Shown here: in pieces, positions 1 through 64,000 of the stretch
How the letters are laid out: each line of letters begins with the position of its first letter
Numbering within the stretch: position 1 is the first letter of the stretch
Assembly: GCA_964036045.1 (NCBI GenBank)
Contig: OZ038378.1
Location: forward strand, 199,640,001-199,704,000
Source of the DNA: Eutreptiella sp. 'Long Island Sound 2002'
Lineage: Eukaryota > Protista > Euglenida
Direction: 5' to 3'
DNA: 64,000 bases
The notes under the pieces: generated by a model
Seen by the model: only the letters and a program-made list of their open reading frames with translations
Database searches by the model: none
What the model was told of the DNA's origin: nothing
Made by a program: the position numbers and the translations under genes

Positions 1-33
1 ATTTATCTATGTTTTTCCATGAATACTTATCTG

Positions 34-105
34 CCCTAGTGGTATGCAGCATAGGGGGCTAGGCACCTCTTTTTGAGAGGTCCTGGGTTCAATTCCTGGT
101 CAGCC
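34..105 (+). repeat. tRNA-derived (SINE-like) fragment
   Basis: B-box-like GGTTCAATTCC at 86-96 with an upstream TAGTGGTA A-box-like motif; no clean cloverleaf. Confidence 0.35.
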
Positions 106-853
106 TAGCTAAGTAGGAAGATCCCATGTGACATGGCAGTGACCTCATCGCCACATACCATGCCACCTCAGCACATATGGGACCCAAAACAAAGAGTGCA
201 CATCTCCTAAGATGGCACTATGGAGAGAGAGTGATCCTGAGGCAGTTTTCTAACTCTTTTCCTAAAACATTTCAGCTATCTTTGTGAATATGCATTCATA
301 TGTGACCTGAGCTGTAGTTTCTGTGAATATCCAATCATCTTTCACTGTTTACACTGCAGCCCTTCATGCTTTGATCCTGAATTACCTTCTCCTTGCATAC
401 TATTGGCTTGGGCTATCCTGGATTGAGTTGGCTTTACTGTATTTCAACAAACAAAAGCTTTTCATCATCCAAAACCAGCAGCAGGACACCCTACAGCAAC
501 AACAAGCAGCAGGAGAAGCAAAAACACAGTGCTGAAAAAACTATAAACTTTTCTCTGCCCGCCCTCTGGGCGGGCTGCCGGGGCCCACTACCCACTGGCT
601 GCCGGTGCGGGGGGTTCGGGCATGGGGACCCGTCACAAACCCCACAGCGCGCGCCCAGAAAGTCTACCGCCTTTTGTGCATCGAACATTTGAAGATCTAT
701 GTTGTTGGATTTCTATTGGTTCCAATCTATCCAAAATTGTTTCGTCAGCAAAGAAATTGCCCAGTTTTTGCTGTGTGAGGGGGAACGGAATCTTGCATGC
801 CAAATGTTGACATGGTTCTCGGGTGATGGAAAGCTTTTAAGTGATTGGAGAGT

Positions 854-890
854 TGATTCATTCATTCATTCATTCATTCATGCATGCATG
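854..890. repeat. (ATTC)n/(ATGC)n microsatellite
   Basis: GATTCATTCATTCATTCATTCATTCATGCATGCATGC. Confidence 0.85.
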
Positions 891-2619
891 CTAGCATTCT
901 GTGGCGGCTTACACTCCCGCCTCGGCAAGTCGGGTGTGTTCGAAGAAGGCAGGAAATAGTGCGTGTATCTGTAACACAAGAGGTGATATTGGGGGATGGT
1001 GTGTGCTCCGTGCTGTTGGTATCTGCTTGATGAGATGCCCTAAGCTCTGAGCAAGAAAAAGGCCATTACACCCCCTAATATTCGCAGTATATGCACAAGA
1101 AAAGTATGAAAAGCAACCTGAAAATCAGAGTGTTCCGTGTACTGTAAAAACGAGATGATAGAGGCGCCATGGCGATTTGTGACCTATTTGACGTATTCAA
1201 TCGGTTCAACTATCAAACAATCGTGTTGTGCAGCTAAAATCTAGCTTGCAAAAGTTCTGAAACAAAACCATGCAAGCAGCGGCTCCGCGTGGAATGTGTG
1301 CGTGCTAATGTTTTAATGACAAAGATTAAGAAACATAAAGATAAAATATATCTATCCCTCTTGGGCTAGCGGGTTCAGAAATTGTCGCCCAATCCACCTC
1401 TCCTCCTCCAAGAGCCGACAAAGAGAAACGGGGAGCACATATGACATATGGTGTTACAAAAACTTCCAAACAATTTTGACCGTTTGCACACTTACATATA
1501 AAGGCTGTATGACGGCAAATACACATTCTAATACTTTCATATAGTGGTACAACAAATGGCAACTTTATCTTAACACTCCCCATTCTCCGGTTTGCTAATT
1601 TTTTGAACTGATGTGTATTCTTTTCCTCTTGATCCTTTTGCGCCAACTGAATAGTGGGCGGTGGTTTCTGCTTTGGCGACGTATCTTTCTTTCACCTAGT
1701 TTAGGCTACCCTTTTCAATCCCTACATAGTGGAAAATAGAAACATGCCCTTGCTAACCACAGCCGTCACGTATGAACTCCTTCACCACCACAATCTACTC
1801 ACGCGTTTCAAAAATGCAGGTGCCAACAGTTGAGGCTTTATAGAGGAAAATGGCACCGTACCTCTTAACAATACCCCAAAATTTGCTCTACATAGCATAC
1901 CACATACATCTCATGCTCTACATACCACCACTACACAATCGCCCATTTCCCTTCTTCCAGCTCCCAAACAGGTATTAACAATCCAATAGACATTGCACGG
2001 CAGCTCTTGCGCAAAACAAGATGCAAGAAAAAATGCAGAAGTATCATATAAATGTCTTTTTAGAGATCGGGCATAACTTTACCTTGCACCTATATCAGTG
2101 AAACTCACTGTCGCACATTGGCACATTGGTGTTTGTGCTTGAATCAATGAAATGGTTTCATATCGAGACGGAAACAGCTGGATTACGCCTCACCCCTTTG
2201 TGTTAACCTCTTAATTTCTATCCTTTCTTCCAACTTTCCACAGTTGTGAAATCCCATGGCGTTATGCGAAAAGTCTGGCTAGGCTTCAATGTGTTGCTAA
2301 TTTCTGTGCACAATCTGTGGGTGTAAATGTGTCGTCAATACAGGCTCCTAAGCTCCTGTGGTTTGTTTGTTAGCATTGTGCCTCTGGGGTATAACCACGT
2401 GTGATGGCACCTCATTTGCATTTCATTTCTGCACCTGTTTTGCTTGTCATCTCTACTTATTCTTCTAATCTGGGTCTCACACCCCCGTTTCCTTCCCCTT
2501 GCCCCTCTTCCCATTTGCTTGCACCACATTTTGCAGCCACCCCCAGCTGCAACTTTCCCAAAAATCACATCCGCTTCAACAACAAGAAACTTGGTGCTTG
2601 TCATTGCCGGGACTACCAA

Positions 2620-3290
2620 TCTCACTGCCAGTCCCAGTCCGACCCCACATGCACTCCCAGTTGGAGTCTTACACCCACACCTTCGTTGGCTCCCACTGCC
2701 AGTTCCGGTCCAAGTGCAACCCCCTCAGCCACCCCCAGTTGCATGCCTGTGCCCACGCCTTCATGCACTGCCACTGCAGGTTCCAGTCCCATTGCAACCC
2801 CCACATCCACTCCAAGTTGTTCAAGCACTCCCAATGCAATTTCTGCTCCCAGTTACCCCATGCCTACACCTTCATCTACTGCCACCGATAGTTCGAGCCC
2901 CATGTCTATTTGCAGTTGCACGCCGACGCCTACACCTTCAGATACTGCCACACCCGTAACCAATCCCAATGTAAGCCCCACTGCCACCCCCAGCCCCAGT
3001 CCCACATGGGCATTTCAACCCCCTGCCACTCCCAGTTCCAGTCGCAGAACAACTCCCACATCCAATCCCAGTTGCACACCCACACCAACACCTTCAAGCA
3101 CTGCCAGTGCCAGTTCCAGTCCCAGTACGACGCCCACGTCCACTTCTTTGTTCATGCGCTCCCAGTCCAACCCCCACATCCACTCCCAGTTGCACTCGCA
3201 CACAACACCTTCATCCACTGCCACTCCAACAAGCACTCCTAGCTCAAACCCCATGTCCACTCCCAGTTTGCACCCACATCTACGGAACAT
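2620..3290 (+). repeat. Degenerate Thr/Pro/Ser-rich (mucin/extensin-like) coding-type repeat
   Basis: ORF 2401-3315 has recurring TPTPSSTATASSSP motifs; no splice partners were found, so coding status is unproven. Confidence 0.55.
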
Positions 3291-3426
3291 TCAACCAAGG
3301 GGTGCCCACAGCTAGGCTGAATACCTGTCTGGAACCTGCATGCAAGAAACCTTGTGCACTTGCATACCCTGAAATGCATTCAAAAAGATGCAATGTTCAA
3401 ATAAGAAAGAAGAAATGGTCGGCATG

Positions 3427-3885
3427 CTGGTCCCACAGGAGCACCGAGGGTGATAATCTTCAGTGTTTGAAGAGGACTATGCAAACTGGCATTCCATCAG
3501 CAGCAGCAGGCATCCCAAATGGGTGTTGTCCCACTGCACATCATCTGCGTCACACAGTACTGCAATCTGCACTGCAACAAATCACCTTTGGCTCTCCCAG
3601 AAACTCACATTACAACCATATTCAAAGAAACAACAAAAACAGCAAACGTCACCTGCAAAATCATGAATGCTTCAACACATCCAGAGGCTGAATAGGATCA
3701 GAGGAACTTATCACCCCATTGGTCTCCCCTCCAAGCACCAAACAGCCTCCCAAACGGGCCAATGCAATGACATTTGGTGCCACTTTGTTCACATTTACAG
3801 CACATTGTCAGAAATTCCTTGATAGTATTGGTGCATCTGGCATCTGCCAAAATTTGGCACCAGAGTCGTGGAATGTCTTGAAGCC
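3427..3885 (-). pseudogene. Tandem duplicate of the selenoprotein last exon (degenerate) plus 3' UTR/SECIS
   Basis: 3885->3690 reads GFKTFHDSGAKFWQMPDAPILSRNF*QCAVNVNKVAPNV, a paralog of exon 8 with a stop, indels and no AG acceptor; 3427-3620 is nearly identical to 3915-4100. Confidence 0.85.
3480..3571 (-). promoter_or_regulatory. SECIS-like element, distal copy
   Basis: Core 3544->3496 is identical to the proximal SECIS-like core, offset 488 bp. Confidence 0.65.
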
Positions 3886-3967
3886 AAAGAAATTAGGAGG
3901 AAACGGTCTGGATGCTGGTCCCACAGGAGCACCGAGGGTGATAATCTGCAGTGTTTGAAGAGGACTA

Positions 3968-4059
3968 TGCAAACTGGCATTCCATCAGCAGCAGCAGGCA
4001 TCCCAAATGGGTGTTGTCCCACTGCACATCATCTGCGTCACAAGGTACTGCAATCTGCA
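3968..4059 (-). promoter_or_regulatory. SECIS-like element (type II) in the selenoprotein 3' UTR
   Basis: Minus strand: AUGAU-GUGCAGUGGGAC-AA-CACCCAUUUGGGAUG-CCUGCUGCUGC-UGAU. It has the UGAN/NGAN quartet, AA 12 nt above the core, a GCAGUGGG/CCUGCUGC helix, an apical mini-stem and a lower helix UGCAGAUUG/CAGUUUGCA. It lies ~115 nt after the stop codon. Confidence 0.75.
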
Positions 4060-4147
4060 CCACAACAAATCACCTTTGGCACCCACCAGAAACTCACATG
4101 CAAACCGTTTTTCAAACATAGGGAAATGGAAGCCTCAGATATTGTAA

Positions 4148-4410
4148 TTAGGCCTGCAAGATTCCTGACTCCTGCAACACATCTTCAGGCGCTGGGTGAT
4201 CCCCAGGGATCTTATCAGCCCATCCGTAGATAACATTGTCCCCATCCAGCACAAAAGTACCTCCCACACGAGTCACAGCTTCCAGGGTGTTGACTTTTGG
4301 AGCGATTTTGTTCATATTTGAGGCATATGTCCAGAACACATCCCTTGATAGCTTTGGTGCATCTGGCATCTCCCCAAATTTTGCACCAGAATCAAGGAAA
4401 GTCTTGAAAC
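4148..4410 (-). CDS. AhpC/TSA (PRXL2/SelU-like) selenoprotein, exon 8 (last)
   Basis: AG acceptor 4412-4411, phase 1; (G)FKTFLDSGAKFGEMP...TRVGGTFVLDGDNVIYGWADKIPGDHPAPEDVLQESGILQA*; the GGTFV...PGDH motif is typical of the AhpC-TSA_2 C-terminus. Confidence 0.92.
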
Positions 4411-7108
4411 CTAAGGAACACGGTGAAAGCAAGGATTTCTTGCGGACAGAGAAGGCCTTTGTTATCCCTCCCCCCCCCGCCAATCCCTGATGACTTTGGG
4501 TAACCATATTGGAATTGTTCTTGATCCAGTAGGGTCCCAAAACAGTCCCTGTTGCACCTTTCCGGGTCAAATTGGGTCAAAAACTGGTACTAATGGTCCA
4601 GAAACACCATTTTTATCCTCCCAATTTCCGCTGGCCATTTGTGGAACATCATTTTGGTCCGCTGTTTAACCCGAATTGACGCTCAAAAAACCTGCGCACA
4701 AAAAGTCATGTGTTGCATATCGAGCATTGAGGCTGGGAGGCGATGTTCATCAAGAGCTGGTACTCCGTAGCTGTAGCTGCAGATGGGTCCCAGTGCCTTC
4801 ACACGAACTCATTTCAACACGAAATGGAGACTCAAGCAATCCCAAGGCCTTGCATGGGTTTAGTAACCAATTGTCCCTCACAGAAACCAATGACATAAGC
4901 CACTGGTTCCAAGCAGGCCACAGCTTGCCCTAGGCAGCGCCACACACCACAAAATGTGAACCTACAAGTCCCACAATGCCTGCGTTGTTGCAATAACACC
5001 AAACCTACCCCTCTAGGTGGCTGCAAGAGCGACCCCAATGCCATCCAAAACACTTCTACATTTTTGGGCCAACTTTCCGAAAGAAACAGTGCAATTGGAT
5101 TGGTTGAGGCTTTGGGCCAGGCAAATACTACCCCACAACAAAAGCCAGGGGCTGCAAACGCGTCCTTTTGCATGCTACCATGGGTGCAGTGCGAAAATGC
5201 CATGGACCCAGCCCCTGTGGGGGTTAGCATAGAGAATGCAGGACCACAAATAATTTCGTCAGCACACGTTGGCCCAGGAACGACCATTGAACACACGCCA
5301 CCCCTGAGGGCCTTTCCCAGCGGGCATGGAAGACTGAGGGGAAAAAATCAGCTGAACATTGAAAGTTTTTCGGGCTGCCCTGATTTGAAAGGGTGCTGGC
5401 TGTTCGTGAGCATTACTGTTCAAATTCGGGCCCAAACTGAAAGATTTTGAAAATGCGGCAACCCCGGCAGACACCCACAGAGCCCCTCAGAACCCTGCAG
5501 TGGAGCCCTCATTGAAGCTCCACTGGAGCCCAACAGAGCCACAAGGAGCCCTGGCTGATGAAATATGGCACTAGGCATACAGATGTTGTGTTTTGTTTCC
5601 GTGTCTGCAAAGTTTCTTTGCACGTTCGGAAAATGACCTCTGCCCCCTCCCGTTGCTGCTGTTGTGCAACCTGTGCCAACCATCAGGAAGGGCACGTTGG
5701 CCACACATATAGCCCCCCCCCCCCCCCCCCCCGCGCCCCCGCCGTTGCCACCCTCCTTTTTGGCAATTACGGCCCCTGGAGGCCGATGAGAGTTTCTGAT
5801 CTGGACTTCCTGGAGACCCACCACATCCCAAAATCGGCGAGGGGTGTGAATGTCACAAGAAAAAATGGGCCTACAGCTGAATCTGGATTGGCACATGCCC
5901 ATACTCGCACATGACCAGAAAATGGCTTTGATGACTAAGCCATTCCTCTTGGGGACATCCATCATATGCCAACGCAGTGGGTTTTGGCTCGTTTTGCCAA
6001 ATTTTGCAAGTTTCCCTTCAATGTGTCGAAATAAGGACACCCCCCACCATTTTGAGGGTGGGGAACAAAAAAAAACATGTTTTGTAAGGTATTTAGATGG
6101 GTAGGGGTGGGTTTCGGGGCCTAGTAAGGGGTTGGAAGGGCCAAAAATAGGGTACGACATCCTCCTTCGCAGATTCCGAAAAATAGACAACTTAGGGACA
6201 AAATTGGTGACTTGAGCCATTATTCACCCCTTAAAGGGACTGTGAATGATGAAAATGAGCAAGAGGAAGGGGAATGTTTCCAACTTCCATGGTATGGTGA
6301 AAGGATAGGGATGGGCTATTTTTAGGGGTAAAGTGGCTATTTTTAGAAGTCTGGGTTGGATCATATCAACAGTGTCCTACCCCATTTTTTCACAATTTCG
6401 CCATACAGCTCTCCAACTGTCCCAACCTTCTCCAAAACATAACACCCCCAAAATAAAGGGGGGGGGGCGTATGGAGTCTTGTGGGGTACGCGCTGTGACA
6501 GGCAAGCGCTCAAGCTCAGCAAAACAAAGTCCTCATCAATGGAAACCTCCCCCCAAAAAAGGGCACCTGGTAATGGGTGCAGTGCAGGCTATCTAAAACC
6601 TGACCAGAACAGGCCAAAAAAATCCAAACCGCCCACAATAATGGCCCATTTCGAAAAAAAATACGGTTCCGGACGCCCCCCCAACCCAACCCATACATCT
6701 CCGGAAAAGCCTTTTTCGAGGGCATGCCCCTACCTCTGGGATACCCAGTGGGCACAAATGAGGCAACAATGGCACCGACCCCCAAAAGCCCAGCATGTTG
6801 GCATAAAACCTGACGTCCCCAAGGGACTTGCAGGCTGGCATAGGTTGCCTGCAAAATTGGCTTTTTGGAGTGACCCATGACAACCCCTGGGGGGACTTGG
6901 GACAGGTAGGGACAGGTCATCCTTTGGTGCAAACCCATGGTGAGCCCCCTGGCACTAAATAGGGCTCCTTTGGTCGTTGGTGCAGGTTCCAGGTGCCTGC
7001 AACAGCAGATTGATCTACTGTGTGACACACGGGTAGGTCAAGTGGGTGTGGCAACATGGCAGGATCAGTGTGCAAGTAGCTGTAGAAGTCCATGAAGGCG
7101 ACAGAGAC

Positions 7109-7268
7109 CTACAGCCTTGTAAGCATCGAAATTTGCTGAGTCTTCCATAAACATCAATTCTCGTGGGACATCAGGATTGAGGTCCAAGAAAGCGTTTACG
7201 TTCTCAACGGTGCCCACGGAGATGAACATGGGTCCATTGATGTTTGCCTCCCGCAGAGACGGTTGGAC
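7109..7268 (-). CDS. Selenoprotein exon 7
   Basis: AG/GT-bounded, 160 nt; VQPSLREANINGPMFISVGTVENVNAFLDLNPDVPRELMFMEDSANFDAYKAV(G); phases match the neighbouring exons. Confidence 0.92.
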
Positions 7269-8710
7269 CTGCACCAATGTCGATTTTGAGGCGCTTGCAG
7301 GGCGCGGGCAAAATATCTCTCGCCCCCACCGCCCCCCAAGTCTTCTATGAAACTACCCAGGTACAAAGCTGGAAGGTGGCGCACTAGGGGTGGTTGGAAG
7401 GCGATAATGGGGGACTGGTGTACCACCCCAACTCTCCTTGCAAAGACGCTTTATCCCCCCTAACACACAGCCAATCTCTGAAACACACTGCCACATATCT
7501 GGCCCCCTAACACCATCAGGATCAGGGTTAACTCTGGTTGGATTCTTGTGTGTGGAAATACAACGCATGTCCACTGGTGCTCATTGCCTGGTGCCTCCTG
7601 TGCATTTGTCAGAGGATGATGCACTGGGACACATGCAGGGGTCCTCAAGCCTGTGCAGAGGCGGGGACAGCGCAGGGTATGAAAGGGGTTCTAGGTTCCA
7701 AAGGAAATCCAAGCTGCTCCATTGTCTCAGGGGCTTGTTTCACAATGAGAATGGGGCATGGATCACCCAGTGGACATGGAGGGGAAGGGCCACCATGCGC
7801 GTTGAAAAGCACAAACCGGGACCACAGCAGGGCACATCTCTTCTTGACCTGCAAGATGTGCAGCCCTGTCAAAATCCGTGCTCTCCAAACACCTACCTGG
7901 CAAGATACCTAAACAGTTCACAAACTTGTGCACGGGTACTATCTGAATTGGGGCTAGTTACCAAGTCTGCCTTCCTTGTTTGGTTCCTTATGTTGCACTT
8001 GGCTGGTTTGAATGTAGGCTCTTCCCGTTTCCCTTCCTGCCGTGCCACTGCCTCTGTCCGACTGCCGCTCTCCCACCCAAACACCCCAATACGCACGAGA
8101 AGCCCGCGTGGTACACAAATCACAATCACAAAATTTGCGTACCAAATGGGACACGGATGAGCACAACGGAGTCGCTGGGCATGTTCTTGGGGGAATGTTT
8201 GCCCGGCGCGCGGAGACAGCAAATCGACTCTAAGGCTTGTTTCTCCTGTCTCAAAGTAGCGAGCTTGTGAGTTTGTGCAACAATGTTCTCGGAGGAATCG
8301 TCATCGTTCTCCGGTTGAGAGGGCACATTTATGGTATCATCCACTAGGTCCACAAATGAGGCCCTAGTGGACCGAGAAGGCGAAGAAATCGGTTGAGAGG
8401 GCGTTGAATGCGTCCCTACTTCAGGCACAAGGGGGGAACGTTAGCGCGCTGGGCATCTTTTTGGACCCGTGCCCCACCAGTGGCCTTTTAGGGGGTGCAC
8501 TACGGGGGCGCACTTAGCGCAGTGCAGCTATTTGGGCGTCTGGCTGCACTAGGGACCCATACTTTGAGATACTAGGAGCATCATGGTGACCCCTAGCGTA
8601 GGTTTTGACGTCTGATTTTGTCCCCTTTGTTGGGGAACCCCGAGAATGCAGGGGTGACGTACCTCTTTTGGGAACCTTCCGGTGTATTGAGGAAACTGGG
8701 ACAATCTTTG

Positions 8711-9168
8711 AATCCACACTTTATTGCGTGGCCCCTCAAGTTGGGGTTAGGGACTCACAATCCACGCTTTGTTGCGTGGCCCCTCGAGTTGGGGTTAGGG
8801 ACTCACAATCCACGCTTTGTTGCGTGGCCCCTCGAGTTGGGGTTACGGACTCACAATCCACGCTTTGTTGCGTGGCCCCTCGAGTTGGGGTTAGGGACTC
8901 ACAATCCACGCTTTGTTGCGTGGCCCCTCGAGTTGGGGTTAGGGACTCACAATCCACGCTTTGTTGTGTGGCCCCTCAAGTTGGGGTTACGGACTCACAA
9001 TCCACGCTTTGTTGCGTGGCCCCTCGAGTTGGGGTTAGGGGCTCACAATCCACGCTTTGTTGTGTGGCCCCTCAAGTTGGGGTTACGGACTCACAATCCA
9101 CACTTTGTTGCGTGGCCCCTCGAGTTGGGGTTAGGGGCTCACAATCCACGCTTTGTTGCGTGGCCCCC
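8711..9168 (+). repeat. 48-bp minisatellite, ~9.5 copies
   Basis: Unit AATCCACGCTTTGTTGCGTGGCCCCTCGAGTTGGGGTTAGGGACTCAC; contains a CCACGC/GCGTGG hairpin and, in most units, TTAGGG. Confidence 0.95.
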
Positions 9169-9376
9169 CTACAGACCATGGGAGCATGTTCCGCCTCATG
9201 TTTGGACTGACCAAAGCAACTCGGCCGCCACGCAAGATGAGGCAGAGGATGAGGTAGAAGTGTGTGTGTTGTGTTGCCAAAGGCACTCCACCGTGGCAGT
9301 TTGTGATGAGTGTAAGGAGCACTATTGCAATGAATGTATTGACACCCACACTTGTGGGACCAATGTTGTTTGTTAA
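9169..9376 (+). other. Cys/His-rich (B-box-like) zinc-finger coding remnant, probably the tail of a mobile-element ORF
   Basis: CVLCCQRHSTVAVCDECKEHYCNECIDTHTC after an acidic stretch, at the end of ORF 8618-9376. Confidence 0.45.
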
Positions 9377-10619
9377 GTACAATACAAATGACAGTTGGAG
9401 TTGCTGAATTCACAGATATTGCTTTATTATGCGAAGTGCTTTGTAGGGAAGGTGTGTAGTGCAATGTGGTCTACTTGGGGGGCTTCTCCATGAGAGGGTA
9501 AATTTGGGGCTGAAGTCGGGATAGTTAATAGAAAAGTAGCCGCAGTCGCAGCGGCCGAAAAGGCCCGTGATATCGCGGAACTCCCACAGGGGTTATTCGT
9601 ACTTGCTTCGCATGATGTGGTACATCCTCCTCAGCTGGTGCAATGTGCTCACTTGCCTTGGCAACACACCAGGGCAATCCTAGCCCCTTTATGAATGGGG
9701 TAGTCTCAGGTTTAACTCAGCATCCAACCACTCCTCCGTAGCAAGTGGCTGCAACTCAGGTTGGAGGTGGGCAAGGGCTGCCATGATGGCTATTGCCCAT
9801 GCTCCCCCGCACTAGCGGAGGCCCACAGAAGCGGCTTTTTGTTCACTGTTCACACGGATCATCATGCCGAGTAGGGGTGTGGCACCCGTAGGGGCAGCCC
9901 GAGGGAAATACTCCACCGCCACCTTCGGGTATTGCAGCCAGTCTTTGTGCTGCCCCCCCCTTTCAGTGCACCTCGAAGAAAGCCTTGCTAGTAGGGCCCT
10001 TGGTAATGGGTAGAACCTTCCCACAAGGGCACTGCCACTTCTTAGCGGCTATGTTCCGTTCCCGCCACCCAGCATCAGCATAGTAGGAGACACGGGGGGG
10101 GGGGGGGGTAGCCATAGGGGTTGTGGAGAATGCAAAACTCATAGTGAGGTGACTTGAAAACTGACAAACACAGAGAATTAGGAAATTGTTTCATGGTGCC
10201 CAAAACACCAACAAGCAAGTTGTGTCAAGCACATATGACCCGACCAAACAGACCATCCACACCAAACCACCAACACCCGGAGCTACTTGGGGGTGGGTTG
10301 TTGGTAACCCATTGCGTAACGATGACCCCCATGCCCAACCCCCCATGCCCAACCCTAATAGAGGTAGGACAACTGGGCCACCCGCAGTGGGGCTAGGTGC
10401 AAGCAAACAGTCCACACACCTTTTCAACTTTTTCAACCAAGACTCTTGTCTTTTTTGGACCACAACACTTGCCCCCCCCCCCCCCCCCCCCGCCTACCAG
10501 GTGAAATTTTGCTTGTTGCGGGAGAATTTTTCGCAACCCCCCCCCCCCCCCGGTGGGACCTTAGACAACCACCTACACCTCTTGTGAGGTGCACCCGGCC
10601 GCTACCTAGGGGGAGGGTG

Positions 10620-10950
10620 GGGGGGGGGGGGATGACACCTGATTGTGTTGTTGTCTGCACCTGGCGTTGCATCTTGGCCTCTCGCCACTTCCCCACTTCC
10701 CACCGCCCTTCCCTTGAACCCTTTCCCTCCCGAGGTAGCAGTGCCTGTCGACCTCTCACCACCTTGTGTCCTCCCTCGACCTACCTAGTCTATCCTGACC
10801 TCCCTATGTACCCTTCCTTGCCCTTGGCAGATTGTACCAATGAAGCCCTTGTACTTTCCTTGTTTCAATGCTCTGTGTCGGGTTCACACAAAGAGGGCAA
10901 CTACCCTTGCCATAGGCTAGGTGCGTCCCGGTGGACACCCCATACAGGCA
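10620..10950 (-). repeat. Diverged short copy of the retroelement 3'-terminal repeat
   Basis: Colinear similarity to 11450-11830 and 51597-51850 (GATGACACCTG...TGTCTGCA, CTCTCACCACC, TTGTACCAATGAAGCCC, TGTTTCA). Confidence 0.7.
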
Positions 10951-11445
10951 GTGGGGGATCCCATGCAACATTGGTCTTTGAAATACATTGACCTAGACAA
11001 TCATGCTCTTCTGAATGGTACTTTTGAAAATCACCGGAACCAGTTGTCCCGTGTACCCCACCCCCCTTGTCCTAATAGGGGTAGGGTTCTAGTTCAAGGG
11101 AGGGGGGGGGGGGGGGCAGGTGGCAGAAGCAGAGTGTTGCCGTGTTTGGACAAGCCCATGTTGCCGCACGGCAAGTACCACAGAACACATATTGCAGCCA
11201 ACGCTACCCCTGTACAACTACAAAAAGGTGTCCGACAGGCCACCATACACCCTAGAACACATGAGCACACGGAATTACAGTTACACCCACGCTGCGCACC
11301 CATATTGACCCTTCCTGCATGCTGCACAAAGCTACCAACCACATTTTCTATTGGATTGGAGCCTCAAAATCGATGTTTCCAAAAAAATGCGAAAACACGG
11401 GGTCACTGTGTTTGGAAAAGCCCATGTTAGGACAGGGGGGGGGGG

Positions 11446-14400
11446 TTTTGGCATGACGCCATGGTGTGATGATCTCGTCTGCAGCTGGCGGCGCCTACTG
11501 GCCGATCGCCATTTGCTGCCCTTCCCTTGGACCCTTTCCCTCCATAGGCGGTGGTGCCCATCAGCTTCTCACCACCCTTTGACCTTCCTCTTCCTCCTTG
11601 CCCTAACCTTCCCTCTCCCCTCCCCTTTCCCTTCCCTTGGCCTTTCCCTCTGTAGGCCACGGTGCCCATCGGCCTCACCACACTCCTTCCCTTCCCTTTC
11701 CCTTGGTCGGTTGTGCCAACGGAGCCCCCGGACTTGCCCTGTTTCACTTCTCTGCGTCGAGTCCACGCAGAGGAAGGCAAATGCCTTCGCCGTTGGCCAG
11801 GTGCGTCCAAGCGGCCATCCCAAGCCGGCGGTGAGGTACCTCTCCCCAACGGCGGCTGGTGGGCCCTGGGATGGCCACTTGCAGGGTCGTTTCCCCGACG
11901 GGGGCACATAACAACCTTTCTCCTCCAAGTTCCCGCGCTCAGTCCATCCTTTGGCGAGCGCAACACAAACCCCCTACCCTCTCCTTCATGCCTTTGCTGC
12001 GCGGACGGGGGTTGTGGGGGATGCGTGGGTGCACGGGGGAGTAGGATGTAGCGGGTGACGTGGGGTGGGCCTCTTACCGTCGCTGGCCGCCCACTTCGTT
12101 GCGCGACTCCCCGGACCACCTCAACATAGGAGCGAGTTGTTGTTGGGTTGACGGTGGTGTCCCGTGTTGGATGGAGGTGCGTAGGGCCCCTTGCTGGCCC
12201 CCTTCTCCCGGCTTGGTCCGGGCGCTTGACGACGTGGTGCGTCCCTTTTCTGGTTGAGTTGCTACGCGAGGGAAGGAGTCTCTCCCCTGCTCGCTTCTCA
12301 GTGCCAGCACGCTGGGACTTACTGCCGTGGTCACTCCCTTGAGAGCGCGGCCCCCGGTGGGCTTGCGTTGCCACATCGGGCATCTCGCTGAGGCCCCATT
12401 GGACCCCCCGAGAAGAACTCGGTGCACGTGTAGACTTCATTGTTTTGTTTTGGTCGGTGTTGGTCACCACCCTGGCTAAAAAAGTGCGGGGGTTGCCTTC
12501 CCCCTGCCTGTTGTTTGGCCTTGCCCCCTACTCCGCCGGCGAGAAAGCTCGCTGCGCGTTGTGGTAGCCGGGGCGCATCCAATGGAGACTGCGGCGCCGT
12601 CTCCATTGGGCATGGGTCCAGAGGCCCGTCCACGGCCGTACCTCAGACCACATCGTTGTGCCTTGTTGCTGTATCACTGGGGGCCGCGGCTCCCCAGTGT
12701 GAGTCTCGGTGGCTGGAGGATCTTCTCCTCCCCAGCAGAGCCATGTTGATGGTGTGAGACTCTCCTTTCCATCAGGCTTTTTGCTTTCATTGTTCTTCCT
12801 TCTCCTCCCGGCGCCGGGTTGCCCGTCCCTTGGGTTCCTGGGTCGCTTGGCGCCCGGTCTCAGTCCCTCTTGCTTCAAGGCCTAGGCCATGCCATGGTGC
12901 GTTCCGGGTCGCGCCTTTGTGCTCGGCACTGCGCTGAACAAGTTGCACCCCGTCACCTTGACGCCGTCGGAACTGTGCGACCGTGCGCTTCCACGCCCTC
13001 TTGTCACCCGCGGGTGGGGCTTGTCCGCTTCTCACTTCGGTTCCATCTTCTACTCCTTGTACAGCCGGATGCCTACTTGCTCGGCAATCACGTTTGCCCT
13101 GTGCAAGTTTTGCATCAACCTGGTTGTGTCCTCCACTGTGAAGTTGATGCCCTCCCCGATGATGAACACCTCCGGCTCCCAACGTCTCACCTCCGGCACC
13201 CATACCGTTGAGGCTAGCACTCGCACTTTGTACACCTGGTCTGGTGCCAATAAGTACATGTTGCTTCCTGCCTCGGGGTAGTCGGAGAACCACCCTCTCC
13301 TCCTTTTCTCCGCGAGGATCCGGTCCGCTTGGATGGCGCGGACGTGGTGCGTGTGCCACCGGAACTTCTCATGGAACAAGAGGCGGCGGGTCCGTTGCGT
13401 TCCCGACCCCGGTGGCGGTGCGCCCTTGGGTGTACCCTCACCGTGGCTAGCCCCCATTCCACTCGCATGTTCGGAACGACCGGGCCTTTTGCTTCCCCAC
13501 AAGAAAGACCAAAAACCCTCTCCATCGCCCTCCGTTTCTGGGTTTTTGGCACTTGGTGGCGCTTCCTCCGGGGCTGTTTGCCCCGCCGAACTTGAGCTGT
13601 TGCAGAAATTGGATCGAAAGTATGTGGGGTTGAACTGGTAGTTGGGTGGTTCCTCCGCCGGCCTTGGCGGTGTCACCCCGGGCGCACTTTTCCATCCCTC
13701 GTAGCCGGAGGTCAACCTTTTGAACAGGTGGGTGGCTTTGGCAATGTTGTTCATGTTCTTGTCCGGATGTAACCGCAACACCCACTTTTTGTATGCGGCC
13801 TTCACTTCATCCATGGTGGGTGCACTACCCACTCCAATCTGTTCAAGAAAGCTCCATCCTTCAAAACCCGGGGGCAGCACCTCAACGGGCTCAACTACCT
13901 CCGGGACCACCTTCTTCTTGTCCACTTTTACTCGGCGCATCCCTCCCACTAACAACACTTGCACTTTGTCCTTGTAGATCTCCTCCAACACCCCCTTGTG
14001 GCCCTCCAACTCCGGTTGTCTCATCCCTACTAGCCTCACCCCATTCCATAGTTCAAATGTTTCTTCCTGCCCTCCCATCTCTCCTTCTTCACTCCTTTCC
14101 TCCTTTCTTCCGTGCGGTTCATTGTCTCCCGCCACCCCGCGTCCTTTTGTTTCTTCCCCGTGCTGTTGTTGTTGGGCAGCTTTTGAGTCCTCGGCGCCTC
14201 CCATGTGCTCCACCTCTTGCACCCTGACCCTATCCAATGACACCAAAACCCTTCTGCCACAGTCCATTCGGAGTCTTACTTTTCCTTGTTCCTCGATGAT
14301 GCTTTCAACCTCACCTGTCTTCCCCTCCAGTTCCATCTTTTTCTTCATGCCTGTTAGTGCTACTCTTCCCCCGAGAACAATGCGATGGCCATCCACTCCA

Positions 14401-17400
14401 ACCACTTCCGGTCTCTCGGAGTCACTTTGCTGTGGTTCGGCCCGTGCTTGTGGCTTGGGGGGTTGTTCCTCCAGCGCCACCCCTGCCTTCCTCGCTTTGC
14501 TGCGTTGTTCTCTCCTCCTCTGCTTGTGCCTCTCTCTTTCCTCCCGCAACCATTTGGCTGGCCTTGCCTTTCTGCACCTACACTGGAACACCCTGTTGCT
14601 GCGGAACACCTTCTTCGCCTGGGAGACAGTGACCCCAGCACACTTCAAGTGCATCCAGTGCCCCTGGCTGCACCTCACTGCTCCCTCCTTGGCCCTCAAC
14701 GGTCTGCAGCATAGCCCACATGCGTGCTTGGGACCACGCTTTTGCGTCCAAGCTTCGGGTCCAACCGTGCTCGCTGTCCCGTTGCTGCTCGTGCTGCTAT
14801 CACTCTCCTCATTGTTGTCGGGCTTGGTGTTCTCCTTTTCCTTAGGTGTGCTTCCTGCTCCCAACCATTTGGTCCACCACCTGTTGTTTCCCATGTCCAT
14901 ACAACCACCATCCTCGGCCTCCACGAGGACCACCGGCACTTCCTCCTGCTCCCTCCAAACCGGGTGAGGGTCATCATCATCCCAAACTCCAGCAAGATGT
15001 TCGTGATACCGGTGATCCACTCCCGGTTTCTTTCGGCGGATTGCGGCACATCTGTTTGCCACCTCCATGCCCAAGACGGACATTGTGTAGGCCTTTAGAC
15101 CCCCCTTCAGTGGGGCACACGCCACTTCATCCGCTGGAGAGGTCCAACTTTGCACCACTCCAACTGCTGGGCCTCCTTCCGGTATAATTGACCATAGCGT
15201 TTGGCCAATTGTGTTGAGGGTGCACACGTCCAAGGCTGATAGCACCGGCACATGTCCTGGATGCGTGTGTATCCAACCAACCAATTTTCCTCCCAAGGAT
15301 GCGCCCCAACTGACCGCCTCTGTGAGCGCCTCATCTCCCACTGCACAGTGGTGGCTTGTTTGTACGTCGTGTCTTGGTATGTGTAGACCCCCTACTTTGA
15401 CCCCATTTTCGGTCCTTGTCCCCCACAACAATCCCATGGTCTCTTTCCCTTGGCTTGCCGCTTCCCGGACTGCTTGGTTCCATGTCTCCAATATGTCCTT
15501 GGGGAGCTCCACTTGCCATTCACCCTTTCTTGGTTGTGGCTTTGTTCGTCTTGATTTCGCCTCCTCCGAGGTCACCTTCTCTTCTGTCGGCCCCCTCTCT
15601 TCGGCTTCCTTCAACCCGTGGTTTCCCACTCCTGTTGGGTGTTGTACCTTGCTGCGGTCCTTGTTCTTTGTCGCTTTTGGACGTGGTTGTTCGTCCAACA
15701 CCCCCTTCTCCACCCCATCCACTGCCACTTCTCGAGATGGTTCTGGCTCTCCCTGGCCGGGGGCATTTCTTCTCTCCTCCTGCCTTGGTTGTTTCTTTGT
15801 CTCTTCTTCTTCCACCACGTCTAGCTCTGGGTTCTCCTGGCTTTGGCCTCCCGCTTCCTCTTTCCTCAGCCCTTGCAACCATCTCAAGATTGATATGTCA
15901 CTGTTGGTGTCACTATCTTCTCCATGTCCTCCGCTTTCTTCACCTTGCTGCTCATCCTCTTGCCGCTGTGGTGGATATTGTTCCTTGTGGCTTTGGATTT
16001 CGCTCTTCTCCTTTTGCTTGTGGTCTTCTTCCTTCTCCTCCTTCTCCCCCACCTCTAGCCCCACTTGTGGTGATGGACGAGGCCCTCCATGGTCTTCGGT
16101 GTGGCTCTTCCTCTGTTGCCTTTGTTGCTCCACGGTCGCCTCATCGTCCACCACCTCCGGCCGCAAGTCCTTGTGTCCCTCCATTTGCCCTCCTTCGCCC
16201 CTTATCTTCAAGCCTTGCAGCCATGTCAAGATTGATACGTCACTGTCGGTGTCACCGTCTTCCACTTCTTTTGTTCCTTTGTCGTCTTGGCTCTCCCTCT
16301 CCTGCCGCTTCGCTTGTTCTTCCTTTTGTTGTCTCTCAACATCATTTGTCAGGCTTTTGTTGGTGCTTGCAGCCTCCGTGGTCTCGGCGCACCCAACTTT
16401 GCGGTTGTCGCTTTGCGTTGGCGCCACCAACGGTGGTTCCCTCAAGTCCACAACCACCACCGTCTCCCGCCACACACCACAGTTCTTCATCTCCTCTTCC
16501 TCTCCGACGATCTCAGTTGTTCTCACCCCTTGTGGGTGCGGATTTTTGGCTTCCCTCCTTTGGGGTTCCAGCCCGCCTTCCGGCGGTGTCCACACTTTCG
16601 GTGGCGGTGGTACGTGCTCAAACGGGCAGCTCTTTCTCCGACACCTCCACCCGTACCAACATCTCTTCTTTCTCCTCTCTTCTTTTGAGATCTCCTTCCT
16701 TACCCACCGTTGCATCCGTCCAAACCACACGTGCATCTCCCCCATGGTGATGTCTTGTCCACCCCACCACACTCGCAAGAACTTGCCCCATTGTTTCTTT
16801 TGCTCGTGTGTCCCATAGCCTCGCTGTGTGGCCGTTTTGGTGATGGTTTGGATCGCCTCCTTGAATAATCGCAAAACTGAGCACAACCTCAATGCTCTGA
16901 TGTATTGCCCTGTCAATACTCCCAACCTTTGGGCGTCCAAGATCATGCTATCCCTCACTGGATATCGCCTTATTTTTATGGGATAGTCCTTCTCTCTCCA
17001 ATGCACTCCGGTTTCAAACTTGGTGCGCCCTTTCTCATCCTCTCTCCACCACAAGTCAGCCCCCAAGAAGACAAGGTGGCCTCCATCAGCGGCTCTTCGG
17101 ACCGTCCTTTTGAGTTTGTATGCTTCCTCCCCAGGGACGACGCCGGTCAAGGAAAACATGTCATCCACAAAGCGATAGTTGTGTTCCACTTGCTCCGGCC
17201 TCCTTCCTTCTTCTTCCGCGAACCTCTTCTCCGTCCCATAACACGCCAAGTTCGCCAAGAAGACGGCACATTTCAGTCCCATTCCGAAACCTTTCTTTTG
17301 CTTGTACACCACACCCCCTTGCTTGACATATCCGTTGTTTAGTACCCACTGCACCATCTCCTTCACTTCTCTCTTGCTCCAGCTGTCAGCTTGGGGTTCC

Positions 17401-18360
17401 TCCCCCTTTCGTCCAAGCCACCAACCGTCTTTTCCGACCCGTAGCTCTTCCTCCTCTTCCCCATCCTTGTCCTCCTTTGCAGTTTGTTATTCCCAGTCCC
17501 AAGCCTCCTCGATTGCCTCCAACACGTTTGTGGAGACGTAGTCTTGATCCATGCTTGGGTACATCGCCACGAAATCTCCCACTTCCGCCGAAGCTTTACA
17601 TTGCGCTATCAATTCCTCCTCAAATCGGACCGGCTGCGTGAACTCCTCCACACTATCTATCCACCACACCCTCTTCGGGTTCCCTTTCTTCCTCCATTCC
17701 ACATCCTTGCGTTTCAAGCTTCTGCATACTTGCGTTAATGCTTGCACCAAGACCTCTCCGACTCCTGCTATGCTTGCTTCCGGCTTGTCTTTCTCTTCTT
17801 CGGTTTGTTTCCTTGCTCCACTAATCCATCGTATGTTTTCTTTCTGGGCCTTCCATATTCCATATATGTACGGCAACCTTCTGTTGACTGCGAGGAGCCT
17901 CTCCGCGTGGTAGTCTTCGTGGCGTTGTAGGATGGCCTCCTCACTTTCCGGCGCGACCTCAAACCCATCACTTTGGAGGTATATGTCCCTCCGGTGCTTG
18001 TATAGTCGCTTACATCCGCCAACCCAGTTGTGCGGACCCCTATCCTCCTTCAAGAATGCAAAATCTTTCTTCATGTCCTTCACTTTTTGCATCCCTTCCG
18101 TCCCTTGTGGCAACGTGTGAACCTCCTTGTCCACTTGCCACATCACTTTTTTCTTGATCAAGTCTTTCCACCCTTCGTAGTCCTCTCTTTGCCCTGCTCC
18201 ACTTCGTACTTTGCACTCGATGTACTCCGTTAACCCCTCTTCCAAGTTGTGGAGCACCTTCCATTCTGGCTCTTGCTGCTTGAATTTGTATCCTTTTTTG
18301 TCCACGTCTTCCATTATTGGACTATTGAAGCCCGCCATCTCTGTCACGACTGTCATGACA
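11446..18360 (-). mobile_element. Penelope-like retroelement (Naiad/Chlamys-type RT), apparently 5'-truncated, in intron 6 of the selenoprotein gene
   Basis: RT motifs KGYKFK, DFAFLKEDRGPHNWVGGCKRLY, LPYIYGIWK, GDFVAMYPSM, YKQKKGFGMG, YRFVDD and GVLTGQYIRA; bounded by G11 (11435-11445) and G15 (18361-18375). Confidence 0.85.
13050..18356 (-). pseudogene. PLE polyprotein: RT + CCCH + JAMM/MPN + PHD + 2x KOW/SH3-like + DnaJ + unknown domain; one in-frame TAA at 17487-17489
   Basis: ORFs 17487-18443 and 13050-17366 are in the same frame and separated only by a TAA plus 40 open codons; domain motifs read directly from the translation. Confidence 0.85.
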
Positions 18361-19574
18361 GGGGGGGGGGGGGGGAGCAAGTCCTCTCTAATACTAGGCA
18401 GATGGCCACCAGGACTAGCAGACGAATGGTGAACCCTTTCCAATAATCCAATGAGCGGGATAAGGTGGCACTCCTCTTTCCATGGGTTTGCACATAAACC
18501 ACGTCACGTTACCTTCTCGACCGCAAAAGCTGTGGTCGGAAGAACAATAATATGCGGTCAACTTGTGGAGAAAAGGCCGGGCTTGCGCTGACACGCTCAG
18601 GGGAGGGGAGGGGTAAAGAGCCCCAGATACAATATGAGCCCTCCCAAGGCCCCACCACACGATTGTGGAATGATGATGGTGACTGTTCAGCTCGCAGCCC
18701 CTCAGATGACCGGTTGAGACCACCGGCTGTGATTGCCATCCCATGCTGTCATCCATCCCCAGATGTCTACCCGACACATCAGATGAGCTCCCACCCCAGC
18801 CAATGACAACCACTACCATTCTACCCCACGTGGCCCACATTTCATGATCTTTTTTTCAAAAGCATCCATACTTTCCGATACCTTTCCGTTTTTCACAGAT
18901 ATGCCACAGATGGTGTTGCATTCTTTGACACAACAGCTTTGTTTTTCTGGAAGCAGGAGCCTACACACTCACCCAAATAGGGGATGCAGAAACCCATGGG
19001 CCCCACATCGCTGCCACTCCCTGAATAACCTCACGCACAACATTTTGATTCCCACGGGCATGAGGATGCCAAAGATGCAGAGGATGCACGTGCACCATTT
19101 GCACTGTGTCAAGGAGAAGGATGCTGAGGGTATTGTAAGACATGGCACAACAGACCAGCTGGGCATCGAGGCATAGGCAGGACGGCCCTGAAGGATTAAT
19201 ACAAGTTGATTTCTGCCCTGCCCAACAAATGCACAAACCCAAAAAACAAGAGGCACTACACACGGCAAATTTTCAAATCATCCAGTGATACATCCATTTT
19301 GTCACCAGCAACGACAAGACATATGAACCTCCGACCGCAGTAGGCAGTTTATGGACCAAAAATTGGCCATTAGCCACCGGCAGGTTGTGGTCAACCACCG
19401 GCGGGCAGTGATTCACCGCTGGCCCAGAGCGCGGTCATGAAGGGGCGGTCCTTCGTGGAAAAAAAAAACCTAATTTGTTTCTAAAAGGACCACCCTCGGG
19501 GCATAGGGTCAGAATGAAACGCGTGAATCCTGGGTTGCCCCGGCCTGCCCTGCACCTTGCCGACTCAGGCACAC

Positions 19575-19664
19575 CTTGAGCCACTGGGCCACAAGGTCCC
19601 AACAGTAAACTCAGCCTAAATGGCGCAAGAACACGACCACGCTCTTGCCTGAGTCCCCAATGAC
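19575..19664 (-). CDS. Selenoprotein exon 6 containing the Sec codon (UxxC)
   Basis: CAG|GTC...AAG|GTGTGC, 90 nt; VIGDSGKSVVVFLRHLG-TGA-VYCWDLVAQWLK; TGA at 19613-19611 sits at the first redox-Cys position. Confidence 0.92.
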
Positions 19665-20959
19665 CTGCAGCAGAACACACAATCGACGTCCGGGTTGCAT
19701 GGAGCTTTTCAAGCATTTTTGGCGCGCAGCCTGTACCTTCGGTCAGCACATGACGCATGAGAAAGCACCGTTTCTAAGAGGTGGTGGTAGGAGAGGTCCA
19801 GCCCTTCTGTACCAACCCAAAAAAAAGAAATTGAGTTACCCACCCGGCGGAGGTGCCGACACAACAAAAGGCGCTCTACCGGGGAACAGCACTTCAGCAC
19901 AAAAGTGTCCACCTCCTGCAAGGTGATGCTACCACGCCAGCTGAGTCATTCATCACGGAGACACGAAACTGAAAGTCGGCAGCAGCGTTTACGTCCATGA
20001 TGGCAGGCTGGCTCGCTGTGTGGAGGTTGAGATTACAGTGGCTGGCTCTGTGGAGGTTGGGGGCTGCGGTGGCTGGCTGTGGGGAGGGTTGCAGTGGCTG
20101 GCTGTGTTGAAGCCTTGGCTGGAGTGGTGGGCTGTGTGGAGGTTAAAGCGTTGGTGCTACTGGTACTGATATTGCTGCTGGTACTGGCACCTTTTCTTTT
20201 TGGAAAAGAAAAATGAAAGCTTAGTCAATGTTTTCTTAGTCTGCTCCCACGTTGTGTGCTGTCCATTCTTTGACTGGTCCTGCTGCGTGTTCATGGTACC
20301 CGCATCGCACGCATCAACAATCGTCAGCTGGCATTGCAAACAAACAATGAAATTGGCAGAACAATGAGGTCTGAGCACAGGGGAAGAGGATTCCAAAACC
20401 TGTGGCTCGAAGACTCACCCACCTTAGAAAGGATTGTTGGGTGCAGTTGGGTGCCAGCATGGAACCCAGTCCGAGTCACGACGCGCAAAGATGTTTCCGT
20501 TTTCTCCGGGAACAAATTTGGGTGGAATCAGCTTGGTCAGAAACGTGGGGGGGAGATGGGTTTGAAATTATGACTCAAACACACTGCCTTGTTCATCAAT
20601 ATTGGCCAGTGTTTCTGAAGTTTCTCAGTGAGGAGGAGGACGAGGGCTTTTGTTCGTTGGCAGGGGGGGGGGGGCTTTCCCCATACATGAGGTATGATCG
20701 CAGTGGGAACAGAGGACCAACAGGAGGTATCCGCAGTTCGAAAAACTTGGTTCTATGGCAGTATGAGCTCAGCCCAAAGAACACAAAAGAAAATGCATTG
20801 TTCACATTGAAGTACCAATGTCTGCCACCCACCATGCACTTGACGCTGCTGCTGTCATTGCTGGAAAACCTGACTGGGCACACCAGCTTGGTGACCCAAA
20901 TCCACATATATGCACACAAAAGGCTGCTCCCACCCTAGACCCCTGCAGAGAGTTGTAAC

Positions 20960-21072
20960 CTGTGCAACCGTCTTACGCTGCCCATCAGCATCAGTCAATT
21001 GCAGCGACCGCAGGAGCCTGGCATCCACGTCCTGCTCATTGATGGTCACAGTACTGCCTTCACAACCACAAT
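20960..21072 (-). CDS. Selenoprotein exon 5
   Basis: AG/GT-bounded, 113 nt; (D)CGCEGSTVTINEQDVDARLLRSLQLTDADGQRKTVAQ. Confidence 0.88.
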
Positions 21073-21397
21073 CTTAAACAGAAGCGTGGGAGACAAGCAA
21101 CAGGAATGGCCTTTGGGGAGGTCGGGAGTGGCTTGAGATGCAATGGGTCCATGTTTGCAGCTGCAGAAGAGCACAGTGCATTGCATTGTGTGGGGCTGGT
21201 GAACAACCTGTCTGCAGTCACGCTTCTCACAGGTAAATCTGCTGAATTTAGGCAAATGAGAGCCATGACGCCATGTTTGTGTGGAACTGCTCGCCCACAC
21301 CCACCCACACCCCCACACCCCAAAAAAGGGGTACCCGGGTACGGGGGGCTAAAGGGGTCAAAAACGAAAAATTCATTGGGGGATCATTTTCTCTCCT

Positions 21398-21516
21398 AAA
21401 ATGATGATTTTACAAGGGGTTGGACATCCGGTACCATACCTTGGGGTATCGTACGCGAATGACCCCAAAAAAGGGGGGGTATATGGCGTACGCACCTACG
21501 CTTGATCTAACAACCC
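21398..21516 (+). repeat. Dispersed repeat module AAAATGATGATTTTACAAGGGG...TTGATCTAACAACC
   Basis: Related copies at ~27228-27350, 29606-29740, 36367-36500 and 46685-46815. Confidence 0.85.
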
Positions 21517-22326
21517 TCTGTTAGGTTATTTGTGCATTTTGATGTGGTGAATTCAAAAATGCAAGAGTTTAGCCTCAACAAGACGATATGTTGGAGAATC
21601 GGCCAATTTGTGTCAAAACAGTCACATTTTCCCCTCCGACTAAACTGGCTGTGATCAGTGTGGTCGTGGACATCAGGGCAGTAAATGGGGAAATTCTCTA
21701 GCATATTGTCTTGTTGAGCCGAAACTCTTGCATTTTTGAATTCAGCACATCAAGATGCACAAAATTTATACACCCCCTTTTTTTCGTCATTGGAACAACC
21801 TGTGGAAGCACCGGTCCGACCACCTTGAAAACCTTGCATGCAGTGTAGACCAAGGTTTACAAGCAGATGCCGAAACGCCCAAGTTCAGCGGCCCGGGGCG
21901 GAAAAATATGGTCACGTACCCCCCCATGACCCATACCTTTCCGAAACGGCCTTTTCTTGGAGATTTCAAAAAATTATAAAACACCCCCCCCCCTTCCAGA
22001 ACGATATTTTTGAGAAAAACGGCGAGAACTGAAAAAACTCCGACTTTGCATCGGAATCACCCCCCCCAGCAAAACGCCCATATATATACATATATATTAT
22101 ATTTTACGTACATATATTTTGTTAACACTCGCATGACACTTCACCGGGCTTAGAGGGCCCCCTCCCCGGGGTTGCAATGGACCACCAGCCCTGATCCACC
22201 GTGGAGGAGCTCAAGGTCCATTAGATTCTGATCCATCGATGGTTGGGCAAATGGGTGCGTCTCTGCGGACAAAATGGTCATGACTGCACATGCCTTCGCA
22301 GCCCAAAGCACTCAGGCAAAGCACAC

Positions 22327-22398
22327 CCTCAACGCTGCCTGTCGTTGCTGCCATTGCAATCTTGTGGTCAGCGATTGCCACATCATTGAGGTGCAGAC
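22327..22398 (-). CDS. Selenoprotein exon 4 (end of presequence)
   Basis: AG/GT-bounded, 72 nt, phase 1/1; (G)LHLNDVAIADHKIAMAATTGSVE. Confidence 0.8.
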
Positions 22399-22531
22399 CT
22401 GAAAGGCATGCAGCAATGGAGGCAGTTGCAGCCGAGCCCCAGGACCGCAACCCTTCGCGAATACTTTTGGTGATCACAATGGTAAAAATGCAGTGCAGGA
22501 TTTTTTTTGGAGGGGGGGGGGGTCTGTTGTC

Positions 22532-22759
22532 AGGGGTGTATTGGAAGGGGAGGGGAGCCAGAATGTCAGCATGTCAGGAGCAGTTACAAAGGCAGCTGGA
22601 GGGTAGTGGCAGGGCCTCCTTTGGAAGCAGTTACTGTGGGCCGCAAAAGCTGTTATGATTGGGCTGTTGGGAAAGTGAGAGACCGGGTGGGCTGCTGGAT
22701 CAGCCCACACAAAGGGGGTGGGGTGGGATACCTCTCGCCCTCCCTGGATTGCACTCCCT
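22532..22759 (+). mobile_element. Degenerate MITE-like element (same family as 40215-40426)
   Basis: Begins AGGGGTGTATTGGAAGGGG; interior is colinear with the 40215 copy. Confidence 0.55.
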
Positions 22760-24293
22760 CTCCAACCAGAACTATCCCAGTCACTATGATGTGTTACCTC
22801 CACCCAAATGCGCATTGCACTTGAACATGCAACTCCCAGCTGTCTGTAACGGGAGGTGCACTTGAGTGGCTTCAGTTAATGAGGGGGCCCTTGTTTAACG
22901 CGCTATTTTTATGCCAAATATCCCGAGTTTAGCACCAGCACCCTCCCCGAGGCAAACCACCCAAGCAGACCAGAATCAAAACCAAACCCTTCCCTTTAGA
23001 GCACACAACATAAGACCAAATTTGTGAATTCCACTTGCTCAACACATATGACATGTATTGCGCCTAATAAACAGCTTTGTCCTCCCAAGTGTGGGTGGCA
23101 ATACGCTCAGCACAAGATTTTTTTGGTTCAGACCCGGGTAAGCTGGCAAAGCCCTTTTGAGGGAACGTTTGCCTGGCACGCCCACCACGCCGAGCATCCA
23201 AATCAATGTTCTGGCCGTCTATCCCAATGCTTTACCCCCATCATATGGAGCTTGGAGTGCCCTTTTCACAATTGCACAAGCACAATTCATTCATGCATGG
23301 TTGCAAGAAGTGGTGGCAAGGAAGTATGATGACAATATTAACCTCTCTTGGAATCATTCCTTGCTCTCTTGGGCACTAAAAGAAGTGCCCAAATCCCATT
23401 GCGCCAGGCTGGGTCAGGAAATCCCATACAAAAACATGCCCTCCAACGGTTGGAAGTGGAACAGTGACCATTGAAACTTTCTCCAGCACACCCGTTGCAT
23501 GCCCGCCATGCTAACGTTCCCTCCTTAGCAGGCGGTACGCGAGAGAATTTTCCGAATAAGGGATCACAGCTTTCCGTGCTACGATTGTCCTAAAGCTCAG
23601 TGTGGTAGCGGACATGACACGTAGTTAGGATGAGCTCAGCACAAAACTGGTATTGCAATCACCACAAAGTGTTGTGGTGCGCTTTTTGGCAGCACACGGC
23701 AAAAATGTCAACCTCATCCCCTCGGAGGGCGGTATTTCTATTATTTCTGGCCATTTTGGCCGCTTTCGGAGGGCGGTATTTTAGTTATTTTTGGCCATTT
23801 TGGCCGTTTTCGGAGGTCATCTTGCGGGGCAGCTGAGTTGCTTGCAATGTCTTCCCACGGGGGGTGACAGACCAAAAAATGGGACTGCAACTGAAATGGC
23901 TACATAACCCCTGCCTTCTCGGGATCTCCAACATGAAGAGGAATAAAGCACCAGAAGGTTGAACGAACGCAATCAAAAGTGGCTCCATAACCCCTGCCTT
24001 CTCAGAGTCCCCGAAGCAGCAAGGAATCACACCGGTTGCTTATTATAATATTGGTTGGGGGCATTTCAGCCTAAAACGACACCGGCACGCGTCCAGTGTA
24101 CTAACCCCCCCCCCCCCCCCCGTTGCGCAGGCACCGCCCAAGGCACCAACATTGAAGGTTTCACAGCATAGTGGTGACTGCACAAGGCGGTGCTTGCGCA
24201 AGGGGAAGCAGGGGCTCACATTCCCTCTGTATCACATCTCCCATGCAGAGCACTGAGATCCTTATCTCACATTGACCCCATAACTTCGCATAC

Positions 24294-24387
24294 CGTCCCA
24301 AACTGAAGGCTGACTGCGTTTCTGCATGATTTTCATAATGAAGGCAGCCACAGGCAGCAGGATGACCAGACTCTTCAACCAGATGCC
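24294..24387 (-). CDS. Selenoprotein exon 3 (second TM / stop-transfer segment)
   Basis: TAG|GGC...GAC G|GTATGC, 94 nt; GIWLKSLVILLPVAAFIMKIMQKRSQPSVWD; hydrophobic helix followed by basic residues. Confidence 0.82.
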
Positions 24388-24693
24388 CTAAGAGATAAAT
24401 CATGTGCAGCAAAGAGGGCACACTAGCAATCCAAAAAATCTGGGGAACAGTGTAGGAACGGTGTACATTTTCTGACATGTCTGTGATGGATACCAGGGTT
24501 GCGAGGAACTATGCAGGAACCTGCATGCTTGGGGGCTCAGTGCAGTGTCGGTGCAAAACTTTCGGGCAACAGTGCAGGAACAGTGCAACGCAAGGGGAGG
24601 AACGGTGCTATTCTGCCTGCTGCAGGAGAAGCAAGCACGACCAACAGACAAGCGAAGCCCAGTCACAACCTTCACACACTGCTGAAAGCAGAC

Positions 24694-24849
24694 CTGAAAA
24701 GCTGCGGCGGCGGTTTCAGTGGCCCCAGGAGCTGCATGCTGGGCTGTGATGCCCCTGGGAACGGAACGCACACCAACGACTGGTCTCCTTGTTTGCATTC
24801 CACCATCCTGCGTGCCTCTGGCCATCGCTCCAACTGCTGGCAGAGGAAT
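24694..24849 (-). CDS. Selenoprotein exon 2 (transit-peptide-like)
   Basis: AG/GT-bounded, 156 nt; IPLPAVGAMARGTQDGGMQTRRPVVGVRSVPRGITAQHAAPGATETAAAAFQ. Confidence 0.8.
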
Positions 24850-25144
24850 CTGTTGAATACAGCAGCAATAGTCAACGGTCCCCATTTGCAAAAAGGGCGC
24901 AAGACGCAGGCACCCCGAAACGAAACGAACGAAACATTCCATTCACAATGCGCCTCAACACCGCATCACTGCACCACACCTCGTCCCACAGAGCATCCAT
25001 GTGGGTGTACACAGCCAAGGTCCAAGGCTGACAATACACTCTACTCCTCATTTTTCCCCCAGCCCTGTCTAACCCACCCATTCAGTGACCGCGAATCCCC
25101 TCGACCCTGGAGGGAGACGAAGCAGTGGAAGGAGAGGGGGATAC

Positions 25145-25315
25145 CTGGGTTGTTGCTCTTGGCGCCACCATCAAATTGGTCTCATTTGAAGCGTTGGGGA
25201 TCAAAAAAAACGCAACCCCCAGGCCAACAACACCAATGAGACAACCTGAGAGCCACGCCTCAACTCCAGGTGTTTGTGCATGGGTGGAGGCTAATAAAGG
25301 CCTCCTTTCAATCAT
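25145..25315 (-). CDS. Selenoprotein exon 1 (signal peptide / first TM); whole CDS is 1119 nt, 372 aa
   Basis: MIERRPLLASTHAQTPGVEAWLSGCLIGVVGLGVAFFLIPNASNETNLMVAPRATTQ|GTATCC; candidate trans-splice acceptor CTTTACCCTCAG ~17 nt upstream of the ATG. Confidence 0.8.
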
Positions 25316-25919
25316 GATATGATTTGCACGTCTGAGGGTAAAGACCACAACACAGCAACATGCAAAGATGGTAAATAAATTGCTTTGCTTCATTGCAAAT
25401 GTGCAGACACAACCACCCTGCTGCCTCATGACTTATTGTATTGTCATGGTTTTTCATGATCCTGTACATACTACCCCCCCCTCGAGGTTTTGGGCTCTTG
25501 ATGAATGCCAAGCCCCTTTCCCCCGCCTTTGTCCTCCCCTCCCTCACCAGGGAAGAGGGTCCACGCCAAGTGACGCCCCCAGCCCGCCCTCCAGGGAGCC
25601 GCACTACCACTGTACACGCACATTGTGTGGCACAGAAATTGCAGCAGAAAACGAAATAACAAAGCACAAGAAACATTGGTGTGCAGAGATTATCAAGGTG
25701 AAAACACAATGACAGGTGAAAGCTGGTGTGCCAACCATAAGAAAGGCATGCGTGCGTTCAATGAGCTGCCAACGTCATGAAACTTACTCCTTGAGCGGCT
25801 CGAGATAAAATTCTATTGCCTATCGGCAAGGCGCCTCCAAGAGGGAGGGAGTGCAGTCAGTCAATCACCCACCCCCGTCCAAACACCCAAATAGGGGGAA
25901 AAAACCAAAGAAAGAGGGT

Positions 25920-26510
25920 CTAAAGCATGCTTTACGTGGGATATTTGATCATTGTGAATGGTCAGCATATCAAAAAAATCGGTTTTGAAAAATTTCCAAT
26001 TTTGAGCTGAAGAGGGTGGTAAATTGGTCATGCAGTTTGTGCGCACATCAGGTGTCACTGAACCACATACAAACAGCAATGTTGGGGCTTTTGGGGGATG
26101 TGTGTCTGTCACGGGGGGTGTCTCCCAAGGGATTGGTACACAACCCCTGCTTATGCAGTTTTTCGCCCTGAGCAGCTCAAAAATCTGAACCCTGAAAATC
26201 TGAAAAGTTTCTGAAACCTGTTTTTTTAAATCATGACCACTCACAATGAGCATGCAAGCTATGTAAAGCATGCTTTGGGCAGTATTGATGTGTTTTTTTA
26301 CCCTATTTGGGTATTGGGTGGGGGGGGGGGGTTCCCAAGGGATTGGTACACCACCTGCTCATGCAACTTTTTGGCATGGGGGCAGCTCAAAAATCGAAGT
26401 TTCCGAAACTAGTTTTTTTGATATCATGACCACTTACAATGACCATCCACGTTATGTAAAGCATGTTTCAGGCAGTACTTATGTGTGTTTTACCCTATTT
26501 GGATGTGCAT
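25920..26510 (+). repeat. ~190-bp unit repeat family (TTTTTCACCCTATTTGGG...CCCAAGGGATTGGTACAC...GCTCAAAAATCGAAGTTTCCGAAAC)
   Basis: Occurs as short tandem runs here and at 35830-36270 and 46160-46460; partial copy at 28286-28380. Confidence 0.85.
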
Positions 26511-26771
26511 TGCTCAGGGTAGATTCCCTGTGAGGTGGACTTGCCAAAGGGAATTGAATTTTTCAAAACGTGACCTTCCCGAAACCCTTCTGTCACCCCT
26601 AGGATAGGGTTGGGTGATGATTTGGTGACAATATGGGTACTTGGGCACCCATGGGGACCCACGTGGTGGCCGCTGGGCCCATGTAGCCCCAGCCATGGGT
26701 CACACCCAATACCCATAAAAAAACATAAATGCTACCGAAAATAGCTTTACATCAAAAAAACAATGTTCGGA

Positions 26772-27070
26772 AATTCTATTGCCTTTGGCAAGGCACCTGG
26801 AAGAGAGGCTAACAGACAGCCAATTAGTCAGGCAAGCAGCCAGCAAGCAGTCAGTCAGGCATTTAGTCGGACAGCAAGCAGCTAGATAGGCAGGCAGAAA
26901 CACACAGTCTGGCTTTTTTCAGTGGGAGACTACAACTAGAAACAGTGGGGAAGGAGTGCCCTATGGTAACAATAAGTGGTTGAGCGGTAGAATACTCGCC
27001 CCACATCCCGCACAACGCTGGTTCGAATCTTGGCCGGCGACCATTGGCACGCGCCGGTCGGCTCATGAGC
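26772..27070 (+). mobile_element. ~300-bp non-autonomous element: terminal hairpin + (CAGT/CAGG)n + tRNA-like module
   Basis: AATTCTATTGCCTTTGGCAAGGCACC start; B-box GGTTCGAATC at 27020-27029; colinear reverse copy at 45870-46122. Confidence 0.7.
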
Positions 27071-27559
27071 TTTTTTTTACCCCACCCTGGTTCGACTCCT
27101 TCAAAGCACAGACTTTTGACCTCCCTCCTCCCAACTCCCCCCCCCCCCCGAAAATGTGGTATCCATTTTCAGCGGGATAGAGGCCTCAAAATCAAAAAAT
27201 CCATTGGGGGATCGTTTTGTCGGGCAAAATAATGATTATACAAGGGGTTGGACCTCCAATATCATGCCTTGGGGTATGCTACGCGACCCCAAAAAGGGGG
27301 AGTGTATGGTGTCCGTGACTACGCTTGATCTAACAACCTCTTTTCAAGGTGACCTCCATTTTTTTTTGTTGGATGACTCCAAAGGTTCATAAAGTACTCA
27401 AGACATATGATACAGTGGATCCCCGCAATGCGGGGCACGTGGCAAAGACCTAGAGTTCATATGCGGATACCACACAGCTCTGCGATAGGTGACCGCCACG
27501 CCAGTCGGAACATGTAGAGTGAGTAGTTGCATAGAATATGTGTCCGTTGGCCGGGCTGA

Positions 27560-28190
27560 TGGTGTAGAGGGGCGCCCTGAGCTGTAAGTGCCGCGGCGAG
27601 GGAGGGGAACAGCAGGGAGGCTACCCTGCAAGCGTCGCCACAAGCCCGAAGGGTCACAGAATCACCTTTTGAGCTGCTGCCACAGGTCGTGTAGGGTAAC
27701 AGCCACAAGTTTCCGAAATTGCCTACCTGGAGCGTTCGTGTGCCGAGTATGCTCGGCCTAGTGCGGCAATGGCGCTTAGGGGGAGGTGATTCCACCCTAT
27801 GGTCCGCGCGTTCGGAGGCCCTCCGTTGGCAATGTCTCCGGTAGTGTCGGGCAGTGGAGGCCGCCCACGCCGCCGCACGGCGCAGGAGGGAGTGCCAATG
27901 ATGGGATTGCTGCGCCAAGGTGTCCAAGCTGTCGCGGTAGACGTCCATGCGCGAGGCACTAAGAGCGGTTTGTTGGTGCACGAAGCACGGCTGGGCCAAA
28001 TACCGCATCGCCAAGGACATGTGGGGTTCCTCGGAGTCCGTGGTGGTGGGGAACAGGCATTGGTTGAGGTCCTTTGCCGCCCACGGTCATGGTACAACTG
28101 TGGCCGGTCCCATGTGCGTGCCGCTCTACGGTGGGAAGCTTCGTGAGAGGCGCAAGCGATCTGCCGTGGTGCCCTCTCCCGGGCACCTGT
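27560..28190 (-). other. GC-rich coding-like remnant with stops, probably a mobile-element ORF fragment
   Basis: ...AAKDLNQCLFPTTTDSEEPHMSLAMRYLAQPCFVHQQ...HHWHSLLRR; no recognisable domain. Confidence 0.3.
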
Positions 28191-31100
28191 ATACATGAGC
28201 AGATTGTCTACCACTCCCTTGGAAAACAATGCCCGCCCGCCCCCCCCCCACACAATGCCCGTAAAAAACACATGAATACTGCCTAAAACATGCTTTACAT
28301 AGCTTGGATGGTCATTTTCATTGTTCGTTTTCAGTGATCACAATATAAGGAAAAAATTGGAAACTTCCATTTTTGAGCTCGCCATGGTGAAAAATTGCAA
28401 GCTGTGTACCAGCCCATGCACACATGTAGGCGATTATTGGTGAAAACGGTGATTTCGCGTCTTTCACGTGGCCCCTTGACTGGCCATAGGCAGGGCTAGA
28501 GACTGCAAAAAACGTCCTTTTGTATCCTAGTAGGCATATGTTGTCACAACATCCCCACTTGCACTTGCACCCCTTCTAGTGGGTACTATGGGGTCACCAA
28601 GGTCGCCAAAAACGCCGACATAGGGGGAATCCTTGCACTGCGCGCGCACTGCGCGCTACTTTTAGACTATGTTCCCCCCGAAGAGCCCCCAGGCACGCCC
28701 CTTGGAAACAACCTTAGAATTAGGCGACCCAATCTGGACTGGAGGGGACCTTGAGGGGGACCTTCCCGGTTCTTGTAGCAGTGGTGTACGACCAGGGGCC
28801 TTTGGGGGGGAACTTGACTGTGTGTTGGGCGGTGGAGATGGAGGGCAGTGAGGTGGCGAATCTGAACTTGGGATGGCAAAGGAGATGGACTCCATTTGGC
28901 ATTGCCGATTCACCACTCTCACCCCATCTTGGTAGTATTCCAAGTGGAGGAGTCCGTCTTCCGTGGCGGTTGCAGGCCATTGGAGCGGGTATAGAACACC
29001 CTATCCCCAATATTGAGATGCATGGAGAAAGTGGGCTTGAGAAATGAGGAGGGAAGTATGATGTCCTGTAGCAGGCACCCTGAAAATGTATCACCATATC
29101 AATCAACCGAGAAAAAGAGTAGGTGTGGTGGAAATGAGTAAAAAATATGTGCAAAAAGGTAGAAATGGGTGAAACACGGGAACATCCAAAAATGCCATAT
29201 CCCCAATGCATCAAAACCTACTACCAAACAACAATGATGCCCAAAGTACCACAAAGGATGGGTTTCTACTACAGCCAGACGCCCAAATAGTTGCACTGCG
29301 CGCGCACTGCGCTTAAGGGGCCCCGATAGCAAAAACCACATGAAAACCGTAAACCACACAAACCCTCTGGAGTCGGAACACGAAAAAACTTTTCAGCTCA
29401 AAATCGGCAAAAAACCAAAATAGTCATGATTTTCGACCGAAACAAGGGGGAGATAAGTTTTTCCATATTTTTGACCCCCACCCACCCCTCCCCTCCCCCC
29501 CAAAAAAAAGAAAAAAGGGTGGGTTTCAAGTGGGGGTGGTGTGTGTGTGGGGGGGGGGGAGGGTCTGAACCAAAAACTCATAGGGGGATGTGTTTATTGA
29601 ACAAAATAATGATTTTACAAGGGGGCTAAACAAACAATTCAACCCCTTGGGGTAGGGTACGCGAATAGACCCAAAAGAGGGGGGGTATGTTGCGTTTTCC
29701 CCAAAATGCGGGTCTGCTTGGCTTTGATCTAACAACCTTTGCAAGGTGATTTTCAGGTGCCACTAGACAGCCCATCTAGCATGAAAACGGCGAAATCCTC
29801 ACCAGCAAGCGCCCATAGGGGGGGCCGACCGGGGGTACCCAAAGTTTGGACCTGGGACCCCCACCATGGGGTAGGGGTCCATATACTAGAAAAAAATTGT
29901 TTGGGTCCCAAGTCCAAATCCACACGCAGCCACGGGGGGGCGACTACAACCGGTCCTGATGCGACATACCCCCCAGCTATCTGTCAAAACTCGGGGGGGG
30001 GGGGGCGTAGTTGGGGGGGGGGGGTCCAGCCGGGGGTCGGGGGGGTCCAGCCGGGGGTCGGGGGGGGGGTCCAGCCGGGGGTCATATGGGTAGTATGGGT
30101 TGCTATATATCACTATGAATATCTCTTTACAATTGTCCCAACCCAACCCATCCATCTCTACTTATCACCACGTCTTTGCTCTCCACAGAAAACCCCTCTT
30201 TTGTACCCCTCGTTATCCAAGTGTCTTTCCTTCAAGCGCTTTTTTTTCGCGGTCAAACACAGTGTTCACAAGTCCATTAGTATAGGATAGTATACACATG
30301 GCGAACCTGCGCCAGCAGCGTGCACCGTAAGGTGTCTTTCCTTCAAGTGCTATCTGTGGGCACACGCACTCCGGCGAACACAGCCGTGTTGAGCAGCACA
30401 CTGCTCAGCCTAAGGAACGATTATTCATGGCCTTATCAGGATTGCCTTGAATACAGCGTGTGCACAATGCCAGCCAACACAGAACAAATACTTCTGGTTT
30501 GCGCAACTTTTTGACTTTCGGGACAGAATAGCAATAGCTTCTCAAACTACTGCTCAACTGGTGGTGACCAACATGGTGTAGGTGCATGGCCCTAGGTTGT
30601 GGCTATGGTGGCAGTGGTAGTGGGTAGTACCTCATCTTGGACGAAGGGAGGGAGGTCAGGCACAAGGCCAAATACGCCCGAATGACTCACTAAGAGGAGA
30701 GACAAGAACGTGCCAAAGAATTTGGGCCGAGAGATCGAGAGCAATGGAGAGGTCAAAAAATCATTATTGTGCACTCCACTCAGAACACTCGGGGCTCTCA
30801 CCCATTCCATACGGGACTGCAAATTGTAATGTCGACTAGTAGTTGGAGAAATGCCTGCTTTTGTGCGTGTTCATGGCGAAGTGACCGACCGAAGGGTACT
30901 GACAACCCAAAAAAGTTCAGCGGGATATTGCGTATGACTGCAGCAACCCAGAAGACCCATTGAAAGTGCAATCTCCGGCAACTTCCTCAACTCCAGTGGG
31001 AAAAAAGCCCAAACTGGCCTCTCTACCCAATCTACAAGGCACACATGAGACTGCACCTGTACAAACTGGAGTTCAAGCCTAAGATTCTCGAGCAACTCTA

Positions 31101-31528
31101 CCAGCCGCTCTCACAAACAAACATTAGACCAAAGACCTGAGGAGTTGACCCACCGCTGTCTCTACCATGTGAGCATTCGACCCCCATCACCTGACAACCC
31201 GTACTCAGAATTGACAAAAACAACCACCCTACTACGACCCCACTGCGACCCAACAGCCCGCACTTTAGCACTAGATGACCGCAGCTGTTGAACAAACTAT
31301 TACCTCCTTACCTGCTCAGTAAATTCTCATACCCCCTGGAACCCTGCCACAAGACTTCGCATATCCCGTGGGTGGAGGGGGGGGGGGGGGTTTCCATTGC
31401 CACTGACCAAAACATCTGTCGCTGCACATACACGCAGGAGGACATCAACACCATCCCAATTCTGCCACTTCTCCCGACTCTTGTCATCGCAAAATTCTCA
31501 ATTCCGTACAGTAGTGACCCCCAATAAA

Positions 31529-34500
31529 TTAGGCGTCCAGATTAATGGTCAGAATATGCAACAATTGGGTCTCCTTCAGTGCTGCAAGTGCTTGGGCCCC
31601 ACGATCTCCTCCTGAATTGTACTGAAGATCAAGGGTCAGAGTATGCAACAATAGGGTCTCCTTCAGTGCTGCAGGTGCTGGGGCCCCACTGGCTCCTCCT
31701 GAATTGTGCCGAAGATCAAGGGTCAGAGTATGCAGCAAGGGGGCCTCCTTCAGTGCTGCAAGTGCTTGGGTCCCACTGGCTCCACCTGAATTGTACTGAA
31801 GATCAAGGGTCAGAGTATGCAACAAGGTCGTTAGCAGGTCACAAAGCGCTCCACACATGCACGTCCTGGTGTGCATATGCAGCAATGTTTGGCAGTTCCA
31901 TGTCGTTGGCCAAAGCCACACGCAAGTGCTATGCTGCAACCGGATACAAGCCATTGATATGCTACATGCTTCGTCCTGTGATTTCCTTCTGGGGGCTGGA
32001 CCGTGTTTTGTCTACCGCAATGCGATAGAGTATGCAACAAGGGGGCCTCCTTCAGTGCTGCAAGTGCTTGGGCCCCACTAGCTCCTACTGAATTGTACCG
32101 AAGATTGAGGGTCAGAGTATGCAACAACGGGGGCCTCCTTCAGTGCTGCAAGTGCTTGGGCCCCACTAGCTCCTGCTGAATTGTACCGAAGATTCAGGGT
32201 CAGAGTATGCAACAAGGGGGCCTCCTTCAGCGCTGCAAGTGCTTGGGCCCCACTGTCTCCTACTGGATTGACCGAAAGATCAAGGGACAAGGTCTGCGAG
32301 CGATGGGGCCTCCTTCAGCGTTGCAAGTGCTTGGGCCCCACTGTCTCCCACTAAATTGTACTGAAGATCAAGGGTCAGAGCATGCAACAAGGGGGTCTCC
32401 TCCAGTGCTGCAAGTGCTTGGGCCCCACTGTCTCCTACTGAATTGTGCCGAAGATTCAGGGTCAGAGTATGCAACAAGGGGGCCTCCTTCAGTGCTGCAA
32501 GTGCTTGGGCCCCACTGTCTCCTATTGAATTGGCCCCAAGATTCAGGGTCAGAGTGTGCAACAAGGGGGCCTCCTTCAGTTCTGCAAGTGCTTGGGCCCC
32601 ACTGTCTCCTACTGAATTGTCCAAAAGAGTAAGGGTCAGAGTATGCAACAAGGGGGCCTCCTTCAGTGCTGCAAGTGCTTGGGCCCCACTGTCTCCTATT
32701 GAATTGACCGAAACATCAAGGGACAAGGTATGCAGCGATGGGGCCTCCTTCAGTTCTGCAAGTGCTTGGGCCCCACTGTCTCCTACTGAATTGTCCAAAA
32801 GAGTAAGGGTCAGAGTATGCAACAACGGGGGCCTCCTTCAGTGCTGCAAGTGCTTGGGCCCCACTGTCTCCTACTGAACTGTCCGAAAGATTCAGGGTCA
32901 GAGTATGCAACAAGGGGGCCTCCTTCAGTGCTGCAAGTGCTTGGGCCCCACTGTCTCCTACTGAACTGTCCGAAAGATTCAGGGTCAGAGTATGCAACAA
33001 GGGGGCCTCCTTCAGTTCTGCAAGTGCTTGGGCCCCACTGTCTCCTACTGAATTGTGCCGAAGATTCAGGGTCAGAGTATGCAACAAGGGGGCCTCCTTC
33101 AGCGCTGCAAGTGCTTGTGCCCCACTGGCTCCTACTGAATTGTGCCGAAGATCAAGGGTCAGAGTATGCAGCAAGGGGGCCTCCTTCAGCGTTGCAAGTG
33201 CTTGGGCCCCACTGTCTCCCACTAAATTGTACTGAAGATCAAGGGCCAGAGTATGCAACAAAGGGGGCCTCCTTCAGTGCTGCAAGTGCTTGGGCCCCAC
33301 TGTCTCCTACTGAATTGTGCCGAAGAGTAAGGGTCAGAGTATGCAACAAGGGGGCCTCCTTCAGTGCTGCAAGTGCTTGGGCCCCACTGTCTCCTATTGA
33401 ATTGGCCCCAAGATTCAGGGTCAGAGTATGCAACAAGGGGGCCTCCTTCAGTGCTGCAAGTGCTTGGGCCCCACTGTCTCCTACTGAATTGTCCAAAAGA
33501 GTAAGGGTCAGAGTGTGCAACAAGGGGGCCTCCTTCAGTGCTGCAAGTGCTTGGGCCCCACTGTCTCCTATTGAATTGGCCGAAACATCAAGGGTCAAGG
33601 TATGCAGCGATGGGGCCTCCTTCAGTTCTGCAAGTGCTTGGGCCCCACTGTCTCCTACTGAATTGGCCGAAACATCAAGGGTCAGAGTATGCAACAAGGG
33701 GGCCTCCTTCAGTGCTGCAAGTGCTTGGGCCCCACTGTCTCCTACTGAACTGTCCGAAAGATTCATGGTCAGAGTATGCAACAAGGGGGTCTCCTTCAGC
33801 GCTGCAAGTGCTTGTGCCCCACTGGCTCCTACTGAATTGTGCCCAAGATCAAGGGTCAGAGTATGCAGCGATGGGGCCTCCTTCAGCGCTGCAAGTGCTT
33901 GTGCCCCACTGTCGCCTACTGAATAGGAGAAAAGATTCAGGGTCAGAGTATGCAACAACGGGGTCTCCTTCAGCGCTGCAAGTGCTTGTGCCCCACTGGC
34001 TCCTACTGAATTGACCGAAACATCAAGGGTCAGGGCATGCAGCAAGGGGGCCTCCTTCAGTGCTGCAAGTGCTTGGGCCCCACTGTCTCCTACTGAAATG
34101 CCCGAAAGATTCAGGGTCAGAGTATGCAACAAGGGGGCCTTCTTCAGTGCTGCAAGTGCCTGGGCCCCACTAGCTCCTACTGAATTGGCCGAAAGATTCA
34201 GGGTCAGGGTATGCAGAAAGGGGGCCTCCTTCAGTTCTGCAAGTGCTTGGGCCCCACTAGCTCCTACTGAAGTGTCCCAAAGATCAAGGGTCAGAGTATG
34301 CAACAAGGGGGCCTCCTTCAGTGTTGCAAGTGCTTGGGCCCCACTGTCTCCTACTGAATTGGCCCCAAGATTCAGGGTCAGAGTATGCAACAACGGGGCC
34401 TCCTTCAGTGTTGCAAGTGCTTGGGCCCCACTGTCTCCTACTGAATTGGCCGAAACATCAAGGGTCAGAGTATGCAACAAGGGGGCCTCCTTCAGTGCTG

Positions 34501-35707
34501 CAAGTGCTTGGGCCCCACTGTCTCCTACTGAACTGTCCGAAAGATTCATGGTCAGAGTATGCAACAAGGGGGTCTCCTTCAGCGCTGCAAGTGCTTGTGC
34601 CCCACTGGCTCCTACTGAATTGTGCCCAAGATCAAGGGTCAGAGTATGCAGCGATGGGGCCTCCTTCAGCGCTGCAAGTGCTTGTGCCCCACTGTCTCCT
34701 ACTGAATAGGAGAAAAGATTCAGGGTCAGAGTATGCAACAACGGGGTCTCCTTCAGCGCTGCAAGTGCTTGTGCCCCACTGGCTCCTACTGAATTGACCG
34801 AAACATCAAGGGTCAGGGCATGCAGCAAGGGGGCCTCCTTCAGTGCTGCAAGTGCTTGGGCCCCACTGTCTCCTACTGAAGTGCCCGAAAGATTCAGGGT
34901 CAGAGTATGCAACAAGGGGGCCTTCTTCAGTGCTGCAAGTGCCTGGGCCCCACTAGCTCCTACTGAATTGGCCGAAAGATTCAGGGTCAGGGTATGCAGA
35001 AAGGGGGCTTCCTTCAGTTCTGCAAGTGCTTGGGCCCCACTAGCTCCTACTGAAGTGTCCCAAAGATCAAGGGTCAGAGTATGCAACAAGGGGGCCTCCT
35101 TCAGTGTTGCAAGTGCTTGGGCCCCACTGTCTCCTACTGAATTGGCCCCAAGATTCAGGGTCAGAGTATGCAACAAGCGGGCCTCCTTCAGTGTTGCAAG
35201 TGCTTGGGCCCCACTAGCTCCTACTGAATTGGCCGAAACATCAAGGGTCAGAGTGTGCAACAAGGGGGCCTCCTTCAGTGCTGCAAGTGCTTGGGCCCCA
35301 CTAGCTCCTACTAAATTGTCCGAAAGATTCAGGGTCAGAGTATGCAACAAGGGGGCCTCCTTCAGTGCTGCAAGTGCTTGTGCCCCACTGTCTCCTACTG
35401 AATCTACTGTTGTTGTTCTATTGTCCGAAAGATCAAGGGCCAGGGTATGCAGCAAGGGGGCCTCCTTCAGTGCTGCAAGTGCTTGGGCCCTACTCTCTCC
35501 GACAGAGGGCACTAGAAAATGTAGTGCTCGTACATTCCCTATCAGTTCTTCCATACACGCCACAATCTGCTCTGCCCCACAATGGATGGCCACATAACGA
35601 TGGCTCCCAAGTACTTTCCTCAGTCTCTTGCACACTTGACTCAGTGACTCTGACTGCAGAAACTCTGCAATGGCATCCCATACTTCCTCAGGCAATGGAG
35701 GTATCAT
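31529..35707 (-). CDS. F-box + leucine-rich-repeat (RNI-like, 29-aa units) protein; 5' 822 codons open, 3' part frameshifted
   Basis: N-terminal LPEEVWDAIAEFL...LSQVCKRLR (F-box-like); ~43 units of LHTLTLxLxxNSVGxSGAQALAxLKEAPL; +1 insertions near 33259, 32826, 32298 and 32128; terminal stop at 31529. Confidence 0.85.
31828..32026. mobile_element. 199-bp insertion in an LRR unit with a 16-bp target-site duplication
   Basis: AGAGTATGCAACAAGG at 31812-31827 and 32027-32042 flanks non-LRR sequence. Confidence 0.8.
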
Positions 35708-38700
35708 TTTGAGCCTGCAGAGAAACAGAATAAACAGAAGCTTTGGAAACTAGCCACACAACACCTAAGCAGAGCTTGAGCAAAGATGCTATGACCATAT
35801 CATATGGGTACCATGCTATGACCATACCAACCCAGGTATGTAAAGCATCTTTTGGGCCATATTTATGTGTTTTTCACCCTATTTGGGTATTGGGTGCCGG
35901 GGGGGGGGGGGTCTCCCAAGGGATTGGTACACAACCTGCTTATGGAGTTTTTCACCCCGGGTAGCTCAAAAATCGAAGTTTTCGAAACTTATTTTTTTGA
36001 CACCGTGATCACCTAACATGACCATCCAAGGTATGTAAAGAATGTATAGGCCGTATTTATGTGTTTTTCACCCTATTGGATATTGGGTGCGCGCGGGGGG
36101 GGGGGGGGCTCCCAAGGGATTGGTACACGACCTGCTTATGCAGTTTCAGCCTATATAGCTCAAAAATCGAAGTTTCCGAAACTTATTTTTTTGATAGTGT
36201 GATCACCTAAAATGACCATCCAAGATATGTAAAGCATGCTTTAGCCCGTATTGATCTAGTTTTTACCCTATTTTGGGTGTGTGTAGCCTGGGGTAAATTC
36301 TCTGCAAGGTGGACTTGCCGAAGGCAATAGAGTTCATTGGGGGATTGGGGATCATTTTGTGTCCCAAAATGATGATTTTACAAGGGGTTAGACGTGCGAT
36401 ACCATATATTGGGGTATGTCACACGAAGGACCCCCAAAAAGAGGGGGGGGTGTATACAATGCCCACACATGCGCTTGATCTAACAACCTCTCTTCGAGGT
36501 GATTCCTTGGTCCTGCTCCATTTGACCTCAAACTCCTGAACATGGTCACCAATTTCCATAGGCCCTTGGGTGATAGTTGGCCCTTTTTGTGAGGAGGCTT
36601 GGCAGAAACATACACTAGCAAGTCTTTGGGACCCCACTTGCCTTCAGGAATGTCCCTTGTGAAATAACGCAAGAGGATGGAACTGGTTGCATAAGCCCTA
36701 CCATATCGGGGAAAGGAGCAGCAGGTTCTCAGGTTCTCCAAAGCATCAAAGCAGAGAAAAGCAACAACATAAGTCCCAGTGCCTGAGGCCACACCCAACA
36801 TGACCAGCAATATGCGTAGATAGTTGGCTTCATGACACCTACCATATCCAGGCCCTGCATAGTTGGAACCATAGGAATAGGATTGGTGGAAGTAGAGAGG
36901 CCAACACAAACACAGGTGGCATTTGCCCTACACATACCGTGCATTGAAACGTTTGTTCTGTGTTACGTGTCACGGAGAGATGGGAAGAGAAAAATGCTGA
37001 TGGGGTTGTTCAGCATCTCCCCAAAAGTCCATACCTTGCCACCAATCCAACGCCATCATTGTTTTCTGCAAACCATTTGTGACACTAGAAACGAAGCCTT
37101 AGCATGCCATCAAACACTTTGTTCAATGCATCAACTGCCTCTACCTCAATTTTGCGTTGTGGCTAGCATTTTGCCTTCGAGAGGGCAGGCTCCGCAAACC
37201 TTGTGAAAAAGGCTGAATGTCAATTTTAGCCAACCTAGGAATCTGTCCCACGAATGCGGGCCCAAAACAAGATAATGTGAAGGTGGGGAGAGGAACCTAA
37301 CCCTCAAGGGGGTGGGTGGGTCATTTTGCATGAGTGGCTTCTTTTGTCGGGGTGCGTCATTTTGCAGAGCAGGGTCATTTGGGGGGGGGGGGTATGGCAA
37401 TTTACTTGGGTGAGTCATTTTGCCGGGGTGGGTCATTTTTCGGAGGTGGGTCATTTTGTGGTGATAAGTTACTTTCTAGCGGGGTAGGTCAATCATGGAT
37501 TGGGTACTTTTGCAGGACTGGCTCTAGAAGGCGGGGAGGGACACAGGCATCAGGCATAGGCACAAAACAACCAAAACATTTCGTATCACATCACCTCAAT
37601 TTTATGGATGACCTCAGCCACACACTACAAATGTAGCAGGGCCATGAGGGGCGGTTTTCAAATAACCACCATGCTCCAACCCTCATGCCACATGTGTGGG
37701 TAGCACCTAGCCCTGGTTCTGTAAAATACCCAGTGTGTAGGGGTAAAGGTGCATGATGATGCACCCAAAAGAGCAAAAATCACGCAACGTTTGGGCACAA
37801 ATACTCATTGGTGTAGGCCACACATGCATCCAGCACTTGGATGTATCATGCACTACACACCACGTCACAATGCGTAATGCATGCAAGCACAACTAGCGCA
37901 ACAGCAAGGGGGCTTGCCACACTATGCATCTGCCGTTGCGAGCATTATTGAAGGCATGTCCCAGGCACTTCACCCCCACACCTTTGTAGGCACGGGCATT
38001 TTCGTAGGTGCTTTGCTCCACCATCTGTGTAAGCCTTCACGGCACAGCTGCAAGCCGGCACTTTCATGGGCACCTTTTGCATCAAGCCATTGCCACATGG
38101 GTCAGGGTGGCATGAAAATTGACTCATATCCTGCTGTTTCTTGAGGTCCCAAAAATATGCAAGGAGGACTGTAACGGTTGCATAACCCATGGTGTCTGAA
38201 GGCTGCCAAGGTATGCAGGACCCACATGGCTCCATAAGCACTACTGTCTTGGGGTCCCCAAACGAAGTTAGACAGTGGGATAGCACTGACAAAGGGCCGT
38301 GACGCCTAAAAAGATGCTTGGTGTGTGACGGTGCGAGCATGCACCGTAAAGCTCCCTCTGTGCACCAAATCCGTGCACCAAATCCAAACCTATATGCAAA
38401 TTCACATTTTCCGACATCGATGGTTTCACTGATTCATCAAAAACTTCAAAATCTTTTTTGCCCAGATCACATGGCCCCTTCAGATTGATAATCATGATGG
38501 GAAAGAAATGCAGGACCTGCAGGTCATGTCTGAAAATTTTGCAGGTTCCATGTTGAGTATACTGCGAGCCTCAGAGAAAATGTAGGCGGGGTTGGTATGG
38601 TGCTGTTGCATCTTGCCTGCGAGTTACATAAAAGTGAGGCGAAAAGGCAACACAAGAGGGTCGTGGGTTGCAGTGTGCAGGGACAAAGGCATGGAGGCTG

Positions 38701-39856
38701 GTGGCAAAATCTTGAAGTGACGTGAAAATTGCTTGGACTGGGGTTTGGGTTAACACGCAGTGGCCACTGCAGATGCACAAAAATTTGTTTAGCCCTGCAC
38801 ACATAGACAACTGCCCTTTCCAGAGCCCTTACCGGCAACGGACCTGATAGATGCTGGGGTTATATCTATTCACTTTGTCACCAAATGACACCCAAACCCG
38901 TCTCATCCCTGGGTTCGCAGTTTTTCAGTCAACTGCTGCACGGTGCATGTAGAATAAAAAACTCGGCTTGGGGCTGGGTCTGGGTCGACGCATCGTGGTT
39001 GCTACGGCCAACCAAACCAAGTTTTGTCTTCCTGCCGCCAACAAGTAGCCAATCAGACCAAACCCCGGCGCAGGAGTTTTTCGACCAAACGGCCGGGAGG
39101 CCCCCAATTCACTGCTCTCATTCCTGAGGCTCAAGAACACTAACAGACAGCAGAGCAATGGCATGGGTCAGCTCACAACCCTGTACAAGGTCTAAACAAC
39201 TCCTTCCTTTTTGCAAAAGAAGGGTGGAGCAGAAATGGTGCAGATCTGTGAACATAGTGGAATGGGTTATTGTTATTACATGTTGTTGAAGGAGGTGACA
39301 TTTTGTAGAATAGGTGCACAGAAAAGCAGTACTCACACCTGGTCCCTTTAGCAGCTGATGGCAGCTACATGCCTTGGAGGCCAAAGGGAAGGAGAATTGT
39401 GGAACCCGTGGGGGGGTGGCCTTGGAAGCAATTGAGCAGGGGAGGCAGGAGCTACGGGATAGTACAGGAGGATTTGGGGCATATTAATGCGTCGGTCAGG
39501 AGTGATGGTAAGTACTGATTGATGGCCAACGAGCAGAGTTTCGTATTATTCGAGGCCATGGGTCATGCTTTGAGGCACTGGGGGATAGTTCATCAAAGGT
39601 CTAATGGCCAATGTGTTGAACGGCATAAAGCCCGCAACTGTTCTCAATTGCTTCTCGTCACCCAAACAGGTCGTCACTGTTGCGACGCATTTGGGCAATG
39701 TGCAGCAGTGAGCGGTGTTCGTATCTCGAATGTGCTGACCACACTTGCGCCAATGCTTTGGGAATGCAGAAACAAAATGGAACATCCGATACACACTGCG
39801 CACAACAGGCCCATCTCAAACCACCTGGTGACCCATATCAAGCTCTGTGACGAGGG

Positions 39857-40141
39857 TCAATTGATGGCAAATGCCGTCACGGCCGCCTGATTTGCAAAGC
39901 CGTCCTTGGGTTCATCATAGCCTGCGTACTGATACAGCACTGGCCCCTGCGTCGTGCCGGCCAGCAGCAAATTGTTGGAGCCTGCAGCAAAGTCCATGTG
40001 TGTTACGGAGGCTCCCTCGAAGGGGAGCTGCAAGCGACGGGAACTGCCACTCTCTGTGTCGCACACCACCAGCCGGTCATGCTCAGCACAGGCTACAAAA
40101 GAGGTTCTCTCCACCACGTCATCTATCAATATGCGGTTATC
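39857..40141 (-). CDS. RFWD3: RFWD3-like E3 ligase, exon 5 (WD40 end)
   Basis: CAG|GAT; DNRILIDDVVERTSFVACAEHDRLVVCD...VTHMDFAAGSNNLLLAGT...AIN*. Confidence 0.75.
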   Translation of the reverse strand, partial: DNRILIDDVVERTSFVACAEHDRLVVCDTESGSSRRLQLPFEGASVTHMDFAAGSNNLLLAGTTQGPVLYQYAGYDEPKDGFANQAAVTAFAIN

Positions 40142-40214
40142 CTGAGGCATCAAGAGGTAGTGCAGTAAGGGAGAGGGCATGGAGTGTGGTGTAACATGGG
40201 AGGGGGGGAGGGGC

Positions 40215-40426
40215 AGGGGTGCATTAGAAGGGAAGGGGCCCCAGAGGCGGCCCCAGAGGCGGTTAGGCAGGCAGTTGGGGGGGGTTGCCGAAGCGGTTGG
40301 GGGCGGTTATTGTCGGTTACAAACACCATTGAAGCCGGCATTTGCCGTCATGGGGACAGTGGCTGGGCATAGGCCGGGCTCCCTCGAGGGGGAGGGGGGT
40401 ACCTCCCCCCCTTCCAATGCATCCCT
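40215..40426 (+). mobile_element. MITE-like element with imperfect ~18-bp TIRs
   Basis: AGGGGTGCATTAGAAGGG ... CCCTTCCAATGCATCCCT. Confidence 0.75.
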
Positions 40427-40483
40427 GGGGAGGGGGGCAGCAAGGGAGGGGGAGGGGGGATGGAAGGATGGGGTTGGGCCGGG

Positions 40484-40935
40484 GTGAATTGGGCGGACAG
40501 GACTGGAATGGACTGGGGCATGTCGGGACTGCACTACCCTGGGTTTCATTTGGATGGGCGGTACCAAATTGGATTCGACTGGGCCGCGTTGGAGTGGGTT
40601 GACATGGAGCACACTGGACATGGAGCACACTGGACCTGGGGGACCCACCGGGATTGGGCTGCAATGACCTGCACGGGACTGGGCTGCATGGGACGAGGTG
40701 GGACGGGACGGGCCGGATTGAAGTGGATTGGACTGAGCTGGGCTTAGCCTTGTACGCACCAAAATCCGCTGCAGGACCGATTTCAAAACCAGCGCTGGTG
40801 TAAAGAGCCTAAACTGCGGAATGGGGTCAGTTTCTGCTGCATTCATTCAGGGCACAAAACGGGATTGGACCCGAGTGAATTAGACTGGAACGCACTGTTT
40901 TCGATGGGCCCATTGGAGTGGACTGGGCCGGACAG
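40484..40935. repeat. Degenerate pentamer satellite (GGACT/GGATT/GGAAT)n, intronic
   Basis: Two blocks at 40484-40745 and 40860-40935; same type at 44085-44400. Confidence 0.8.
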
Positions 40936-41059
40936 AACGGAAGGCAGCAACCAGAAGCCCACAACGAACCAGGGGTGCGGGGGATACCTGCCCATGCTGC
41001 GTGCTGAATGCGCACGCCACCGTGGGGCACGGTAGAGCACTGCTGCCCCCCACAGTGAC

Positions 41060-41521
41060 CTCTGCCCACTCTCCATCCTCCTGCTCCACCATCTCCCGCG
41101 CTGGCGACAGCAATGCTGCATCCACCGCCCGCAAGAAATGGGCCGCCATTGACGTCGGTGTGCGGCTCAGGCGCCAGACCTCATATCCTGCGGCACTGCA
41201 CACTGCCAGACGATGGGTCAAGGGGTCCAGAGAGACATGGCGCACGCGCGCCGCCGGGATCAGGGGCATGGATTCCCACGAATCGAAAAGGAACGGGTCC
41301 GGCATCGTGCACTGTGCCCCAAAGTACGAGACGCCGCACGCGGTGCCCACCACAAGCCCCGGCCACGAGCCAGGCCCGGCACCGCTTGGAACCGACTCTG
41401 TGGGGGTGTCCCGGTCGCACCTGCGAGTCCGAGTAGGACTTGCCTCGATGCAACATTCGTCGTCGTCGTCGTCGTCCAGAACGATGGCCTGCACGGCACT
41501 TCCTTCTTTGCAGCCAGTGAC
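41060..41521 (-). CDS. RFWD3: RFWD3-like exon 4
   Basis: AG/GT-bounded, 462 nt, phase 0/0; VTGCKEGSAVQAIVLDDDDDD...VRHVSLDPLTHRLAVCSAAGYEVWRL...GEWAE. Confidence 0.8.
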
Positions 41522-42842
41522 CTGGAAATGAAGGAGCTATCCCCAGAAATGGCCGTCCAATCCCCGCCCCCTCCCACCAACAGCAAAGCCGATATACACA
41601 ACTCGGCACAAACAAAAGTAGGCTGCGCACTTGGCGCAGAGCAATGTGAACAGGGAAGGGCGATGGACCGGACGGTGTGGACGAAGCATCCTTGAGCAGA
41701 CTTACGCTGTTGAACAGAGCGGTGCACCAGGGGCTGACTGGAAGTGATTTGCCTGGGAGGCGGGCAGGGCTTCTTTTGAGCAGGGGGGGGGAGGGGGGGA
41801 GGGGGTTTTGGACCCAAAACTTGGTGTACCAAAAATGGCCTGACCAGATTTTCCCTCTTGTAAATTTCGGTTTTTCCCACGATGGTCACTTTGGTCTGGG
41901 GAGGGGGGGAGGGGGTTTTGGGGGAGGGGTCCCCCCCCCCCTTGGTTTTTAATTATTCTAAAGAAGCCCTGGAGGCGGGGGGTTGGGTGGTTTGGGAGGG
42001 ACAGGGGCGACTTGCTTGAGCAGGGGGGGGGGTCCCCCCCTGTCGGAATGAAAATGAAAGCAAGTCCCTGGGGGAGGGGGGGGGCTCTTGTGTGTAGAAG
42101 ACTGGCAGAAGCATGTAGCATGTTGAGCAGGATGCAGCTCAAAGGGGAGTGTGCCACGGCGGGGAAACTGCGGGATTGCCCCGCTGCACAGGCGACGGGC
42201 TGACGGCCGCTGCGGGCGCGCTCCGTCTGGGGGGCGGGCATGCGGATGGAGGGACCTGCACGGCTACAACACCGGGCCCACGGCCCCTGCGTGCGGACGT
42301 TGTGCCGCGCCTCCGCCTCCGCGAGTCCACGCTGGTGCCCAGCCGTGTACCCCCCCCCTCGGGGCCCATCCTTCAGCCCGACACCCCCCCCCCCAAGAGC
42401 CTGGCAGCGGTGCAGGACGGCACGGATATGGAATGCGCCTTCGACGGGCAGATGCATTGCCCCGGTTTCCCACACAAACACGCAGCAGCCGTTTGAAGGA
42501 TCCTCCAAACGTTCGGGGGGGGCGGGGGCATGGCGATCAGGGAGGGGCAAATCCAATTGCAAAAATTTCGAAAAAAAAATGCGAAAATTTGCGAAAAATG
42601 CGCGAAAATTTCGAAAAATTGCGGTGCCGCAACCAAACCTCCCAAATCTCAAGGAGCAACACTTCTGCACAAGGATCAGAATGCTTCTGTGTCTCTTCAA
42701 ACAAACAATTACCAAAAAATTGCCAAGAATTGCGAAATTGCAAAAATTGCGAAATTGCGGGAAATGGCGAACCGTTGTCAGTGCACCACTTTTCCAAGCA
42801 TCCCCCCATTTTCACAGATGGGACGCAATGGTACTGACACAC

Positions 42843-43561
42843 CTCAACCAAGTCGTCGTCGTCCTCCTCGTCAACATCAACAACAATGACATCGCCGGAG
42901 TCATTGGCGGGGGCCGGCTCGTGAGGGCTATCATTCCGGAGGTCGAAGCACACCTCCTCCGGCTTGGCCACAGGGATGTGTTCGTCCTTGGGCTCCACGT
43001 GCATGGAAACTGCTGAAAAGCTGTTGCAGGGCACGGGAGAGCATGAGGAGGAGGAGCTGGGGAAGAACGCAGAAGAGTGCGCAGAGGAGGTGGAAGAGGC
43101 CGCAGAGGAAAAGTAAGAAGGGCAGAACGCAGATGGAAAGGGCGCGGAGGATGAGGAAGAAGATGATGTAGATGTAGATGAGGATGAGGAGGAGGAGGAG
43201 GAGGAGGAGGAGGAGGAGGATGGAAAGGTTGAAGAAGAAAAGGCCGATGAAGATGTAGAAAGCCACCCTGAAGATGGCACAGCGCAGGAGGACAGAGCTG
43301 AGGATGATGATGACGATGAGGATGATGATGACGATGAGGTGGCAAAGGGCGCGGGTGACGAGGAGGAATTGCAGTCAGTGTCCACAGGAGAAGCACTGCG
43401 CCACATGCTGTCGCCCCAGGCAGAGGAGGCTTTTGAGGTGGTGGTGTTGTCCGTGGTGGGGGTGCTCAGTCCGTTCTGGAGTTTATGGTCCCCCGTGCGG
43501 ACGGGCAGGTCACAGTAGTCCAGGGAGATGATGGGAGCAGGCCTGGAACAGTCTTGAATTC
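42843..43561 (-). CDS. RFWD3: RFWD3-like exon 3 (Ser-rich/acidic low-complexity insert)
   Basis: AG/GT-bounded, 719 nt, phase 1/0; (G)IQDCSRPAPIISLDYCDLP...poly-Ser...DVDEEDDDDLVE. Confidence 0.75.
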
Positions 43562-44084
43562 CTGAAGAGCATGGCAGAGATCCAGGCAAATGCACTGGAA
43601 GAGGTGGTGAGTGGGGGTTGGGGGGGGTGGCAGATAGATTGGGTGGACCTTCTGCCGCAAGAAGGCATTCCCAGACCACAAGCAGACAAGCAACCGGCCC
43701 GAGACAATACACCTGAGACAATGCATCTGACCATTGAAGTGGAGTGGAGGTCTGGAAAGGCAATGAAGCCGGGCGGGTGGAAAATTGCCCCACGGTTCTG
43801 TCAGGCCATTACAGGGGCAGACGGTCTGCATGGGACCGACATGGGGACCAAAAACCAAGGAAAAAAATGAAAATGGCATTTTTGGAATCAGCGTGTCGAG
43901 GGGGGTCAGAAACGTGGTCATTTGCCCCCTTTTCATGAAAAAAAATCTCGAAATATTCGAAGAAAAAAAACGGCCAAAATCAAGGCCCCTGAAAGAAAAG
44001 CCCCCTTTCTCACCCCCCCCCCCTTCCCTTGAGGTCGTGCGGGATCGTACGTGGGGGTTTATCATGCAGCAGTTGCCAGTCGGC

Positions 44085-44400
44085 TGGATGGACGGGGCTG
44101 GATTTGTTGGCATTCACTCTGGGTTGCAAAGGAATAGGATGCGATCAGAGTGGACTGGATTGGGTGCTTTAACAGGATGGGGCAAGGCTGCATCGGGTCT
44201 GTATTGGAGTGGAGTGCACTGAATTGCACTGGATTGGATTGCATTGGACTCGACCAGATTTGATGAGACTGCACCACGCTACACCTTGTGTCAAACGGGA
44301 TGGATCGCCCGGAACACATGGATTGGAATGCACCAGATTGCCGCTGGAATTGGACTGGTCTGCGATTGGGCTGGATTGGGCTGAACAGGACGGGGCTGGA
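44085..44400. repeat. Degenerate pentamer satellite (GGACT/GGATT)n
   Basis: e.g. GCACTGGATTGGATTGCATTGGACTCGACC. Confidence 0.8.
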
Positions 44401-44527
44401 CAGGCCGGCGGCAGGGGCCATGTTCCGCAGGAGCCAAGGCCCCCAGCGCAAACCGCCCTCCGGCTGCCCCTCAGCAGCAACAGCGGTGCCGCACCAGAGC
44501 CGCCCTCCGCTGCGCACGCGCGCACAC

Positions 44528-45086
44528 CTGTCGGCCGCCACTGCACCGCCTGCCGCGTGTGGCGCAGGTCGTAGAGGCACACGCAGCCGCCCCGGGTCCC
44601 GAGGTACACCGAGCTCAGCCCACCGGGCCCCACGGCGCAGCACGTGCCCATGTGCTCCCCCAAGTGCGCCACCGCCCCCTCCGACCGCGTGCGCAGGTCC
44701 AGCGTGCGCACTGTCGAGTCCGCCAGCACCGCCACGACGGCCCCCATCCCCGCGTCCTGGAACTGCATCACCGCCGCTGAGCCCGGGCCACGGGCGAAGC
44801 CGTGCCGCTCACAGCGCTCCACCCGCGCCGCAGGGCCGTGGGCGGCCGCCCCGTAGTGCACGTCCACGACGGCGAAGCCGCAGGCGTCGGCGCCGGCGCC
44901 GGCGTTGCTGACCAGCAGTTTCCGGCCGTTGGTGTGGCGGAGGAAGCGCGCGCAGGAGACGCGCCCTGCGACCGGTAGCGGGTACGCGAGGGCGACAGGG
45001 AAGAGGTGCTTGCGGGCCACGGCGGAGTTCCATTCGGTGATGTGGGGCAGGAGGGCGAAGAGGGACTGGAACTGCTGGTGTTGTGC
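44528..45086 (-). CDS. RFWD3: RFWD3-like exon 2 (coiled-coil end + WD40)
   Basis: AG/GT-bounded, 559 nt; ...STVRTLDLRT...GTCCAVGPGGLSSVYLGTRGGCVCLYDLRH. Confidence 0.85.
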
Positions 45087-45869
45087 CTGGGGAATGGCGG
45101 GGCGGGGCCGGGGTGCCAAAACAAGGGGGACAGGGTGTTTGGGCAGGGGTACGCCAGGGCACTGCACAACCCAAGCGGCATCACTGATGGACACCCACCG
45201 GCAGTCACGCATAGCCCAGGCTGATCCTTCTGGGGTCCAACGCAGGCCTTTGCTTAGTAATACTGGAGAGCAGAGAGAGCTATGGTCAGTTCTCATTGAC
45301 TGAATGCCCCCGCCATAGGCACTTTCAGGTGGAGAATGTAAGTCGTGCACAAAAAAATCGCCATATTGTGTAATGTTATTTTTTTGCTGTCAGCGTGTGT
45401 ATTTTTTTTTTAATTGTTCTATTTTGAAGTGTCGGTTTGGACTGCCTCTGTGGGATTCATTGTGCACATCCCAAAAATATTTTCAACTCGTCTTGCAGCT
45501 GTGTGCAGAAAGCTTGGTCAAAAAAAGTACATGATGTGGCGATTTTTGTTGTACACATGCCGACAGCACAAAAAGAAATACATGACTCACAACATACACC
45601 ATTATCAGCCTCTAGTCCAACGACGTGTGTCCTTCACAGTAAAACTGCAATCCACTGTGTGCACTGGGCTGTGCCCTTCTTCGAAGGGGTCAGGGAGCTT
45701 GGTCAACCGTCAACGTTGCCCCCAATTCCAAATAACTTGTTCATTGCAGCGTTCTCCTTGCCCTTGTTCCTCTTGGCTTGCAACAGAGTGTGATGCTGCT
45801 GGTGCCACCTGTGCTCTTGAATTCTATTGCCTTCGGCAAGGCACCTCGAAGAGGGGAGAGGGATGATCA

Positions 45870-46122
45870 TTTTGGATTCGAACCGCCGACCTAAGAGTCC
45901 GCGGCCGGCTGCATTACCGTTCGACCGCTACTTGTTCTAACAGCAGTTGTCCTCCCCACTGCTTGGAGCCGAGTCTGCCATTGAAAAACAACCCAAACTG
46001 TGTGTTTCTATCTGCTTGCCTGCTTGCCGGAATGACTATATGACTGTCTGCTGGCCTGACTAACTGACTGATTGGTTGACTGTCACCTCTCTTTGAGGTG
46101 CACTGCCGAAGGCAATAGAATT
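45870..46122 (-). mobile_element. Hairpin + microsatellite + tRNA-like element (reverse copy)
   Basis: Reverse complement starts AATTCTATTGCCTTCGGCA and ends ...GGCGGTTCGAATCC (B-box at 45884-45874). Confidence 0.7.
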
Positions 46123-46504
46123 TTGCAAAAAAAAATTTGATATTGTGACCACTCACAACGATAAAATATGCTATTTGAAGCATGTTTTAGACCCTCTTTG
46201 TGTGTATTGTCACCCTATTTGGGTGTTGAGGGGGTCCCAAGCGGGCTAGGGCACAACCTGCTGATGCAGTTTTCTAGTCTCGGCAGCTCAAAAATGGAAA
46301 TTTCCGAAACTGATTTTTTTGATATTCTGATCATTCAAAATGATCAAATATCCTATGTAAAGCATGTTTTAGCCCCTCTTGATGTGTTTTTCACCCTATT
46401 TGGGTGTTTTTTTTTGGGGGGGGGGGGGGGCTGCCAAGGGGGCTGGGGCACAACCCGCTTGTGCAGTTTTCCGGTCGGCCGACAATCGCGGTGGTGCCAC
46501 AAAC

Positions 46505-46580
46505 AACAGCCGGCCGGCCAGGTTTCGAACCGCCCACCTACAATTCTGCGGTCGGCTGCATTACCATTCGACTGCTGTTT
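46505..46580 (-). repeat. tRNA-like module
   Basis: Reverse complement GCAGTCGAATGGTAATGCAGCCGACCGCAG...GGCGGTTCGAAACC, related to 45870-45930. Confidence 0.6.
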
Positions 46581-48935
46581 GTTTTGGCCACTGCTTAAAC
46601 CCTTCTAAGCACAAACTTTTGCCCCCCCCCCCCCCCCCCAAAAAGTGATATCCAGTTTTAGGTGGGGGATTGTCTTATTGGGCAAAATAATGATTTTTCA
46701 AGGGGTTGGACATCAAATATCATGCCTTGGGGTATGCTATGTGAATGACCTCCAAAAAGGGGGGTATACAACGCCCGCGCCTGCGCTTGATCTAACAACC
46801 TCTCTTCAAGGTGATTTCGTTGGGATGATCCCTGATGATCATCCCACATTCATGTTCTTTTCTTTTATTATTCACATTCATATTCATATTCCTTTGTGGC
46901 CATGACAAAATTGCAAACCAAAACAGGTCTGCACAACGTGGCAGCACCCCCATGTGTCACAATGTGCCTTAGCCCATGGACTACACCCCACCCACCCACC
47001 CACCCACCCACCCACCCAAAAGAGCTGACCCCCCCCCCCCAAGGGGGAACTGCGCTTTTCCCAAAATCAGTATTGGGGGGGGGGGGGCAGGGTGTCAGGT
47101 TTTAAATTCCTTAGCATGATCCTAAGGTCATGCCAGACTCAATTAGTTCGATTCCCTTTGGTCTTGGGGGGCGGGGGGTTCAAGGGGGGGCTAACCCCCC
47201 CCTCGTCCTACGGTGTACCGCTATACCAATATCTCCTTGCATTGGACCTTCACCCTCTACCTGTCCACATGAAACGCCCCATCCAGCGCCTAGCTGCACC
47301 CCAAAATGGCGCTGATGCCCAGGCTTTGTTCCCGCCTGGCGGCTTGTGGACATGGGGCTTGCTCCTGGCTAGGACCCGACCCCGAGGGGTGTTCAACCGT
47401 TTTGGGGGTTGTGGGGGGGGGGGGTTCATAGACCCAAACCCACCACCTTTTTGTCGGGTACTTCCGCACAGTTGGGTATGCGGCCTATGAGTGATCCGAG
47501 AGTTCACACCGCCCCTTACCCCAATAGAGGGTAGGGATCATCAGCTTGGGTATTTCCAGCCACACTGGGAACCTCAAGATGGTAGGCTCCTGAGGCGGTC
47601 ATGGGATTAGAGTTAGAGATACAAAAGATGCAACGAAGGGAAGGGAAGGGAAGGGCCTACTACCTGTTGCACAGGTTGCAAACAGGGACGACTTTTCAGG
47701 GAAGGGCCTAAGACCAACAGTGGCTACTTGGAGCACTATGCAACCACCGGCGCTCGAAGAGCCCAAGAGTGGGCAACAAAGAAGAAAGAAAGAGCGCACT
47801 GTGTAACCACCGGCGCTCAGTCCCCAACACTCAATGCGGGGGATGAAATCTGAAGTGGGAAGGAAATGGGCAGAAAATTGTTCAACATGCCGTTGGCATA
47901 TGTGAAATCCCCTGAAAAATCTGAGCATTTTGAGGAGAAACACATGTGGTGAAAACAAAAAGTCACCCCCTGCCGTAAGACTAAAGCAAAATCTCCAGCG
48001 CCTGTGGCGCCCACAGAACCCATTGTTCTGTGCCACCGTTGTGGGGTCCGTAGTGGGGGTCCCACCCCCCACCTTGGGTCCTGGCCGGCAGCAACCCCCA
48101 TGCTTGTGGAGCCATCCTGCCGTTCTCTCCCGCGGGGTCACGCCCCTGTCTCCTACGGGGGCACTGCACGGGTGGCACAGTCGCTGTAATATGAGCCGTT
48201 CCGTTTGCCTTGGCCGTTGAGGGGGCGGGCACGCGGCACATGGACCACGTGACCACCAGTGCCGGAAACCTGTCCGCCGTGACCGCCTGAGCACATGTCG
48301 CGAATTTGACAGGCGGAACTCGCGATTTGCCAGGAGGGGGGGATGGCAGTCCAATTGCGACAAGGTGCCGAAAATTGCCGGAAATTGCAGGAAAATTGCG
48401 TTACCGCAAGCAACCCCCTCAACCCCAAGGAAACAAAACTTCTGGACAGTTGGAAAACACTTTTTGTTTGCAATGTACAACTTGGTCCAAAGGCATTGCC
48501 ATCATGGAATTGAAGCATGGTACGAAGGAGGGCGTCTGTTGAGCAGGGGGGAGGGGGGGTCTGGGACCCAAAAGTTTGTGTACCAAAAATGGCCCCACAA
48601 CATTTTCCCTATTGTAAATTTCATGTTCCCCACGATGGTCACTTTGGTCTGGGGGGATGAGACCCCATGAAAAAACAGACAAAATAAACTTCGGTCAAGG
48701 GGGGGGGAAGGGGGTCCCCTTTGGTTCTTAATCATGCTAAGAACGCCCTGGTGGTGGATGTTGTCATCCCAATTTGTGCTGACGCTTGGAATCACTGCTG
48801 CTCTGGAAGGAAAACCATTCCACATCACCACCAGAAGTTCGCTGTGAAATCAAGAAAAGCGCCTTCAAAAGCAAAAGCCATCAACCAGCGCGCCCACCTC
48901 AACCTGTGACCTCGGCAAACGCCCCTGGGGCACAC

Positions 48936-49358
48936 CTTGTACTTCTTCCGGATGCCCGCCTCCTGCCTCCGGTTCTCCTCGATGTCCTCCTCCAGCTTCC
49001 GCTTGCGCACCTGCTCCTCATCCAACTGCTTCTGCAGCTCCTCCTCGCTCTCCAGCGTGAAGGTGTCCACGGAGGACACGAACAGCCGCTGCACGTCCTT
49101 CACCGTGGCCTTTTTGAGGCAGCTCGGCATGGGGCACCGCTTGTCAGTGGCCAGGTGCTTCTCAATGCATTTCAGCCCAAACACGTGGCCGCATTTGAGG
49201 GAGGCCACTTGGTGGTCCCCGGAGTCCCCAAACTTCTCGTTGCACAGCACGCACTGCGTGCGCTGTGGAGCGTCCTCGTCGCTGGGCGCCGGGCGCGGCA
49301 CCACGTCCTTCGCGGGGCCGGCGCTGGAGGGCACGGCCGGGGGGCTGCAGCGCAACAT
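48936..49358 (-). CDS. RFWD3: RFWD3-like exon 1 (RING finger + coiled coil); whole CDS ~815 aa
   Basis: CVLCNEKFGDSGDHQVASLKCGHVFGLKCIEKHLATDKRCPMPSC has the RFWD3-type GxH(R/Q)xxSLxCGHxFG signature, followed by a coiled coil and AAG|GTGTGC; start ATG inferred. Confidence 0.88.
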
Positions 49359-51276
49359 AACCGGAGGGCAGACGGGGCCAGTACCGATGTGGACTATCGG
49401 CCCATGGGGCTCCGAATCACTTGCGCACTGTGCTGGAAAAGACCCTGTTCCTGGACCACAACACAGCAAGGGATCCGTGGTATTGAACCTGTTCATCCAA
49501 AGCACATGCAAATGTAATGCAGCGGATGTGTGAGTGGCCTACACCAATGAGTATTTTTGCCCAAATGTTGCGTGATTTTTGCCATTAGGTCCATCACATC
49601 CATGCACTTTCACCCCTAAACATTCGGTATTTTATAGATCAAGGGCTAGGTGCTCCCCGTACATGTGGCATGAGGGTTGGATCACTGTGCCTATTTGAAA
49701 ACCAACCCTCATGGCCCTGCTACATATGTAGTGTGTTGCTGACAATGACCCCAAAGAGTATTCACTGGAGTGCCCCCTGCTGCGGTCTGGTGCAATGTCC
49801 CAAGCTCCCCCGAAGCCCAAGACGAGCCTCTCTCCCCGATGTCTTCGTGTGCGGGTGGAGTGCAGGCAGCATGGCATATATATGGCTTAGGGCATGGGGG
49901 CTCTACCGGGTCAGGGGTAGATCCCGGTCCGGTCAGAGGTCAGCCGTGGGCTGTGCGTGCTGCCTGCTGGCCCCACTCAGCCCGCACAGCTCTGGGCGTT
50001 GCGGGGGCCTTAGGTTGAGCAACCTGGGTACAGGTTGTGGCTGGGGCATATTCAACATTCATGGGTGAGGCAGGTCGAGCATGCTGCGCTGCACGACAGT
50101 GGTGCGGTCATTTACCAGGCTGCGTGGCGAGGACTTTCTCAGTGTCCTGGGGGGTGTTGCCCCAGCCCCCCCATTTCCACCAGATTCAGTGACGACCTCT
50201 AGGTTCACTCGTGACTGTGGTGTGGGTGGCAATGGCGGCTCTGGCATGTGGAAGGTGCATCGTTGGGCCCTACCGTGGTGTGCACTGCAGCCCCACCATT
50301 TGTGGTGTTGGCTGGGAGTTCAGAGGTAGACGAAAACATAAATCTAATCTGACTCAGCAGGTTGCGTGTATTGGTTTTCCGATTTTTAAGCTGCAGGCAG
50401 TGTGGGGGGTACAAAAAAAATGAAATTGTCTGGCAATATTTTTTTTTGTCTGTGACCACCCTCAGTGGAGGGAATGGAACAAATAATTACAGTGAGAAAA
50501 AACCCCAAAGCATCCCAAATGCTCCTTGTACATACCTTCCAGCCATTGCAATGCAATCCCTACACCTGTCGGCTTGAGGGGTAAACAAACAGCAACAGCA
50601 CCTTTTTATCGCTGTCATCCTAGCCATTGCGGCTTCATTCTCAGCGGTACTACTGCCTCACTACTGCCACCACTGTCACACTGACTGAGGCACTGCCACT
50701 TTGACATTTAGGAATCAGTTGAAATTGCTTCAAAGGAAGAGTTGGGATTGCTTCAAAGGACAATGATGTCTCTCCATAAGAGATAAGATCTGTCCTCAAA
50801 AATTGCTCCTTCGGGCATTGATGGCCTTTACTTGCCCCTTGTTATTCCAGGGCTTTTGCACTGTTTGTGTACTGCGCCACCTATGAGGAATGCCCACTTT
50901 AGCAACCACTTCATACTGACCCTTGGACCATTACGTCCTTTCTTACATCATTCTTTCTTCACCTTTCTTTGACCCGTAATAAGCTAAAGGCTGGAACAAT
51001 CAGCGTGATGCAAACAGTGGGGAGGAGGCCACCACAACGGAAAGACCATATGCACTGCGGTAATATTTTTTTGGCTTGTGAGTTTCCCACTGAATTGATC
51101 ACAGCGCAGCATGCAATGATTGGCCAAGCCCCCCATCCGGCCACACACCCCAAGTGGCACAGACATTTGATCCATCCTTGGCCGGGGGGTTCTTAAGAGA
51201 GAGAGAAAAAAGAAGAAAGGTGTTCCTATACACAGTTGTCCCAAAAAGACCGCGTGTAGCTCATATGTTCAACCAT

Positions 51277-51503
51277 GGTTGGTGGCGGTTGGCAGTTGGT
51301 GGTTGGTGGCGATTGGCGGTTGGCGCAATTGGCGGTTGGCCGTTGGCAACTGGCGGTTGGTGGCGGTTGGTGGTGGTTGGCAGTTGGTGACTGGTGGTTG
51401 GTGGCGGTTGGCAGTGGTTGGCGGTTGGCAGTTGGTCGCCACTGGCGGTTGGCGGCGGTTGGTGGTTGGCAGTTGGCGGTTGGCGGTGGTTGGCAGTTGG
51501 TGG
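51277..51503. repeat. (GGCGGTT/GGTT/GGCAGTT)n G-rich degenerate satellite
   Basis: TTGGTGGCGGTTGGCAGTTGGTGG repeated throughout. Confidence 0.9.
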
Positions 51504-51596
51504 TCCCTTGGGGCGGTCCTTAACCAAAAAAAACAAAAAAAATCTAGTTCCTAAAAGATCCCCCTGATCCTCGCACCTAGCCATGCAGTGGACAGT

Positions 51597-52000
51597 TGGC
51601 ATGACGCCTGGTTGTACTACTGTCTGCAGGTGGTGGCACCCAATTGCCTCTCACCACCTTGTGCCCTCCCTCTTCCTGCATGGCCTATCCTTACCTCCCT
51701 ACTCACCCTTCCTTTCCGTTGGTAGGTTGTGCCAACGAAGCCCCGGTACTGTCCCTGTTTCACTGTTCTGTGTCGGGCCCACATGGAGGAGGGCAACGGC
51801 CCTCGCCATTGGCCAGTTGCGTCCAAGCGGACAGCCCATACCGGCGGTGTGGGAACCCTTCCCAACAGCGGCTTTTGGGCTAGGATGTCCACTTGTGGGG
51901 TCACTTTCCCAACAGGGCCTCATAACAACCTTTAACGTGCCCGTTCTCGCACTCAGTCCAGCTTGTGGCGAGCGCATCCTTTGTCCCCCCGTCCCCGGGC
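51597..52000 (-). repeat. Dispersed copy of the PLE 3'-terminal repeat
   Basis: TGGCATGACGCC...TTGTGCCAACG...GCGTCCAAGCGG...CATAACAACCTTT...CTCAGTCCA...GGCGAGCGCA, colinear with 11449-11965. Confidence 0.8.
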
Positions 52001-53654
52001 CCTCCACCTTGCTTCCATGGTGTGTGTATCGTGTGTCCCTTCCCTCGCGTGGCATGGGTGCGATCCGGGGTGATGGGTGGGGGTGGTGTGGAAGTAGGGT
52101 GATGCGTGGGGATGGTGTAGTAGTAATAATTGGGATCATTAGGGGGCTAATTTTGCGATATTTCCCCCCCGCTGGGTCAAACCCACATTTAACCATTTTG
52201 GCTATGTTACATGGCCCAAAAATCAGGGGAATGAGGCACCAGGTACTCAACTATCGTATACCCTCGTGGGCCTACTAATCTTGATCTCACAAAAACTCTA
52301 TAATGGTGATTCATGGTTGCAAGTTCAAAAGAGGCAACAGCAGGGGGTTCCATCCCCCCACCCCCTTTTACCCACCCTTTAACCAAGCATGAGACCTGTT
52401 GGAAGAATATCAGGAACCCCCAAATTCTACTGCCTATCGGCAAGGCACCTCGAAGCGGGAGGGAGCATGGTCAGTCCATCAGTTAGGTGGTCACAAAGTC
52501 ATTTAGAAGCCCCCTAGCCCAGCTAAAAAAGTCGGTTGTGAATACCAGTGCAGACTTGCAGCACTACCCCTAACCAAACATACATGTCATGGGAAGCATA
52601 TTTGTTAAATGTGGCCCCCTCGTCATCGCGCCAGGAGCGGCCCATGTTCCTCAACGCGGGCCGCCGGACGACCTTATTTTCTATAAAGGTGGCCTGTAGG
52701 CCAAGCCCCTCGGCAATAGCACCCTCGGCGGCGCCGGGCGGCTCGGCCACCGGGGGCCAGCTCCGCTGGGGCGGTAGCATGGGAGGGTGAGTTCGGAAGA
52801 GACATAGTGTTAATAAGCGTCTTGTCCCTCCGTGTCCTCCATAGTAGATGTAGCCGCCTACACCCCCTACTAGGAGAGGGCCGTTGACCACAGAGAGACC
52901 TTTGGCACGGCCTGTCACACCGCAGAGGGCGCCCCATAGGCAGCAGTGACAAAAACCTGAAAAGAGTGCATCAATAGATACCCACAAATGCTGGGCACCT
53001 AACCTGGGCACCATGTGCTTGTTTCCCTCGGGCTGCTATTTTGCTCCACCATCTCAGTTTTGCTTACAGCGGCGGGTCGTGTGGGCCAAAATATTCAGGA
53101 ACCATACAGCAATAACCTGCTTGCGCACCCCCCCACAATTCTCTGCAGAGTGTGCCCCTCAGCTCGCAGCACCACTCATCAACCTGCGGCGGAGTTGCTC
53201 CGGGTGCTCGGACCCAGCGGCACTCACAACACCTGCCGCTGGGCAGTCCAAAGGCTCTGCACGAGTTCAGGGTTGTTTGCACGTATTATGGCTGTCCAAA
53301 TCTTGGCTGGCTCTAAATGCTCGGCCCCGTTATTTAGAAGGGTCGCCGAGATACTGTTTTAGGTCTACGCAATCTCCTCCTGCAGCTCCAAAACAGTCAA
53401 GATACATACTCCCCGGGGGAGTACAGAATTGTGCTTCAGGTTACGAAGGGCCCACAAGCACATCCTGTGGCTTGCAGCTCGCATTGCGTGCAGCCCAGCC
53501 TCCTGGTGGAGAGGCTCCCGGCGTGTAGGCTGAATGCTGAATGCTCCCGCCGCTTTGGATTCTGCAAAAACCAATGCCCTGCACAGTGTGGCTCACGCAA
53601 CAGGTCCGTCGGCCGTTTGTGTTGGCATTCTCCTTACACTGTGTGTACGTGGAA

Positions 53655-53921
53655 TTACATATCACCACCCGTCACCGTACGATCAGCGCCCACTGGCTTC
53701 TTAATCTTCGACCTGCCTGATCGTCTCTTTATGACACGGGCCCAAAACTGGAAGTCCTTGGGGGGCCTACACACACGTGCATCGTGCAACGCTTGCAGCA
53801 GACGTGCTTCCTCAGCCTCCATTGCAGCGTGGCAGTTGTCGTCATCGTGAGTGTGCCCAATCAAATGGCATATGCCATGAGCCAACAGGAATGGAACACG
53901 CTGACTGAAATCGTGAATTCC
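53655..53921 (-). CDS. ybeY: YbeY endoribonuclease, exon 4
   Basis: CAG|GGA; FLLAHGICHLIGHTHDDDNCHAAMEAEEARLL carries the HxxxHxxGxxH zinc motif. Confidence 0.9.
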   Translation of the reverse strand, partial: GIHDFSQRVPFLLAHGICHLIGHTHDDDNCHAAMEAEEARLLQALHDARVCRPPKDFQFWARVIKRRSGRSKIKKPVGADRTVTGGDM

Positions 53922-55027
53922 CTGTGGAGCATGAAAGAACTGACACCACGGGAAACAGAGGTGTAGTGCAGGTAGCGCAGGGTGCACATGTGGGGCAACT
54001 CCCCTGCATCAGGAAATTCCCAATCGCAAGATGCCCAACTTGCTACCCTGATCCGGGTTGCACGTCGCCGAATTTTCTGTCACTTTGGGGGTTGCTGCCA
54101 CCAGCTCCCAGAGATCCGGACAGCAAGATGGCCAACTTGCTGCCCAAAATTGCGCTGACCATCTTGCTTTCAAGAGTTTTGAAGAGAGCAAGTTCCCCAT
54201 CTTGCTTTCTGGAGATAATTGACAAAGTGGCTGATCTTACCAGCAAGCTGGGTAAAGAGCCACCAACTTGCTAACCGAAACGGTCAACTCTTTGGCAATC
54301 TACAATTGTGTATAGAAAATGCCTAACTTGTGGTTGGGGCTTGTGGACATCAATCTGGGCAAGTCAGCCACCCGCTGACCCGGGCCTCTTGCTAACCAAA
54401 GTTAACCAACAGCAAGTGTTGTCCCTGCAGAATTCCAGATGGCAAGTCAGCACAAGGCACAAACTGACGCCTGGAGTGCACGTTGTGTGCACCATCCCCA
54501 CCCCCCGTGCTGGCGCCAGCATGCTCCACACAAGCCTTTCCCGCTTGTTTCCTTCAGCCCTTGTTGCTTCAAGAGCAGCCTGGGCTGGAAATCTTTCCCC
54601 CTGGGTCCCTGCATGCCCCTCTCGATCCTCTGGGAGTACGTCCCTCAGCCATCCCGGATGCAGAAGTAAGGGGCAAAAGCAGCACTTGTGAGAGAAGTGT
54701 CCCACTCTCGCCTGGTAAAATTAATTTCCCCTAGCTGTTAGGGGTAGCTGAGCAGGCTGCCCACCTCTCACAGTTTTTTTTGAACCCACCCTCTTCACCC
54801 CCAACCCAATGGGTGGGCACTCCCTCCTCAAAAGGCGAACACGTACGTACAACCGGAAGTACCAACCGGCAACCAACGCAATGCCAAAGGCGTGTGCTCT
54901 TGCTCATGGTTCCTACAAGTGGCTCTCTCCAAAACCCACCCTCCATAGCTGCTTTGGTGTCCCTGAAGCCCACTGCGAAACCCACGTATGCTTTTGCGGT
55001 CACCGCTAAACGATCGCACCGGCATAC

Positions 55028-55113
55028 TTGGTTGTGTTGCTCCATAACGTATTGGAGAGAAATAACAACGTCACCCAAATCACGTGTGGTCGAGTGGTTC
55101 ACGAGGTGTGCAA
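55028..55113 (-). CDS. ybeY: YbeY exon 3
   Basis: AG/GT-bounded, 86 nt; RDLGDVVISLQYVMEQ. Confidence 0.9.
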
Positions 55114-55205
55114 CTAAATAATCAAACAAAGTTGGATCGGCAAAACGTGTGGTCAAGGTTGCTTTCCGCGGTGAGAACCCAAAAACGCACGAAGTTGGCT
55201 GATAC

Positions 55206-55301
55206 CTGAGTTGGGAAAAGACAACACGTCGGTGGGCTTGTCCTTGCCAACAAAGTGCTTGTTCATGAATTGCATCCGACAGTTATCGACCAACAAAATG
55301 C
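55206..55301 (-). CDS. ybeY: YbeY exon 2
   Basis: AG/GT-bounded, 96 nt; ILLVDNCRMQFMNKHFVGKDKPTDVLSFPNS. Confidence 0.92.
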
Positions 55302-55559
55302 CTTGCGCAAAAGCAAAATACAGGCGTCACTATGCTTGTAAGATGGGCGACGTAGCATGCATTCGGTGTGCAGAGAAAGGTGGCCTAATTTGCAAGACAA
55401 GGTCCGCTTGCACAGTGGGCTGCAAAAAAATCATACAGCAAAACAAGGGGGTGAGGTGGGCATTATACAAAATGCGAAAAAAGTACGCATAGCAGTGCAC
55501 ACATCCACATCCGCAGGCTAGTTGAACAGGTTGCGCGACGAGGAAAGTGGAATGCATAC

Positions 55560-55668
55560 CCATTTCGGTGTCCTTGCAACCAGTGGCATCAAGCAACACG
55601 CGGGCGACGTTCTTGAAGGCGTGTTTCCGAACTCTTACCCACGTTTGGTTGTTTACCACTCGAATCAT
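55560..55668 (-). CDS. ybeY: YbeY exon 1 (start uncertain; frame is open upstream to an ATG at 55833)
   Basis: MIRVVNNQTWVRVRKHAFKNVARVLLDATGCKDTEM G|GTATGC. Confidence 0.8.
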
Positions 55669-56237
55669 GTCAATGAGGGTGCAGATGACCCCACGAACAA
55701 GAAATGACCAGGGGTATTGGCAAAGGTTTATCGCAAAGCATAGCGCATGCTGCTTACAAAAATACAATAAGACCACAATGATTGATAATGATAATTGCTG
55801 ACCTATTGCTTGAGATGTGAAATGCAACGCCATCTTGAAAACTATCATCAGAAGAAGTGGCGCGCTACGCACTCGTTGTTTACTGGATTATGGATTTCTC
55901 CGCCTGTATTTCGAAATGCCACACTTAAATGGAGCACAAATGCCCCCACGCTGGTTGTACAATCCTCAACTGCACTCGCGGCCCGCATTTCCAATGTGCA
56001 AATTTCACTCCTTGCATCAACCTCGGAATCATTCACTTATTCATCTGTTCTTTCTCACCAACAATCATCGAACATACTATGCCAAAGACAGGCCCCGCAC
56101 TTGCTGCAGATTTATTAAAATACTGTGGACCACAGTATCGATTGAGCACATAAAACCGGAATGTGGAGACCGTTATAGGGACCTTGTCCCGTGAGAATGC
56201 CTCTACATGCAATGCCCTTTGCAGGCATAGAGCACAC

Positions 56238-56445
56238 ATGTCGTGGCGTAAAGTGGAAACACCAGGAGAATATGGTGGGGTTAATGTTTCAAGTGAGATC
56301 GTAGTGCAGACGAACGACAAAGCGGAGTACATATTGCCACGTAGTGCCACCACCCTCTCGAAGTTGCTGAATGATCTGCTGCAAGATAACGAAGGAGAGG
56401 AAAGCACCACGGTGCCTTTGGCCAACGTGGATGCAAACACATTTG
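56238..56445 (+). CDS. SKP1: SKP1-like protein, exon 1
   Basis: MSWRKV...IVVQTNDKAEYILPRSATTLSKLLNDLLQD...TVPLANVDANTF G|GTATGC (POZ domain). Confidence 0.88.
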
Positions 56446-56600
56446 GTATGCAATTGTTTGAGGTTCAAAACAGTGGCACGGCTCTCCAGGAGCCTGTGTG
56501 ATCAGGAAAGGAAGAGAGCGAAGGCATAGACATATAGGTAGGAGCGCTGTTATCCAGTGCGTTTTCGACCAAATTTCCTCAGCCTTCCATGCTTCTTTAG

Positions 56601-56875
56601 AGTCTGTAGCCGACTACCTGGTCCACTACATCGAACCCAACAAGCCGGCGGTTCTTGAGAAGCCGTTGAAAGCAGCCCTTCCCGAGTTGCTGAACGAGTG
56701 GGACAGGGACTACGTGTACAAGAAGCTCTACAAGGACGGGAACGAGAAGGAGCATGGCCTGCTGTTTGCCACCCTCTTGGCTGCAAATTTCCTTGGTATT
56801 GAGCCCCTGCGAGACCTTTGCTGCGCGGCCATCGCGAACATGCTGCGTGGCAAGACGCCAGAGCAGATCATGGAG
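56601..56875 (+). CDS. SKP1: SKP1-like exon 2
   Basis: AG/GT-bounded, 275 nt; EWDRDYV...LFATLLAANFLGIEPLRDLCCAAIANMLRGKTPEQIME. Confidence 0.95.
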
Positions 56876-57614
56876 GTGTGCAGCATTTCCGAAGTGCTCC
56901 TCAAAGAGATTCCCCATTCAATTTGTTGGGTTGAGGCAGGTATTTCTGGCCCGGAAAGGAATCCAGTAAATTCGGGGGCGTAGGTTCGATTTATGGCATC
57001 AGTAAAGACAGAAGGTGGTACTTCAACAACCACGGTTGTCAATGTTACATGGTTTCTCTGAGGCCCAACAAAATGTTCGACAGGCAGTCAAAATGGACAG
57101 GAAACAAAAACAATTCAAGCGCGCTCTGCCATGGGTAGCCGCAGGAACAAGAGCACCACCAGCGTTATTTTCGAGAGACACCCTTAGTGGGTTGCAGCAC
57201 GGGCTGCAGCCGACCAAAACGTGCTCAGTTGAGTTGTTTTGCAAGCTTTGATGATGATATCTTCAAATTATAGACCCAACATAAAGAAACGCGTTTTGAC
57301 AGTGGCAAGAAAATTCGTTCAGTTGGTGAGCATGTCGCAGGCGTCTTCGTTCCAAAACAAATAGAGACCACGTCTCAAAAGCGTGGTCGGGCTCAAGGCA
57401 GTGACACGTTGATTGTTCTCAAATCGCAAAGCCCATAGTGCATGTTCGTTCCTCAGTGCCACGCTTCCGTTGCTCGGTCGAGAGGTAAGTCGGGATATTT
57501 TAGTGGTGGAAGGGGGCATTTTTGCTGTTGCTCTGGAGTGGATGCCGGAGGAATTGGGGACGAAATCAAAAGAGGTCCTTTGAGTTTTGCGTCTTTTCGA
57601 TTTGTCCAACGCAT

Positions 57615-57615
<1 letters not shown>

Positions 57616-57654
<39 letters not shown>

Positions 57655-57655
57655 C
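57616..57655. repeat. (CT)n microsatellite in SKP1 intron 2
   Basis: TCTCTCTC... run of about 16 units. Confidence 0.95.
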
Positions 57656-57750
57656 CTTTCTTCCTTCTGTCAATTGCTACGCCCATGTTGTCAAATTTGT
57701 CAGCTCCTGCCCATTCCTCCTTTACCGTTACTAATTCTTGTGCACGACAG

Positions 57751-57837
57751 CTTTTCGACGTCACGGAGCCATTTACGCCTGAGGAGGAGGCAAATGTCGA
57801 GAAGCAGTATCCTTGGATCAAGCCTGATCGTGACTGA
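57751..57837 (+). CDS. SKP1: SKP1-like exon 3
   Basis: CAG|CTT; LFDVTEPFTPEEEANVEKQYPWIKPDRD*. Confidence 0.92.
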   Translation, partial: LFDVTEPFTPEEEANVEKQYPWIKPDRD

Positions 57838-60800
57838 GGTGCCGATGGGCTGTAGAGGGGCTGCACAAGACAAGGAAATACGACCATCATGCAGGAGCTG
57901 GGACAGTCCCTTGGGCCGTCTCAGCAGCCGGCATGATTGAAATCAAACTGATTGCATCTTAACCGCTTTGATGTGCATGGATGGGGCTTTTGGTGTGCGT
58001 TTGGGGGGGGGGGGTCGTTCAGGCCACAGCAAATGACATCATCGAATCCAGTCGCAGCAGGCAGTGAGGGCAGATATTTATTGGTTTTGTTTGGGTTTTG
58101 GTTGTTTTGGTTGGATCATATTGCTCGCTCAGAGAAATGGTAACAGGGTAACGCTACAGGGGTGACAATATTCGTTGCTGACGGACGCTCCTGTGGTTTC
58201 TAAGGTCTGAAACACATTTCTTGAATTGTTGGATGTGTGAGGGTTGGGTTGCATTCAGCAGACTACCATGTGGGTGTTAAGTGTTTTTCGTTCAGTAGAT
58301 TTGTTGTGTTGCAGAATTGATTCCTTTTGGGCATTTTGCTCTGTGGTTTGTATACTAAGCAGACAAATGGATGCCACCCGAGACGAATTTCCCAGGGTTT
58401 CACCCTGGAGCAGCGTCAATTGGATGGTGGCCGCATGAATGCATTTGTTGTGATTTGCCTGGGCTTTGTGAATTTTGGACACTTTCAGCTGTCATGCTGA
58501 GCCCTGATTGTCCATAGTTGTTGCTTCAATTTCGCATCATGCATGAGTTTTGAAGTTTGTCTCTACAAGCTTTTTCCAGTTCATGTGTTGTTGCCAAAAC
58601 ATTGAGTGTTTGCGGCATTATGCATCTTCGTGGTTCACAACTCCATCAGGCTTGGATGGATGGATGTGACAATGACAGATAGCCCAACGCATCAGTGAAA
58701 CAGGAAGCTGCTGCGGCATCTGGATGGTGTGGGCTGAAATAAAAACACCACTGTTGTGGACAACAAACGCCCCCCAATTGTGGACAAAACCCCCACCTGG
58801 TGGGGGTGGGGTACGTTCATTTCACAGTTGCATGTTGGTGCACGATATGGCTCAACGTATCTAAAACAAACATATGATCTGGGATCTTCATATTTCATTT
58901 TGGGGGCGTTCCACCAAATCAAAGCTCCTACGCAAAAGACACAAGGCCTTTGTGTGATCTTGGTCAGATTCATTGAACCCATTATCTTTCACAACCTTCC
59001 ACTTTGCTCGCAAGTGCAAGCGCTTCGATTGAAAAAAAGGGTGTCATGTAGCGGTGGTGACCGCGACAGCAAGGCCTCATACGATGTTGGCCCTGTATTG
59101 GAGGGGAAGCCCATTGTGATTTTTTTTAACGCTTCCAGAGGTCTAGGCGCTCCACGCATACAGGATTGGATTTCCTCCCCCTCCCCCCCTGGATGGGGCG
59201 GATCGCAGATCGGACCCCAGCCGCCCCCCCTTTTTTCACCCGGTACCCAGGGTGCAAATCCACTCAAAACCAGCCCAAAACTCCTGCGTTCATTCACAGC
59301 ACTGTACCGTTGATGTATCCATGTGTGGGATGGGGGGTTAGCCGTTCTTCGGGGGTGCAAACCTCTGCTTGCGTGCTTTTAGGGGGCAGCAGCCTGATTA
59401 GGGAGTTTAACGGATTAGTGAGTTTTTGATCCTATTTTGGTCGGGTGTTTTGTACCCTACCTCTGGATGATTCAAGGTCACAACGGAGTTGTACTGGTCA
59501 TGGTATTACTTTTGGAGAAAGTAATGGTGAAATTGTGCAATTCTGCAAGTTGTGGGGCCCGGCAAACAGGACACCAATGCTGGGGATATGAAAAACTGAG
59601 CTTTCAAGAATGAAGTTTTTTTTTGTCCATCAAGGAAATCACGACCAGATGGGGTCGTGCAAAAAAAGTTGCAGATGACTGACATAGGATGGAGAATGTT
59701 TTTGCCATTGAAATGTTTTCCTGCGAAAGCAATTAGTGGCAATATTCAAAAATTGTTCAAACTTTGTTCAAGCTTTTGGCTATGTCGGTGTGACACATTT
59801 TGACACATAGTTAATATTTGTTTCCCATTCATCTATTCATCTGCATTTTCAGTGTCGCAAAAAATTTAACCATAATAACCCCACTAAGAGATGGGAATAT
59901 CAAGCCCATATTTAAGATTGTAGATCCCATGGTATGCGGCATAGGGATACTTCCCGCCATGAACTCACATTGAAAACAATAACCATGGTCGTAATGGGAT
60001 GATGTAATATGATAGAAAAATCAAAAATTTTGTACCTAAAAGTATCTCACACCGCACCTCATTTTTACACCAAACGAATATCAACAAGGGCTAAGGTCCG
60101 CAACTCGATTTCCAAAATAAGTGGTTCTAACTGTGTATTTTGCTCAACAAGAACCGGAAGGTGGACATTCTTTACTTTTAAACAACGGGTGGCTATCAAT
60201 TGTTCAATTCTCCTGCTAACAATCCACAAGCCGCATTGACAATTTCTCCAAAGTACGAAGGTGTTCAAAGCTACAACTTTGTAAATGTTTTCATTGTATT
60301 CAAATCCACTTTTTCATTGTTGTGATTTCTTTTCTTTTCTGGTCCAATTTGTTGTGCTGAACAGAAACATATTCAGCCGGGTGGATCACGACACAAAGTC
60401 TTGGTTTTCAAATCTCTAACACTTGCAAAAGGCGTCATCCATCCATGTACTAGTGTCTTAAGGCACACAAATTTTTTGTACAATGCGGTGGGGTGTCCTT
60501 GGCAGCATCCATGCTTACCATGAAGCCGCTTAGCACATCACAACGTAGAAACAACAAGCACGGAATCTAAGGACATTAAGATGAAACATCAAAGTGCTTT
60601 TAGTTTTGGCACAAAGAAATTGGAAACATAAAAAAACTGCAATCACGGTGGGAGAAACATTTGGCGACATATTGCTATGCTTGAAAAATGTAAGCTAATG
60701 ACCATGGTGGTATGCAAAAGTTCTCTGCGGATGCCAAGTAGTTGCAACCACAAAGGCGTTTTTGAAAAGTATAATGTTGCAAACTACAGCGACATATACC

Positions 60801-62159
60801 TTAGGATGGCATGCAGCATTGAAACAACCTTTCATTGTGACACTAGCAGCCTAAAAAGAAAACGTGCGGCCCCGATGAAATGTTGAATAATGCATGGCAA
60901 TTGAAAAAAGCATGATAGACATTAGTCAACACAAAGAGAAGTGACCTGTCAACATAACTCGTTTAGTCCCCGGGCTCACAAATAACAAAATAGCGATCTG
61001 CCCTGAGGTTATTTAAAGTAGAGCGATGATATGGTGGCATATCTCCGTAGTCCTTGCAGTGTTGGGGTATCCAAACAACGACCAACAACAAGTAGCTTTA
61101 CTGCCCTTACAAACTCTGCCGTCACATTGTCCAAACATTGAAAACCCTATACTATCCTAGACCTACCAAGGAAGAGCGGAGTGACGTGGCTACAAGGGGT
61201 GGTAAGAAAAAATACTTGCACAGTACACACATCCGGATGAGACTAGGGATTGTTGAAACGGCCAAGCCAACAAAATATTAAAGCTAGTTTTTTTGGTGAT
61301 ACTCTTTTTGTCTGTCACAATTTTTTTTTGCTCTAGCAACAAATTTTTTGTAGGTGGTAATTTGTTTTTGTTACTTAGGAGCATTGATTCTGACTGTCTA
61401 CCTTGGTATGCTAAGAGAAAATCTTTTAAAGTTCAAAAAGATGTCTGAGATGAAACCTGCAAATAGCAATTCAAAATGTGTGGGGCCATCCGAAGCCCCC
61501 AAAACAATCTAAAATGTGGAAGGTCAACGGTGGGGCACACTAAAAGTACAATTTAGCACAATCTGGGCAGCTACAACTGTTAGCAATATCATGGTGGTGA
61601 ATTAAGGTTGAAAAGGATCACAAGTATGGAGACTCTTTTGATCTGCGTTTCGCTTCATTTCGTTTTTTGAAGCTGTTCGGCTATAGATGCCAGCCATTGA
61701 CCAATACTACGTATAATGCCAATGCTCTTTTCTACTCGACAATAAATGAACATCAAATTGATGTTAGAACAATTTTAGAATGAAAATAAACCAAAGATTT
61801 GCAAGCAGTGAAAACCAAAACACTATCCGGTTGGTGCCAAGCCCCGGCCCCCCTTCTCCGAACTGTACAAAAAGAACACCTAACTGACATTTCTAACAAC
61901 CTATAGCACCAAAATCTTACATGTTCCTCCGATGTCACAATTTCTTTATCGATTTCCAACTTTCTCTTCTCAGCAAGCCGCATCTTTATTCACAACCATT
62001 CTTTTTACACCCGTCCGTTGGTAGCCCCCCCCGCCCCCACTCTCCTTGATACTTTGACCAAAAGTCACCTCCGGAATCGACACCCTTTGTGTACCAAGAG
62101 GCTTACTTGGTTGATAGTCAGCACGAAGTCCTCCCCTCCCATAGCCTCCGTACCCTTTC

Positions 62160-63120
62160 CTCCACGAACCCCCCCTCCCCTCTGTACCCTCCCCGTACCC
62201 CCCGCCTATACCTCCCTCCCGTACCCTCCCCTACCCCTCCTCGTACCCCCTCCCATAGCACCCCCGTACCCCTGCAATACCTCCCACCCGTATCCCCCCG
62301 GTACCCCCTCGTACCCCCCCTCCGTACCCCCCCCTCCATAGCCTACTCGGCGTCCCCCCGGGACCCCCTTGTGCCTCCTCTGTACCCCCCCTCGTACCCT
62401 CCCCTACCCCCCTTGTAACTGTATCCGAGCTTGCTTCGCTCGACGCGGAGGCTAGCCCCCACACCCTCCCTCCAATAACAAGACTCCTGCGGTGGCTACA
62501 GACCGCTTTTTTTGTGCACCGCCGTGTGTATGCGCCGCTTTGTCTGTGCACCGCCTGAAGTGTGCACCGCCTTGTGTGCAAACCGCCGAACCTTTCCTTG
62601 CCTGGGCTCGCTTCGCTCGACAGACGGCTTGCTTCGCTCCACGCGGAGGCCACCGCCCGTAGCCCCCCTTAAATAACATGACTCCTGCGGTGCCTACGGA
62701 CTGCCTTTTGTGTGCACCGCCTTATGTGTGCACGGCAGTGTGTGTGCACCGCCTTGTATGTGCACCGCCTTGTGTGTGCACCGCCAAACCTTCCCTTGCC
62801 TCAGCTCGCATCGCTCGACGCACGGGCCAGCGCCCGCACCCCTCCCTTAAATAACAAAACTCTTGCGGTGGCTACAAACCGCCTTTTGTGTGCACAATCT
62901 TGTGTATACACCACCCTCGGTGTGCACCGCCTTGTGTGTGAAGTCCCAAGCTTCCTCTCCCCGTACCTCCCCCCTGTACCTCCCCCCCTGTACCCCTCTC
63001 TATACCTCCCCCTGTAGCCTCCCCGTACCCCCCTTCCGTTATCCCCGTACCTCCCATACCATGCTTCTCTTCCATACCCTCCACCAACCCCCCCACCCCC
63101 CTACCTCCGAGGTACGGGGG
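62160..63120. repeat. Composite repeat: (CCCCGTACC)-type arrays flanking three ~190-bp units with nested TGTGTGCACCGCCT subrepeats
   Basis: Units start near 62433, 62630 and 62810 with GCTTCGCTC-like motifs, then AATAACA..ACTC(C/T)TGCGGTG. Confidence 0.85.
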
Positions 63121-64000
63121 AGCAATTTGTGCCGTCTGTGCCTTGGTTGCCCATCTTTGCTTGCTGCACTTCAGCCCCCCCACCCCCAACCACCCTTTCA
63201 CCTGTCAAAACGCAATCCCAAGCTTCGTGGCAAATATTTCATCAAACTAATAGATGGCAAGATAGCCCCAACCCCTCCAACCCCACCAAACACGCCCTCA
63301 TGTCGAAGGAGGGGATAGCCTTCATGGGTCATTGCCGCCAACACCACCGCAAACCTAACCTATGTTGTGATGCCTCCCCCCCCCCCCCCTCCGGCCGTTG
63401 CCACATCCAACCACCACCGACTGAGTGTCAGCCACCTAGGGACATGACTAACAACGGTATCAGCACTTTCACGGAGGTCCATGGCCTATCACCGGCCTTG
63501 TTCTGCTCCCAAATTTGGGGCGGGAGCAGCCCCTGTCACCCTGGCTAAATATGAACTTCGAACTAATTGCTTAATTAAGATCTTTGGTAAGCATTTTTTT
63601 AGTGTGTATTTAAAACCTCAAAATTGTTTCTTTTGGATTTGTAATGACCTTTTATTAAACCGATAGCTTAAAACACTTCAGTAATGTTTTAGATTATTTT
63701 TATTTCTAAATATTTTAGTTTACTTTCTAGACTTTCGATTTTTTAGTTTGTTGCCGAAAGAGGTCTATCTCAAACCATGCTCCAACCCTGTGTCCACATG
63801 GATCCCAAACCATGTCTCAAACCGCATCCCACACCCCCATGCTCCAACCACAAATGCAAACTTACACCCAGCCCGGTCAGACATCCCGAAAGCAAACAGC
63901 AATTCACCCCCTGGTCGAACTGCCTATCACCAGTTGGCGGCAGGGGGGCGTTCTCAAGATTAGGCTTATGCTTAAGGTGTCGGACACCCTCCCCCGGGGG

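Follow-up and report, generated by a model that had tools for sequence, protein, structure and literature searches.

The minus strand of the 64,000-nt stretch analysed here (the window) carries a copy of an ~8.7-kb Penelope-like element (PLE) of the Chlamys type, in which the reverse transcriptase (RT) is continued in the same reading frame by a JAMM metalloprotease, zinc-binding motifs, small beta modules and a J-domain. As an insertion the window copy is dead and unremarkable, and the family to which it belongs is multi-copy and looks active, or at least recently active. We hold it very probable that this reading is right as a whole, i.e. that the locus is the dead copy of a recently active Chlamys-type PLE that would move by target priming at (C)n runs, with an isopeptidase that is under selection and further domains that may act in Hsp70 recruitment and tethering. 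The features are:

11441..18350, minus strand: window copy of the element, non-functional and 5'-truncated by ~1.74 kb relative to the full unit
18351..18375, minus strand: 5' junction, on the element strand (C)15 TGTC, with 6 extra bases (ATGACA) ahead of the truncated element
16695..18350, minus strand: reverse transcriptase, DKG-like motif through thumb, equal to residues 739-1290 of P0024
18018-18053, minus strand: DKG-like RT motif
17811-17876, minus strand: RT motif LPYIYG..RWISG
17547-17582, minus strand: RT motif A
17487..17489, minus strand: copy-specific nonsense codon TAA between RT motifs A and B, a sense codon in the intact copies L003 and L004
17247-17300, minus strand: RT motif B
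17154-17177, minus strand: RT motif C (FVDD)
16614..16661, minus strand: CCCH zinc knuckle C-x5-C-x4-C-x3-H, immediately past the RT thumb, its Cys/His columns at least 90% conserved in the family
15525..16577, minus strand: acidic low-complexity linker in the translation, with an internal DNA repeat
14985..15515, minus strand: AMSH-like JAMM/MPN+ metalloprotease (predicted deubiquitinase), by Pfam and PDB matches
15420-15446 and 15228-15275, minus strand: JAMM motifs, E and HxHx7SxxD respectively
14574..14720, minus strand: Cys/His zinc finger, PHD-like by pattern alone (W-x-H-x-x-C), AF2 pLDDT 83-89
14220..14372, minus strand: first small beta module, putatively KOW/SH3-like, with a weak likeness to the second module (E 0.02-0.1) and AF2 pLDDT <50
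13905..14045, minus strand: second small beta module, KOW/SH3-like fold, AF2 pLDDT 85-92
13689..13856, minus strand: J-domain with HPD intact at 13761-13769 (Pfam DnaJ, E 3.6e-7, 30.6 bits)
13053..13679, minus strand: C-terminal region of ~200 aa, AF2 pLDDT <50, followed by the stop TAG at 13050-13052
11441..13049, minus strand: 3' UTR or "tail" (1.6 kb) whose end reads ...GCCAAAACCCCC; partial upstream copies of it are the pseudo-LTRs of full-length copies
11431..11445, minus strand: 3' junction, on the element strand a C-run lengthened to (C)11, then TGTC

If the window is translated, the minus-strand frame from 18350 to 13053 is open except for the one in-frame TAA at 17487-17489. The ORFs 17487..18443(-) and 13050..17366(-) belong to this shared frame, which stops solely at 18506, 17489 and 13052. 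The original prediction had described a frame of ~1770 codons from 18356 with a single TAA; we counted ~1768 codons between that start and the terminal TAG, and the predicted CCCH, JAMM, zinc finger, two beta modules and J-domain all lie within a few bases of the positions proposed for them. Its outer limits (11446 and 18360) adjoin homopolymer runs, which on the plus strand are G11 at 11435-11445 and G15 at 18361-18375. Homology to other copies extends over 11441(37)-18350. Owing to the 5' truncation and the nonsense codon the window copy is dead.

The window copy is 98.1-98.6% identical to L003 12215-19183 and L001 5221-12074 over 6.86-6.97 kb, and its protein pieces align without gaps and with 99% identity to the intact 2504-aa protein P0024. 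Among the four copies compared (window, L001, L003, L004), L003 and L004 are intact, and the other two are broken at different sites, L001 by a TGA at residue 980 and a 2-bp deletion. In the intact copies a single ORF of 2504 aa has, over and above the domains of the window copy, a GIY-YIG endonuclease at its N-terminus as well as CxC. The full unit corresponds to L003 ~10472-19181 (~8.7 kb), and the ORF length across full-length elements is roughly 2100-2500 aa. The complete domain order reads GIY-YIG endonuclease, CxC motif, TERT-like RT, CCCH knuckle and acidic linker, followed by the AMSH-like JAMM, the Cys/His finger, the KOW/SH3-like modules, the J-domain and a family-specific C-terminal region. 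The proposal of a PLE lineage is upheld as far as the Penelope-like character is concerned; the window presents a dead, 5'-truncated copy of an element that is larger by the N-terminal GIY-YIG and CxC.

These copies also bear on the question whether the domain string could be a one-off product, be it a chance fusion of a PLE, an insertion into a host DUB or chaperone gene, or an assembly error. Nothing more than the unusual domain string speaks for such a chimera. Against it, the continuous RT-to-DnaJ ORF was found on at least three further contigs with 98-99% identity, the protein cluster comprises 169 members, every one on large contigs of one assembly, and the element has defined ends and a probable target duplication. 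The multiple near-identical copies and the match to P0024 refute this explanation, to which we assign a practically negligible probability. RT copies without these domains elsewhere in the genome had been named as a ground for rejecting the prediction; the other copies carry the same domains, and RT to DnaJ is one conserved ORF.

The RT is too divergent to be recognised by Pfam or PDB sequence searches using the window protein. An RT profile retrieves 3876 relatives, a deeper profile reaches RTs at E 0.014-0.7 only, and weak RVT_1 matches occur among the relatives. The AF2 model of the RT has a pLDDT of 91.8, and in a Foldseek search against the PDB telomerase RT took every one of ranks 1-16 (E 3.7e-9 to 1.2e-5), the next match being a group II intron RT. 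Fold and relatives confirm the RT, for which single-sequence HMMs gave nothing, and a grouping with LINE or LTR RTs, which would have spoken against a PLE, is not what was found: TERT ranks of the fold and GIY-YIG and RVT_1 matches of the relatives place the domain with TERT and PLE. This agrees with the established view of PLE and TERT RTs as sisters (PMC8557442).

The assignment within the PLEs follows from diagnostic features. The family consensus of the RT contains CxC, DKA, LPYLY..HK..R.IAG and RT motifs A-E, with P.DKA.HN..CK..Y in the DKG-motif region as compared to EDRGPHN (K->R) in the window element; DKA is the state reported for Naiads, and DK plus a variable residue the one reported for Chlamys (PMC8557442). 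CxC is located at P0024 residues 718-722 and is conserved among relatives. Approximately 90 residues separate RT motifs A and B (an IFD-type insert), which in the model form an extra helix and a hairpin. Pfam GIY-YIG was detected in 21 of the 37 relatives having N-terminal extensions, and P0024 residues 425-549 align to these Pfam-positive domains; Y, Y, R, E and N are retained, and Arg takes the place of His in the R..H motif. Cys is absent from P0024 residues ~420-600 and from the aligned region of the relatives, so that there is no CCHH or CX2-5CxxC finger. The absence of GIY-YIG from the window copy is explained by the 5' truncation.

The N-terminal GIY-YIG together with CxC in the full-length element indicates a Chlamys/Naiad-type PLE. 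Shared with Chlamys elements in particular are the GIY-YIG lacking a CCHH finger, CxC, a modified DKG, the long insert between motifs A and B, the lack of a canonical hammerhead, partial-tandem pseudo-LTRs, frequent 5' truncation, (C)n insertion and the presence of accessory domains (e.g. PHD, SAP; PMC8557442). On these diagnostic features the element is classed as a Chlamys-type PLE, the RT tree being made up of unnamed database proteins only. The unit of ~8.7 kb is slightly above the reported range of 3.3-8.2 kb or more, and the string CCCH/JAMM/Zn finger/KOW-like/DnaJ/C-terminal region is undescribed in that work (PMC8557442).

One could instead regard the locus as another class of retroelement (LINE, LTR, DIRS) or as a domesticated TERT-like host gene. 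The L003 copy is flanked in an LTR-like manner by direct repeats of 696 bp (9776-10471 versus 18486-19181) which match at 99.86%, and Rfam gave no hammerhead ribozyme, neither at the gathering threshold nor with E relaxed to 10. The corresponding upstream repeat of L001 measures 2060 bp, however, and the repeat is the element's own 3' tail. Naiad and Chlamys mostly lack canonical hammerheads (PMC8557442), and as the expected state of these groups the missing ribozyme counts against the canonical C-terminal-endonuclease clades of PLEs only. The endonuclease is of the GIY-YIG type, with no integrase, APE or REL endonuclease found, and the top fold match is TERT. A single host gene is excluded by the multi-copy status, the truncated copies and the target-site duplication. 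Another class is accordingly very improbable.

The ends of the copies give a hint towards the mobility of this Chlamys-type element. Copies show variable 5' truncation and upstream partial copies of variable length, and they end in or adjoining (C)n runs. Numerous solo tails, 200-700 bp long, share one 3' end, and the long open frame within the 3' tail shows no coding constraint. The (C)n TGTC found on both flanks of the window copy is probably a target-site duplication, and lengthened C-runs are present 3' of two L004 copies as well. Chlamys elements are reported to insert at (C)n or (CA)n repeats (PMC8557442). The present element may move by target-primed reverse transcription, during which its C-rich 3' end would pair at a nicked (C)n target.

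For the accessory half the evidence differs from domain to domain. With Pfam cut-offs of 27.8 (DnaJ), 22.5 (JAB) and 25 bits (Prok-JAB) applied to the window translation, DnaJ, JAB (E 1.1e-5, 25.7 bits) and Prok-JAB (E 3.3e-6, 27.4 bits) score above threshold. RT, PHD and KOW are without a single-sequence HMM match, and the CCCH knuckle yields weak matches below the cut-offs (zf-CCCH_tandem E 0.024 in the window, zf-CCCH_2 E 1.1e-3 in the relative P0005). The top PDB relatives of the JAMM domain are sst2, AMSH-LP and STAMBP (E 8.8e-6), with E, HxH, S and D all aligned. The J-domain matches DNAJB8 in the PDB (E 1.6e-5), and in relatives having a J-domain HPD is conserved, P and D being nearly invariant. 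Within the linker the short motif D-S/T-D-V/I-S-I-L-x-W-L-Q-G-L occurs twice (16206-16247 and 15864-15905).

A PHD finger had been proposed for the Cys/His finger. The Cys/His pattern is present, but no Pfam PHD match was obtained at E up to 10, and a PHD seed built from relatives fails to retrieve it. The finger is common to the OTU-carrying relatives P0005 and P0026 (phmmer E ~1e-3 to P0005, P0026 and P0027). Of the two proposed KOW/SH3-like modules the second has a KOW-like fold, the Foldseek top matches being SPT5 KOW5 (rmsd 1.6 A, 52 columns, TM 0.79, E 2e-3), NusG KOW, L24/L26 and NdhS, whereas the first is modelled at pLDDT <50. No Pfam KOW match was found in the window protein, and "SH3-like beta module" is the safe description. 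The C-terminal region is without Pfam or PDB match, and its homologues are confined to the element family.

To judge whether the ORF is maintained we calculated pN/pS from the four copies, with pairs that share copies and are hence non-independent. The ratio is 0.43 overall, 0.14 in the JAMM domain and 0.19 between intact copies. Conservation of the RT-to-DnaJ fusion with dN/dS below one had been named as a test of the prediction, and judged by these values the fusion of RT and accessory domains is conserved and under purifying selection. The accessory half might nevertheless be a functionless passenger, a captured host fragment in a young family that is dispensable for transposition. Such a view can draw on the confinement of the JAMM and C-terminal domains to the present family and assembly, and on the ratios of 0.55-0.60 in the linker (maximum 0.60), the Zn-KOW-J segment and the C-terminal segment. 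It conflicts with the low value and intact catalytic motifs of the JAMM domain, and with the fact that isopeptidase and DnaJ fill the same slot in RT relatives of 43-48% identity and in other clades, which points to long retention and repeated acquisition. We rate the passenger explanation as unlikely, by a shade more so than the processing enzyme considered below.

A further argument for a selected function comes from the relatives, which for the most part lie on short contigs from metagenomes or ENA whose genes were called automatically. The closest (43-48% identity in the RT) contain CCCH, OTU, DnaJ and/or PHD in the same order, with OTU in place of JAMM. The C-terminal extensions of 48 relatives comprise OTU (12), UCH (6-7), Josephin (2), Ulp1 (1), JAB (1), DnaJ (9) and PHD (6), and isopeptidase carriers are spread over three separate clades of the RT tree of unnamed database proteins. 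The JAMM domain described here is seen solely in the present element family and assembly. That non-homologous isopeptidases (OTU, USP, Josephin, Ulp1) occupy the same slot of related PLEs suggests that selection acts on the activity as such. If the root lies outside the 13-row clade, the most parsimonious reading of the RT tree is that an ancestral OTU was replaced by JAMM in the present lineage. In the searchable literature we found no description of the JAMM, DnaJ and KOW-like parts or of OTU, USP and Ulp1 carriers in PLEs, nor of a PLE pattern of five alternative ubiquitin/SUMO protease classes. The claim that no PLE with this domain string is known is supported for JAMM, DnaJ and KOW-like modules, which are unreported there, but has to be modified in that PHD and Josephin-like domains have precedent (PMC8557442).

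From the intact catalytic motifs, the identity of the domains and their conservation we infer roles in ubiquitin manipulation, chromatin reading and Hsp70 recruitment, as had been suggested. The JAMM domain could remove ubiquitin from the element protein or RNP, or from chromatin or repair factors at the integration site; the linkage cut would probably be of the K63 type because of the kinship to AMSH. Such removal might shield the element against restriction or damage signalling that depends on ubiquitin. The J-domain may recruit host Hsp70 and thereby help to fold or remodel the very large protein or RNP, and the zinc finger and KOW-like modules may tether the element protein to chromatin or nucleic acid.

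Alternatively, the protease (JAMM here; OTU, USP or Josephin in relatives) could be a cis-acting processing enzyme which, in the manner of viral OTU or papain-like proteases, cuts the giant polyprotein into RT and accessory parts and does not act on host ubiquitin conjugates. The very long ORF and the disordered acidic linker between RT and JAMM would fit this, and viral DUB-type proteases often both process a polyprotein and deubiquitinate. Isopeptidases require, however, a ubiquitin-like fold ending in Gly-Gly ahead of the scissile bond, and Pfam detected no ubiquitin-like domain in the ORF or among the commonest families of the extensions of the 48 relatives. We also know of no JAMM enzyme that acts as a polyprotein protease, and we consider processing in cis an unlikely role.

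The element and its domains can be compared to known systems. The best PDB sequence matches of the JAMM domain (AMSH, AMSH-LP, Sst2, STAMBP) share its catalytic E, HxH, S and D; the alignment is limited to the catalytic core up to the JAMM motif, and the element has no MIT domain. The OTU+DnaJ(+PHD) relatives (P0002-P0010, P0026, P0041 and others) share an RT clade with the present element (SH-aLRT 100) and have in common with it the order RT, CCCH, isopeptidase, Zn finger, beta module and J-domain, Zn finger and J-domain being homologous. They differ by OTU instead of JAMM, several end with a canonical PHD finger, and in their called ORFs, on short contigs, no N-terminal endonuclease was seen. 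TERT is the closest solved fold to the element RT (570-760 aligned columns, sequence identity 9-14%), from which the element differs in being multi-copy and mobile and in carrying an endonuclease and accessory domains. Among transposons of other classes, some Helitrons encode OTU and some Mutator-like elements Ulp1 as an accessory domain. We know of no JAMM metalloprotease or J-domain in these or in Dualen elements. Dualen, a non-LTR and hence different element class, has a Josephin-like cysteine protease (PMC8557442).

Within Chlamys itself, PHD insertions and a Josephin-like C-terminal extension were described by Craig, Yushenova, Rodriguez and Arkhipova (Craig et al. 2021, PMC8557442). Chlamys-1_cBra from Chara braunii shares with the present element a long ORF (~1800 aa), a C-terminal deubiquitinase-type domain (weak Josephin homology) and a Cys/His motif; its protease is a Josephin cysteine protease as opposed to the JAMM metalloprotease, and a J-domain is unreported in it (PMC8557442). 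The Josephin carriers among our relatives sit in another clade of the RT tree than the present element. Reported hosts of Chlamys are the green lineage, Physarum and Ectocarpus (PMC8557442, PMC12477816), the last being the first TSAR case of Chlamys-type PLEs (2025, PMC12477816). If the host of the window is a euglenid, the known range of Chlamys-type PLEs would widen to another eukaryotic supergroup.

The accessory domains reveal what such an element needs, or fears, from its host. PLEs are the sister group of telomerase, and their biology is poorly known. Five unrelated ubiquitin/SUMO proteases, J-domains and one class swap form a convergent signal toward a host pathway that limits retrotransposition, for which ubiquitin-dependent restriction or damage signalling is a candidate. 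We tentatively put forward, as an idea with somewhat less than an even chance of being right, that PLEs with an N-terminal endonuclease have been in long conflict with ubiquitin/SUMO control by the host, in the course of which separate lineages captured at least five non-homologous isopeptidase classes (OTU, USP, Josephin, Ulp1, JAMM) at one and the same C-terminal site, frequently along with a J-domain, and OTU was once exchanged for JAMM. The intact natural copies of the family are usable for experiments. If the conflict is real, this would be the first known case of a retrotransposon that uses a JAMM metalloprotease together with an Hsp70 co-chaperone of its own, and deubiquitination would be a general requirement of target-primed retrotransposition in such hosts.

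On the minus strand of the window the open reading frames 17487..18443 and 13050..17366 share one frame, in which stop codons occur at 18506, 17489 and 13052 only. From these stop positions, the original prediction of a frame of about 1770 codons with a single TAA is correct. The two stops that delimit the coding pieces are:

17487-17489, minus strand: internal stop codon, TAA
13050-13052, minus strand: terminal stop codon, TAG

A word-based search with the reverse transcriptase (RT) part retrieved a protein with 99% identity, the head of a 169-member cluster that derives entirely from large contigs of one ENA assembly, and nine further relatives with 43-48% identity. One cluster member, P0024, is an uninterrupted ORF of 2504 aa; the two ORF pieces of the window correspond to its residues 739-1025 and 1027-2504 (99%, gap-free), and both proteins have the same C-terminus. 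For DNA comparison three more loci (L001, L003 and L004) were taken, giving four copies in all. Window positions 18350-11437 are 98.1% identical to L003 12215-19183 and 98.6% identical to L001 5221-12074. L001 is broken by a TGA at a site other than that of the window's TAA and by a 2-bp deletion. The window copy has its own TAA as one nonsense codon, and the first ~1.74 kb of the ~8.7-kb unit are absent; the window holds a dead copy of a repeated element. The proposed conservation of the fusion in other copies with dN/dS < 1 was borne out: the same ORF is intact in L003 and L004 (two of the four compared copies), and pN/pS, calculated from these four copies only, is 0.43 for the whole ORF and 0.14 for the JAMM domain. 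Between the two intact copies it is 0.19; pairs with the broken L001 range from 0.39 to 0.77, with the two highest pairwise values.

The RT was not recognised by single-sequence Pfam and PDB sequence searches of the window protein. A profile of the RT region run against 1.84 billion representatives led to 3876 relatives, of which 291 have E values of 1e-30 or lower, and several RT relatives have weak RVT_1 matches. An 11-sequence RT profile gave no match in the PDB, and the RT matches of a 98-sequence profile were weak only. The alignment of these 98 sequences contains CxC, P.DKA.HN, LPYLY..HK..R.IAG and the RT motifs A-E. The AF2 model of the RT built from it is confident (pLDDT 91.8, pTM 0.88); PDB matches 1-16 of this model are telomerase RTs without exception, and a group II intron RT comes next. 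Among 37 relatives in which 150 aa or more precede the RT, Pfam found GIY-YIG in 21; residues 425-549 of P0024 align to this domain and retain Y, Y, R, E and N, with Arg in place of the His.

Members of the Naiad/Chlamys clade of Penelope-like elements (PLEs) are described as having GIY-YIG at the N-terminus, a CxC motif, an insertion that separates motifs A and B, an altered DKG motif, rare hammerheads, pseudo-LTRs and 5' truncation; Chlamys is set apart by an endonuclease without CCHH, greater length, targeting of (C)n/(CA)n and accessory domains (Craig et al. 2021, PMC8557442). Compared with this description, the element possesses every feature tested, and the Rfam search of the window and the element yielded neither a hammerhead nor any other RNA family. 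We regard it as a Chlamys-type PLE, a placement made by diagnostic features and not by a tree with curated references. The Penelope-like nature of the RT, as originally proposed, is upheld by the fold match to telomerase RTs together with these clade features. Among the sequences of the remote search, the called protein P0064 (2811 aa) joins a kinesin motor domain to GIY-YIG and RT of this PLE clade; probably a PLE has inserted into a kinesin gene or is read through from one.

The ends of the element are as expected if target-primed insertion took place in (C)n and duplicated (C)n TGTC. The element terminates in ...GCCAAAACCCCC and, on the element strand, the 3' end of the window copy continues into (C)11 TGTC, while its 5' junction reads (C)15 TGTC, six extra bases and then the truncated element. 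Extended C-runs also follow two L004 copies. Upstream of the unit in L003 lie 696 bp that repeat the unit's 3' tail with 99.86% identity, and in L001 the upstream tail copy comprises 2060 bp; many solo tails of 200-700 bp with a common 3' end occur as well. True LTRs were rejected because the length of the upstream repeat varies from copy to copy; the upstream tail copies are partial tandems (pseudo-LTRs), with heavy 5' truncation. A 366-codon open frame in the 3' tail was rejected as coding, with a pN/pS of 0.6-1.1 and stops in a diverged copy. Where copies stand in tandem, the upstream tail has an open frame that continues directly into the ORF of the next copy, so that automatic gene calls start inside the pseudo-LTR and gain a Gly/Lys-rich N-terminus:

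L003 9776-10471 with 10001 onward, and window 11430-12527, minus strand: read-through from the tail into the ORF

Further repeats were observed in the window. At 51689-51976, beside a GGTTGGC-like microsatellite (51288-51517), lies a 290-bp stretch with 77-78% identity to a part of the tail (11689-11976), probably a piece of a PLE subfamily that is either older or related. A dispersed ~194-nt repeat with a terminal run of 12-14 G (26188-26527, 35826-36300, 46282-46428) occurs in short tandems and, near 25868-25994 and 28261-28326, in inverted orientation; it may represent a small non-autonomous element that likewise resides at (C)n/(G)n runs. At 37614-37831 and 49524-49742, about 11.8 kb apart, there are inverted repeats of 142 nt (86% complementary) and 59 nt (92%), which might mark the termini of a DNA transposon or reflect an inverted duplication. 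Tandem arrays occur at 8711-9167 (48-nt unit, 9.5 copies, 94% matches) and at 32027-35403, also 31539-31825 (87-nt unit, about 39 copies, 88% matches). A unit of 87 nt equals 29 codons, and long ORFs cross the latter array on both strands (e.g. 33239..35707, minus, 822 aa); the array represents either a satellite or a gene for a highly repetitive protein. The block 40000-46000 is higher in G+C (0.57-0.61) and contains overlapping long minus-strand ORFs (41702..45350), three of which were scanned with no Pfam match. Ten long ORFs of the window that lie away from the element lacked Pfam matches and thus offer no hint of the host. No tRNAs were found in the window, and dinoflagellate and Euglena spliced-leader patterns gave no match, which is uninformative about the host.

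In the accessory half of the protein, the predicted domain positions agree with the re-derived ones within a few bases. The JAMM and J-domain assignments hold: DnaJ, JAB and Prok-JAB pass their own Pfam cut-offs in the window translation, and in a PDB sequence search HPD of the J-domain aligns to DNAJB8, while E, HxH, S and D of the JAMM align to members of the AMSH/Sst2/STAMBP family. The single-sequence HMM match to CCCH is weak. The predicted PHD shows W-x-H-x-x-C within its Cys/His pattern, and its model is confident locally; it received no HMM support in the searches of the window protein and was missed by a PHD seed that came from relatives. Likewise, only part of the two-KOW claim could be retained: neither beta module was recognised by single-sequence HMMs; the second has a confident AF2 model matching the KOW domains of SPT5 and NusG and other SH3-like barrels, whereas the first is only weakly similar to the second and has no reliable model. 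AF2 of the C-terminal 580 aa from a shallow alignment was poor (mean pLDDT 53.5) and gave no assignment for the first beta module and the last ~200 aa of the ORF. The acidic linker before the JAMM contains a motif twice, acidic and Ser residues followed by V/I-S-I-L-x-W-L-Q-G-L, which by its sequence resembles a SUMO-interacting motif:

16206-16247, minus strand: first linker motif
15864-15905, minus strand: second linker motif

The accessory half was then compared across the family. In the closest RT relatives, CCCH is followed by OTU and this in turn by DnaJ and/or PHD. Two relatives, P0005 and P0026, arrange isopeptidase, Cys/His finger, beta module and J-domain as the element does, and their finger and J-domain are detectably homologous to those of the element.

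Accessory domains found by Pfam in 48 relatives in which 150 aa or more follow the RT
OTU: 12/48
DnaJ: 9/48
UCH/USP: 6-7/48
PHD: 6/48
Josephin: 2/48
Ulp1: 1/48
JAB: 1/48 (the family of the window element)

In the RT tree the element falls into a clade of 13 rows (SH-aLRT 100), in which seven of the 12 other rows carry OTU. The remaining five have no isopeptidase in their own sequence; OTU does occur in members of the clusters to which P0008 and P0038 belong. P0010, which branches off first, possesses OTU and DnaJ; by parsimony over these sequences, JAMM would have replaced OTU in the lineage of the element. USP carriers fall into a second clade, Josephin and Ulp1 carriers into a third, and a large fourth clade has GIY-YIG and RT only. 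The accessory half is conserved, and the protease within it is interchangeable. Searches for a host donor of the Zn-KOW-DnaJ-C-terminal module and for other long JAMM fusions returned only fragments of the element's own family.

Published PLEs include some with PHD and some whose C-terminal extension is Josephin-like (PMC8557442). JAMM, OTU, USP, Ulp1, DnaJ and KOW-like domains in PLEs were not reported in the searchable literature, outside of which lie most subscription journals and Repbase; on PLEs with OTU, DnaJ or a deubiquitinase, and on Penelope in Euglena, it gave nothing of relevance apart from Craig et al. 2021.

The structure of the element, its clade features, the intact catalytic motifs and their conservation are shown by the analysis, whereas the mechanism is an inference: target-primed reverse transcription would take place at (C)n, with the finger and the KOW-like modules providing a tether to chromatin or nucleic acid and the J-domain recruiting Hsp70. 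A role of the protease as processing enzyme of the polyprotein is less likely, since no ubiquitin-like domain was found in the ORF. Acting as a deubiquitinase, it would protect the element's protein or RNP, or edit ubiquitin marks at the integration site. The window copy is ordinary in itself; what is of interest is the family-wide pattern. The best reason to regard the isopeptidase activity as being under selection in its own right is that five unrelated folds fill the same slot.

Follow-up and report, generated by a model that had tools for sequence, protein, structure and literature searches.

Mobile elements and viruses carry cysteine-type deubiquitinases, including OTU, Josephin-like and Ulp1-like enzymes. 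OTU-like protease cargo has been described in Helentrons (PMC6431247), and Josephin-like cargo in Dualen non-LTR elements is cited in PMC8557442. Among Penelope-like retrotransposons, the Naiad and Chlamys elements have a linker in which KR-rich, CxC and GxKF motifs occur in that order (Craig et al. 2021, PMC8557442). A Josephin-like protease motif occurs in the long C-terminal extension of one of these elements, Chlamys-1_cBra (PMC8557442). A literature search returned no example of a JAMM domain in a retroelement, which does not establish that none exists.

We examined a 64-kb stretch of DNA, referred to in full as the window, which contains a 5'-truncated copy of a retroelement on its minus strand (Table 1). 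For comparison we used L001, a copy of the same element in which the gene is uninterrupted over 2504 codons. The window copy aligned with L001:8215-15183 by BLASTN in a single alignment of 6969 columns at 98.1% identity. As read from the sequence, its 5' edge lies at approximately 18350-18360 and its 3' end at approximately 11437-11441. At the codon level, 1744 of 1767 codons were identical to those of L001, and a single internal stop interrupts the window copy, whereas L001 has none. No frameshifts were found relative to the intact copy, and damage to the gene was limited to the 5' truncation and that one in-frame stop, located upstream of the JAMM domain; the JAMM reading frame itself is open. 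The copy starts just after the CxC motif and retains GxKF, so that the endonuclease-side N-terminus and CxC are absent. Because it is 5'-truncated and carries an in-frame stop, the window copy is non-autonomous. It is a dead copy that still displays the intact JAMM sequence of its family. The two open pieces of the gene were handled as separate rows in searches and alignments. None of the ten other open reading frames of the window had a Pfam match.

Table 1. Features of the element copy in the window, in order along the minus strand
Feature	Position	Strand	Evidence
(C)15 run adjoining the truncated 5' end	18361..18375	-	sequence reading
5'-truncated retroelement copy, ~6.9 kb of an 8.7-kb unit	11437..18360	-	BLASTN against L001
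Remnant of the element's single polyprotein gene	13050..18350	-	codon comparison with L001
RT region: GxKF-like, DKG-like, motifs 1/2, A, B (17247-17291), C (17154-17177), thumb	16700..18350	-	relatives
CCCH-type zinc-finger-like motif, directly after RT	16614..16661	-	sequence reading, no Pfam match
Two acidic internal repeats, ~110 residues each, between RT and JAMM	15674..16262	-	self-match
JAMM/MPN+ metalloprotease domain, AMSH-like, 181 residues	14970..15512	-	Pfam, PDB searches, AlphaFold2, Foldseek
G-K-E-T-M-G, catalytic Glu codon 15441-15443	15432..15449	-	aligned to catalytic-Glu column of Sst2, AMSH-LP
HxH-x7-S-x2-D zinc-binding/catalytic motif, H-T-H-P-G-H-V-P-V-L-S-A-L-D	15228..15269	-	sequence reading
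Ins-2-like segment (Cys...His tail)	14997..15050	-	alignments with AMSH-type proteins
Cys/His-rich PHD-like finger, after JAMM	14574..14720	-	sequence reading, no Pfam match
Two short repeats, ~50-58 residues	13908..14393	-	sequence reading
DnaJ J-domain, HPD intact at 13758-13772	13692..13856	-	Pfam DnaJ, PDB
C-terminal region, up to the gene's natural stop	13053..13691	-	41% identity in L003
Element 3' region; last ~700 bp (~11437-12134) a pseudo-LTR (terminal direct repeat)	11437..13049	-	BLASTN against L001

The JAMM domain and its kinship with AMSH

Direct reading of the minus strand showed a complete E-x(n)-HxH-x7-S-x2-D motif in the window copy. The initial annotation had assigned the catalytic Glu to GKETMGLLWG and an HxH-x7-S-x2-D match to 15269-15228. 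The Glu was found there, in the column that holds the catalytic Glu in Sst2 and AMSH-LP, and the second motif was exact both in its coordinates and in its fit. As the motif is complete, a reading of the domain as an MPN-minus scaffold was ruled out. When the isolated 181-residue domain was compared with Pfam, both JAB (PF01398; 28.2 bits, cut-off 22.5) and Prok-JAB (31.6 bits, cut-off 25) were matched. The score on the isolated domain was slightly higher for Prok-JAB than for JAB, which counts against an AMSH reading. An AlphaFold2 model of the domain had a mean pLDDT of 85.1 and a pTM of 0.82. Foldseek returned 253 PDB matches to this model at E <= 0.001, and the 50 that were listed are all MPN-domain proteins.

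The domain had been described from the outset as AMSH-like, and the AMSH family ranked first in all three types of PDB search. With the single sequence, AMSH-family chains were matched by phmmer at E ~1e-5. A profile built only from element sequences placed STAMBP (7e-7), Sst2 (5e-6) and AMSH-LP (3e-5) at the top, with BRCC36 (3e-4), Rpn11 (0.014) and CSN5 below them. By Foldseek, the best 23 PDB matches all belonged to the AMSH family (E 2e-11, TM 0.65-0.70, ~180 columns) and Rpn11 came next (E 1.5e-7), in a ranking that favours AMSH since the input alignment for the AlphaFold2 model contained AMSH-like proteins. By sequence, profile and predicted fold, the JAMM domain is closest to AMSH, AMSH-LP and Sst2.

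A better match to phage JAB or RadC-like nucleases had been named initially as the result that would speak against AMSH. By fold, phage JAB was matched at 3.5e-7 and RadC at 4e-4, compared with 2e-11 for the AMSH family, and these alignments were shorter with TM values of at most 0.54. By sequence, BilC was matched at E 0.025 compared with 1e-5 for the AMSH family. The phage-JAB/RadC reading was rejected, as it is much weaker than AMSH on both counts.

In a search of 1.84 billion representatives, the nearest non-element proteins were eukaryotic AMSH-like proteins at 30-38% identity. One such cellular match (P0040) combines USP8_dimer with JAB, and for another (P0046) the source gives the name STAM-binding protein. 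Pfam detected neither an MIT/USP8-dimer domain nor any further ESCRT-binding part in the window gene or in P0015, a protein of 2504 residues. Because the MIT/USP8-dimer domain is absent, we describe the domain as AMSH-like and not as an AMSH orthologue.

The initial annotation had also likened a C...HxxH tail to the Ins-2 zinc site of AMSH. In alignment with AMSH-type proteins, the columns of that site hold Cys, Cys, His and His, all of them zinc-capable residues. The pattern itself was misread, as the residues on the Ins-2 columns are a Cys and the last H-x-H of H-R-Y-H-E-H, not an HxxH. The core ligand column is occupied by Cys, within L-D-V-C-T at 15219-15233, where AMSH-type proteins have His. 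The ligands of the structural zinc on the Ins-2 flap of AMSH-LP, which we take to be His, Cys, His and His, are consistent with the numbering of the 2znr chain; their identities were reportedly given by Sato et al. in 2008.

A Tyr of the element falls on the column of AMSH-LP Phe407. Together with the Ins-2 zinc columns, this aromatic residue makes K63-linked chains the most plausible preference of the predicted enzyme. Compared with AMSH-type proteins, the element has 9 extra residues in the Ins-2 segment and two insertions in the core, so that the K63 preference may have been lost.

If the domain is active, ubiquitin chains need not be its target. The enzyme could act in cis as a processing protease, cutting the 2504-residue polyprotein into working parts, and the great length and many domains of the protein would suit such a role. 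Among viruses, certain OTU and papain-like proteases combine polyprotein processing with ubiquitin removal. JAMM enzymes are likewise able to cleave a linear peptide bond that follows a ubiquitin-like fold, as in archaeal Rpn11-type processing (PMC6043591). Two Gly-Gly dipeptides do follow the small repeats downstream of the JAMM domain, but these may be due to chance. However, Pfam and PDB sequence searches found no ubiquitin-like domain anywhere in the protein, and AMSH-type enzymes are isopeptidases for ubiquitin chains. We consider a processing role unlikely.

We similarly doubt that the domain, while active, is directed at another ubiquitin-like modifier (for example, one resembling NEDD8) or at non-K63 chains. 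CSN5, BRCC36 and Rpn11 were matched as well, at lower scores, and insertions peculiar to the element, both in the core and within Ins-2, could alter the substrate surface. Nevertheless, the AMSH family was clearly first by both sequence and fold over the full 180 columns, Ins-2 included, and the zinc-ligand columns and the aromatic at the Phe407 column have been retained. A deubiquitinase of AMSH type is the reading that we carry forward.

Conservation among copies and proposed exchange of the deubiquitinase

The element's protein cluster in one ENA assembly, ERZ25074135, comprises at least 169 proteins at >= 90% identity, spread over many contigs. A word-index protein search with the JAMM part matched only this cluster. 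Conservation of the motif across copies had been proposed as a check of the initial annotation, and the motif was present in every young copy sampled. The catalytic Glu was kept in 8/8 copies, HxH-x7-S-x2-D in 8-9 of 8-9, and the residues of the Ins-2-like zinc columns in 8/8.

The JAMM domain offers 128 synonymous and 412 non-synonymous sites; among six copies, 8 of its codons varied by synonymous changes only and 2 by a change of amino acid. These small counts, from six related copies, indicate that the domain is under purifying selection. For the whole protein, pairwise dN/dS between two subfamilies was 0.22-0.33. L003, an older sister family from that assembly, also has the order RT-JAMM-DnaJ-C-terminus.

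Six RT relatives (P0016-P0020 and P0052) were recovered by word-index protein search at 40-47% identity with the element over the linker and RT. In P0016, P0017, P0019, P0020 and P0052, from ENA and JGI metagenome contigs, the RT is followed by an OTU domain with its catalytic Cys and His motifs. A Pfam PHD finger follows the OTU domain in P0016 and P0017, and P0052 has a DnaJ domain besides OTU. The JGI metagenome scan also yielded two distant, degraded fragments (L005 and L006, 27% identity), which were uninformative. The OTU relatives share with the element the order RT, zinc-finger-like motif, deubiquitinase, and lastly a PHD finger, a J domain or both. The two acidic repeats of the JAMM element are absent from them, and their protease is a cysteine enzyme unrelated to JAMM in fold and chemistry. 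The expectation that cargo of this kind is usually cysteine-type was thus borne out within the lineage itself. The presence of OTU or JAMM in one slot is a non-homologous swap of the deubiquitinase.

These comparisons also bear on whether the domain is a passenger, that is, a recently captured piece of a host AMSH-like gene that is useless to the element or serves merely as a ubiquitin-binding scaffold. Transposable elements do capture host fragments, and the closest non-element proteins are the cellular AMSH-like proteins noted above. However, the older, diverged sister family already has the RT-JAMM-DnaJ order, and the JAMM domain has kept all catalytic residues, with mainly synonymous variation in the six copies compared. 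In addition, relatives carry a different deubiquitinase in the corresponding slot. Two unrelated deubiquitinase folds in one slot of sister lineages would mean that the activity, and not a particular domain, is selected. A passenger is therefore quite improbable, and selection for a functional deubiquitinase better accommodates these observations.

The carrier

The intact copy encodes, in order, an endonuclease-side N-terminus, the CxC linker, RT, a CCCH finger, acidic repeats, JAMM, a PHD-like finger, two small repeats, a J domain and a C-terminal domain. Where the sequence reaches the motif columns, KR-rich, CxC and GxKF motifs occur in order in the intact copy and in P0016, P0018 and P0020. 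RT motifs of the element were assigned by eye, and most RT relatives have a C/H motif in the columns of the CCCH finger. The two acidic repeats (15674-15920 and 16011-16262) are 66% identical, with a repeat motif at 16206-16247 and 15861-15905. By eye, the short repeats resemble small beta-barrel (KOW/SH3-like) units; they had no Pfam match and no significant PDB sequence match. The J domain scored 30.7-31.9 bits with Pfam DnaJ (cut-off 27.8) and matched PDB J-domains at E 1.6e-5. No significant Pfam or PDB match was found for the C-terminal region.

Profile searches recognized little else in the element. In the whole gene and the longer copies, Pfam gave no match for RVT_1, GIY-YIG, ubiquitin-like, MIT or PHD families; RVT_1 appeared only below threshold, only in relatives, at motifs B-C. 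No RT was found in the PDB by sequence with either the whole protein or an RT-family profile, the latter matching only OTU domains. For the RT model of P0018, which is poor (pLDDT 53), the best 10 Foldseek matches were all telomerase RT, with a best E of 2.8e-3 and a probability of 0.96, and they weakly favour a telomerase-like RT. Residues 1-700 of the intact copy had no Pfam match to GIY-YIG at E <= 1; by eye, a Y...Y-x-G...R pattern spaced much as in GIY-YIG was seen around residue 440 of P0015. No hammerhead ribozyme turned up when 10500-19500 was compared with Rfam at relaxed settings; no other Rfam family was matched and no tRNAs were found.

Copies of the family are cut at many different 5' points and all have one common 3' end with an A4C5 terminus. 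Even fragments of 200-350 bp, and some of ~40 bp, end at this terminus. Tandem partial copies also occur. In L001, a pseudo-LTR of 696 bp is present at 5776-6471 and 14486-15181 with 99.86% identity between the two, and window positions 12134-11441 are 99.3% identical to L001:5776-6469. In tandem copies the pseudo-LTR contains the start of the next unit's gene, and P0015 begins inside that segment. The L001 copy has a C run at its 5' edge, and in the window copy a (C)11 run at 11435-11445 marks the 3' end. The (C)15 and (C)11 runs together probably represent a (C)n target or the result of its duplication. A target duplication of (C)n plus TGTC was rejected, as the TGTC on the 5' side is more likely to be element sequence or microhomology.

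On these features, we assign the carrier as a recently active Penelope-like retrotransposon with hallmarks of the N-terminal-endonuclease (Naiad/Chlamys) type. The retroelement that the initial annotation had envisaged was corroborated by its multiple copies, 5' truncation with one 3' end, RT motifs and telomerase-RT-like fold matches. That the carrier is instead a multigene family of the host or a product of segmental duplication is very improbable: such a view could cite the missing Pfam RVT_1 and PDB sequence matches to RT, but it must set aside the 169-member cluster across many contigs, varied 5' truncation points with one A4C5-terminated 3' end, tandem partial copies, an RT motif order and CxC linker like those of published Penelope-like elements, and ten best fold matches to telomerase RT.

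Proposed role and comparison with known systems

We think it rather probable that the domain functions as a zinc isopeptidase of AMSH type, a deubiquitinase, within the giant polyprotein of a recently active Penelope-like retrotransposon. After translation, this enzyme would remove ubiquitin chains, most plausibly of the K63 type, from the element's own protein or ribonucleoprotein or from nearby host factors. These substrates would in this way escape sorting, autophagy or degradation directed by ubiquitin. The J domain, with its HPD motif, would bring in host Hsp70, by which the huge polyprotein would be folded or remodelled. Evasion of ubiquitin-dependent control or restriction, as had been suggested at the outset, would fit this domain content. 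Opinion is evenly poised on the broader proposal that the element represents a new giant Penelope-like lineage, one whose polyprotein carries a host protein-control module of a deubiquitinase and an Hsp70-recruiting J domain, with OTU and JAMM exchanged during the history of the lineage.

If the exchange of OTU and JAMM is true, it suggests that ubiquitin removal itself is what these elements need in order to spread. To our knowledge, it has so far been unclear why transposons carry deubiquitinases, and a defined family with such a swap allows the question to be addressed by comparison. If the present reading is true, the element would moreover be the first eukaryotic retroelement known to carry a JAMM deubiquitinase. 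The range of cargo seen in Penelope-like elements would widen to include a JAMM domain together with a J domain, and the JAMM variants would gain a compact, divergent AMSH-like member, with Cys in place of a core His ligand and a longer Ins-2.

Compared with AMSH and AMSH-LP (STAMBP, STAMBPL1) and Sst2, the element domain has the JAMM motif in common and finds in them its best match along its entire length, but identity is only ~20-24% in the Foldseek alignments. The two extra insertions in its JAMM core have no counterpart in AMSH-type proteins. AMSH is a cellular endosomal enzyme with ESCRT-binding parts, whereas the element domain is embedded in a retrotransposon polyprotein. Prokaryotic and phage JAB, BilC and RadC proteins have the MPN fold in common with it, and Pfam Prok-JAB matches the element domain, but these proteins are without the Ins-2 zinc segment.

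The carrier shares with Naiad and Chlamys elements a DKG-like motif, RT motifs A and B separated by a long spacer, a pseudo-LTR derived from a partial tandem copy, the lack of a hammerhead ribozyme, and insertion at (C)n runs. It differs in that a GIY-YIG-like pattern is seen in the element by eye only, without Pfam support. Its gene is larger, at 2504 codons compared with ~1800 at most in PMC8557442, and the JAMM metalloprotease and J domain distinguish its cargo from theirs. The OTU-like cargo of Helentrons and the Josephin-like cargo of Dualen elements are likewise of deubiquitinase type, with an unproven role, and are thought to interfere with protein degradation. Those proteins are cysteine proteases, whereas the cargo of the element described here is a JAMM metalloprotease.

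A JAMM domain of the AMSH type

The initial annotation had described a catalytically intact, AMSH-like JAMM deubiquitinase carried by a retroelement. All elements of the JAMM motif (E...HxH-x7-S-x2-D) can be read in the window domain, with the histidine-containing part at exactly the coordinates then claimed. The isolated domain exceeded the Pfam cut-offs for both JAB (28.2 against 22.5 bits) and Prok-JAB (31.6 against 25 bits). The catalytic motif is complete, as proposed.

Features of the retroelement copy and other repeats in the window
Feature	Position	Strand	Basis or description
JAMM domain, 181 residues	14970-15512	minus	translation and Pfam
G-K-E-T-M-G, Glu codon 15441-15443	15432-15449	minus	sequence reading
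H-T-H-P-G-H-V-P-V-L-S-A-L-D	15228-15269	minus	sequence reading
Two acidic repeats, ~110 residues each, between RT and JAMM	15674-16262	minus	conserved D-x-D-[VI]-S-I-L-x-W-L-Q-G-L
Two small repeats	13908-14393	minus	Gly-Gly after the first; second Gly-Gly in the spacer between repeats
Region corresponding to the pseudo-LTR	11437-12470		L001:5776-6471 and 14486-15181
Older fragments	10619-10962; 51646-51987		match the 3'-terminal, pseudo-LTR region of the element at 66-81% identity
87-bp tandem array	31476-35700		at least 40 units, 60-98% alike, giving rise to long spurious ORFs in both orientations, e.g. 822 codons at 33239-35707 (minus)
48-bp tandem array	8615-9263		roughly ten units or more, up to 97% alike
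Dispersed repeat	26188-26527; 35837-36300; 46282-46428		tandem at ~190 bp spacing, long G runs at end
Inverted copies of the dispersed repeat	near 25868-25994 and 28261-28326
GGTTGG-type microsatellite-like tract, and tandem repeat of 198 bp with many GTGTGCACCGCC-like units	51288-51517; 62429-62940

When the domain was compared with all PDB sequences by phmmer, Sst2, AMSH-LP and STAMBP were on top (E 1e-5 to 5e-4), with BilC (0.025), CSN5 and Rpn11 well below. The profile of A4, an alignment of element-family sequences only, ranked STAMBP (7e-7), Sst2 (5e-6) and AMSH-LP (3e-5) ahead of BRCC36 (3e-4), Rpn11 (0.014) and CSN5 (0.04). Just 31 proteins among 1.84 billion representatives were matched by HMMER at E <= 0.001; the best of them are fragments, from the same assembly, of related element copies, and eukaryotic AMSH-type proteins follow. 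AMSH-type proteins outside the element family include P0040 (USP8_dimer plus JAB), P0046 (annotated at source as STAM-binding protein) and P0050 (from EukProt).

An AlphaFold2 model of the domain (pLDDT 85.1, pTM 0.82) was searched with Foldseek. Ranks 1-23 were all AMSH-family structures (E 2e-11 to 1e-9, TM 0.65-0.70, about 180 columns), followed by Rpn11 (1.5e-7 over 144 columns); the input alignment of the model included AMSH-like proteins, a caveat on this ranking from which the sequence-only A4 ranking is free. Against viral models, the best match was a phage JAB protein (3.5e-7), with RadC-like proteins reaching 4e-4. As the AMSH family came first by sequence, profile and fold, the AMSH-like assignment held against the alternative of a nearer phage JAB or RadC-like protein.

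The zinc ligands of AMSH-LP we take, after Sato et al. 2008, to be His362, Cys402, His408 and His410, and the 2znr chain numbering agrees. Both the AMSH-type alignment and the HMMER alignment to 2znr placed the Cys of A-N-R-C-A-A on the Cys402 column and the final H-x-H of H-R-Y-H-E-H on the His408 and His410 columns. Phe407 is matched by the Tyr preceding that H-x-H, and His362 by the Cys of L-D-V-C-T. The Ins-2 segment exceeds that of AMSH-type proteins by nine residues, and two more insertions lie in the core. Because Cys, Cys, His and His fall on ligand columns, the alignment makes it plausible that the site is kept in Cys-Cys-His-His form; in AMSH-LP, a non-catalytic zinc holds Ins-2 (PMC9313428). 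The tail earlier likened to this site was close, but the aligned pattern is Cys plus the last H-x-H, not C...HxxH.

A multicopy, Penelope-like carrier

The window copy aligned as a single block to L001:8215-15183 (98.1%, 6969 columns). L001 is the ENA ERZ25074135 locus with the intact element, whose gene (product P0015) runs uninterrupted for 2504 codons. The window copy is 5'-truncated, starting right after the CxC motif. Compared with L001 it has no frameshifts; a single in-frame stop lies upstream of the JAMM domain, from which the frame is open through the natural stop. The pieces of the gene on either side of this stop were analysed separately. At 90% identity, 169 proteins fall into the cluster, and every one whose source was checked comes from ERZ25074135; their start points are many, and most have a common C-terminus. 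At the DNA level, an A4C5 terminus is common to every copy or fragment, and even fragments some 40 to 700 bp long share that 3' end.

Directly before the full unit of L001 lies a partial copy of 696 bp that matches the 3' end at 99.86% identity, and within it the long gene begins. This partial copy is therefore a pseudo-LTR, and the 3' end of the element also serves as the 5' coding start of whichever unit follows in tandem. Runs of (C)15 and (C)11 flank the window copy, and a relaxed Rfam scan of window 10500-19500 found no hammerhead ribozyme. That the carrier is a retroelement, as first suggested, was borne out by its multiple, 5'-truncated copies with a common 3' end and by the pseudo-LTR. 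A strong strand asymmetry over window 12001-18000 (AT skew between -0.30 and -0.41, GC skew as low as -0.31) sets the element off, and its coding strand is very purine-rich. The older fragments listed in the table are probably remnants of related families.

No Pfam RVT_1 match was found in the window gene or in longer copies of the element. Six relatives from ENA and JGI metagenome contigs (P0016-P0020 and P0052) are 40-47% identical over the linker and RT, and two of them have sub-threshold RVT_1 matches at motifs B-C. The ten best Foldseek matches of a poor model of P0018 (pLDDT 53) were all telomerase RTs (best E 2.8e-3). Penelope-like and telomerase RTs are kin, and these matches agree with that relationship. 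The alignment runs from a KR-rich stretch through a conserved CxC, GxKF-like and DKG-like motifs to RT motifs 1/2, A, B and C, assigned by eye; A and B are separated by about 95 residues. P0015 had no Pfam GIY-YIG match; a pattern that may mark the GIY-YIG endonuclease was seen by eye only, near residue 440.

Such a motif order is diagnostic of the N-terminal-endonuclease Penelope-like clade Naiad/Chlamys (Craig et al. 2021, PMC8557442), which has pseudo-LTRs, lacks canonical hammerheads and targets (C)n or (CA)n (PMC8557442). The element likewise has this order, a pseudo-LTR and C runs at its ends, without a hammerhead. On these features and the telomerase-like RT fold matches, we call it Penelope-like, and it probably lies in or near Naiad/Chlamys.

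Exchange and conservation of the deubiquitinase

Five relatives (P0016, P0017, P0019, P0020 and P0052) have, downstream of the RT and a zinc-finger-like motif, a cysteine protease of the OTU type, scoring 35.4 bits in P0052 and 23.7 in P0017 (cut-off 23.3), with catalytic Cys and His motifs visible in their alignment. The OTU is followed by a PHD finger in P0016 and P0017 and by a DnaJ domain in P0052 (34.4 bits). The parts of the window element come in the same order, its acidic repeats being followed by JAMM, a PHD-like finger, two small repeats and DnaJ with HPD. One slot in one retroelement lineage thus holds two unrelated deubiquitinase folds. The succession of RT, JAMM, DnaJ and C-terminal domain, at 32-52% amino-acid identity, is already present in an older sister family from ERZ25074135, as seen in a degraded copy (L003:8253-12727, ctg10559). 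Another locus, L002, holds a lone JAMM fragment (46% identical). The conserved motif of the acidic repeats is reminiscent of short motifs that mediate protein interaction.

The window copy and L001 differ by 25 synonymous and 22 non-synonymous changes over 1766 codons (dN/dS 0.24), five and one of these, respectively, in the JAMM part. Among six copies, the JAMM domain has eight codons varying only synonymously and two with an amino-acid change (128 synonymous, 412 non-synonymous sites); the chance of so few amino-acid changes is about 3 in 10,000 by our binomial estimate, which ignores transition bias. Catalytic and zinc-column residues were all kept in the 8-9 young copies sampled. Old-family fragments show decay at these columns, in agreement with their being dead copies.

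Possible roles and known systems

A complete, conserved, AMSH-like JAMM domain lies within a recently multiplying retroelement that also encodes a J domain with HPD and whose relatives encode OTU. We propose that the JAMM domain would strip ubiquitin, perhaps as K63-linked chains. Its targets would be host factors or the protein or ribonucleoprotein of the element itself, and these would thereby escape degradation or sorting directed by ubiquitin. Host Hsp70 would be brought in by the J domain.

The JAMM domain might also be a cis-acting processing protease of the polyprotein; Pfam and PDB sequence searches of the protein found no ubiquitin-like domain, and a ubiquitin-like part within the small repeats, if present, would bear on this reading. 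It might instead act on another ubiquitin-like substrate. Selection on the domain, the old sister family that has it and the OTU counterpart in relatives speak against a passenger or scaffold role. The copy structure speaks against a carrier other than a retroelement.

A full-text search of one library, which is not proof of absence, found no published description of a JAMM deubiquitinase in a retroelement. Deubiquitinase-type cysteine proteases are already known in mobile elements, OTU-like in Helentrons (PMC6431247) and Josephin-like in Dualen and Chlamys-1_cBra (PMC8557442).

Follow-up and report, generated by a model that had tools for sequence, protein, structure and literature searches.

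The DNA analyzed here, a 64-kb stretch of a euglenophyte genome (hereafter, the window), carries an expressed nuclear gene for a PRXL2-like oxidoreductase which contains an in-frame UGA codon. Comparison with homologs indicates that this UGA very probably encodes selenocysteine (Sec). The source is a marine or estuarine euglenid, probably of the Eutreptiella type and related to E. gymnastica. With high confidence, we read the locus as an eight-exon gene encoding a plastid-type presequence followed by a PRXL2/AhpC-TSA_2 domain, in which the UGA at codon 220 would be decoded as Sec via a SECIS element in the 3′ untranslated region (UTR). The exons, spliced leader, UGA, and SECIS-like element described below make this a fully documented gene model for a predicted selenoprotein in a euglenophyte genome.

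Architecture and expression of the gene

The gene consists of eight exons spread over about 22 kb of the minus strand. A JGI metatranscriptome record of 1773 nt (L001) aligns with the window in eight blocks at 100% identity, retaining the TGA, and all seven introns resolved in this way have GT..AG borders. The open reading frame starts with an ATG (L001 nt 29; window position 25315) and proceeds through 219 codons, the TGA, and another 152 codons to a TAA at 4150-4148; with the TGA read as U, the predicted product has 219 + 1 + 152 = 372 residues, the U being residue 220. This model matches exactly the 372-aa, eight-exon protein proposed in the initial annotation, which was made from the sequence alone.

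Exon 1 (25145..25332; L001 nt 12-199 at 100%), with the trans-splice acceptor AG at 25334-25333, contains the 5′ UTR and the ATG (25315-25313), and the first of two hydrophobic presequence segments is encoded here. The presequence continues through exon 2 (24694..24849), which is delimited by GT..AG junctions in L001 and recovered in three RNA sequencing runs, all of which contain the joints 24849/25145 and 24386/24693, and through exon 3 (24294..24387), which encodes the second hydrophobic segment. Exon 3, exon 4 (22327..22398), exon 5 (20960..21072), where the mature domain starts with a DCGCE motif followed by LLRSLQLTDADGQRKTVAQ, and the TGA-bearing exon 6 (19575..19664) are all supported by both L001 and the contigs of the RNA runs. 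Exon 6 is separated from exon 7 (7109..7268; VQPSLREANINGPMFISVGTVEN...YKAVG) by an intron of 12.3 kb (7269..19574), as defined by the exon 6/exon 7 junction of L001, and a loose end of the RNA contigs also reads into exon 7. The coding part of exon 8 (4148..4410, including the TAA) is covered by L001 and matched by the Pfam AhpC-TSA_2 model in the piece downstream of the UGA, whereas the 3′ UTR extends over 3522..4147 up to the end of L001, nucleotides 882-1773 of which correspond to window positions 4413-3522 at 100% identity. The two distal coding exons are also apparent as stop-free segments of the minus strand far downstream, at 7268-7109 (...NGPMFISVGTVEN...YKAVG) and at 4410-4151 (FKTFLDSG...GGTFVLDGDNVIYGWADKIPGDHPAPEDVLQESGILQA, then a stop). 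Visual inspection of 19575-18360 for further exons yielded nothing convincing, exon 7 being located 12 kb away, beyond a retroelement.

Exon 6 itself is a 90-nt exon (19664-19575, minus strand) with AG/GT borders and phase 0 at both ends, which translates as VIGDSGKSVVVFLRHLG*VYCWDLVAQWLK, that is, VIGDSGKSVVVFLRHLG-TGA-VYCWDLVAQWLK. It follows ctgcAG with GTC ATT GGG, reads CAT TTA GGC TGA GTT TAC TGT TGG around the TGA (19613-19611, minus strand), and ends with CTC AAG in front of GTgtgc, the motif at the TGA being RHLG-U-VYCW. The clean borders and the in-phase splicing to both neighbors had been anticipated and are borne out by the genomic sequence and by L001.

The first 11 nucleotides of L001 (ATTTTTTTTTC) are non-genomic and joined at the AG acceptor; together with the genomic G at 25333, they read ...TTTTTTTTTCG, which we take to be the tail of the euglenid spliced leader (Euglena SL RNA). 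The same start is found on the transcripts L002, L006, and L013, and in the RNA runs the loose end at 25332, GAAAAAAAAT, likewise corresponds to the spliced leader.

The transcripts were reached through a word-indexed search with the last exon, which returned only three matches, including P0002 (146 aa, 100% identical) and P0003 (61% identical), encoded on RNA-derived contigs. One of the transcripts, L002, is a 1420-nt contig from the Logan assembly of SRR21130499. Sequencing runs provide further support. Over 19400-19800, RNA runs contain an exon-sized fraction (0.17) of the sampled words, and DNA runs contain all of them. Four runs were aligned on 19400-25350: the genomic run X1, in which coverage is about 46x and includes the introns, and the RNA runs X5 and X7, from one study, and X8, an estuary metatranscriptome. 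Each of the three RNA runs yielded one contig of 1258-1281 nt, spanning exons 1-6, without a single other letter and with five CT..AC joints (GT..AG on the minus strand) at the predicted positions; beyond the exon-6 donor, a loose end at 19573 reads on into exon 7. It should be noted that L001 may have been assembled from the data of X5 and X7. All seven junctions of the eight-exon model are found in L001, and the five that connect exons 1-6 are found in three RNA runs as well.

Several repeats reside in the introns. Intron 6 contains a retroelement with a reverse-transcriptase-like ORF (16500-18503, minus strand) in the same orientation as the gene, and splicing across this intron is clean in all RNA contigs. 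Furthermore, two intronic segments, 21191-21588 and 23778-23976, reach a k-mer depth of up to about 68,000 in the genomic run, compared to about 46 in their flanks, and thus represent very high-copy repeats; short RNA contigs also touch 21455-21519.

The Kyte-Doolittle profile of the predicted protein has two peaks, at residues about 21-39 and 111-129, separated by a spacer rich in Ser, Thr, Ala, and Pro. This layout with two hydrophobic segments is shared with the orthologs from E. gracilis and in L006 and corresponds to that of the class I plastid-targeting presequences of euglenids; a plastid location is predicted for the window protein. The 372-aa precursor would then comprise a bipartite presequence of roughly 140-165 aa and a thioredoxin-fold domain of about 210 aa.

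Standard annotation procedures lose this gene, as had been suspected when truncation or splitting of the gene by automated annotation was predicted. The genome call P0001 (4151-4540, minus strand) is a 130-aa ORF that begins in intron 7 and covers exon 8 only; the gene calls on L001 are split at the UGA into 228 aa and 146 aa; and the public homolog P0240, a peptide of Eutreptiella gymnastica from MMETSP0809, runs out of frame over some 70 residues surrounding the UGA. The N-terminus of L013 is the same as that of P0240, and the P0240 prediction steps around the UGA.

The UGA codon and its counterparts in homologs

A profile built from the 152 post-UGA residues of L001 and L002 was compared, using HMMER, with 1.84 billion cluster representatives, yielding 181 clusters at E<=1e-3. 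About 25 of these are full-length, and all of them contain the motif FLRHL[GA]-C-[PTS]-[YWF]-C-W, with the Y-C-W of the query directly after the first Cys; EG_transcript_15704 of Euglena gracilis and a protein of E. mutabilis are among these Cys forms. More than 100 other clusters are ORFs of 100-170 aa that begin 0-30 residues after the motif, as would be expected if gene callers had stopped at an in-frame TGA. Indeed, all six contigs with such truncated ORFs that were retrieved (L003, L004, L005, L007, L009, and L011) have an in-frame TGA at the position of the first Cys, reading RH[LFA][GA]-TGA-[PV][YF]CW, with conserved sequence upstream. The corresponding sequence is RHLA-TGA-VYCW in L002 and RHLA-TGA-PFCW in L013, a transcript of the E. 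gymnastica type. TGA is present at the homologous position in nine of the nine other transcripts for which the DNA was read, three of which are euglenid. Conversely, in 20 of the 20 Cys-form sequences aligned, the residue opposite U220 is the first Cys of CxxC, in agreement with the initial proposal that the UGA takes the first Cys position of CxxC in a thioredoxin fold of the AhpC-TSA_2/PRXL2 type and that Cys-containing homologs would align there; the Pfam match and the structural model considered below concur. In L007 and L009, the ORF also terminates with TGA, such that UGA occurs both inside the CxxC motif and as the stop codon of the same mRNA; TGA is therefore not a reassigned sense codon in these transcripts but has a dual meaning.

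Three database homologs have Trp at the Sec/Cys position, namely P0032 (RHLGWPYCW), P0094 (RHMGWPYCW), and P0175 (RHLAWAFCW), which may represent either translation with a UGA=Trp table or a true TGG codon.

In a maximum-likelihood tree of 27 domain sequences, the euglenid proteins form a clade with 100/98 support, which comprises the Sec-type pair of the window gene and L002, the Sec-type L005, and a sub-clade of Cys-bearing Euglena proteins; in the rest of the family the Sec and Cys states are interspersed, implying at least 3-5 changes. The tree is unrooted, and the change in Euglena was presumably from Sec to Cys. The Euglena orthologs (EG_transcript_15704/7889 of E. gracilis and the E. 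mutabilis protein), which belong to the same euglenid clade as the window gene, are 375-376 aa long and, like the window protein, contain the two-segment presequence and the DCGC motif; the identity to the window protein is 44-46% over the domain, and the Euglena proteins read LACPYCW (Cys) where the window protein has LGUVYCW (Sec). Thus, a single clade contains a clean natural Sec/Cys pair, with putative Sec in the window gene and in three Eutreptiella-like transcripts of marine type, and Cys in Euglena. This split fits the known trend for selenoproteomes to be larger in marine organisms than in freshwater or terrestrial ones.

SECIS-like elements and proposed decoding of the UGA

A SECIS-like hairpin downstream of the stop codon was part of the initial annotation, and a candidate element is present there. 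Element A (3983..4032, minus strand) starts 116 nt after the stop codon and is bounded by AUGA at 4032-4029 and GAU at 3986-3984, reading AUGA-UGU-GCAGUGGG-ACAACA-CCC-AUUU-GGG-AU-GCCUGCUGC-UGCU-GAU. Its predicted inner fold (-17.7 kcal/mol) consists of a helix II of 10-12 bp, an A-rich 5′ internal loop (ACAACA), a 3-bp mini-stem, and a tetraloop, and the spacing AUGA-N13-AA fits the usual descriptor and is form-2-like. The homologous element of L002 reads AUGA-CGC-GUAGUGGG-CACA, followed by a 5-bp stem and ...CUAC-AGCU-GAU. In a joint fold of L001 and L002 with RNAalifold, the two elements share 15 pairs, 3 of which show compensatory double changes in helix II (for example, GCAG/CUGC vs GUAG/CUAC). 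L007 also contains an element of this kind, AUGA...UAAA...GAU, with a helix II of 10 bp. When the UTRs were shuffled with preservation of dinucleotides, a candidate equally good by our own simple descriptor appeared in none of the 200 shuffles for L001 and in 2 of the 200 for L002.

With the eukaryotic form-2 SECIS, the element thus shares the 5′ AUGA core, the 3′ GA(U) core, a helix II of about 10-12 bp, unpaired A residues about 13 nt past the core on the 5′ side, and a mini-stem above. It differs in the lack of an Rfam score, in a large internal loop below the core, in an uncertain helix I (pairing of, for example, UGCAGAUUG with CAGUUUGCA would yield one, but the lower stems differ among the constrained folds of copy A, copy B, and the L002 element), in the L002 ortholog having CACA where the canonical unpaired AA is expected, and in the presence of two tandem copies in the 3′ region of the window. 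Specifically, the Rfam SECIS models gave no match on the whole window at the gathering threshold, and at E<=10, no SECIS family was reported on 2000-27000, on L001 and L002, or on five other UGA-bearing homolog transcripts. Given that Rfam is also blank on UGA-bearing homologs, this negative result says little, and we attribute it to the models being insensitive to protist elements of this kind, rather than to a lack of SECIS.

The lack of Rfam hits is one of two observations that suit a readthrough of the UGA without selenium, whereby Cys, Trp, or Arg would be inserted by a near-cognate tRNA and the 3′ UTR hairpin would be irrelevant; the other is the Trp at this position in P0032, P0094, and P0175, although these entries may be calls made with a UGA=Trp table. 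We consider such readthrough improbable. An active-site CxxC in which UGA and Cys alternate is the classical hallmark of Sec, the structured AUGA...GA element is conserved and covaries between species, and the internal and terminal UGA codons of L007 and L009 require a signal in cis to be discriminated. The idea that the UGA is a true terminator has even more to contend with. In that case, only a product of about 219 aa, comprising the presequence and a fragment of the fold, would be made, or else the gene would be a decaying pseudogene. UGA is a normal stop codon, and gene callers treat it as such, but in-frame conservation extends over the 152 codons that follow: between L001 and L002, amino-acid identity in the post-UGA region is 68%, with pN of 0.215 and pS of 0.726, that is, a pN/pS of about 0.3 (dN/dS about 0.1 after correction), and these values indicate that the region is translated and subject to purifying selection. 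Moreover, the TGA is conserved in all nine other transcripts read, its position aligns with the catalytic Cys of full-length homologs, and the mRNA is abundant and fully spliced, so that termination at this codon appears hardly credible. Equally slight is the chance that the mRNA is corrected prior to translation, through editing of the UGA to UGU or UGC or through skipping of exon 6, because L001 and the X5, X7, and X8 contigs retain exon 6 and carry TGA, with no exon-6-skipping joint or base change at the TGA seen in the latter (RNA contigs drop rare variants, such that a minor skipped or edited isoform could be hidden), and because loss of the 90-nt exon would delete a strand and the active-site motif. 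The UGA is thus retained in the mature mRNA, contrary to the outcome that the initial annotation had named as fatal to the Sec assignment.

Under the favored reading, the codon-220 UGA would be decoded as Sec under the direction of the SECIS 116 nt past the stop codon, placing Sec at the N-terminal, attacking position of the U-x-x-C motif at the start of helix alpha-1. The selenolate would attack the substrate, a peroxide or a disulfide; Cys223 would then resolve the selenenic acid or mixed intermediate so formed to a selenenylsulfide, and the latter would be reduced by a thioredoxin-like or glutathione-like reductant, presumably in the plastid. The 64-kb window contains no tRNA detectable by ARAGORN, and hence no tRNA-Sec, and none of the genes for the Sec machinery (EFSec, SBP2, PSTK, SepSecS, SPS2). 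Such machinery is present in kinetoplastids, which also belong to Euglenozoa (PMC1557815).

The 3′ region also contains a second SECIS-like element, element B (3496..3544, minus strand), which is identical in sequence to element A and lies in a tandem duplicate of exon 8 and the 3′ UTR (3400-3885 vs 3886-4410, both on the minus strand). The coding part of the duplicate is only about 70% identical and includes frame-breaking indels, whereas about 190 nt around the element are about 97% identical between the copies. L001 extends from copy A across the decayed exon and enters copy B, with its 3′ end falling within the second element. The identity of the two copies could reflect either selection on the second SECIS or recent gene conversion. 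Words from 3250-3470 are present in the DNA runs X1-X3 and in X15 (kind unstated) but absent from the exon-6-bearing RNA runs X5-X11, which suggests that the mRNA ends before about 3470.

Fold, family, and relation to known selenoproteins

The piece of the window protein downstream of the UGA matches Pfam AhpC-TSA_2 (PF13911) marginally, with 29.5 bits against a cutoff of 27; the corresponding piece of L002 scores 36.4 bits. For structure prediction, residues 160-375 of the E. gracilis Cys ortholog, which comprise its domain, were modeled with AF2 from an alignment of 18 sequences in place of the window protein, and the model has a pLDDT of 89.7 and a pTM of 0.88. The CxxC motif corresponds to C57/C60 of the model, with the first Cys located between a strand (46-51) and a helix (58-69), the classical active-site position of the thioredoxin fold. 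In a Foldseek search of the Swiss-Prot models with the E. gracilis ortholog, PRXL2C ranked first (TM 0.70, 22-24% identity), followed by chloroplastic AAED1 of Arabidopsis, PRXL2B (prostamide/PGF synthase), and PRXL2A (16-19% identity). The best PDB match by both sequence profile and fold is human PRXL2B (9us9, E 1e-5, and 9usa), where LRRFGCVVCR is aligned opposite FLRHLGCPYCW, and ESM Atlas features likewise point to PRXL2C-like clusters. A profile search with the whole domain retrieved the same clade again, followed by a sharp drop in score to generic bacterial peroxiredoxins; the named matches are annotated as 'hypothetical protein' or 'AhpC/TSA antioxidant enzyme', and the organisms represented are diatoms (Nitzschia, Attheya), an ochromonad, Pyramimonas, Euglena, and Eutreptiella. 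None of the matches of the profile searches bears the name PRXL2 or SelU, the library of 1.84 billion representatives carrying no names.

Taken together, sequence profiles and modeling place the protein in the PRXL2/AhpC-TSA_2 ('SelU-like') superfamily, in a clade of its own that appears to be structurally nearest to PRXL2C/AAED1. The assignment to the SelU family in the initial annotation therefore stands at the superfamily level but does not extend to SelU1/PRXL2A: orthology with the classical SelU1 is not supported, with PRXL2A ranking below PRXL2C and PRXL2B at an identity of only 16-19%, and with the profile searches returning one separate clade. Another candidate label, 'SelL-related redox protein' of NCBIfam, remained below threshold, with 45-54 bits compared to a cutoff of 120.

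The SelU/PRXL2 family (SelU1 = PRXL2A, SelU2 = PRXL2C/AAED1, SelU3 = PRXL2B) shares with the window clade the Pfam domain PF13911, the thioredoxin-like fold, and U/CxxC at the start of helix alpha-1, and in this family, too, Sec and Cys forms alternate between lineages, Sec forms being common in marine algae (PMC7539508, PMC2375036, PMC3473315). In contrast, the identity between the window clade, as represented by the E. gracilis ortholog in the Foldseek search, and PRXL2A/B/C is only 16-24%; the clade, consisting of about 180 clusters, is characterized by FLRHL[GA](U/C)x[YWF]CW and a conserved C-terminal GGTFV...PGDHP block; and its euglenid members have a presequence of about 150 aa. AAED1 of Arabidopsis (Q9ZUU2; fourth in the Foldseek search of SwissProt) is similarly a plastid protein of the PRXL2C type with CxxC, but it is a Cys protein with a simple transit peptide and 23% identity, from a land plant, which lacks the Sec machinery.

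In fish, birds, and unicellular eukaryotes, SelU is established as a selenoprotein, with Cys forms occurring elsewhere (PMC2375036), and each of its three subfamilies contains Sec in some animals (PMC3473315). Among algae, SELENOU and Sec-containing SelU-like proteins rank with the most widespread selenoproteins in a 137-species selenoproteome survey (PMC7539508); neither the main text nor the examined part of the supplement of this survey mentions euglenids, and the motif strings of the present clade are absent from the same part of the supplement. A literature search for selenoproteins of Euglena or Eutreptiella returned no paper describing any. We entertain, tentatively and with more doubt than conviction, the notion that the FLRHL[GA]-U-x-[YF]-C-W proteins form a distinct, mostly Sec-containing, PRXL2C-like clade, distributed broadly among marine protists (euglenids, diatoms, ochromonads, prasinophytes) and possibly uncatalogued as a selenoprotein family of its own, the euglenid member of which would be a plastid-imported selenoenzyme with a tandem SECIS pair kept identical while the co-duplicated exon decays. 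Members of the clade may already be filed as SELENOU in algal catalogues. The more sober view, that the gene is a fairly ordinary euglenid addition to a known class of algal selenoproteins, is well supported. As such, its value lies in annotation and in comparisons of Sec with Cys forms, and it leaves the understanding of Sec decoding and of PRXL2 enzymes unchanged; plastid targeting, as predicted, and the SECIS duplication are side issues that can be tested.

One further feature of the mature domain deserves mention. The domain opens, at the start of exon 5, with a CxC motif (EDCGCE; 21062-21070, minus strand), about 55 residues before the Sec position. All euglenid orthologs retain this CxC, as does L007 (ECECN), and many other family members have a single Cys there; it may constitute a second redox site or a metal site.

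Follow-up and report, generated by a model that had tools for sequence, protein, structure and literature searches.

In this study, we asked whether a gene on the minus strand of a 64-kb stretch of Eutreptiella DNA (hereafter the window) encodes a selenoprotein that is delivered to a secondary green plastid. The initial annotation proposed that exons 1-4 encode a euglenid class-I presequence in front of a selenocysteine-containing thioredoxin fold. The class-I presequence model of Euglena gracilis is described in passages of PMC6242988 and PMC2920757, which cite Durnford & Gray 2006. Based on the results below, the gene is a well-supported candidate for a plastid selenoprotein, in which a class-I presequence is predicted to precede a PRXL2/SelU-type enzyme.

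Gene structure and transcript evidence

The gene was expressed and consisted of eight exons, as supported by RNA contigs and cDNA. Exons 1-4 were joined to four further exons in contigs of three RNA-type runs and in a JGI cDNA contig (L001, 2,046 nt). As annotated, exons 1-4 ran on the minus strand from the A of the first AUG (25315) to the last base of exon 4 (22327). The pieces 25332-25145, 24849-24693, 24386-24292, 22396-22327, 21072-20958 and 19662-19573 were joined in the contigs of run X1 (1281 nt), metatranscriptome X3 and run X8. The X3 contig was near-identical to the X1 contig and carried five of these six pieces, and the X8 contig was partial. All three showed no mismatch to the window. 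None of these exon joints was found in the DNA-type run X12. L001 is an independent contig and carried the whole mRNA. Its open reading frame, with one TGA read through, was the same as the eight-exon model residue for residue. All seven introns had GT-AG borders when the cut offsets of the alignment were applied, and the intron before exon 7 was 12.3 kb long. The initial annotation would have been contradicted if exons 1-4 were separate from exon 5 in cDNA, and we found them joined in the RNA-run contigs and in L001. Chance open reading frame fragments were ruled out by the splicing of these exons in cDNA.

The 5' end of L001 was ATTTTTTTTCG, which is the E. gracilis spliced-leader tail as quoted in 10.1101/573709. 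The X8 contig carried a longer spliced-leader stretch as a loose end. Because of these two ends, the N-terminus of the gene was considered complete. The 5' UTR of 16 nt contained no AUG, and the first AUG was located at 25315. The product was 372 aa long, with a single in-frame UGA at aa 220. The features on the minus strand were as follows.

25145..25332, minus strand: exon 1, aa 1-57, with the n-region, the hydrophobic signal domain and the first part of the transit-peptide-like region; L001 nt 11-198 are 100% identical, with ATTTTTTTTCG directly before
25332/25331, minus strand: spliced-leader acceptor; transcript contigs carry a spliced-leader loose end behind 25332
25315-25313, minus strand: start codon within exon 1, after the 16-nt 5' UTR
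25199..25255, minus strand: hydrophobic domain 1 (aa 21-39; putative signal-peptide h-region or TM1), from Kyte-Doolittle hydropathy
25178-25195, minus strand: two N-x-S/T sequons after hydrophobic domain 1
24694..24849, minus strand: exon 2, aa 58-109, core of the transit-peptide-like region; joints in transcript contigs and L001
24294..24387, minus strand: exon 3, aa 110-140; joints in transcript contigs and L001, GT-AG borders
24325-24384, minus strand: hydrophobic domain 2 (putative stop-transfer, aa 111-130), in exon 3
24310-24324, minus strand: basic flank QKRSQ after hydrophobic domain 2, in exon 3
22327..22398, minus strand: exon 4, a linker of aa 141-164 that ends on the first base of codon 165; joints in transcript contigs and L001
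22337-22357, minus strand: AMAATTG block (aa 155-161) in exon 4, from the three-way ortholog alignment
20960..21072, minus strand: exon 5, aa 165-202, first exon of the conserved thioredoxin-fold protein; joints, and alignment to the E. gracilis and L004 orthologs
19575..19664, minus strand: exon 6, with the in-frame TGA at 19611-19613 (aa 220) and the motif U-V-Y-C
7109..7268, minus strand: exon 7; a transcript-contig loose end maps to 7237-7266, L001 nt 722-888
3248..4410, minus strand: exon 8, last 87 codons, stop TAA at 4150-4148 and a 3' UTR of at least 900 nt; L001 nt 881-2046 are 100% identical

The 3' UTR of exon 8 also held a decayed duplicate of exon and UTR sequence, seen as an internal 76% repeat. 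The peptides quoted in the initial annotation were found on the minus strand in the exons it named: GCLIGVVGLGVAFFLI at aa 24-39, LVILLPVAAFIMKIMQKRSQ at aa 116-135 and AMAATTG at aa 155-161. Spliced exons were joined for frame, hydropathy and composition only. Homology searches used single exons or natural sequences (P0001, L001, L004 and P0018) split at the UGA. A database protein of 219 aa was reached via exon 2 (region 32-83 of the uninterrupted window ORF 24400-24942).

Properties of the N-terminal presequence

Residues 1 to about 163 are an added presequence in front of the mature fold. The block conserved with other homologs began at EDCGC (aa 164-168). E164 was the last residue of exon 4, and EDCGC ran into exon 5. 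The annotated distance of about 165 aa before the thioredoxin fold was in agreement with this position.

Kyte-Doolittle hydropathy was used for the suggested membrane and signal prediction, and two peaks were observed. The annotated hydrophobic signal corresponded to domain 1, a segment of aa 21-39 with a 19-aa mean of 2.28 and a 13-aa peak of 2.72 centred at aa 33. The annotated second membrane segment with basic residues corresponded to domain 2 (aa 111-130), which had a 13-aa peak of 2.67 centred at aa 121 and was followed by K/K/R within the flank QKRSQ. In 375 spliced-leader-verified plastid proteins of E. gracilis, the signal peptide and stop-transfer signal fall at 9-60 and 97-130, respectively (10.1101/573709). 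The centres at aa 33 and aa 121 lay inside these ranges, with the statistics taken from E. gracilis and the host being a marine eutreptialean. When residues 1-165 were shuffled, only 7 of 20,000 sequences reached a 13-aa Kyte-Doolittle value of at least 2.5 in both 9-60 and 97-130, so the two peaks were more than chance clustering. The hydropathy profile showed no third hydrophobic domain of the kind found in lumen-targeted class IB proteins, which ruled out class IB (thylakoid lumen). A mitochondrial presequence was ruled out as well, since the N-terminus was directly followed by the 19-aa hydrophobic segment. No clean -3/-1 signal-peptidase site was seen after domain 1 by sequence inspection.

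The region between the domains was in line with its annotation as transit-like. In aa 40-110 (71 aa), S+T+A made up 34%, P 10%, R 8.5% and D+E 4%; there was no lysine, and the net charge was +3. The residues S, T, A, P, R and H accounted for 38/71 positions in this region compared with 58/207 in the mature part (p=1.5e-4). The depleted set (D/E, K, L/I/F and Y) accounted for 19/71 compared with 100/207 (p=0.002). Nine of the 11 compared transit-like trends of E. gracilis were followed: S/T/A, P and R were raised, D/E, K, L/I/F and Y were lowered, and the net charge was positive. G and M behaved opposite to the E. gracilis trend. The spacing between the hydrophobic domains was about 69-76 aa (71-76 when bounded by the Kyte-Doolittle segments, about 69-70 when the TM calls were wider). 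The class-I rule, as cited in PMC6242988, places the domains 60±8 residues apart. The spacing of about 70 aa was slightly longer than this rule, for which the domain boundaries may have been drawn differently.

Orthologs in euglenids

Comparison with E. gracilis had been suggested as a check, and an ortholog, EG_transcript_15704 (P0018; EukProt EP00667_P015117), was found. It was a Cys form with the same two-domain N-terminus, 375 aa long compared with 372 aa, with hydrophobic peaks at aa 27 and aa 118 and the boundary MATTVGEDCGC. Compared with the window protein, its N-terminal ~220 aa were 29-33% identical, and the part corresponding to exon 8 was 47% identical. The active site was A-C-P-Y-C-W in the E. 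gracilis ortholog and G-U-V-Y-C-W in the window gene. The two proteins shared the hydrophobic domains, the boundary block and the fold but differed in Cys instead of Sec. A second ortholog with Sec, L004, was a cDNA opening with the spliced-leader tail and encoded 377 aa with Sec at 222. Its hydrophobic peaks were centred at aa 40 and aa 135, the latter just outside 97-130, and its boundary was AMAAATGATEDCGC.

The three orthologs shared the boundary ..MA..G..EDCGC, an inter-domain gap of about 69-76 aa and a transit-like inter-domain stretch that lacked lysine and was poor in acidic residues. Met156-Ala157 was invariant among them. The annotated AMAATTG-type end was present and formed a block that all three orthologs conserved; as an established euglenid motif, it had no counterpart in the searched literature.

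These results resembled E. gracilis class-I presequences in the spliced leader, the domain at aa 21-39, the S/T/A/P/R-rich, acid-poor, positive stretch and the domain at aa 111-130. The length of about 160 aa also lay inside the 61-233 aa reported for E. gracilis. The differences were the spacing of about 70 against the cited 60±8, the selenoprotein cargo and the marine eutreptialean host. The class-I features readable in sequence were all present or nearly so, and the predicted class-I architecture was supported by the spliced-leader-verified N-terminus, the two domains, the composition and the two similar euglenid orthologs, with the spacing slightly long.

Ebenezer et al. 2019 (PMC6366073) list the E. 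gracilis ortholog in their predicted plastid proteome as 'hypothetical protein | chloroplastic', with no known homolog. The number 15704 was missing from the tables of the 1,345-protein experimental E. gracilis plastid proteome, assuming the same transcript numbering in both papers. A search with the C-terminal half of the ortholog gave no E. gracilis fragment matching protein 33265, an 'AhpC/TSA-like unknown' of the experimental plastid proteome.

Selenocysteine and enzyme family

At the alignment position of the TGA (19611-19613, aa 220), the E. gracilis and diatom homologs had Cys, and L004 and the red-plastid homolog L002 had TGA. The redox motif U-V-Y-C (U-x-x-C) was located at the start of the domain. 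The 152 aa after the UGA matched AhpC-TSA_2 (PF13911) with 29.5 bits against a gathering cut-off of 27, a value obtained with the piece behind the UGA. A profile of the clade matched the prostamide/PGF synthase (PRXL2B) structure 9us9 over nearly the full length (E=7e-8), and the nearest Atlas cluster was PRXL2C-like. From these matches, the mature part is assigned to the PRXL2/SelU-type AhpC-TSA_2 thioredoxin fold. The fold and the C/U-x-x-C redox motif were common to the window protein and to SelU and PRXL2A/B/C. In contrast, the window clade was divergent, with a C-terminal piece barely above the Pfam cut-off, and carried a long organelle presequence. When Pfam was searched exon by exon, exons 1-5 gave no match and exon 8 gave a weak AhpC-TSA_2 match only; the family was clear only with natural cDNA pieces. 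The full EG_transcript_15704 had no Pfam match at E<=0.01. A protein homology search with P0001 residues 166-219 returned the self-match only, and a scan of metagenome contigs with exon 8 gave 368 pattern matches, 0 of which were confirmed. SelU selenoproteins are already known in Ostreococcus and Thalassiosira (PMC2375036).

A SECIS-like hairpin was located in the 3' UTR at about 3975-4035. In the minimum-energy fold of 3955-4050, a stem had AUGA on its 5' side and GA on its 3' side, and an AA close to the tip was unpaired; the folding energy was not above that of shuffles. No match to the SECIS family in Rfam was found at the gathering cut-off or at E<=10.

Homologs in red-plastid algae

Homologs from red-plastid algae (P0105, P0101, P0026 and L002) belonged to the same clade and carried a plastid-type extension before the same conserved start. 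The extension was short (about 45-60 aa) and was a bipartite signal of the ASAFAP type, consisting of a signal peptide and Phe at +1. The cleavage context was SDA|F in Aulacoseira subarctica (P0105) and TDA|F, TSA|F and VKA|F in others. A +1 Phe after the signal peptide is a plastid targeting mark in diatoms. A second hydrophobic domain was absent, as expected for four-membrane red plastids. The identity of diatom-type homologs was 35-40% to the mature domain of the E. gracilis ortholog and 42-52% to exon 8 of the window gene. In L002, the TGA was at the same active-site position as in the window gene. Some further homologs started about 50 aa before the active site. Thus, the euglenid extension was kept in E. 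gracilis and L004 and was replaced or missing in homologs outside euglenids. With class-I-type signals in euglenids and signal peptide plus Phe in red-plastid algae, the clade looked plastid-addressed in two unrelated import systems.

Discussion

From the class-I model, we infer the following route for the window protein. Domain 1 would act as a signal peptide and take the nascent chain to the ER, where the Ser/Thr/Ala/Pro/Arg-rich stretch would enter the lumen. Domain 2 with its C-terminal K/R would stop transfer, and the remainder would be made on the cytosolic face. The UGA in this cytosolic part would be decoded as selenocysteine, helped by the candidate SECIS in the 3' UTR. Vesicles would carry the precursor via the Golgi to the outermost plastid membrane, and the transit-like region would drive import across the inner two membranes. 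Removal of the presequence would take place close to the conserved AMAATTG..EDCGC boundary, and the plastid enzyme would then work as a thiol/selenol oxidoreductase or peroxidase-like protein.

A signal domain and a stop-transfer segment with a cytosolic C-terminal domain are the topology signals of any type-I membrane protein, and the signal domain, the lumenal stretch of about 70 aa and the TM with its K/R flank gave exactly this topology. The protein might be a resident of the ER, the Golgi or another endomembrane, with domain 2 as a permanent anchor and the selenoenzyme on the cytosolic face, never in the plastid. The two N-glycosylation sequons just after domain 1, the missing ortholog number in the experimental plastid proteome tables and the spacing slightly above the cited 60±8 could be explained in this way. 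However, the lumenal stretch had a transit-like composition without lysine and with few acidic residues in all three orthologs, the red-plastid homologs carried plastid-type signals without an anchor, and the published pipeline predicted the E. gracilis ortholog to be chloroplastic. We therefore regard a resident endomembrane protein as unlikely. A plastid location outside the stroma is quite unlikely; in this case, the protein would remain anchored in one of the envelope membranes or in the space between them, where it might, for instance, serve the import or envelope machinery as a redox partner. The 35-aa stretch from the stop-transfer to the fold, with its M-A..G..EDCGC block, was unusually conserved for a removed region and had no predictable cleavage site, which would favour such an anchored form. 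However, in the class-I model of the cited papers, the anchor is removed together with the rest of the presequence, the third hydrophobic domain of lumen-targeted class IB was lacking, and the diatom-type homologs had no anchor.

Met156 offered another explanation, namely dual localisation, in which internal initiation or an alternative spliced-leader site before exon 4 gives a short cytosolic form that starts at this residue. Met156 may also be a relic of the original start codon, with the presequence exons added upstream. Met156-Ala157 was invariant in the three orthologs but the surrounding linker was not, and Met156 was in its own small exon with a phase-0 intron before it. For E. gracilis, exon shuffling at introns of this kind is a proposed way in which presequences were gained (PMC2920757). 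However, none of the transcript contigs started at exon 4 or showed a loose spliced-leader end there, although contigs could miss minor forms. A short cytosolic form seems very unlikely. A plastid selenoprotein imported by a class-I presequence is the reading that we prefer.

Selenoprotein synthesis is confined to cytosolic ribosomes, and very few selenoproteins have been assigned to plastids. The initial annotation stated that a Sec redox protein routed via ER/Golgi into a secondary green plastid is little documented. In the literature searched for selenoproteins of euglenids or plastids, nothing was found on euglenids or other secondary-plastid algae, and there was no such prediction for Ostreococcus. 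Predicted chloroplast selenoproteins as such are not new, since the Sec glutathione peroxidases CrGPxA/B of Chlamydomonas reinhardtii are predicted to be organellar/chloroplast proteins (PMC3095285). CrGPxA/B are nuclear-encoded, translated in the cytosol and predicted to be imported into the plastid, like the window selenoprotein. In contrast, they belong to a different enzyme family and enter a primary plastid post-translationally with a simple transit peptide, whereas the window protein would take a co-translational ER/Golgi route into a three-membrane secondary plastid.

The gene is a cDNA-verified candidate for a selenoenzyme that reaches a three-membrane green plastid by way of the ER and Golgi. 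Proteins of this kind are hidden by gene callers, which split them at the UGA or read the UGA as Trp. A family assignment is now available for an E. gracilis 'chloroplastic protein, no known homolog', and this Cys ortholog in a tractable species allows localisation and a Sec-versus-Cys comparison. We tentatively suggest, at somewhat short of even confidence, that Sec-using PRXL2/SelU enzymes are a regular and previously overlooked component of complex plastids in marine algae, addressed by class-I presequences in euglenids and by signal peptide plus Phe in red-plastid algae, with a change from Sec to Cys in freshwater Euglena. If the plastid reading is true, the stop-transfer anchor in the euglenid route would hold the Sec domain on the cytosolic side until import and so out of the oxidising ER lumen, and plastid redox chemistry would be selenium-dependent in these algae.

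Transcript and cDNA structure

The peptides quoted in the initial annotation were short minus-strand ORF pieces, from 25315 to 22327 in the six-frame translation, and its proposal depended on exons 1-4 being joined to exon 5 in cDNA. Public runs were compared with window positions 19500-25499 (6,000 letters) for exon joints. Contigs matching the window with no mismatches were found in two RNA-type runs (1281 nt in X1; partial in X8) and in an estuary metatranscriptome (X3, near-identical to the X1 contig, with five of the six exon pieces listed). The following blocks were joined in these contigs:

25332-25145, minus strand, joined transcript block 1
24849-24693, minus strand, joined transcript block 2
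24386-24292, minus strand, joined transcript block 3
22396-22327, minus strand, joined transcript block 4
21072-20958, minus strand, joined transcript block 5
19662-19573, minus strand, joined transcript block 6

The DNA-type run X12 contained none of these joints, though it spanned the whole stretch 19500-25499. Every intron had GT-AG borders after the reported cut offsets were applied. Exon 7 was placed via the loose end of the transcript contig (7237-7266), and the last exon was identified from the reading frame and a splice acceptor. Splicing across the 12.3-kb intron 6 (7269-19574) was seen in cDNA. The contig letters beyond 25332, reverse-complemented, were ...TCTGAGTGTCTATTTCTTTTC in X8 and ATTTTTTTTC in X1. 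These letters are the euglenid spliced leader, of which ATTTTTTTTCG served as the mark of a complete 5' end in the E. gracilis plastid-proteome paper (10.1101/573709).

To find a full-length cDNA, region 32-83 of an unbroken window ORF spanning exon 2 (24400-24942) served as the query. It retrieved P0001, a 219-aa JGI protein ending at the UGA, whose sequence equalled the first 219 residues encoded by the spliced exons. Its contig L001 (2,046 nt, JGI sample 3300042017) began with ATTTTTTTTCG and had its AUG at nt 28. With one TGA read through, its ORF equalled the eight-exon model residue for residue, which excluded that exons 1-4 are not joined to exon 5. Residue 220 of the 372-aa precursor is Sec (TGA 19611-19613). 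The 3' UTR of at least 900 nt extended to window 3248 and contained a second copy of the last exon and UTR, 76% identical (4418-3897 versus 3885-3409); therefore both SECIS-like copies lie on the mature mRNA.

Very high-copy repeats were observed in introns 3 and 4 (21300-21500, 23100-23700, 23900-24100), where summed contig depth in X12 reached 58,000 versus about 7 at the exons. Parts of these repeats also occurred in RNA-type contigs with mismatches, so these were probably transcribed from copies at other loci. Separately, tRNA T-arm-like GGTTCGA(A/C)TC motifs were seen in two stretches of 26960-27110; ARAGORN called no tRNA within the window, and the motifs may be fragments of a tRNA-derived (SINE-like) repeat.

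Presequence of the precursor

The whole protein showed just two strong Kyte-Doolittle peaks:

aa 21-39, hydrophobic domain 1, 13-aa maximum 2.72 centred on aa 33
aa 111-130, hydrophobic domain 2, 13-aa maximum 2.67 centred on aa 121, followed by QKRSQ

Both peaks were within the ranges found for 375 E. gracilis plastid proteins whose N-termini had been verified by the spliced leader (signal domain 9-60, stop-transfer domain 97-130; 10.1101/573709). Shuffling residues 1-165 gave values of 2.5 in both windows in only 7 of 20,000 trials. The 71 inter-peak residues (aa 40-110) were compared with the mature part.

Composition of aa 40-110 and of the mature part
S+T+A: 34%; 18%
P: 9.9%; 4.9%
R: 8.5%; 3.9%
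D+E: 4.2%; 13.7%
K: 0%; 4.9%
L+I+F: 7%; 17.6%

The net charge of aa 40-110 was +3. The composition followed the transit-like trends reported for E. gracilis, with only Gly and Met opposite; grouped tests gave p=1.5e-4 for enriched and p=0.002 for depleted residues. The initial annotation had described a match to the established class-I architecture. Two hydrophobic domains, the basic flank and the transit-like composition support this; the inter-domain gap of about 69-76 aa is slightly above the 60±8 separation rule quoted in PMC6242988. The profile of the whole protein contained no third hydrophobic domain. The lumen-targeted class IB (PMC2920757) was ruled out for this reason, and the presequence was assigned to class IA. 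Two N-glycosylation sequons, NAS and NET, were located right after the signal domain (25178-25195), on the predicted ER-lumen side; they were not conserved in the orthologs.

Euglenid orthologs

An exon-8 search of 1.84 billion representatives gave 83 matches. Many were 127-150-aa fragments starting directly behind the active site, an expected pattern when gene callers stop at a Sec UGA. The full-length match P0018 (375 aa) was EukProt E. gracilis EG_transcript_15704. Its hydrophobic peaks were at aa 27 and 118, with a basic flank after the second domain, and the 70-aa stretch between them had S+T+A 33%, P 10%, R 8.6%, D+E 4.3%, no Lys and net charge +3. Its boundary was ..MATTVGEDCGC and its active site A-C-P-Y-C-W. 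The comparison with E. gracilis that had been called for thus gave a Cys form there and a Sec form in the window. The closest match, P0004, was located on Logan contigs. One of them, L004, began with ATTTTTTTTCG and encoded a protein of 377 aa; codon 222 was TGA (G-U-P-Y-C-W), the hydrophobic peaks lay at aa 40 and 135, and the boundary read AMAAATGATEDCGC. Its transit-like stretch was 76 aa long (S+T+A 38%, P 12%, D+E 2.6%, no Lys, net +4).

In the three-way alignment of these two and the window gene, Met156-Ala157, Gly161 and EDCGC were invariant. The first residues were alike, and the two Sec forms shared ..RxPLLAST.AQ. The AMAATTG end of the presequence was real and conserved among orthologs, but gene-specific rather than an established general motif. 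The class-I layout on this PRXL2/SelU-type gene was kept in E. gracilis and two marine euglenid-type transcripts, which speaks for an old and functional feature.

Ebenezer et al. (PMC6366073) list EG_transcript_15704 as a 'chloroplastic hypothetical protein, no known homolog' in their supplementary table of predicted organellar proteomes, for which SignalP/PrediSI and ChloroP were used. This listing is an independent in-silico call favouring plastid targeting. The number 15704 was not among the 1,345 proteins tabulated for the experimental E. gracilis plastid proteome; since that proteome is incomplete and shared numbering is only assumed, this gives no support and is not contrary evidence. 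Those tables include another 'AhpC/TSA-like unknown' (ID 33265).

Enzyme family and homologs outside euglenids

The 151 aa after the UGA matched Pfam AhpC-TSA_2 (29.5 bits; gathering score 27). A profile of 13 homologs matched almost the full extent of the prostamide/PGF synthase structure (PRXL2B, 9us9; E=7e-8), and the E. gracilis ortholog adjoined 'peroxiredoxin-like 2C' in the Atlas. By these similarities, the mature part belongs to the SelU/PRXL2 family. Although Pfam gave no match on P0018 at E<=0.01, the clade profile assigns this protein to PRXL2/AhpC-TSA_2, and EG_transcript_15704 can now be annotated.

In full-length non-euglenid homologs, the conserved part began about 50 aa ahead of the active site. 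Many carried an additional extension of about 45-60 aa, a signal peptide followed by Phe (SDA|F, TDA|F, TSA|F, VKA|F, VNS|F; one from the diatom Aulacoseira subarctica, the rest JGI/Logan matches). We take this extension to be the ASAFAP-type plastid signal known from diatoms and relatives, and call these homologs diatom-type, or red-plastid, on this basis. Protein P0068 had Trp called at the active site, where the codon in its contig L002 was TGA. This homolog (L002:330-1235) had a signal peptide plus VKA|FAP, with TGA at codon 111, the matching active-site position. This makes P0068 a likely further Sec form bearing a plastid-type signal. P0103 had Trp at the same position, and both probably conceal a selenoprotein that carries the plastid-type signal of a red-plastid alga. 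Together with the euglenid class-I presequence, this suggests plastid addressing of the clade by two unrelated import systems.

Proposed route and alternatives

Transcript, complete N-terminus, two hydrophobic domains, composition, conservation and family were observed, and the route was drawn from the E. gracilis model (PMC6242988, PMC2920757). The precursor would insert into the ER, where the stop-transfer domain would halt translocation and leave the fold in the cytosol. It would then travel via the Golgi, and vesicle fusion would be followed by plastid import and presequence cleavage. UGA would be decoded after the anchor is engaged, so the U-x-x-C domain would stay out of the ER lumen throughout.

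A resident type-I endomembrane protein would present identical topology signals. We consider it unlikely, since the transit-like composition is present in three orthologs and non-euglenid homologs carry plastid-type signals. Retention in the plastid envelope is a less probable alternative, suggested by the conserved linker that follows the anchor. The boundary itself is open to another reading: Met156 (22352-22354), invariant with Ala157 in the three euglenid orthologs, lies in its own small exon behind a phase-0 intron. This suggests a relic of the original start codon, with the presequence exons added upstream, and Met156 may also permit a short cytosolic isoform.

Previous work had established this presequence type, the enzyme family and its Sec forms in algae; the E. 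gracilis ortholog had been predicted plastidial but left an unknown protein. SelU Sec forms were published from Ostreococcus and Thalassiosira (PMC2375036), which puts the selenoprotein itself in an algal class already known. A chloroplast Sec-GPx was predicted in Chlamydomonas (PMC3095285), and PMC8834552 reports no chloroplast-targeted member among the 24 Ostreococcus tauri selenoproteins. Our literature search found no work on selenoproteins of euglenids, nor on selenoproteins targeted to the plastid in secondary algae. What is new is the gene and cDNA structure verified for a marine euglenid, the association of a class-I presequence with a selenoprotein, a Sec/Cys ortholog pair, and a hint of plastid-addressed Sec forms in red-plastid algae as well.
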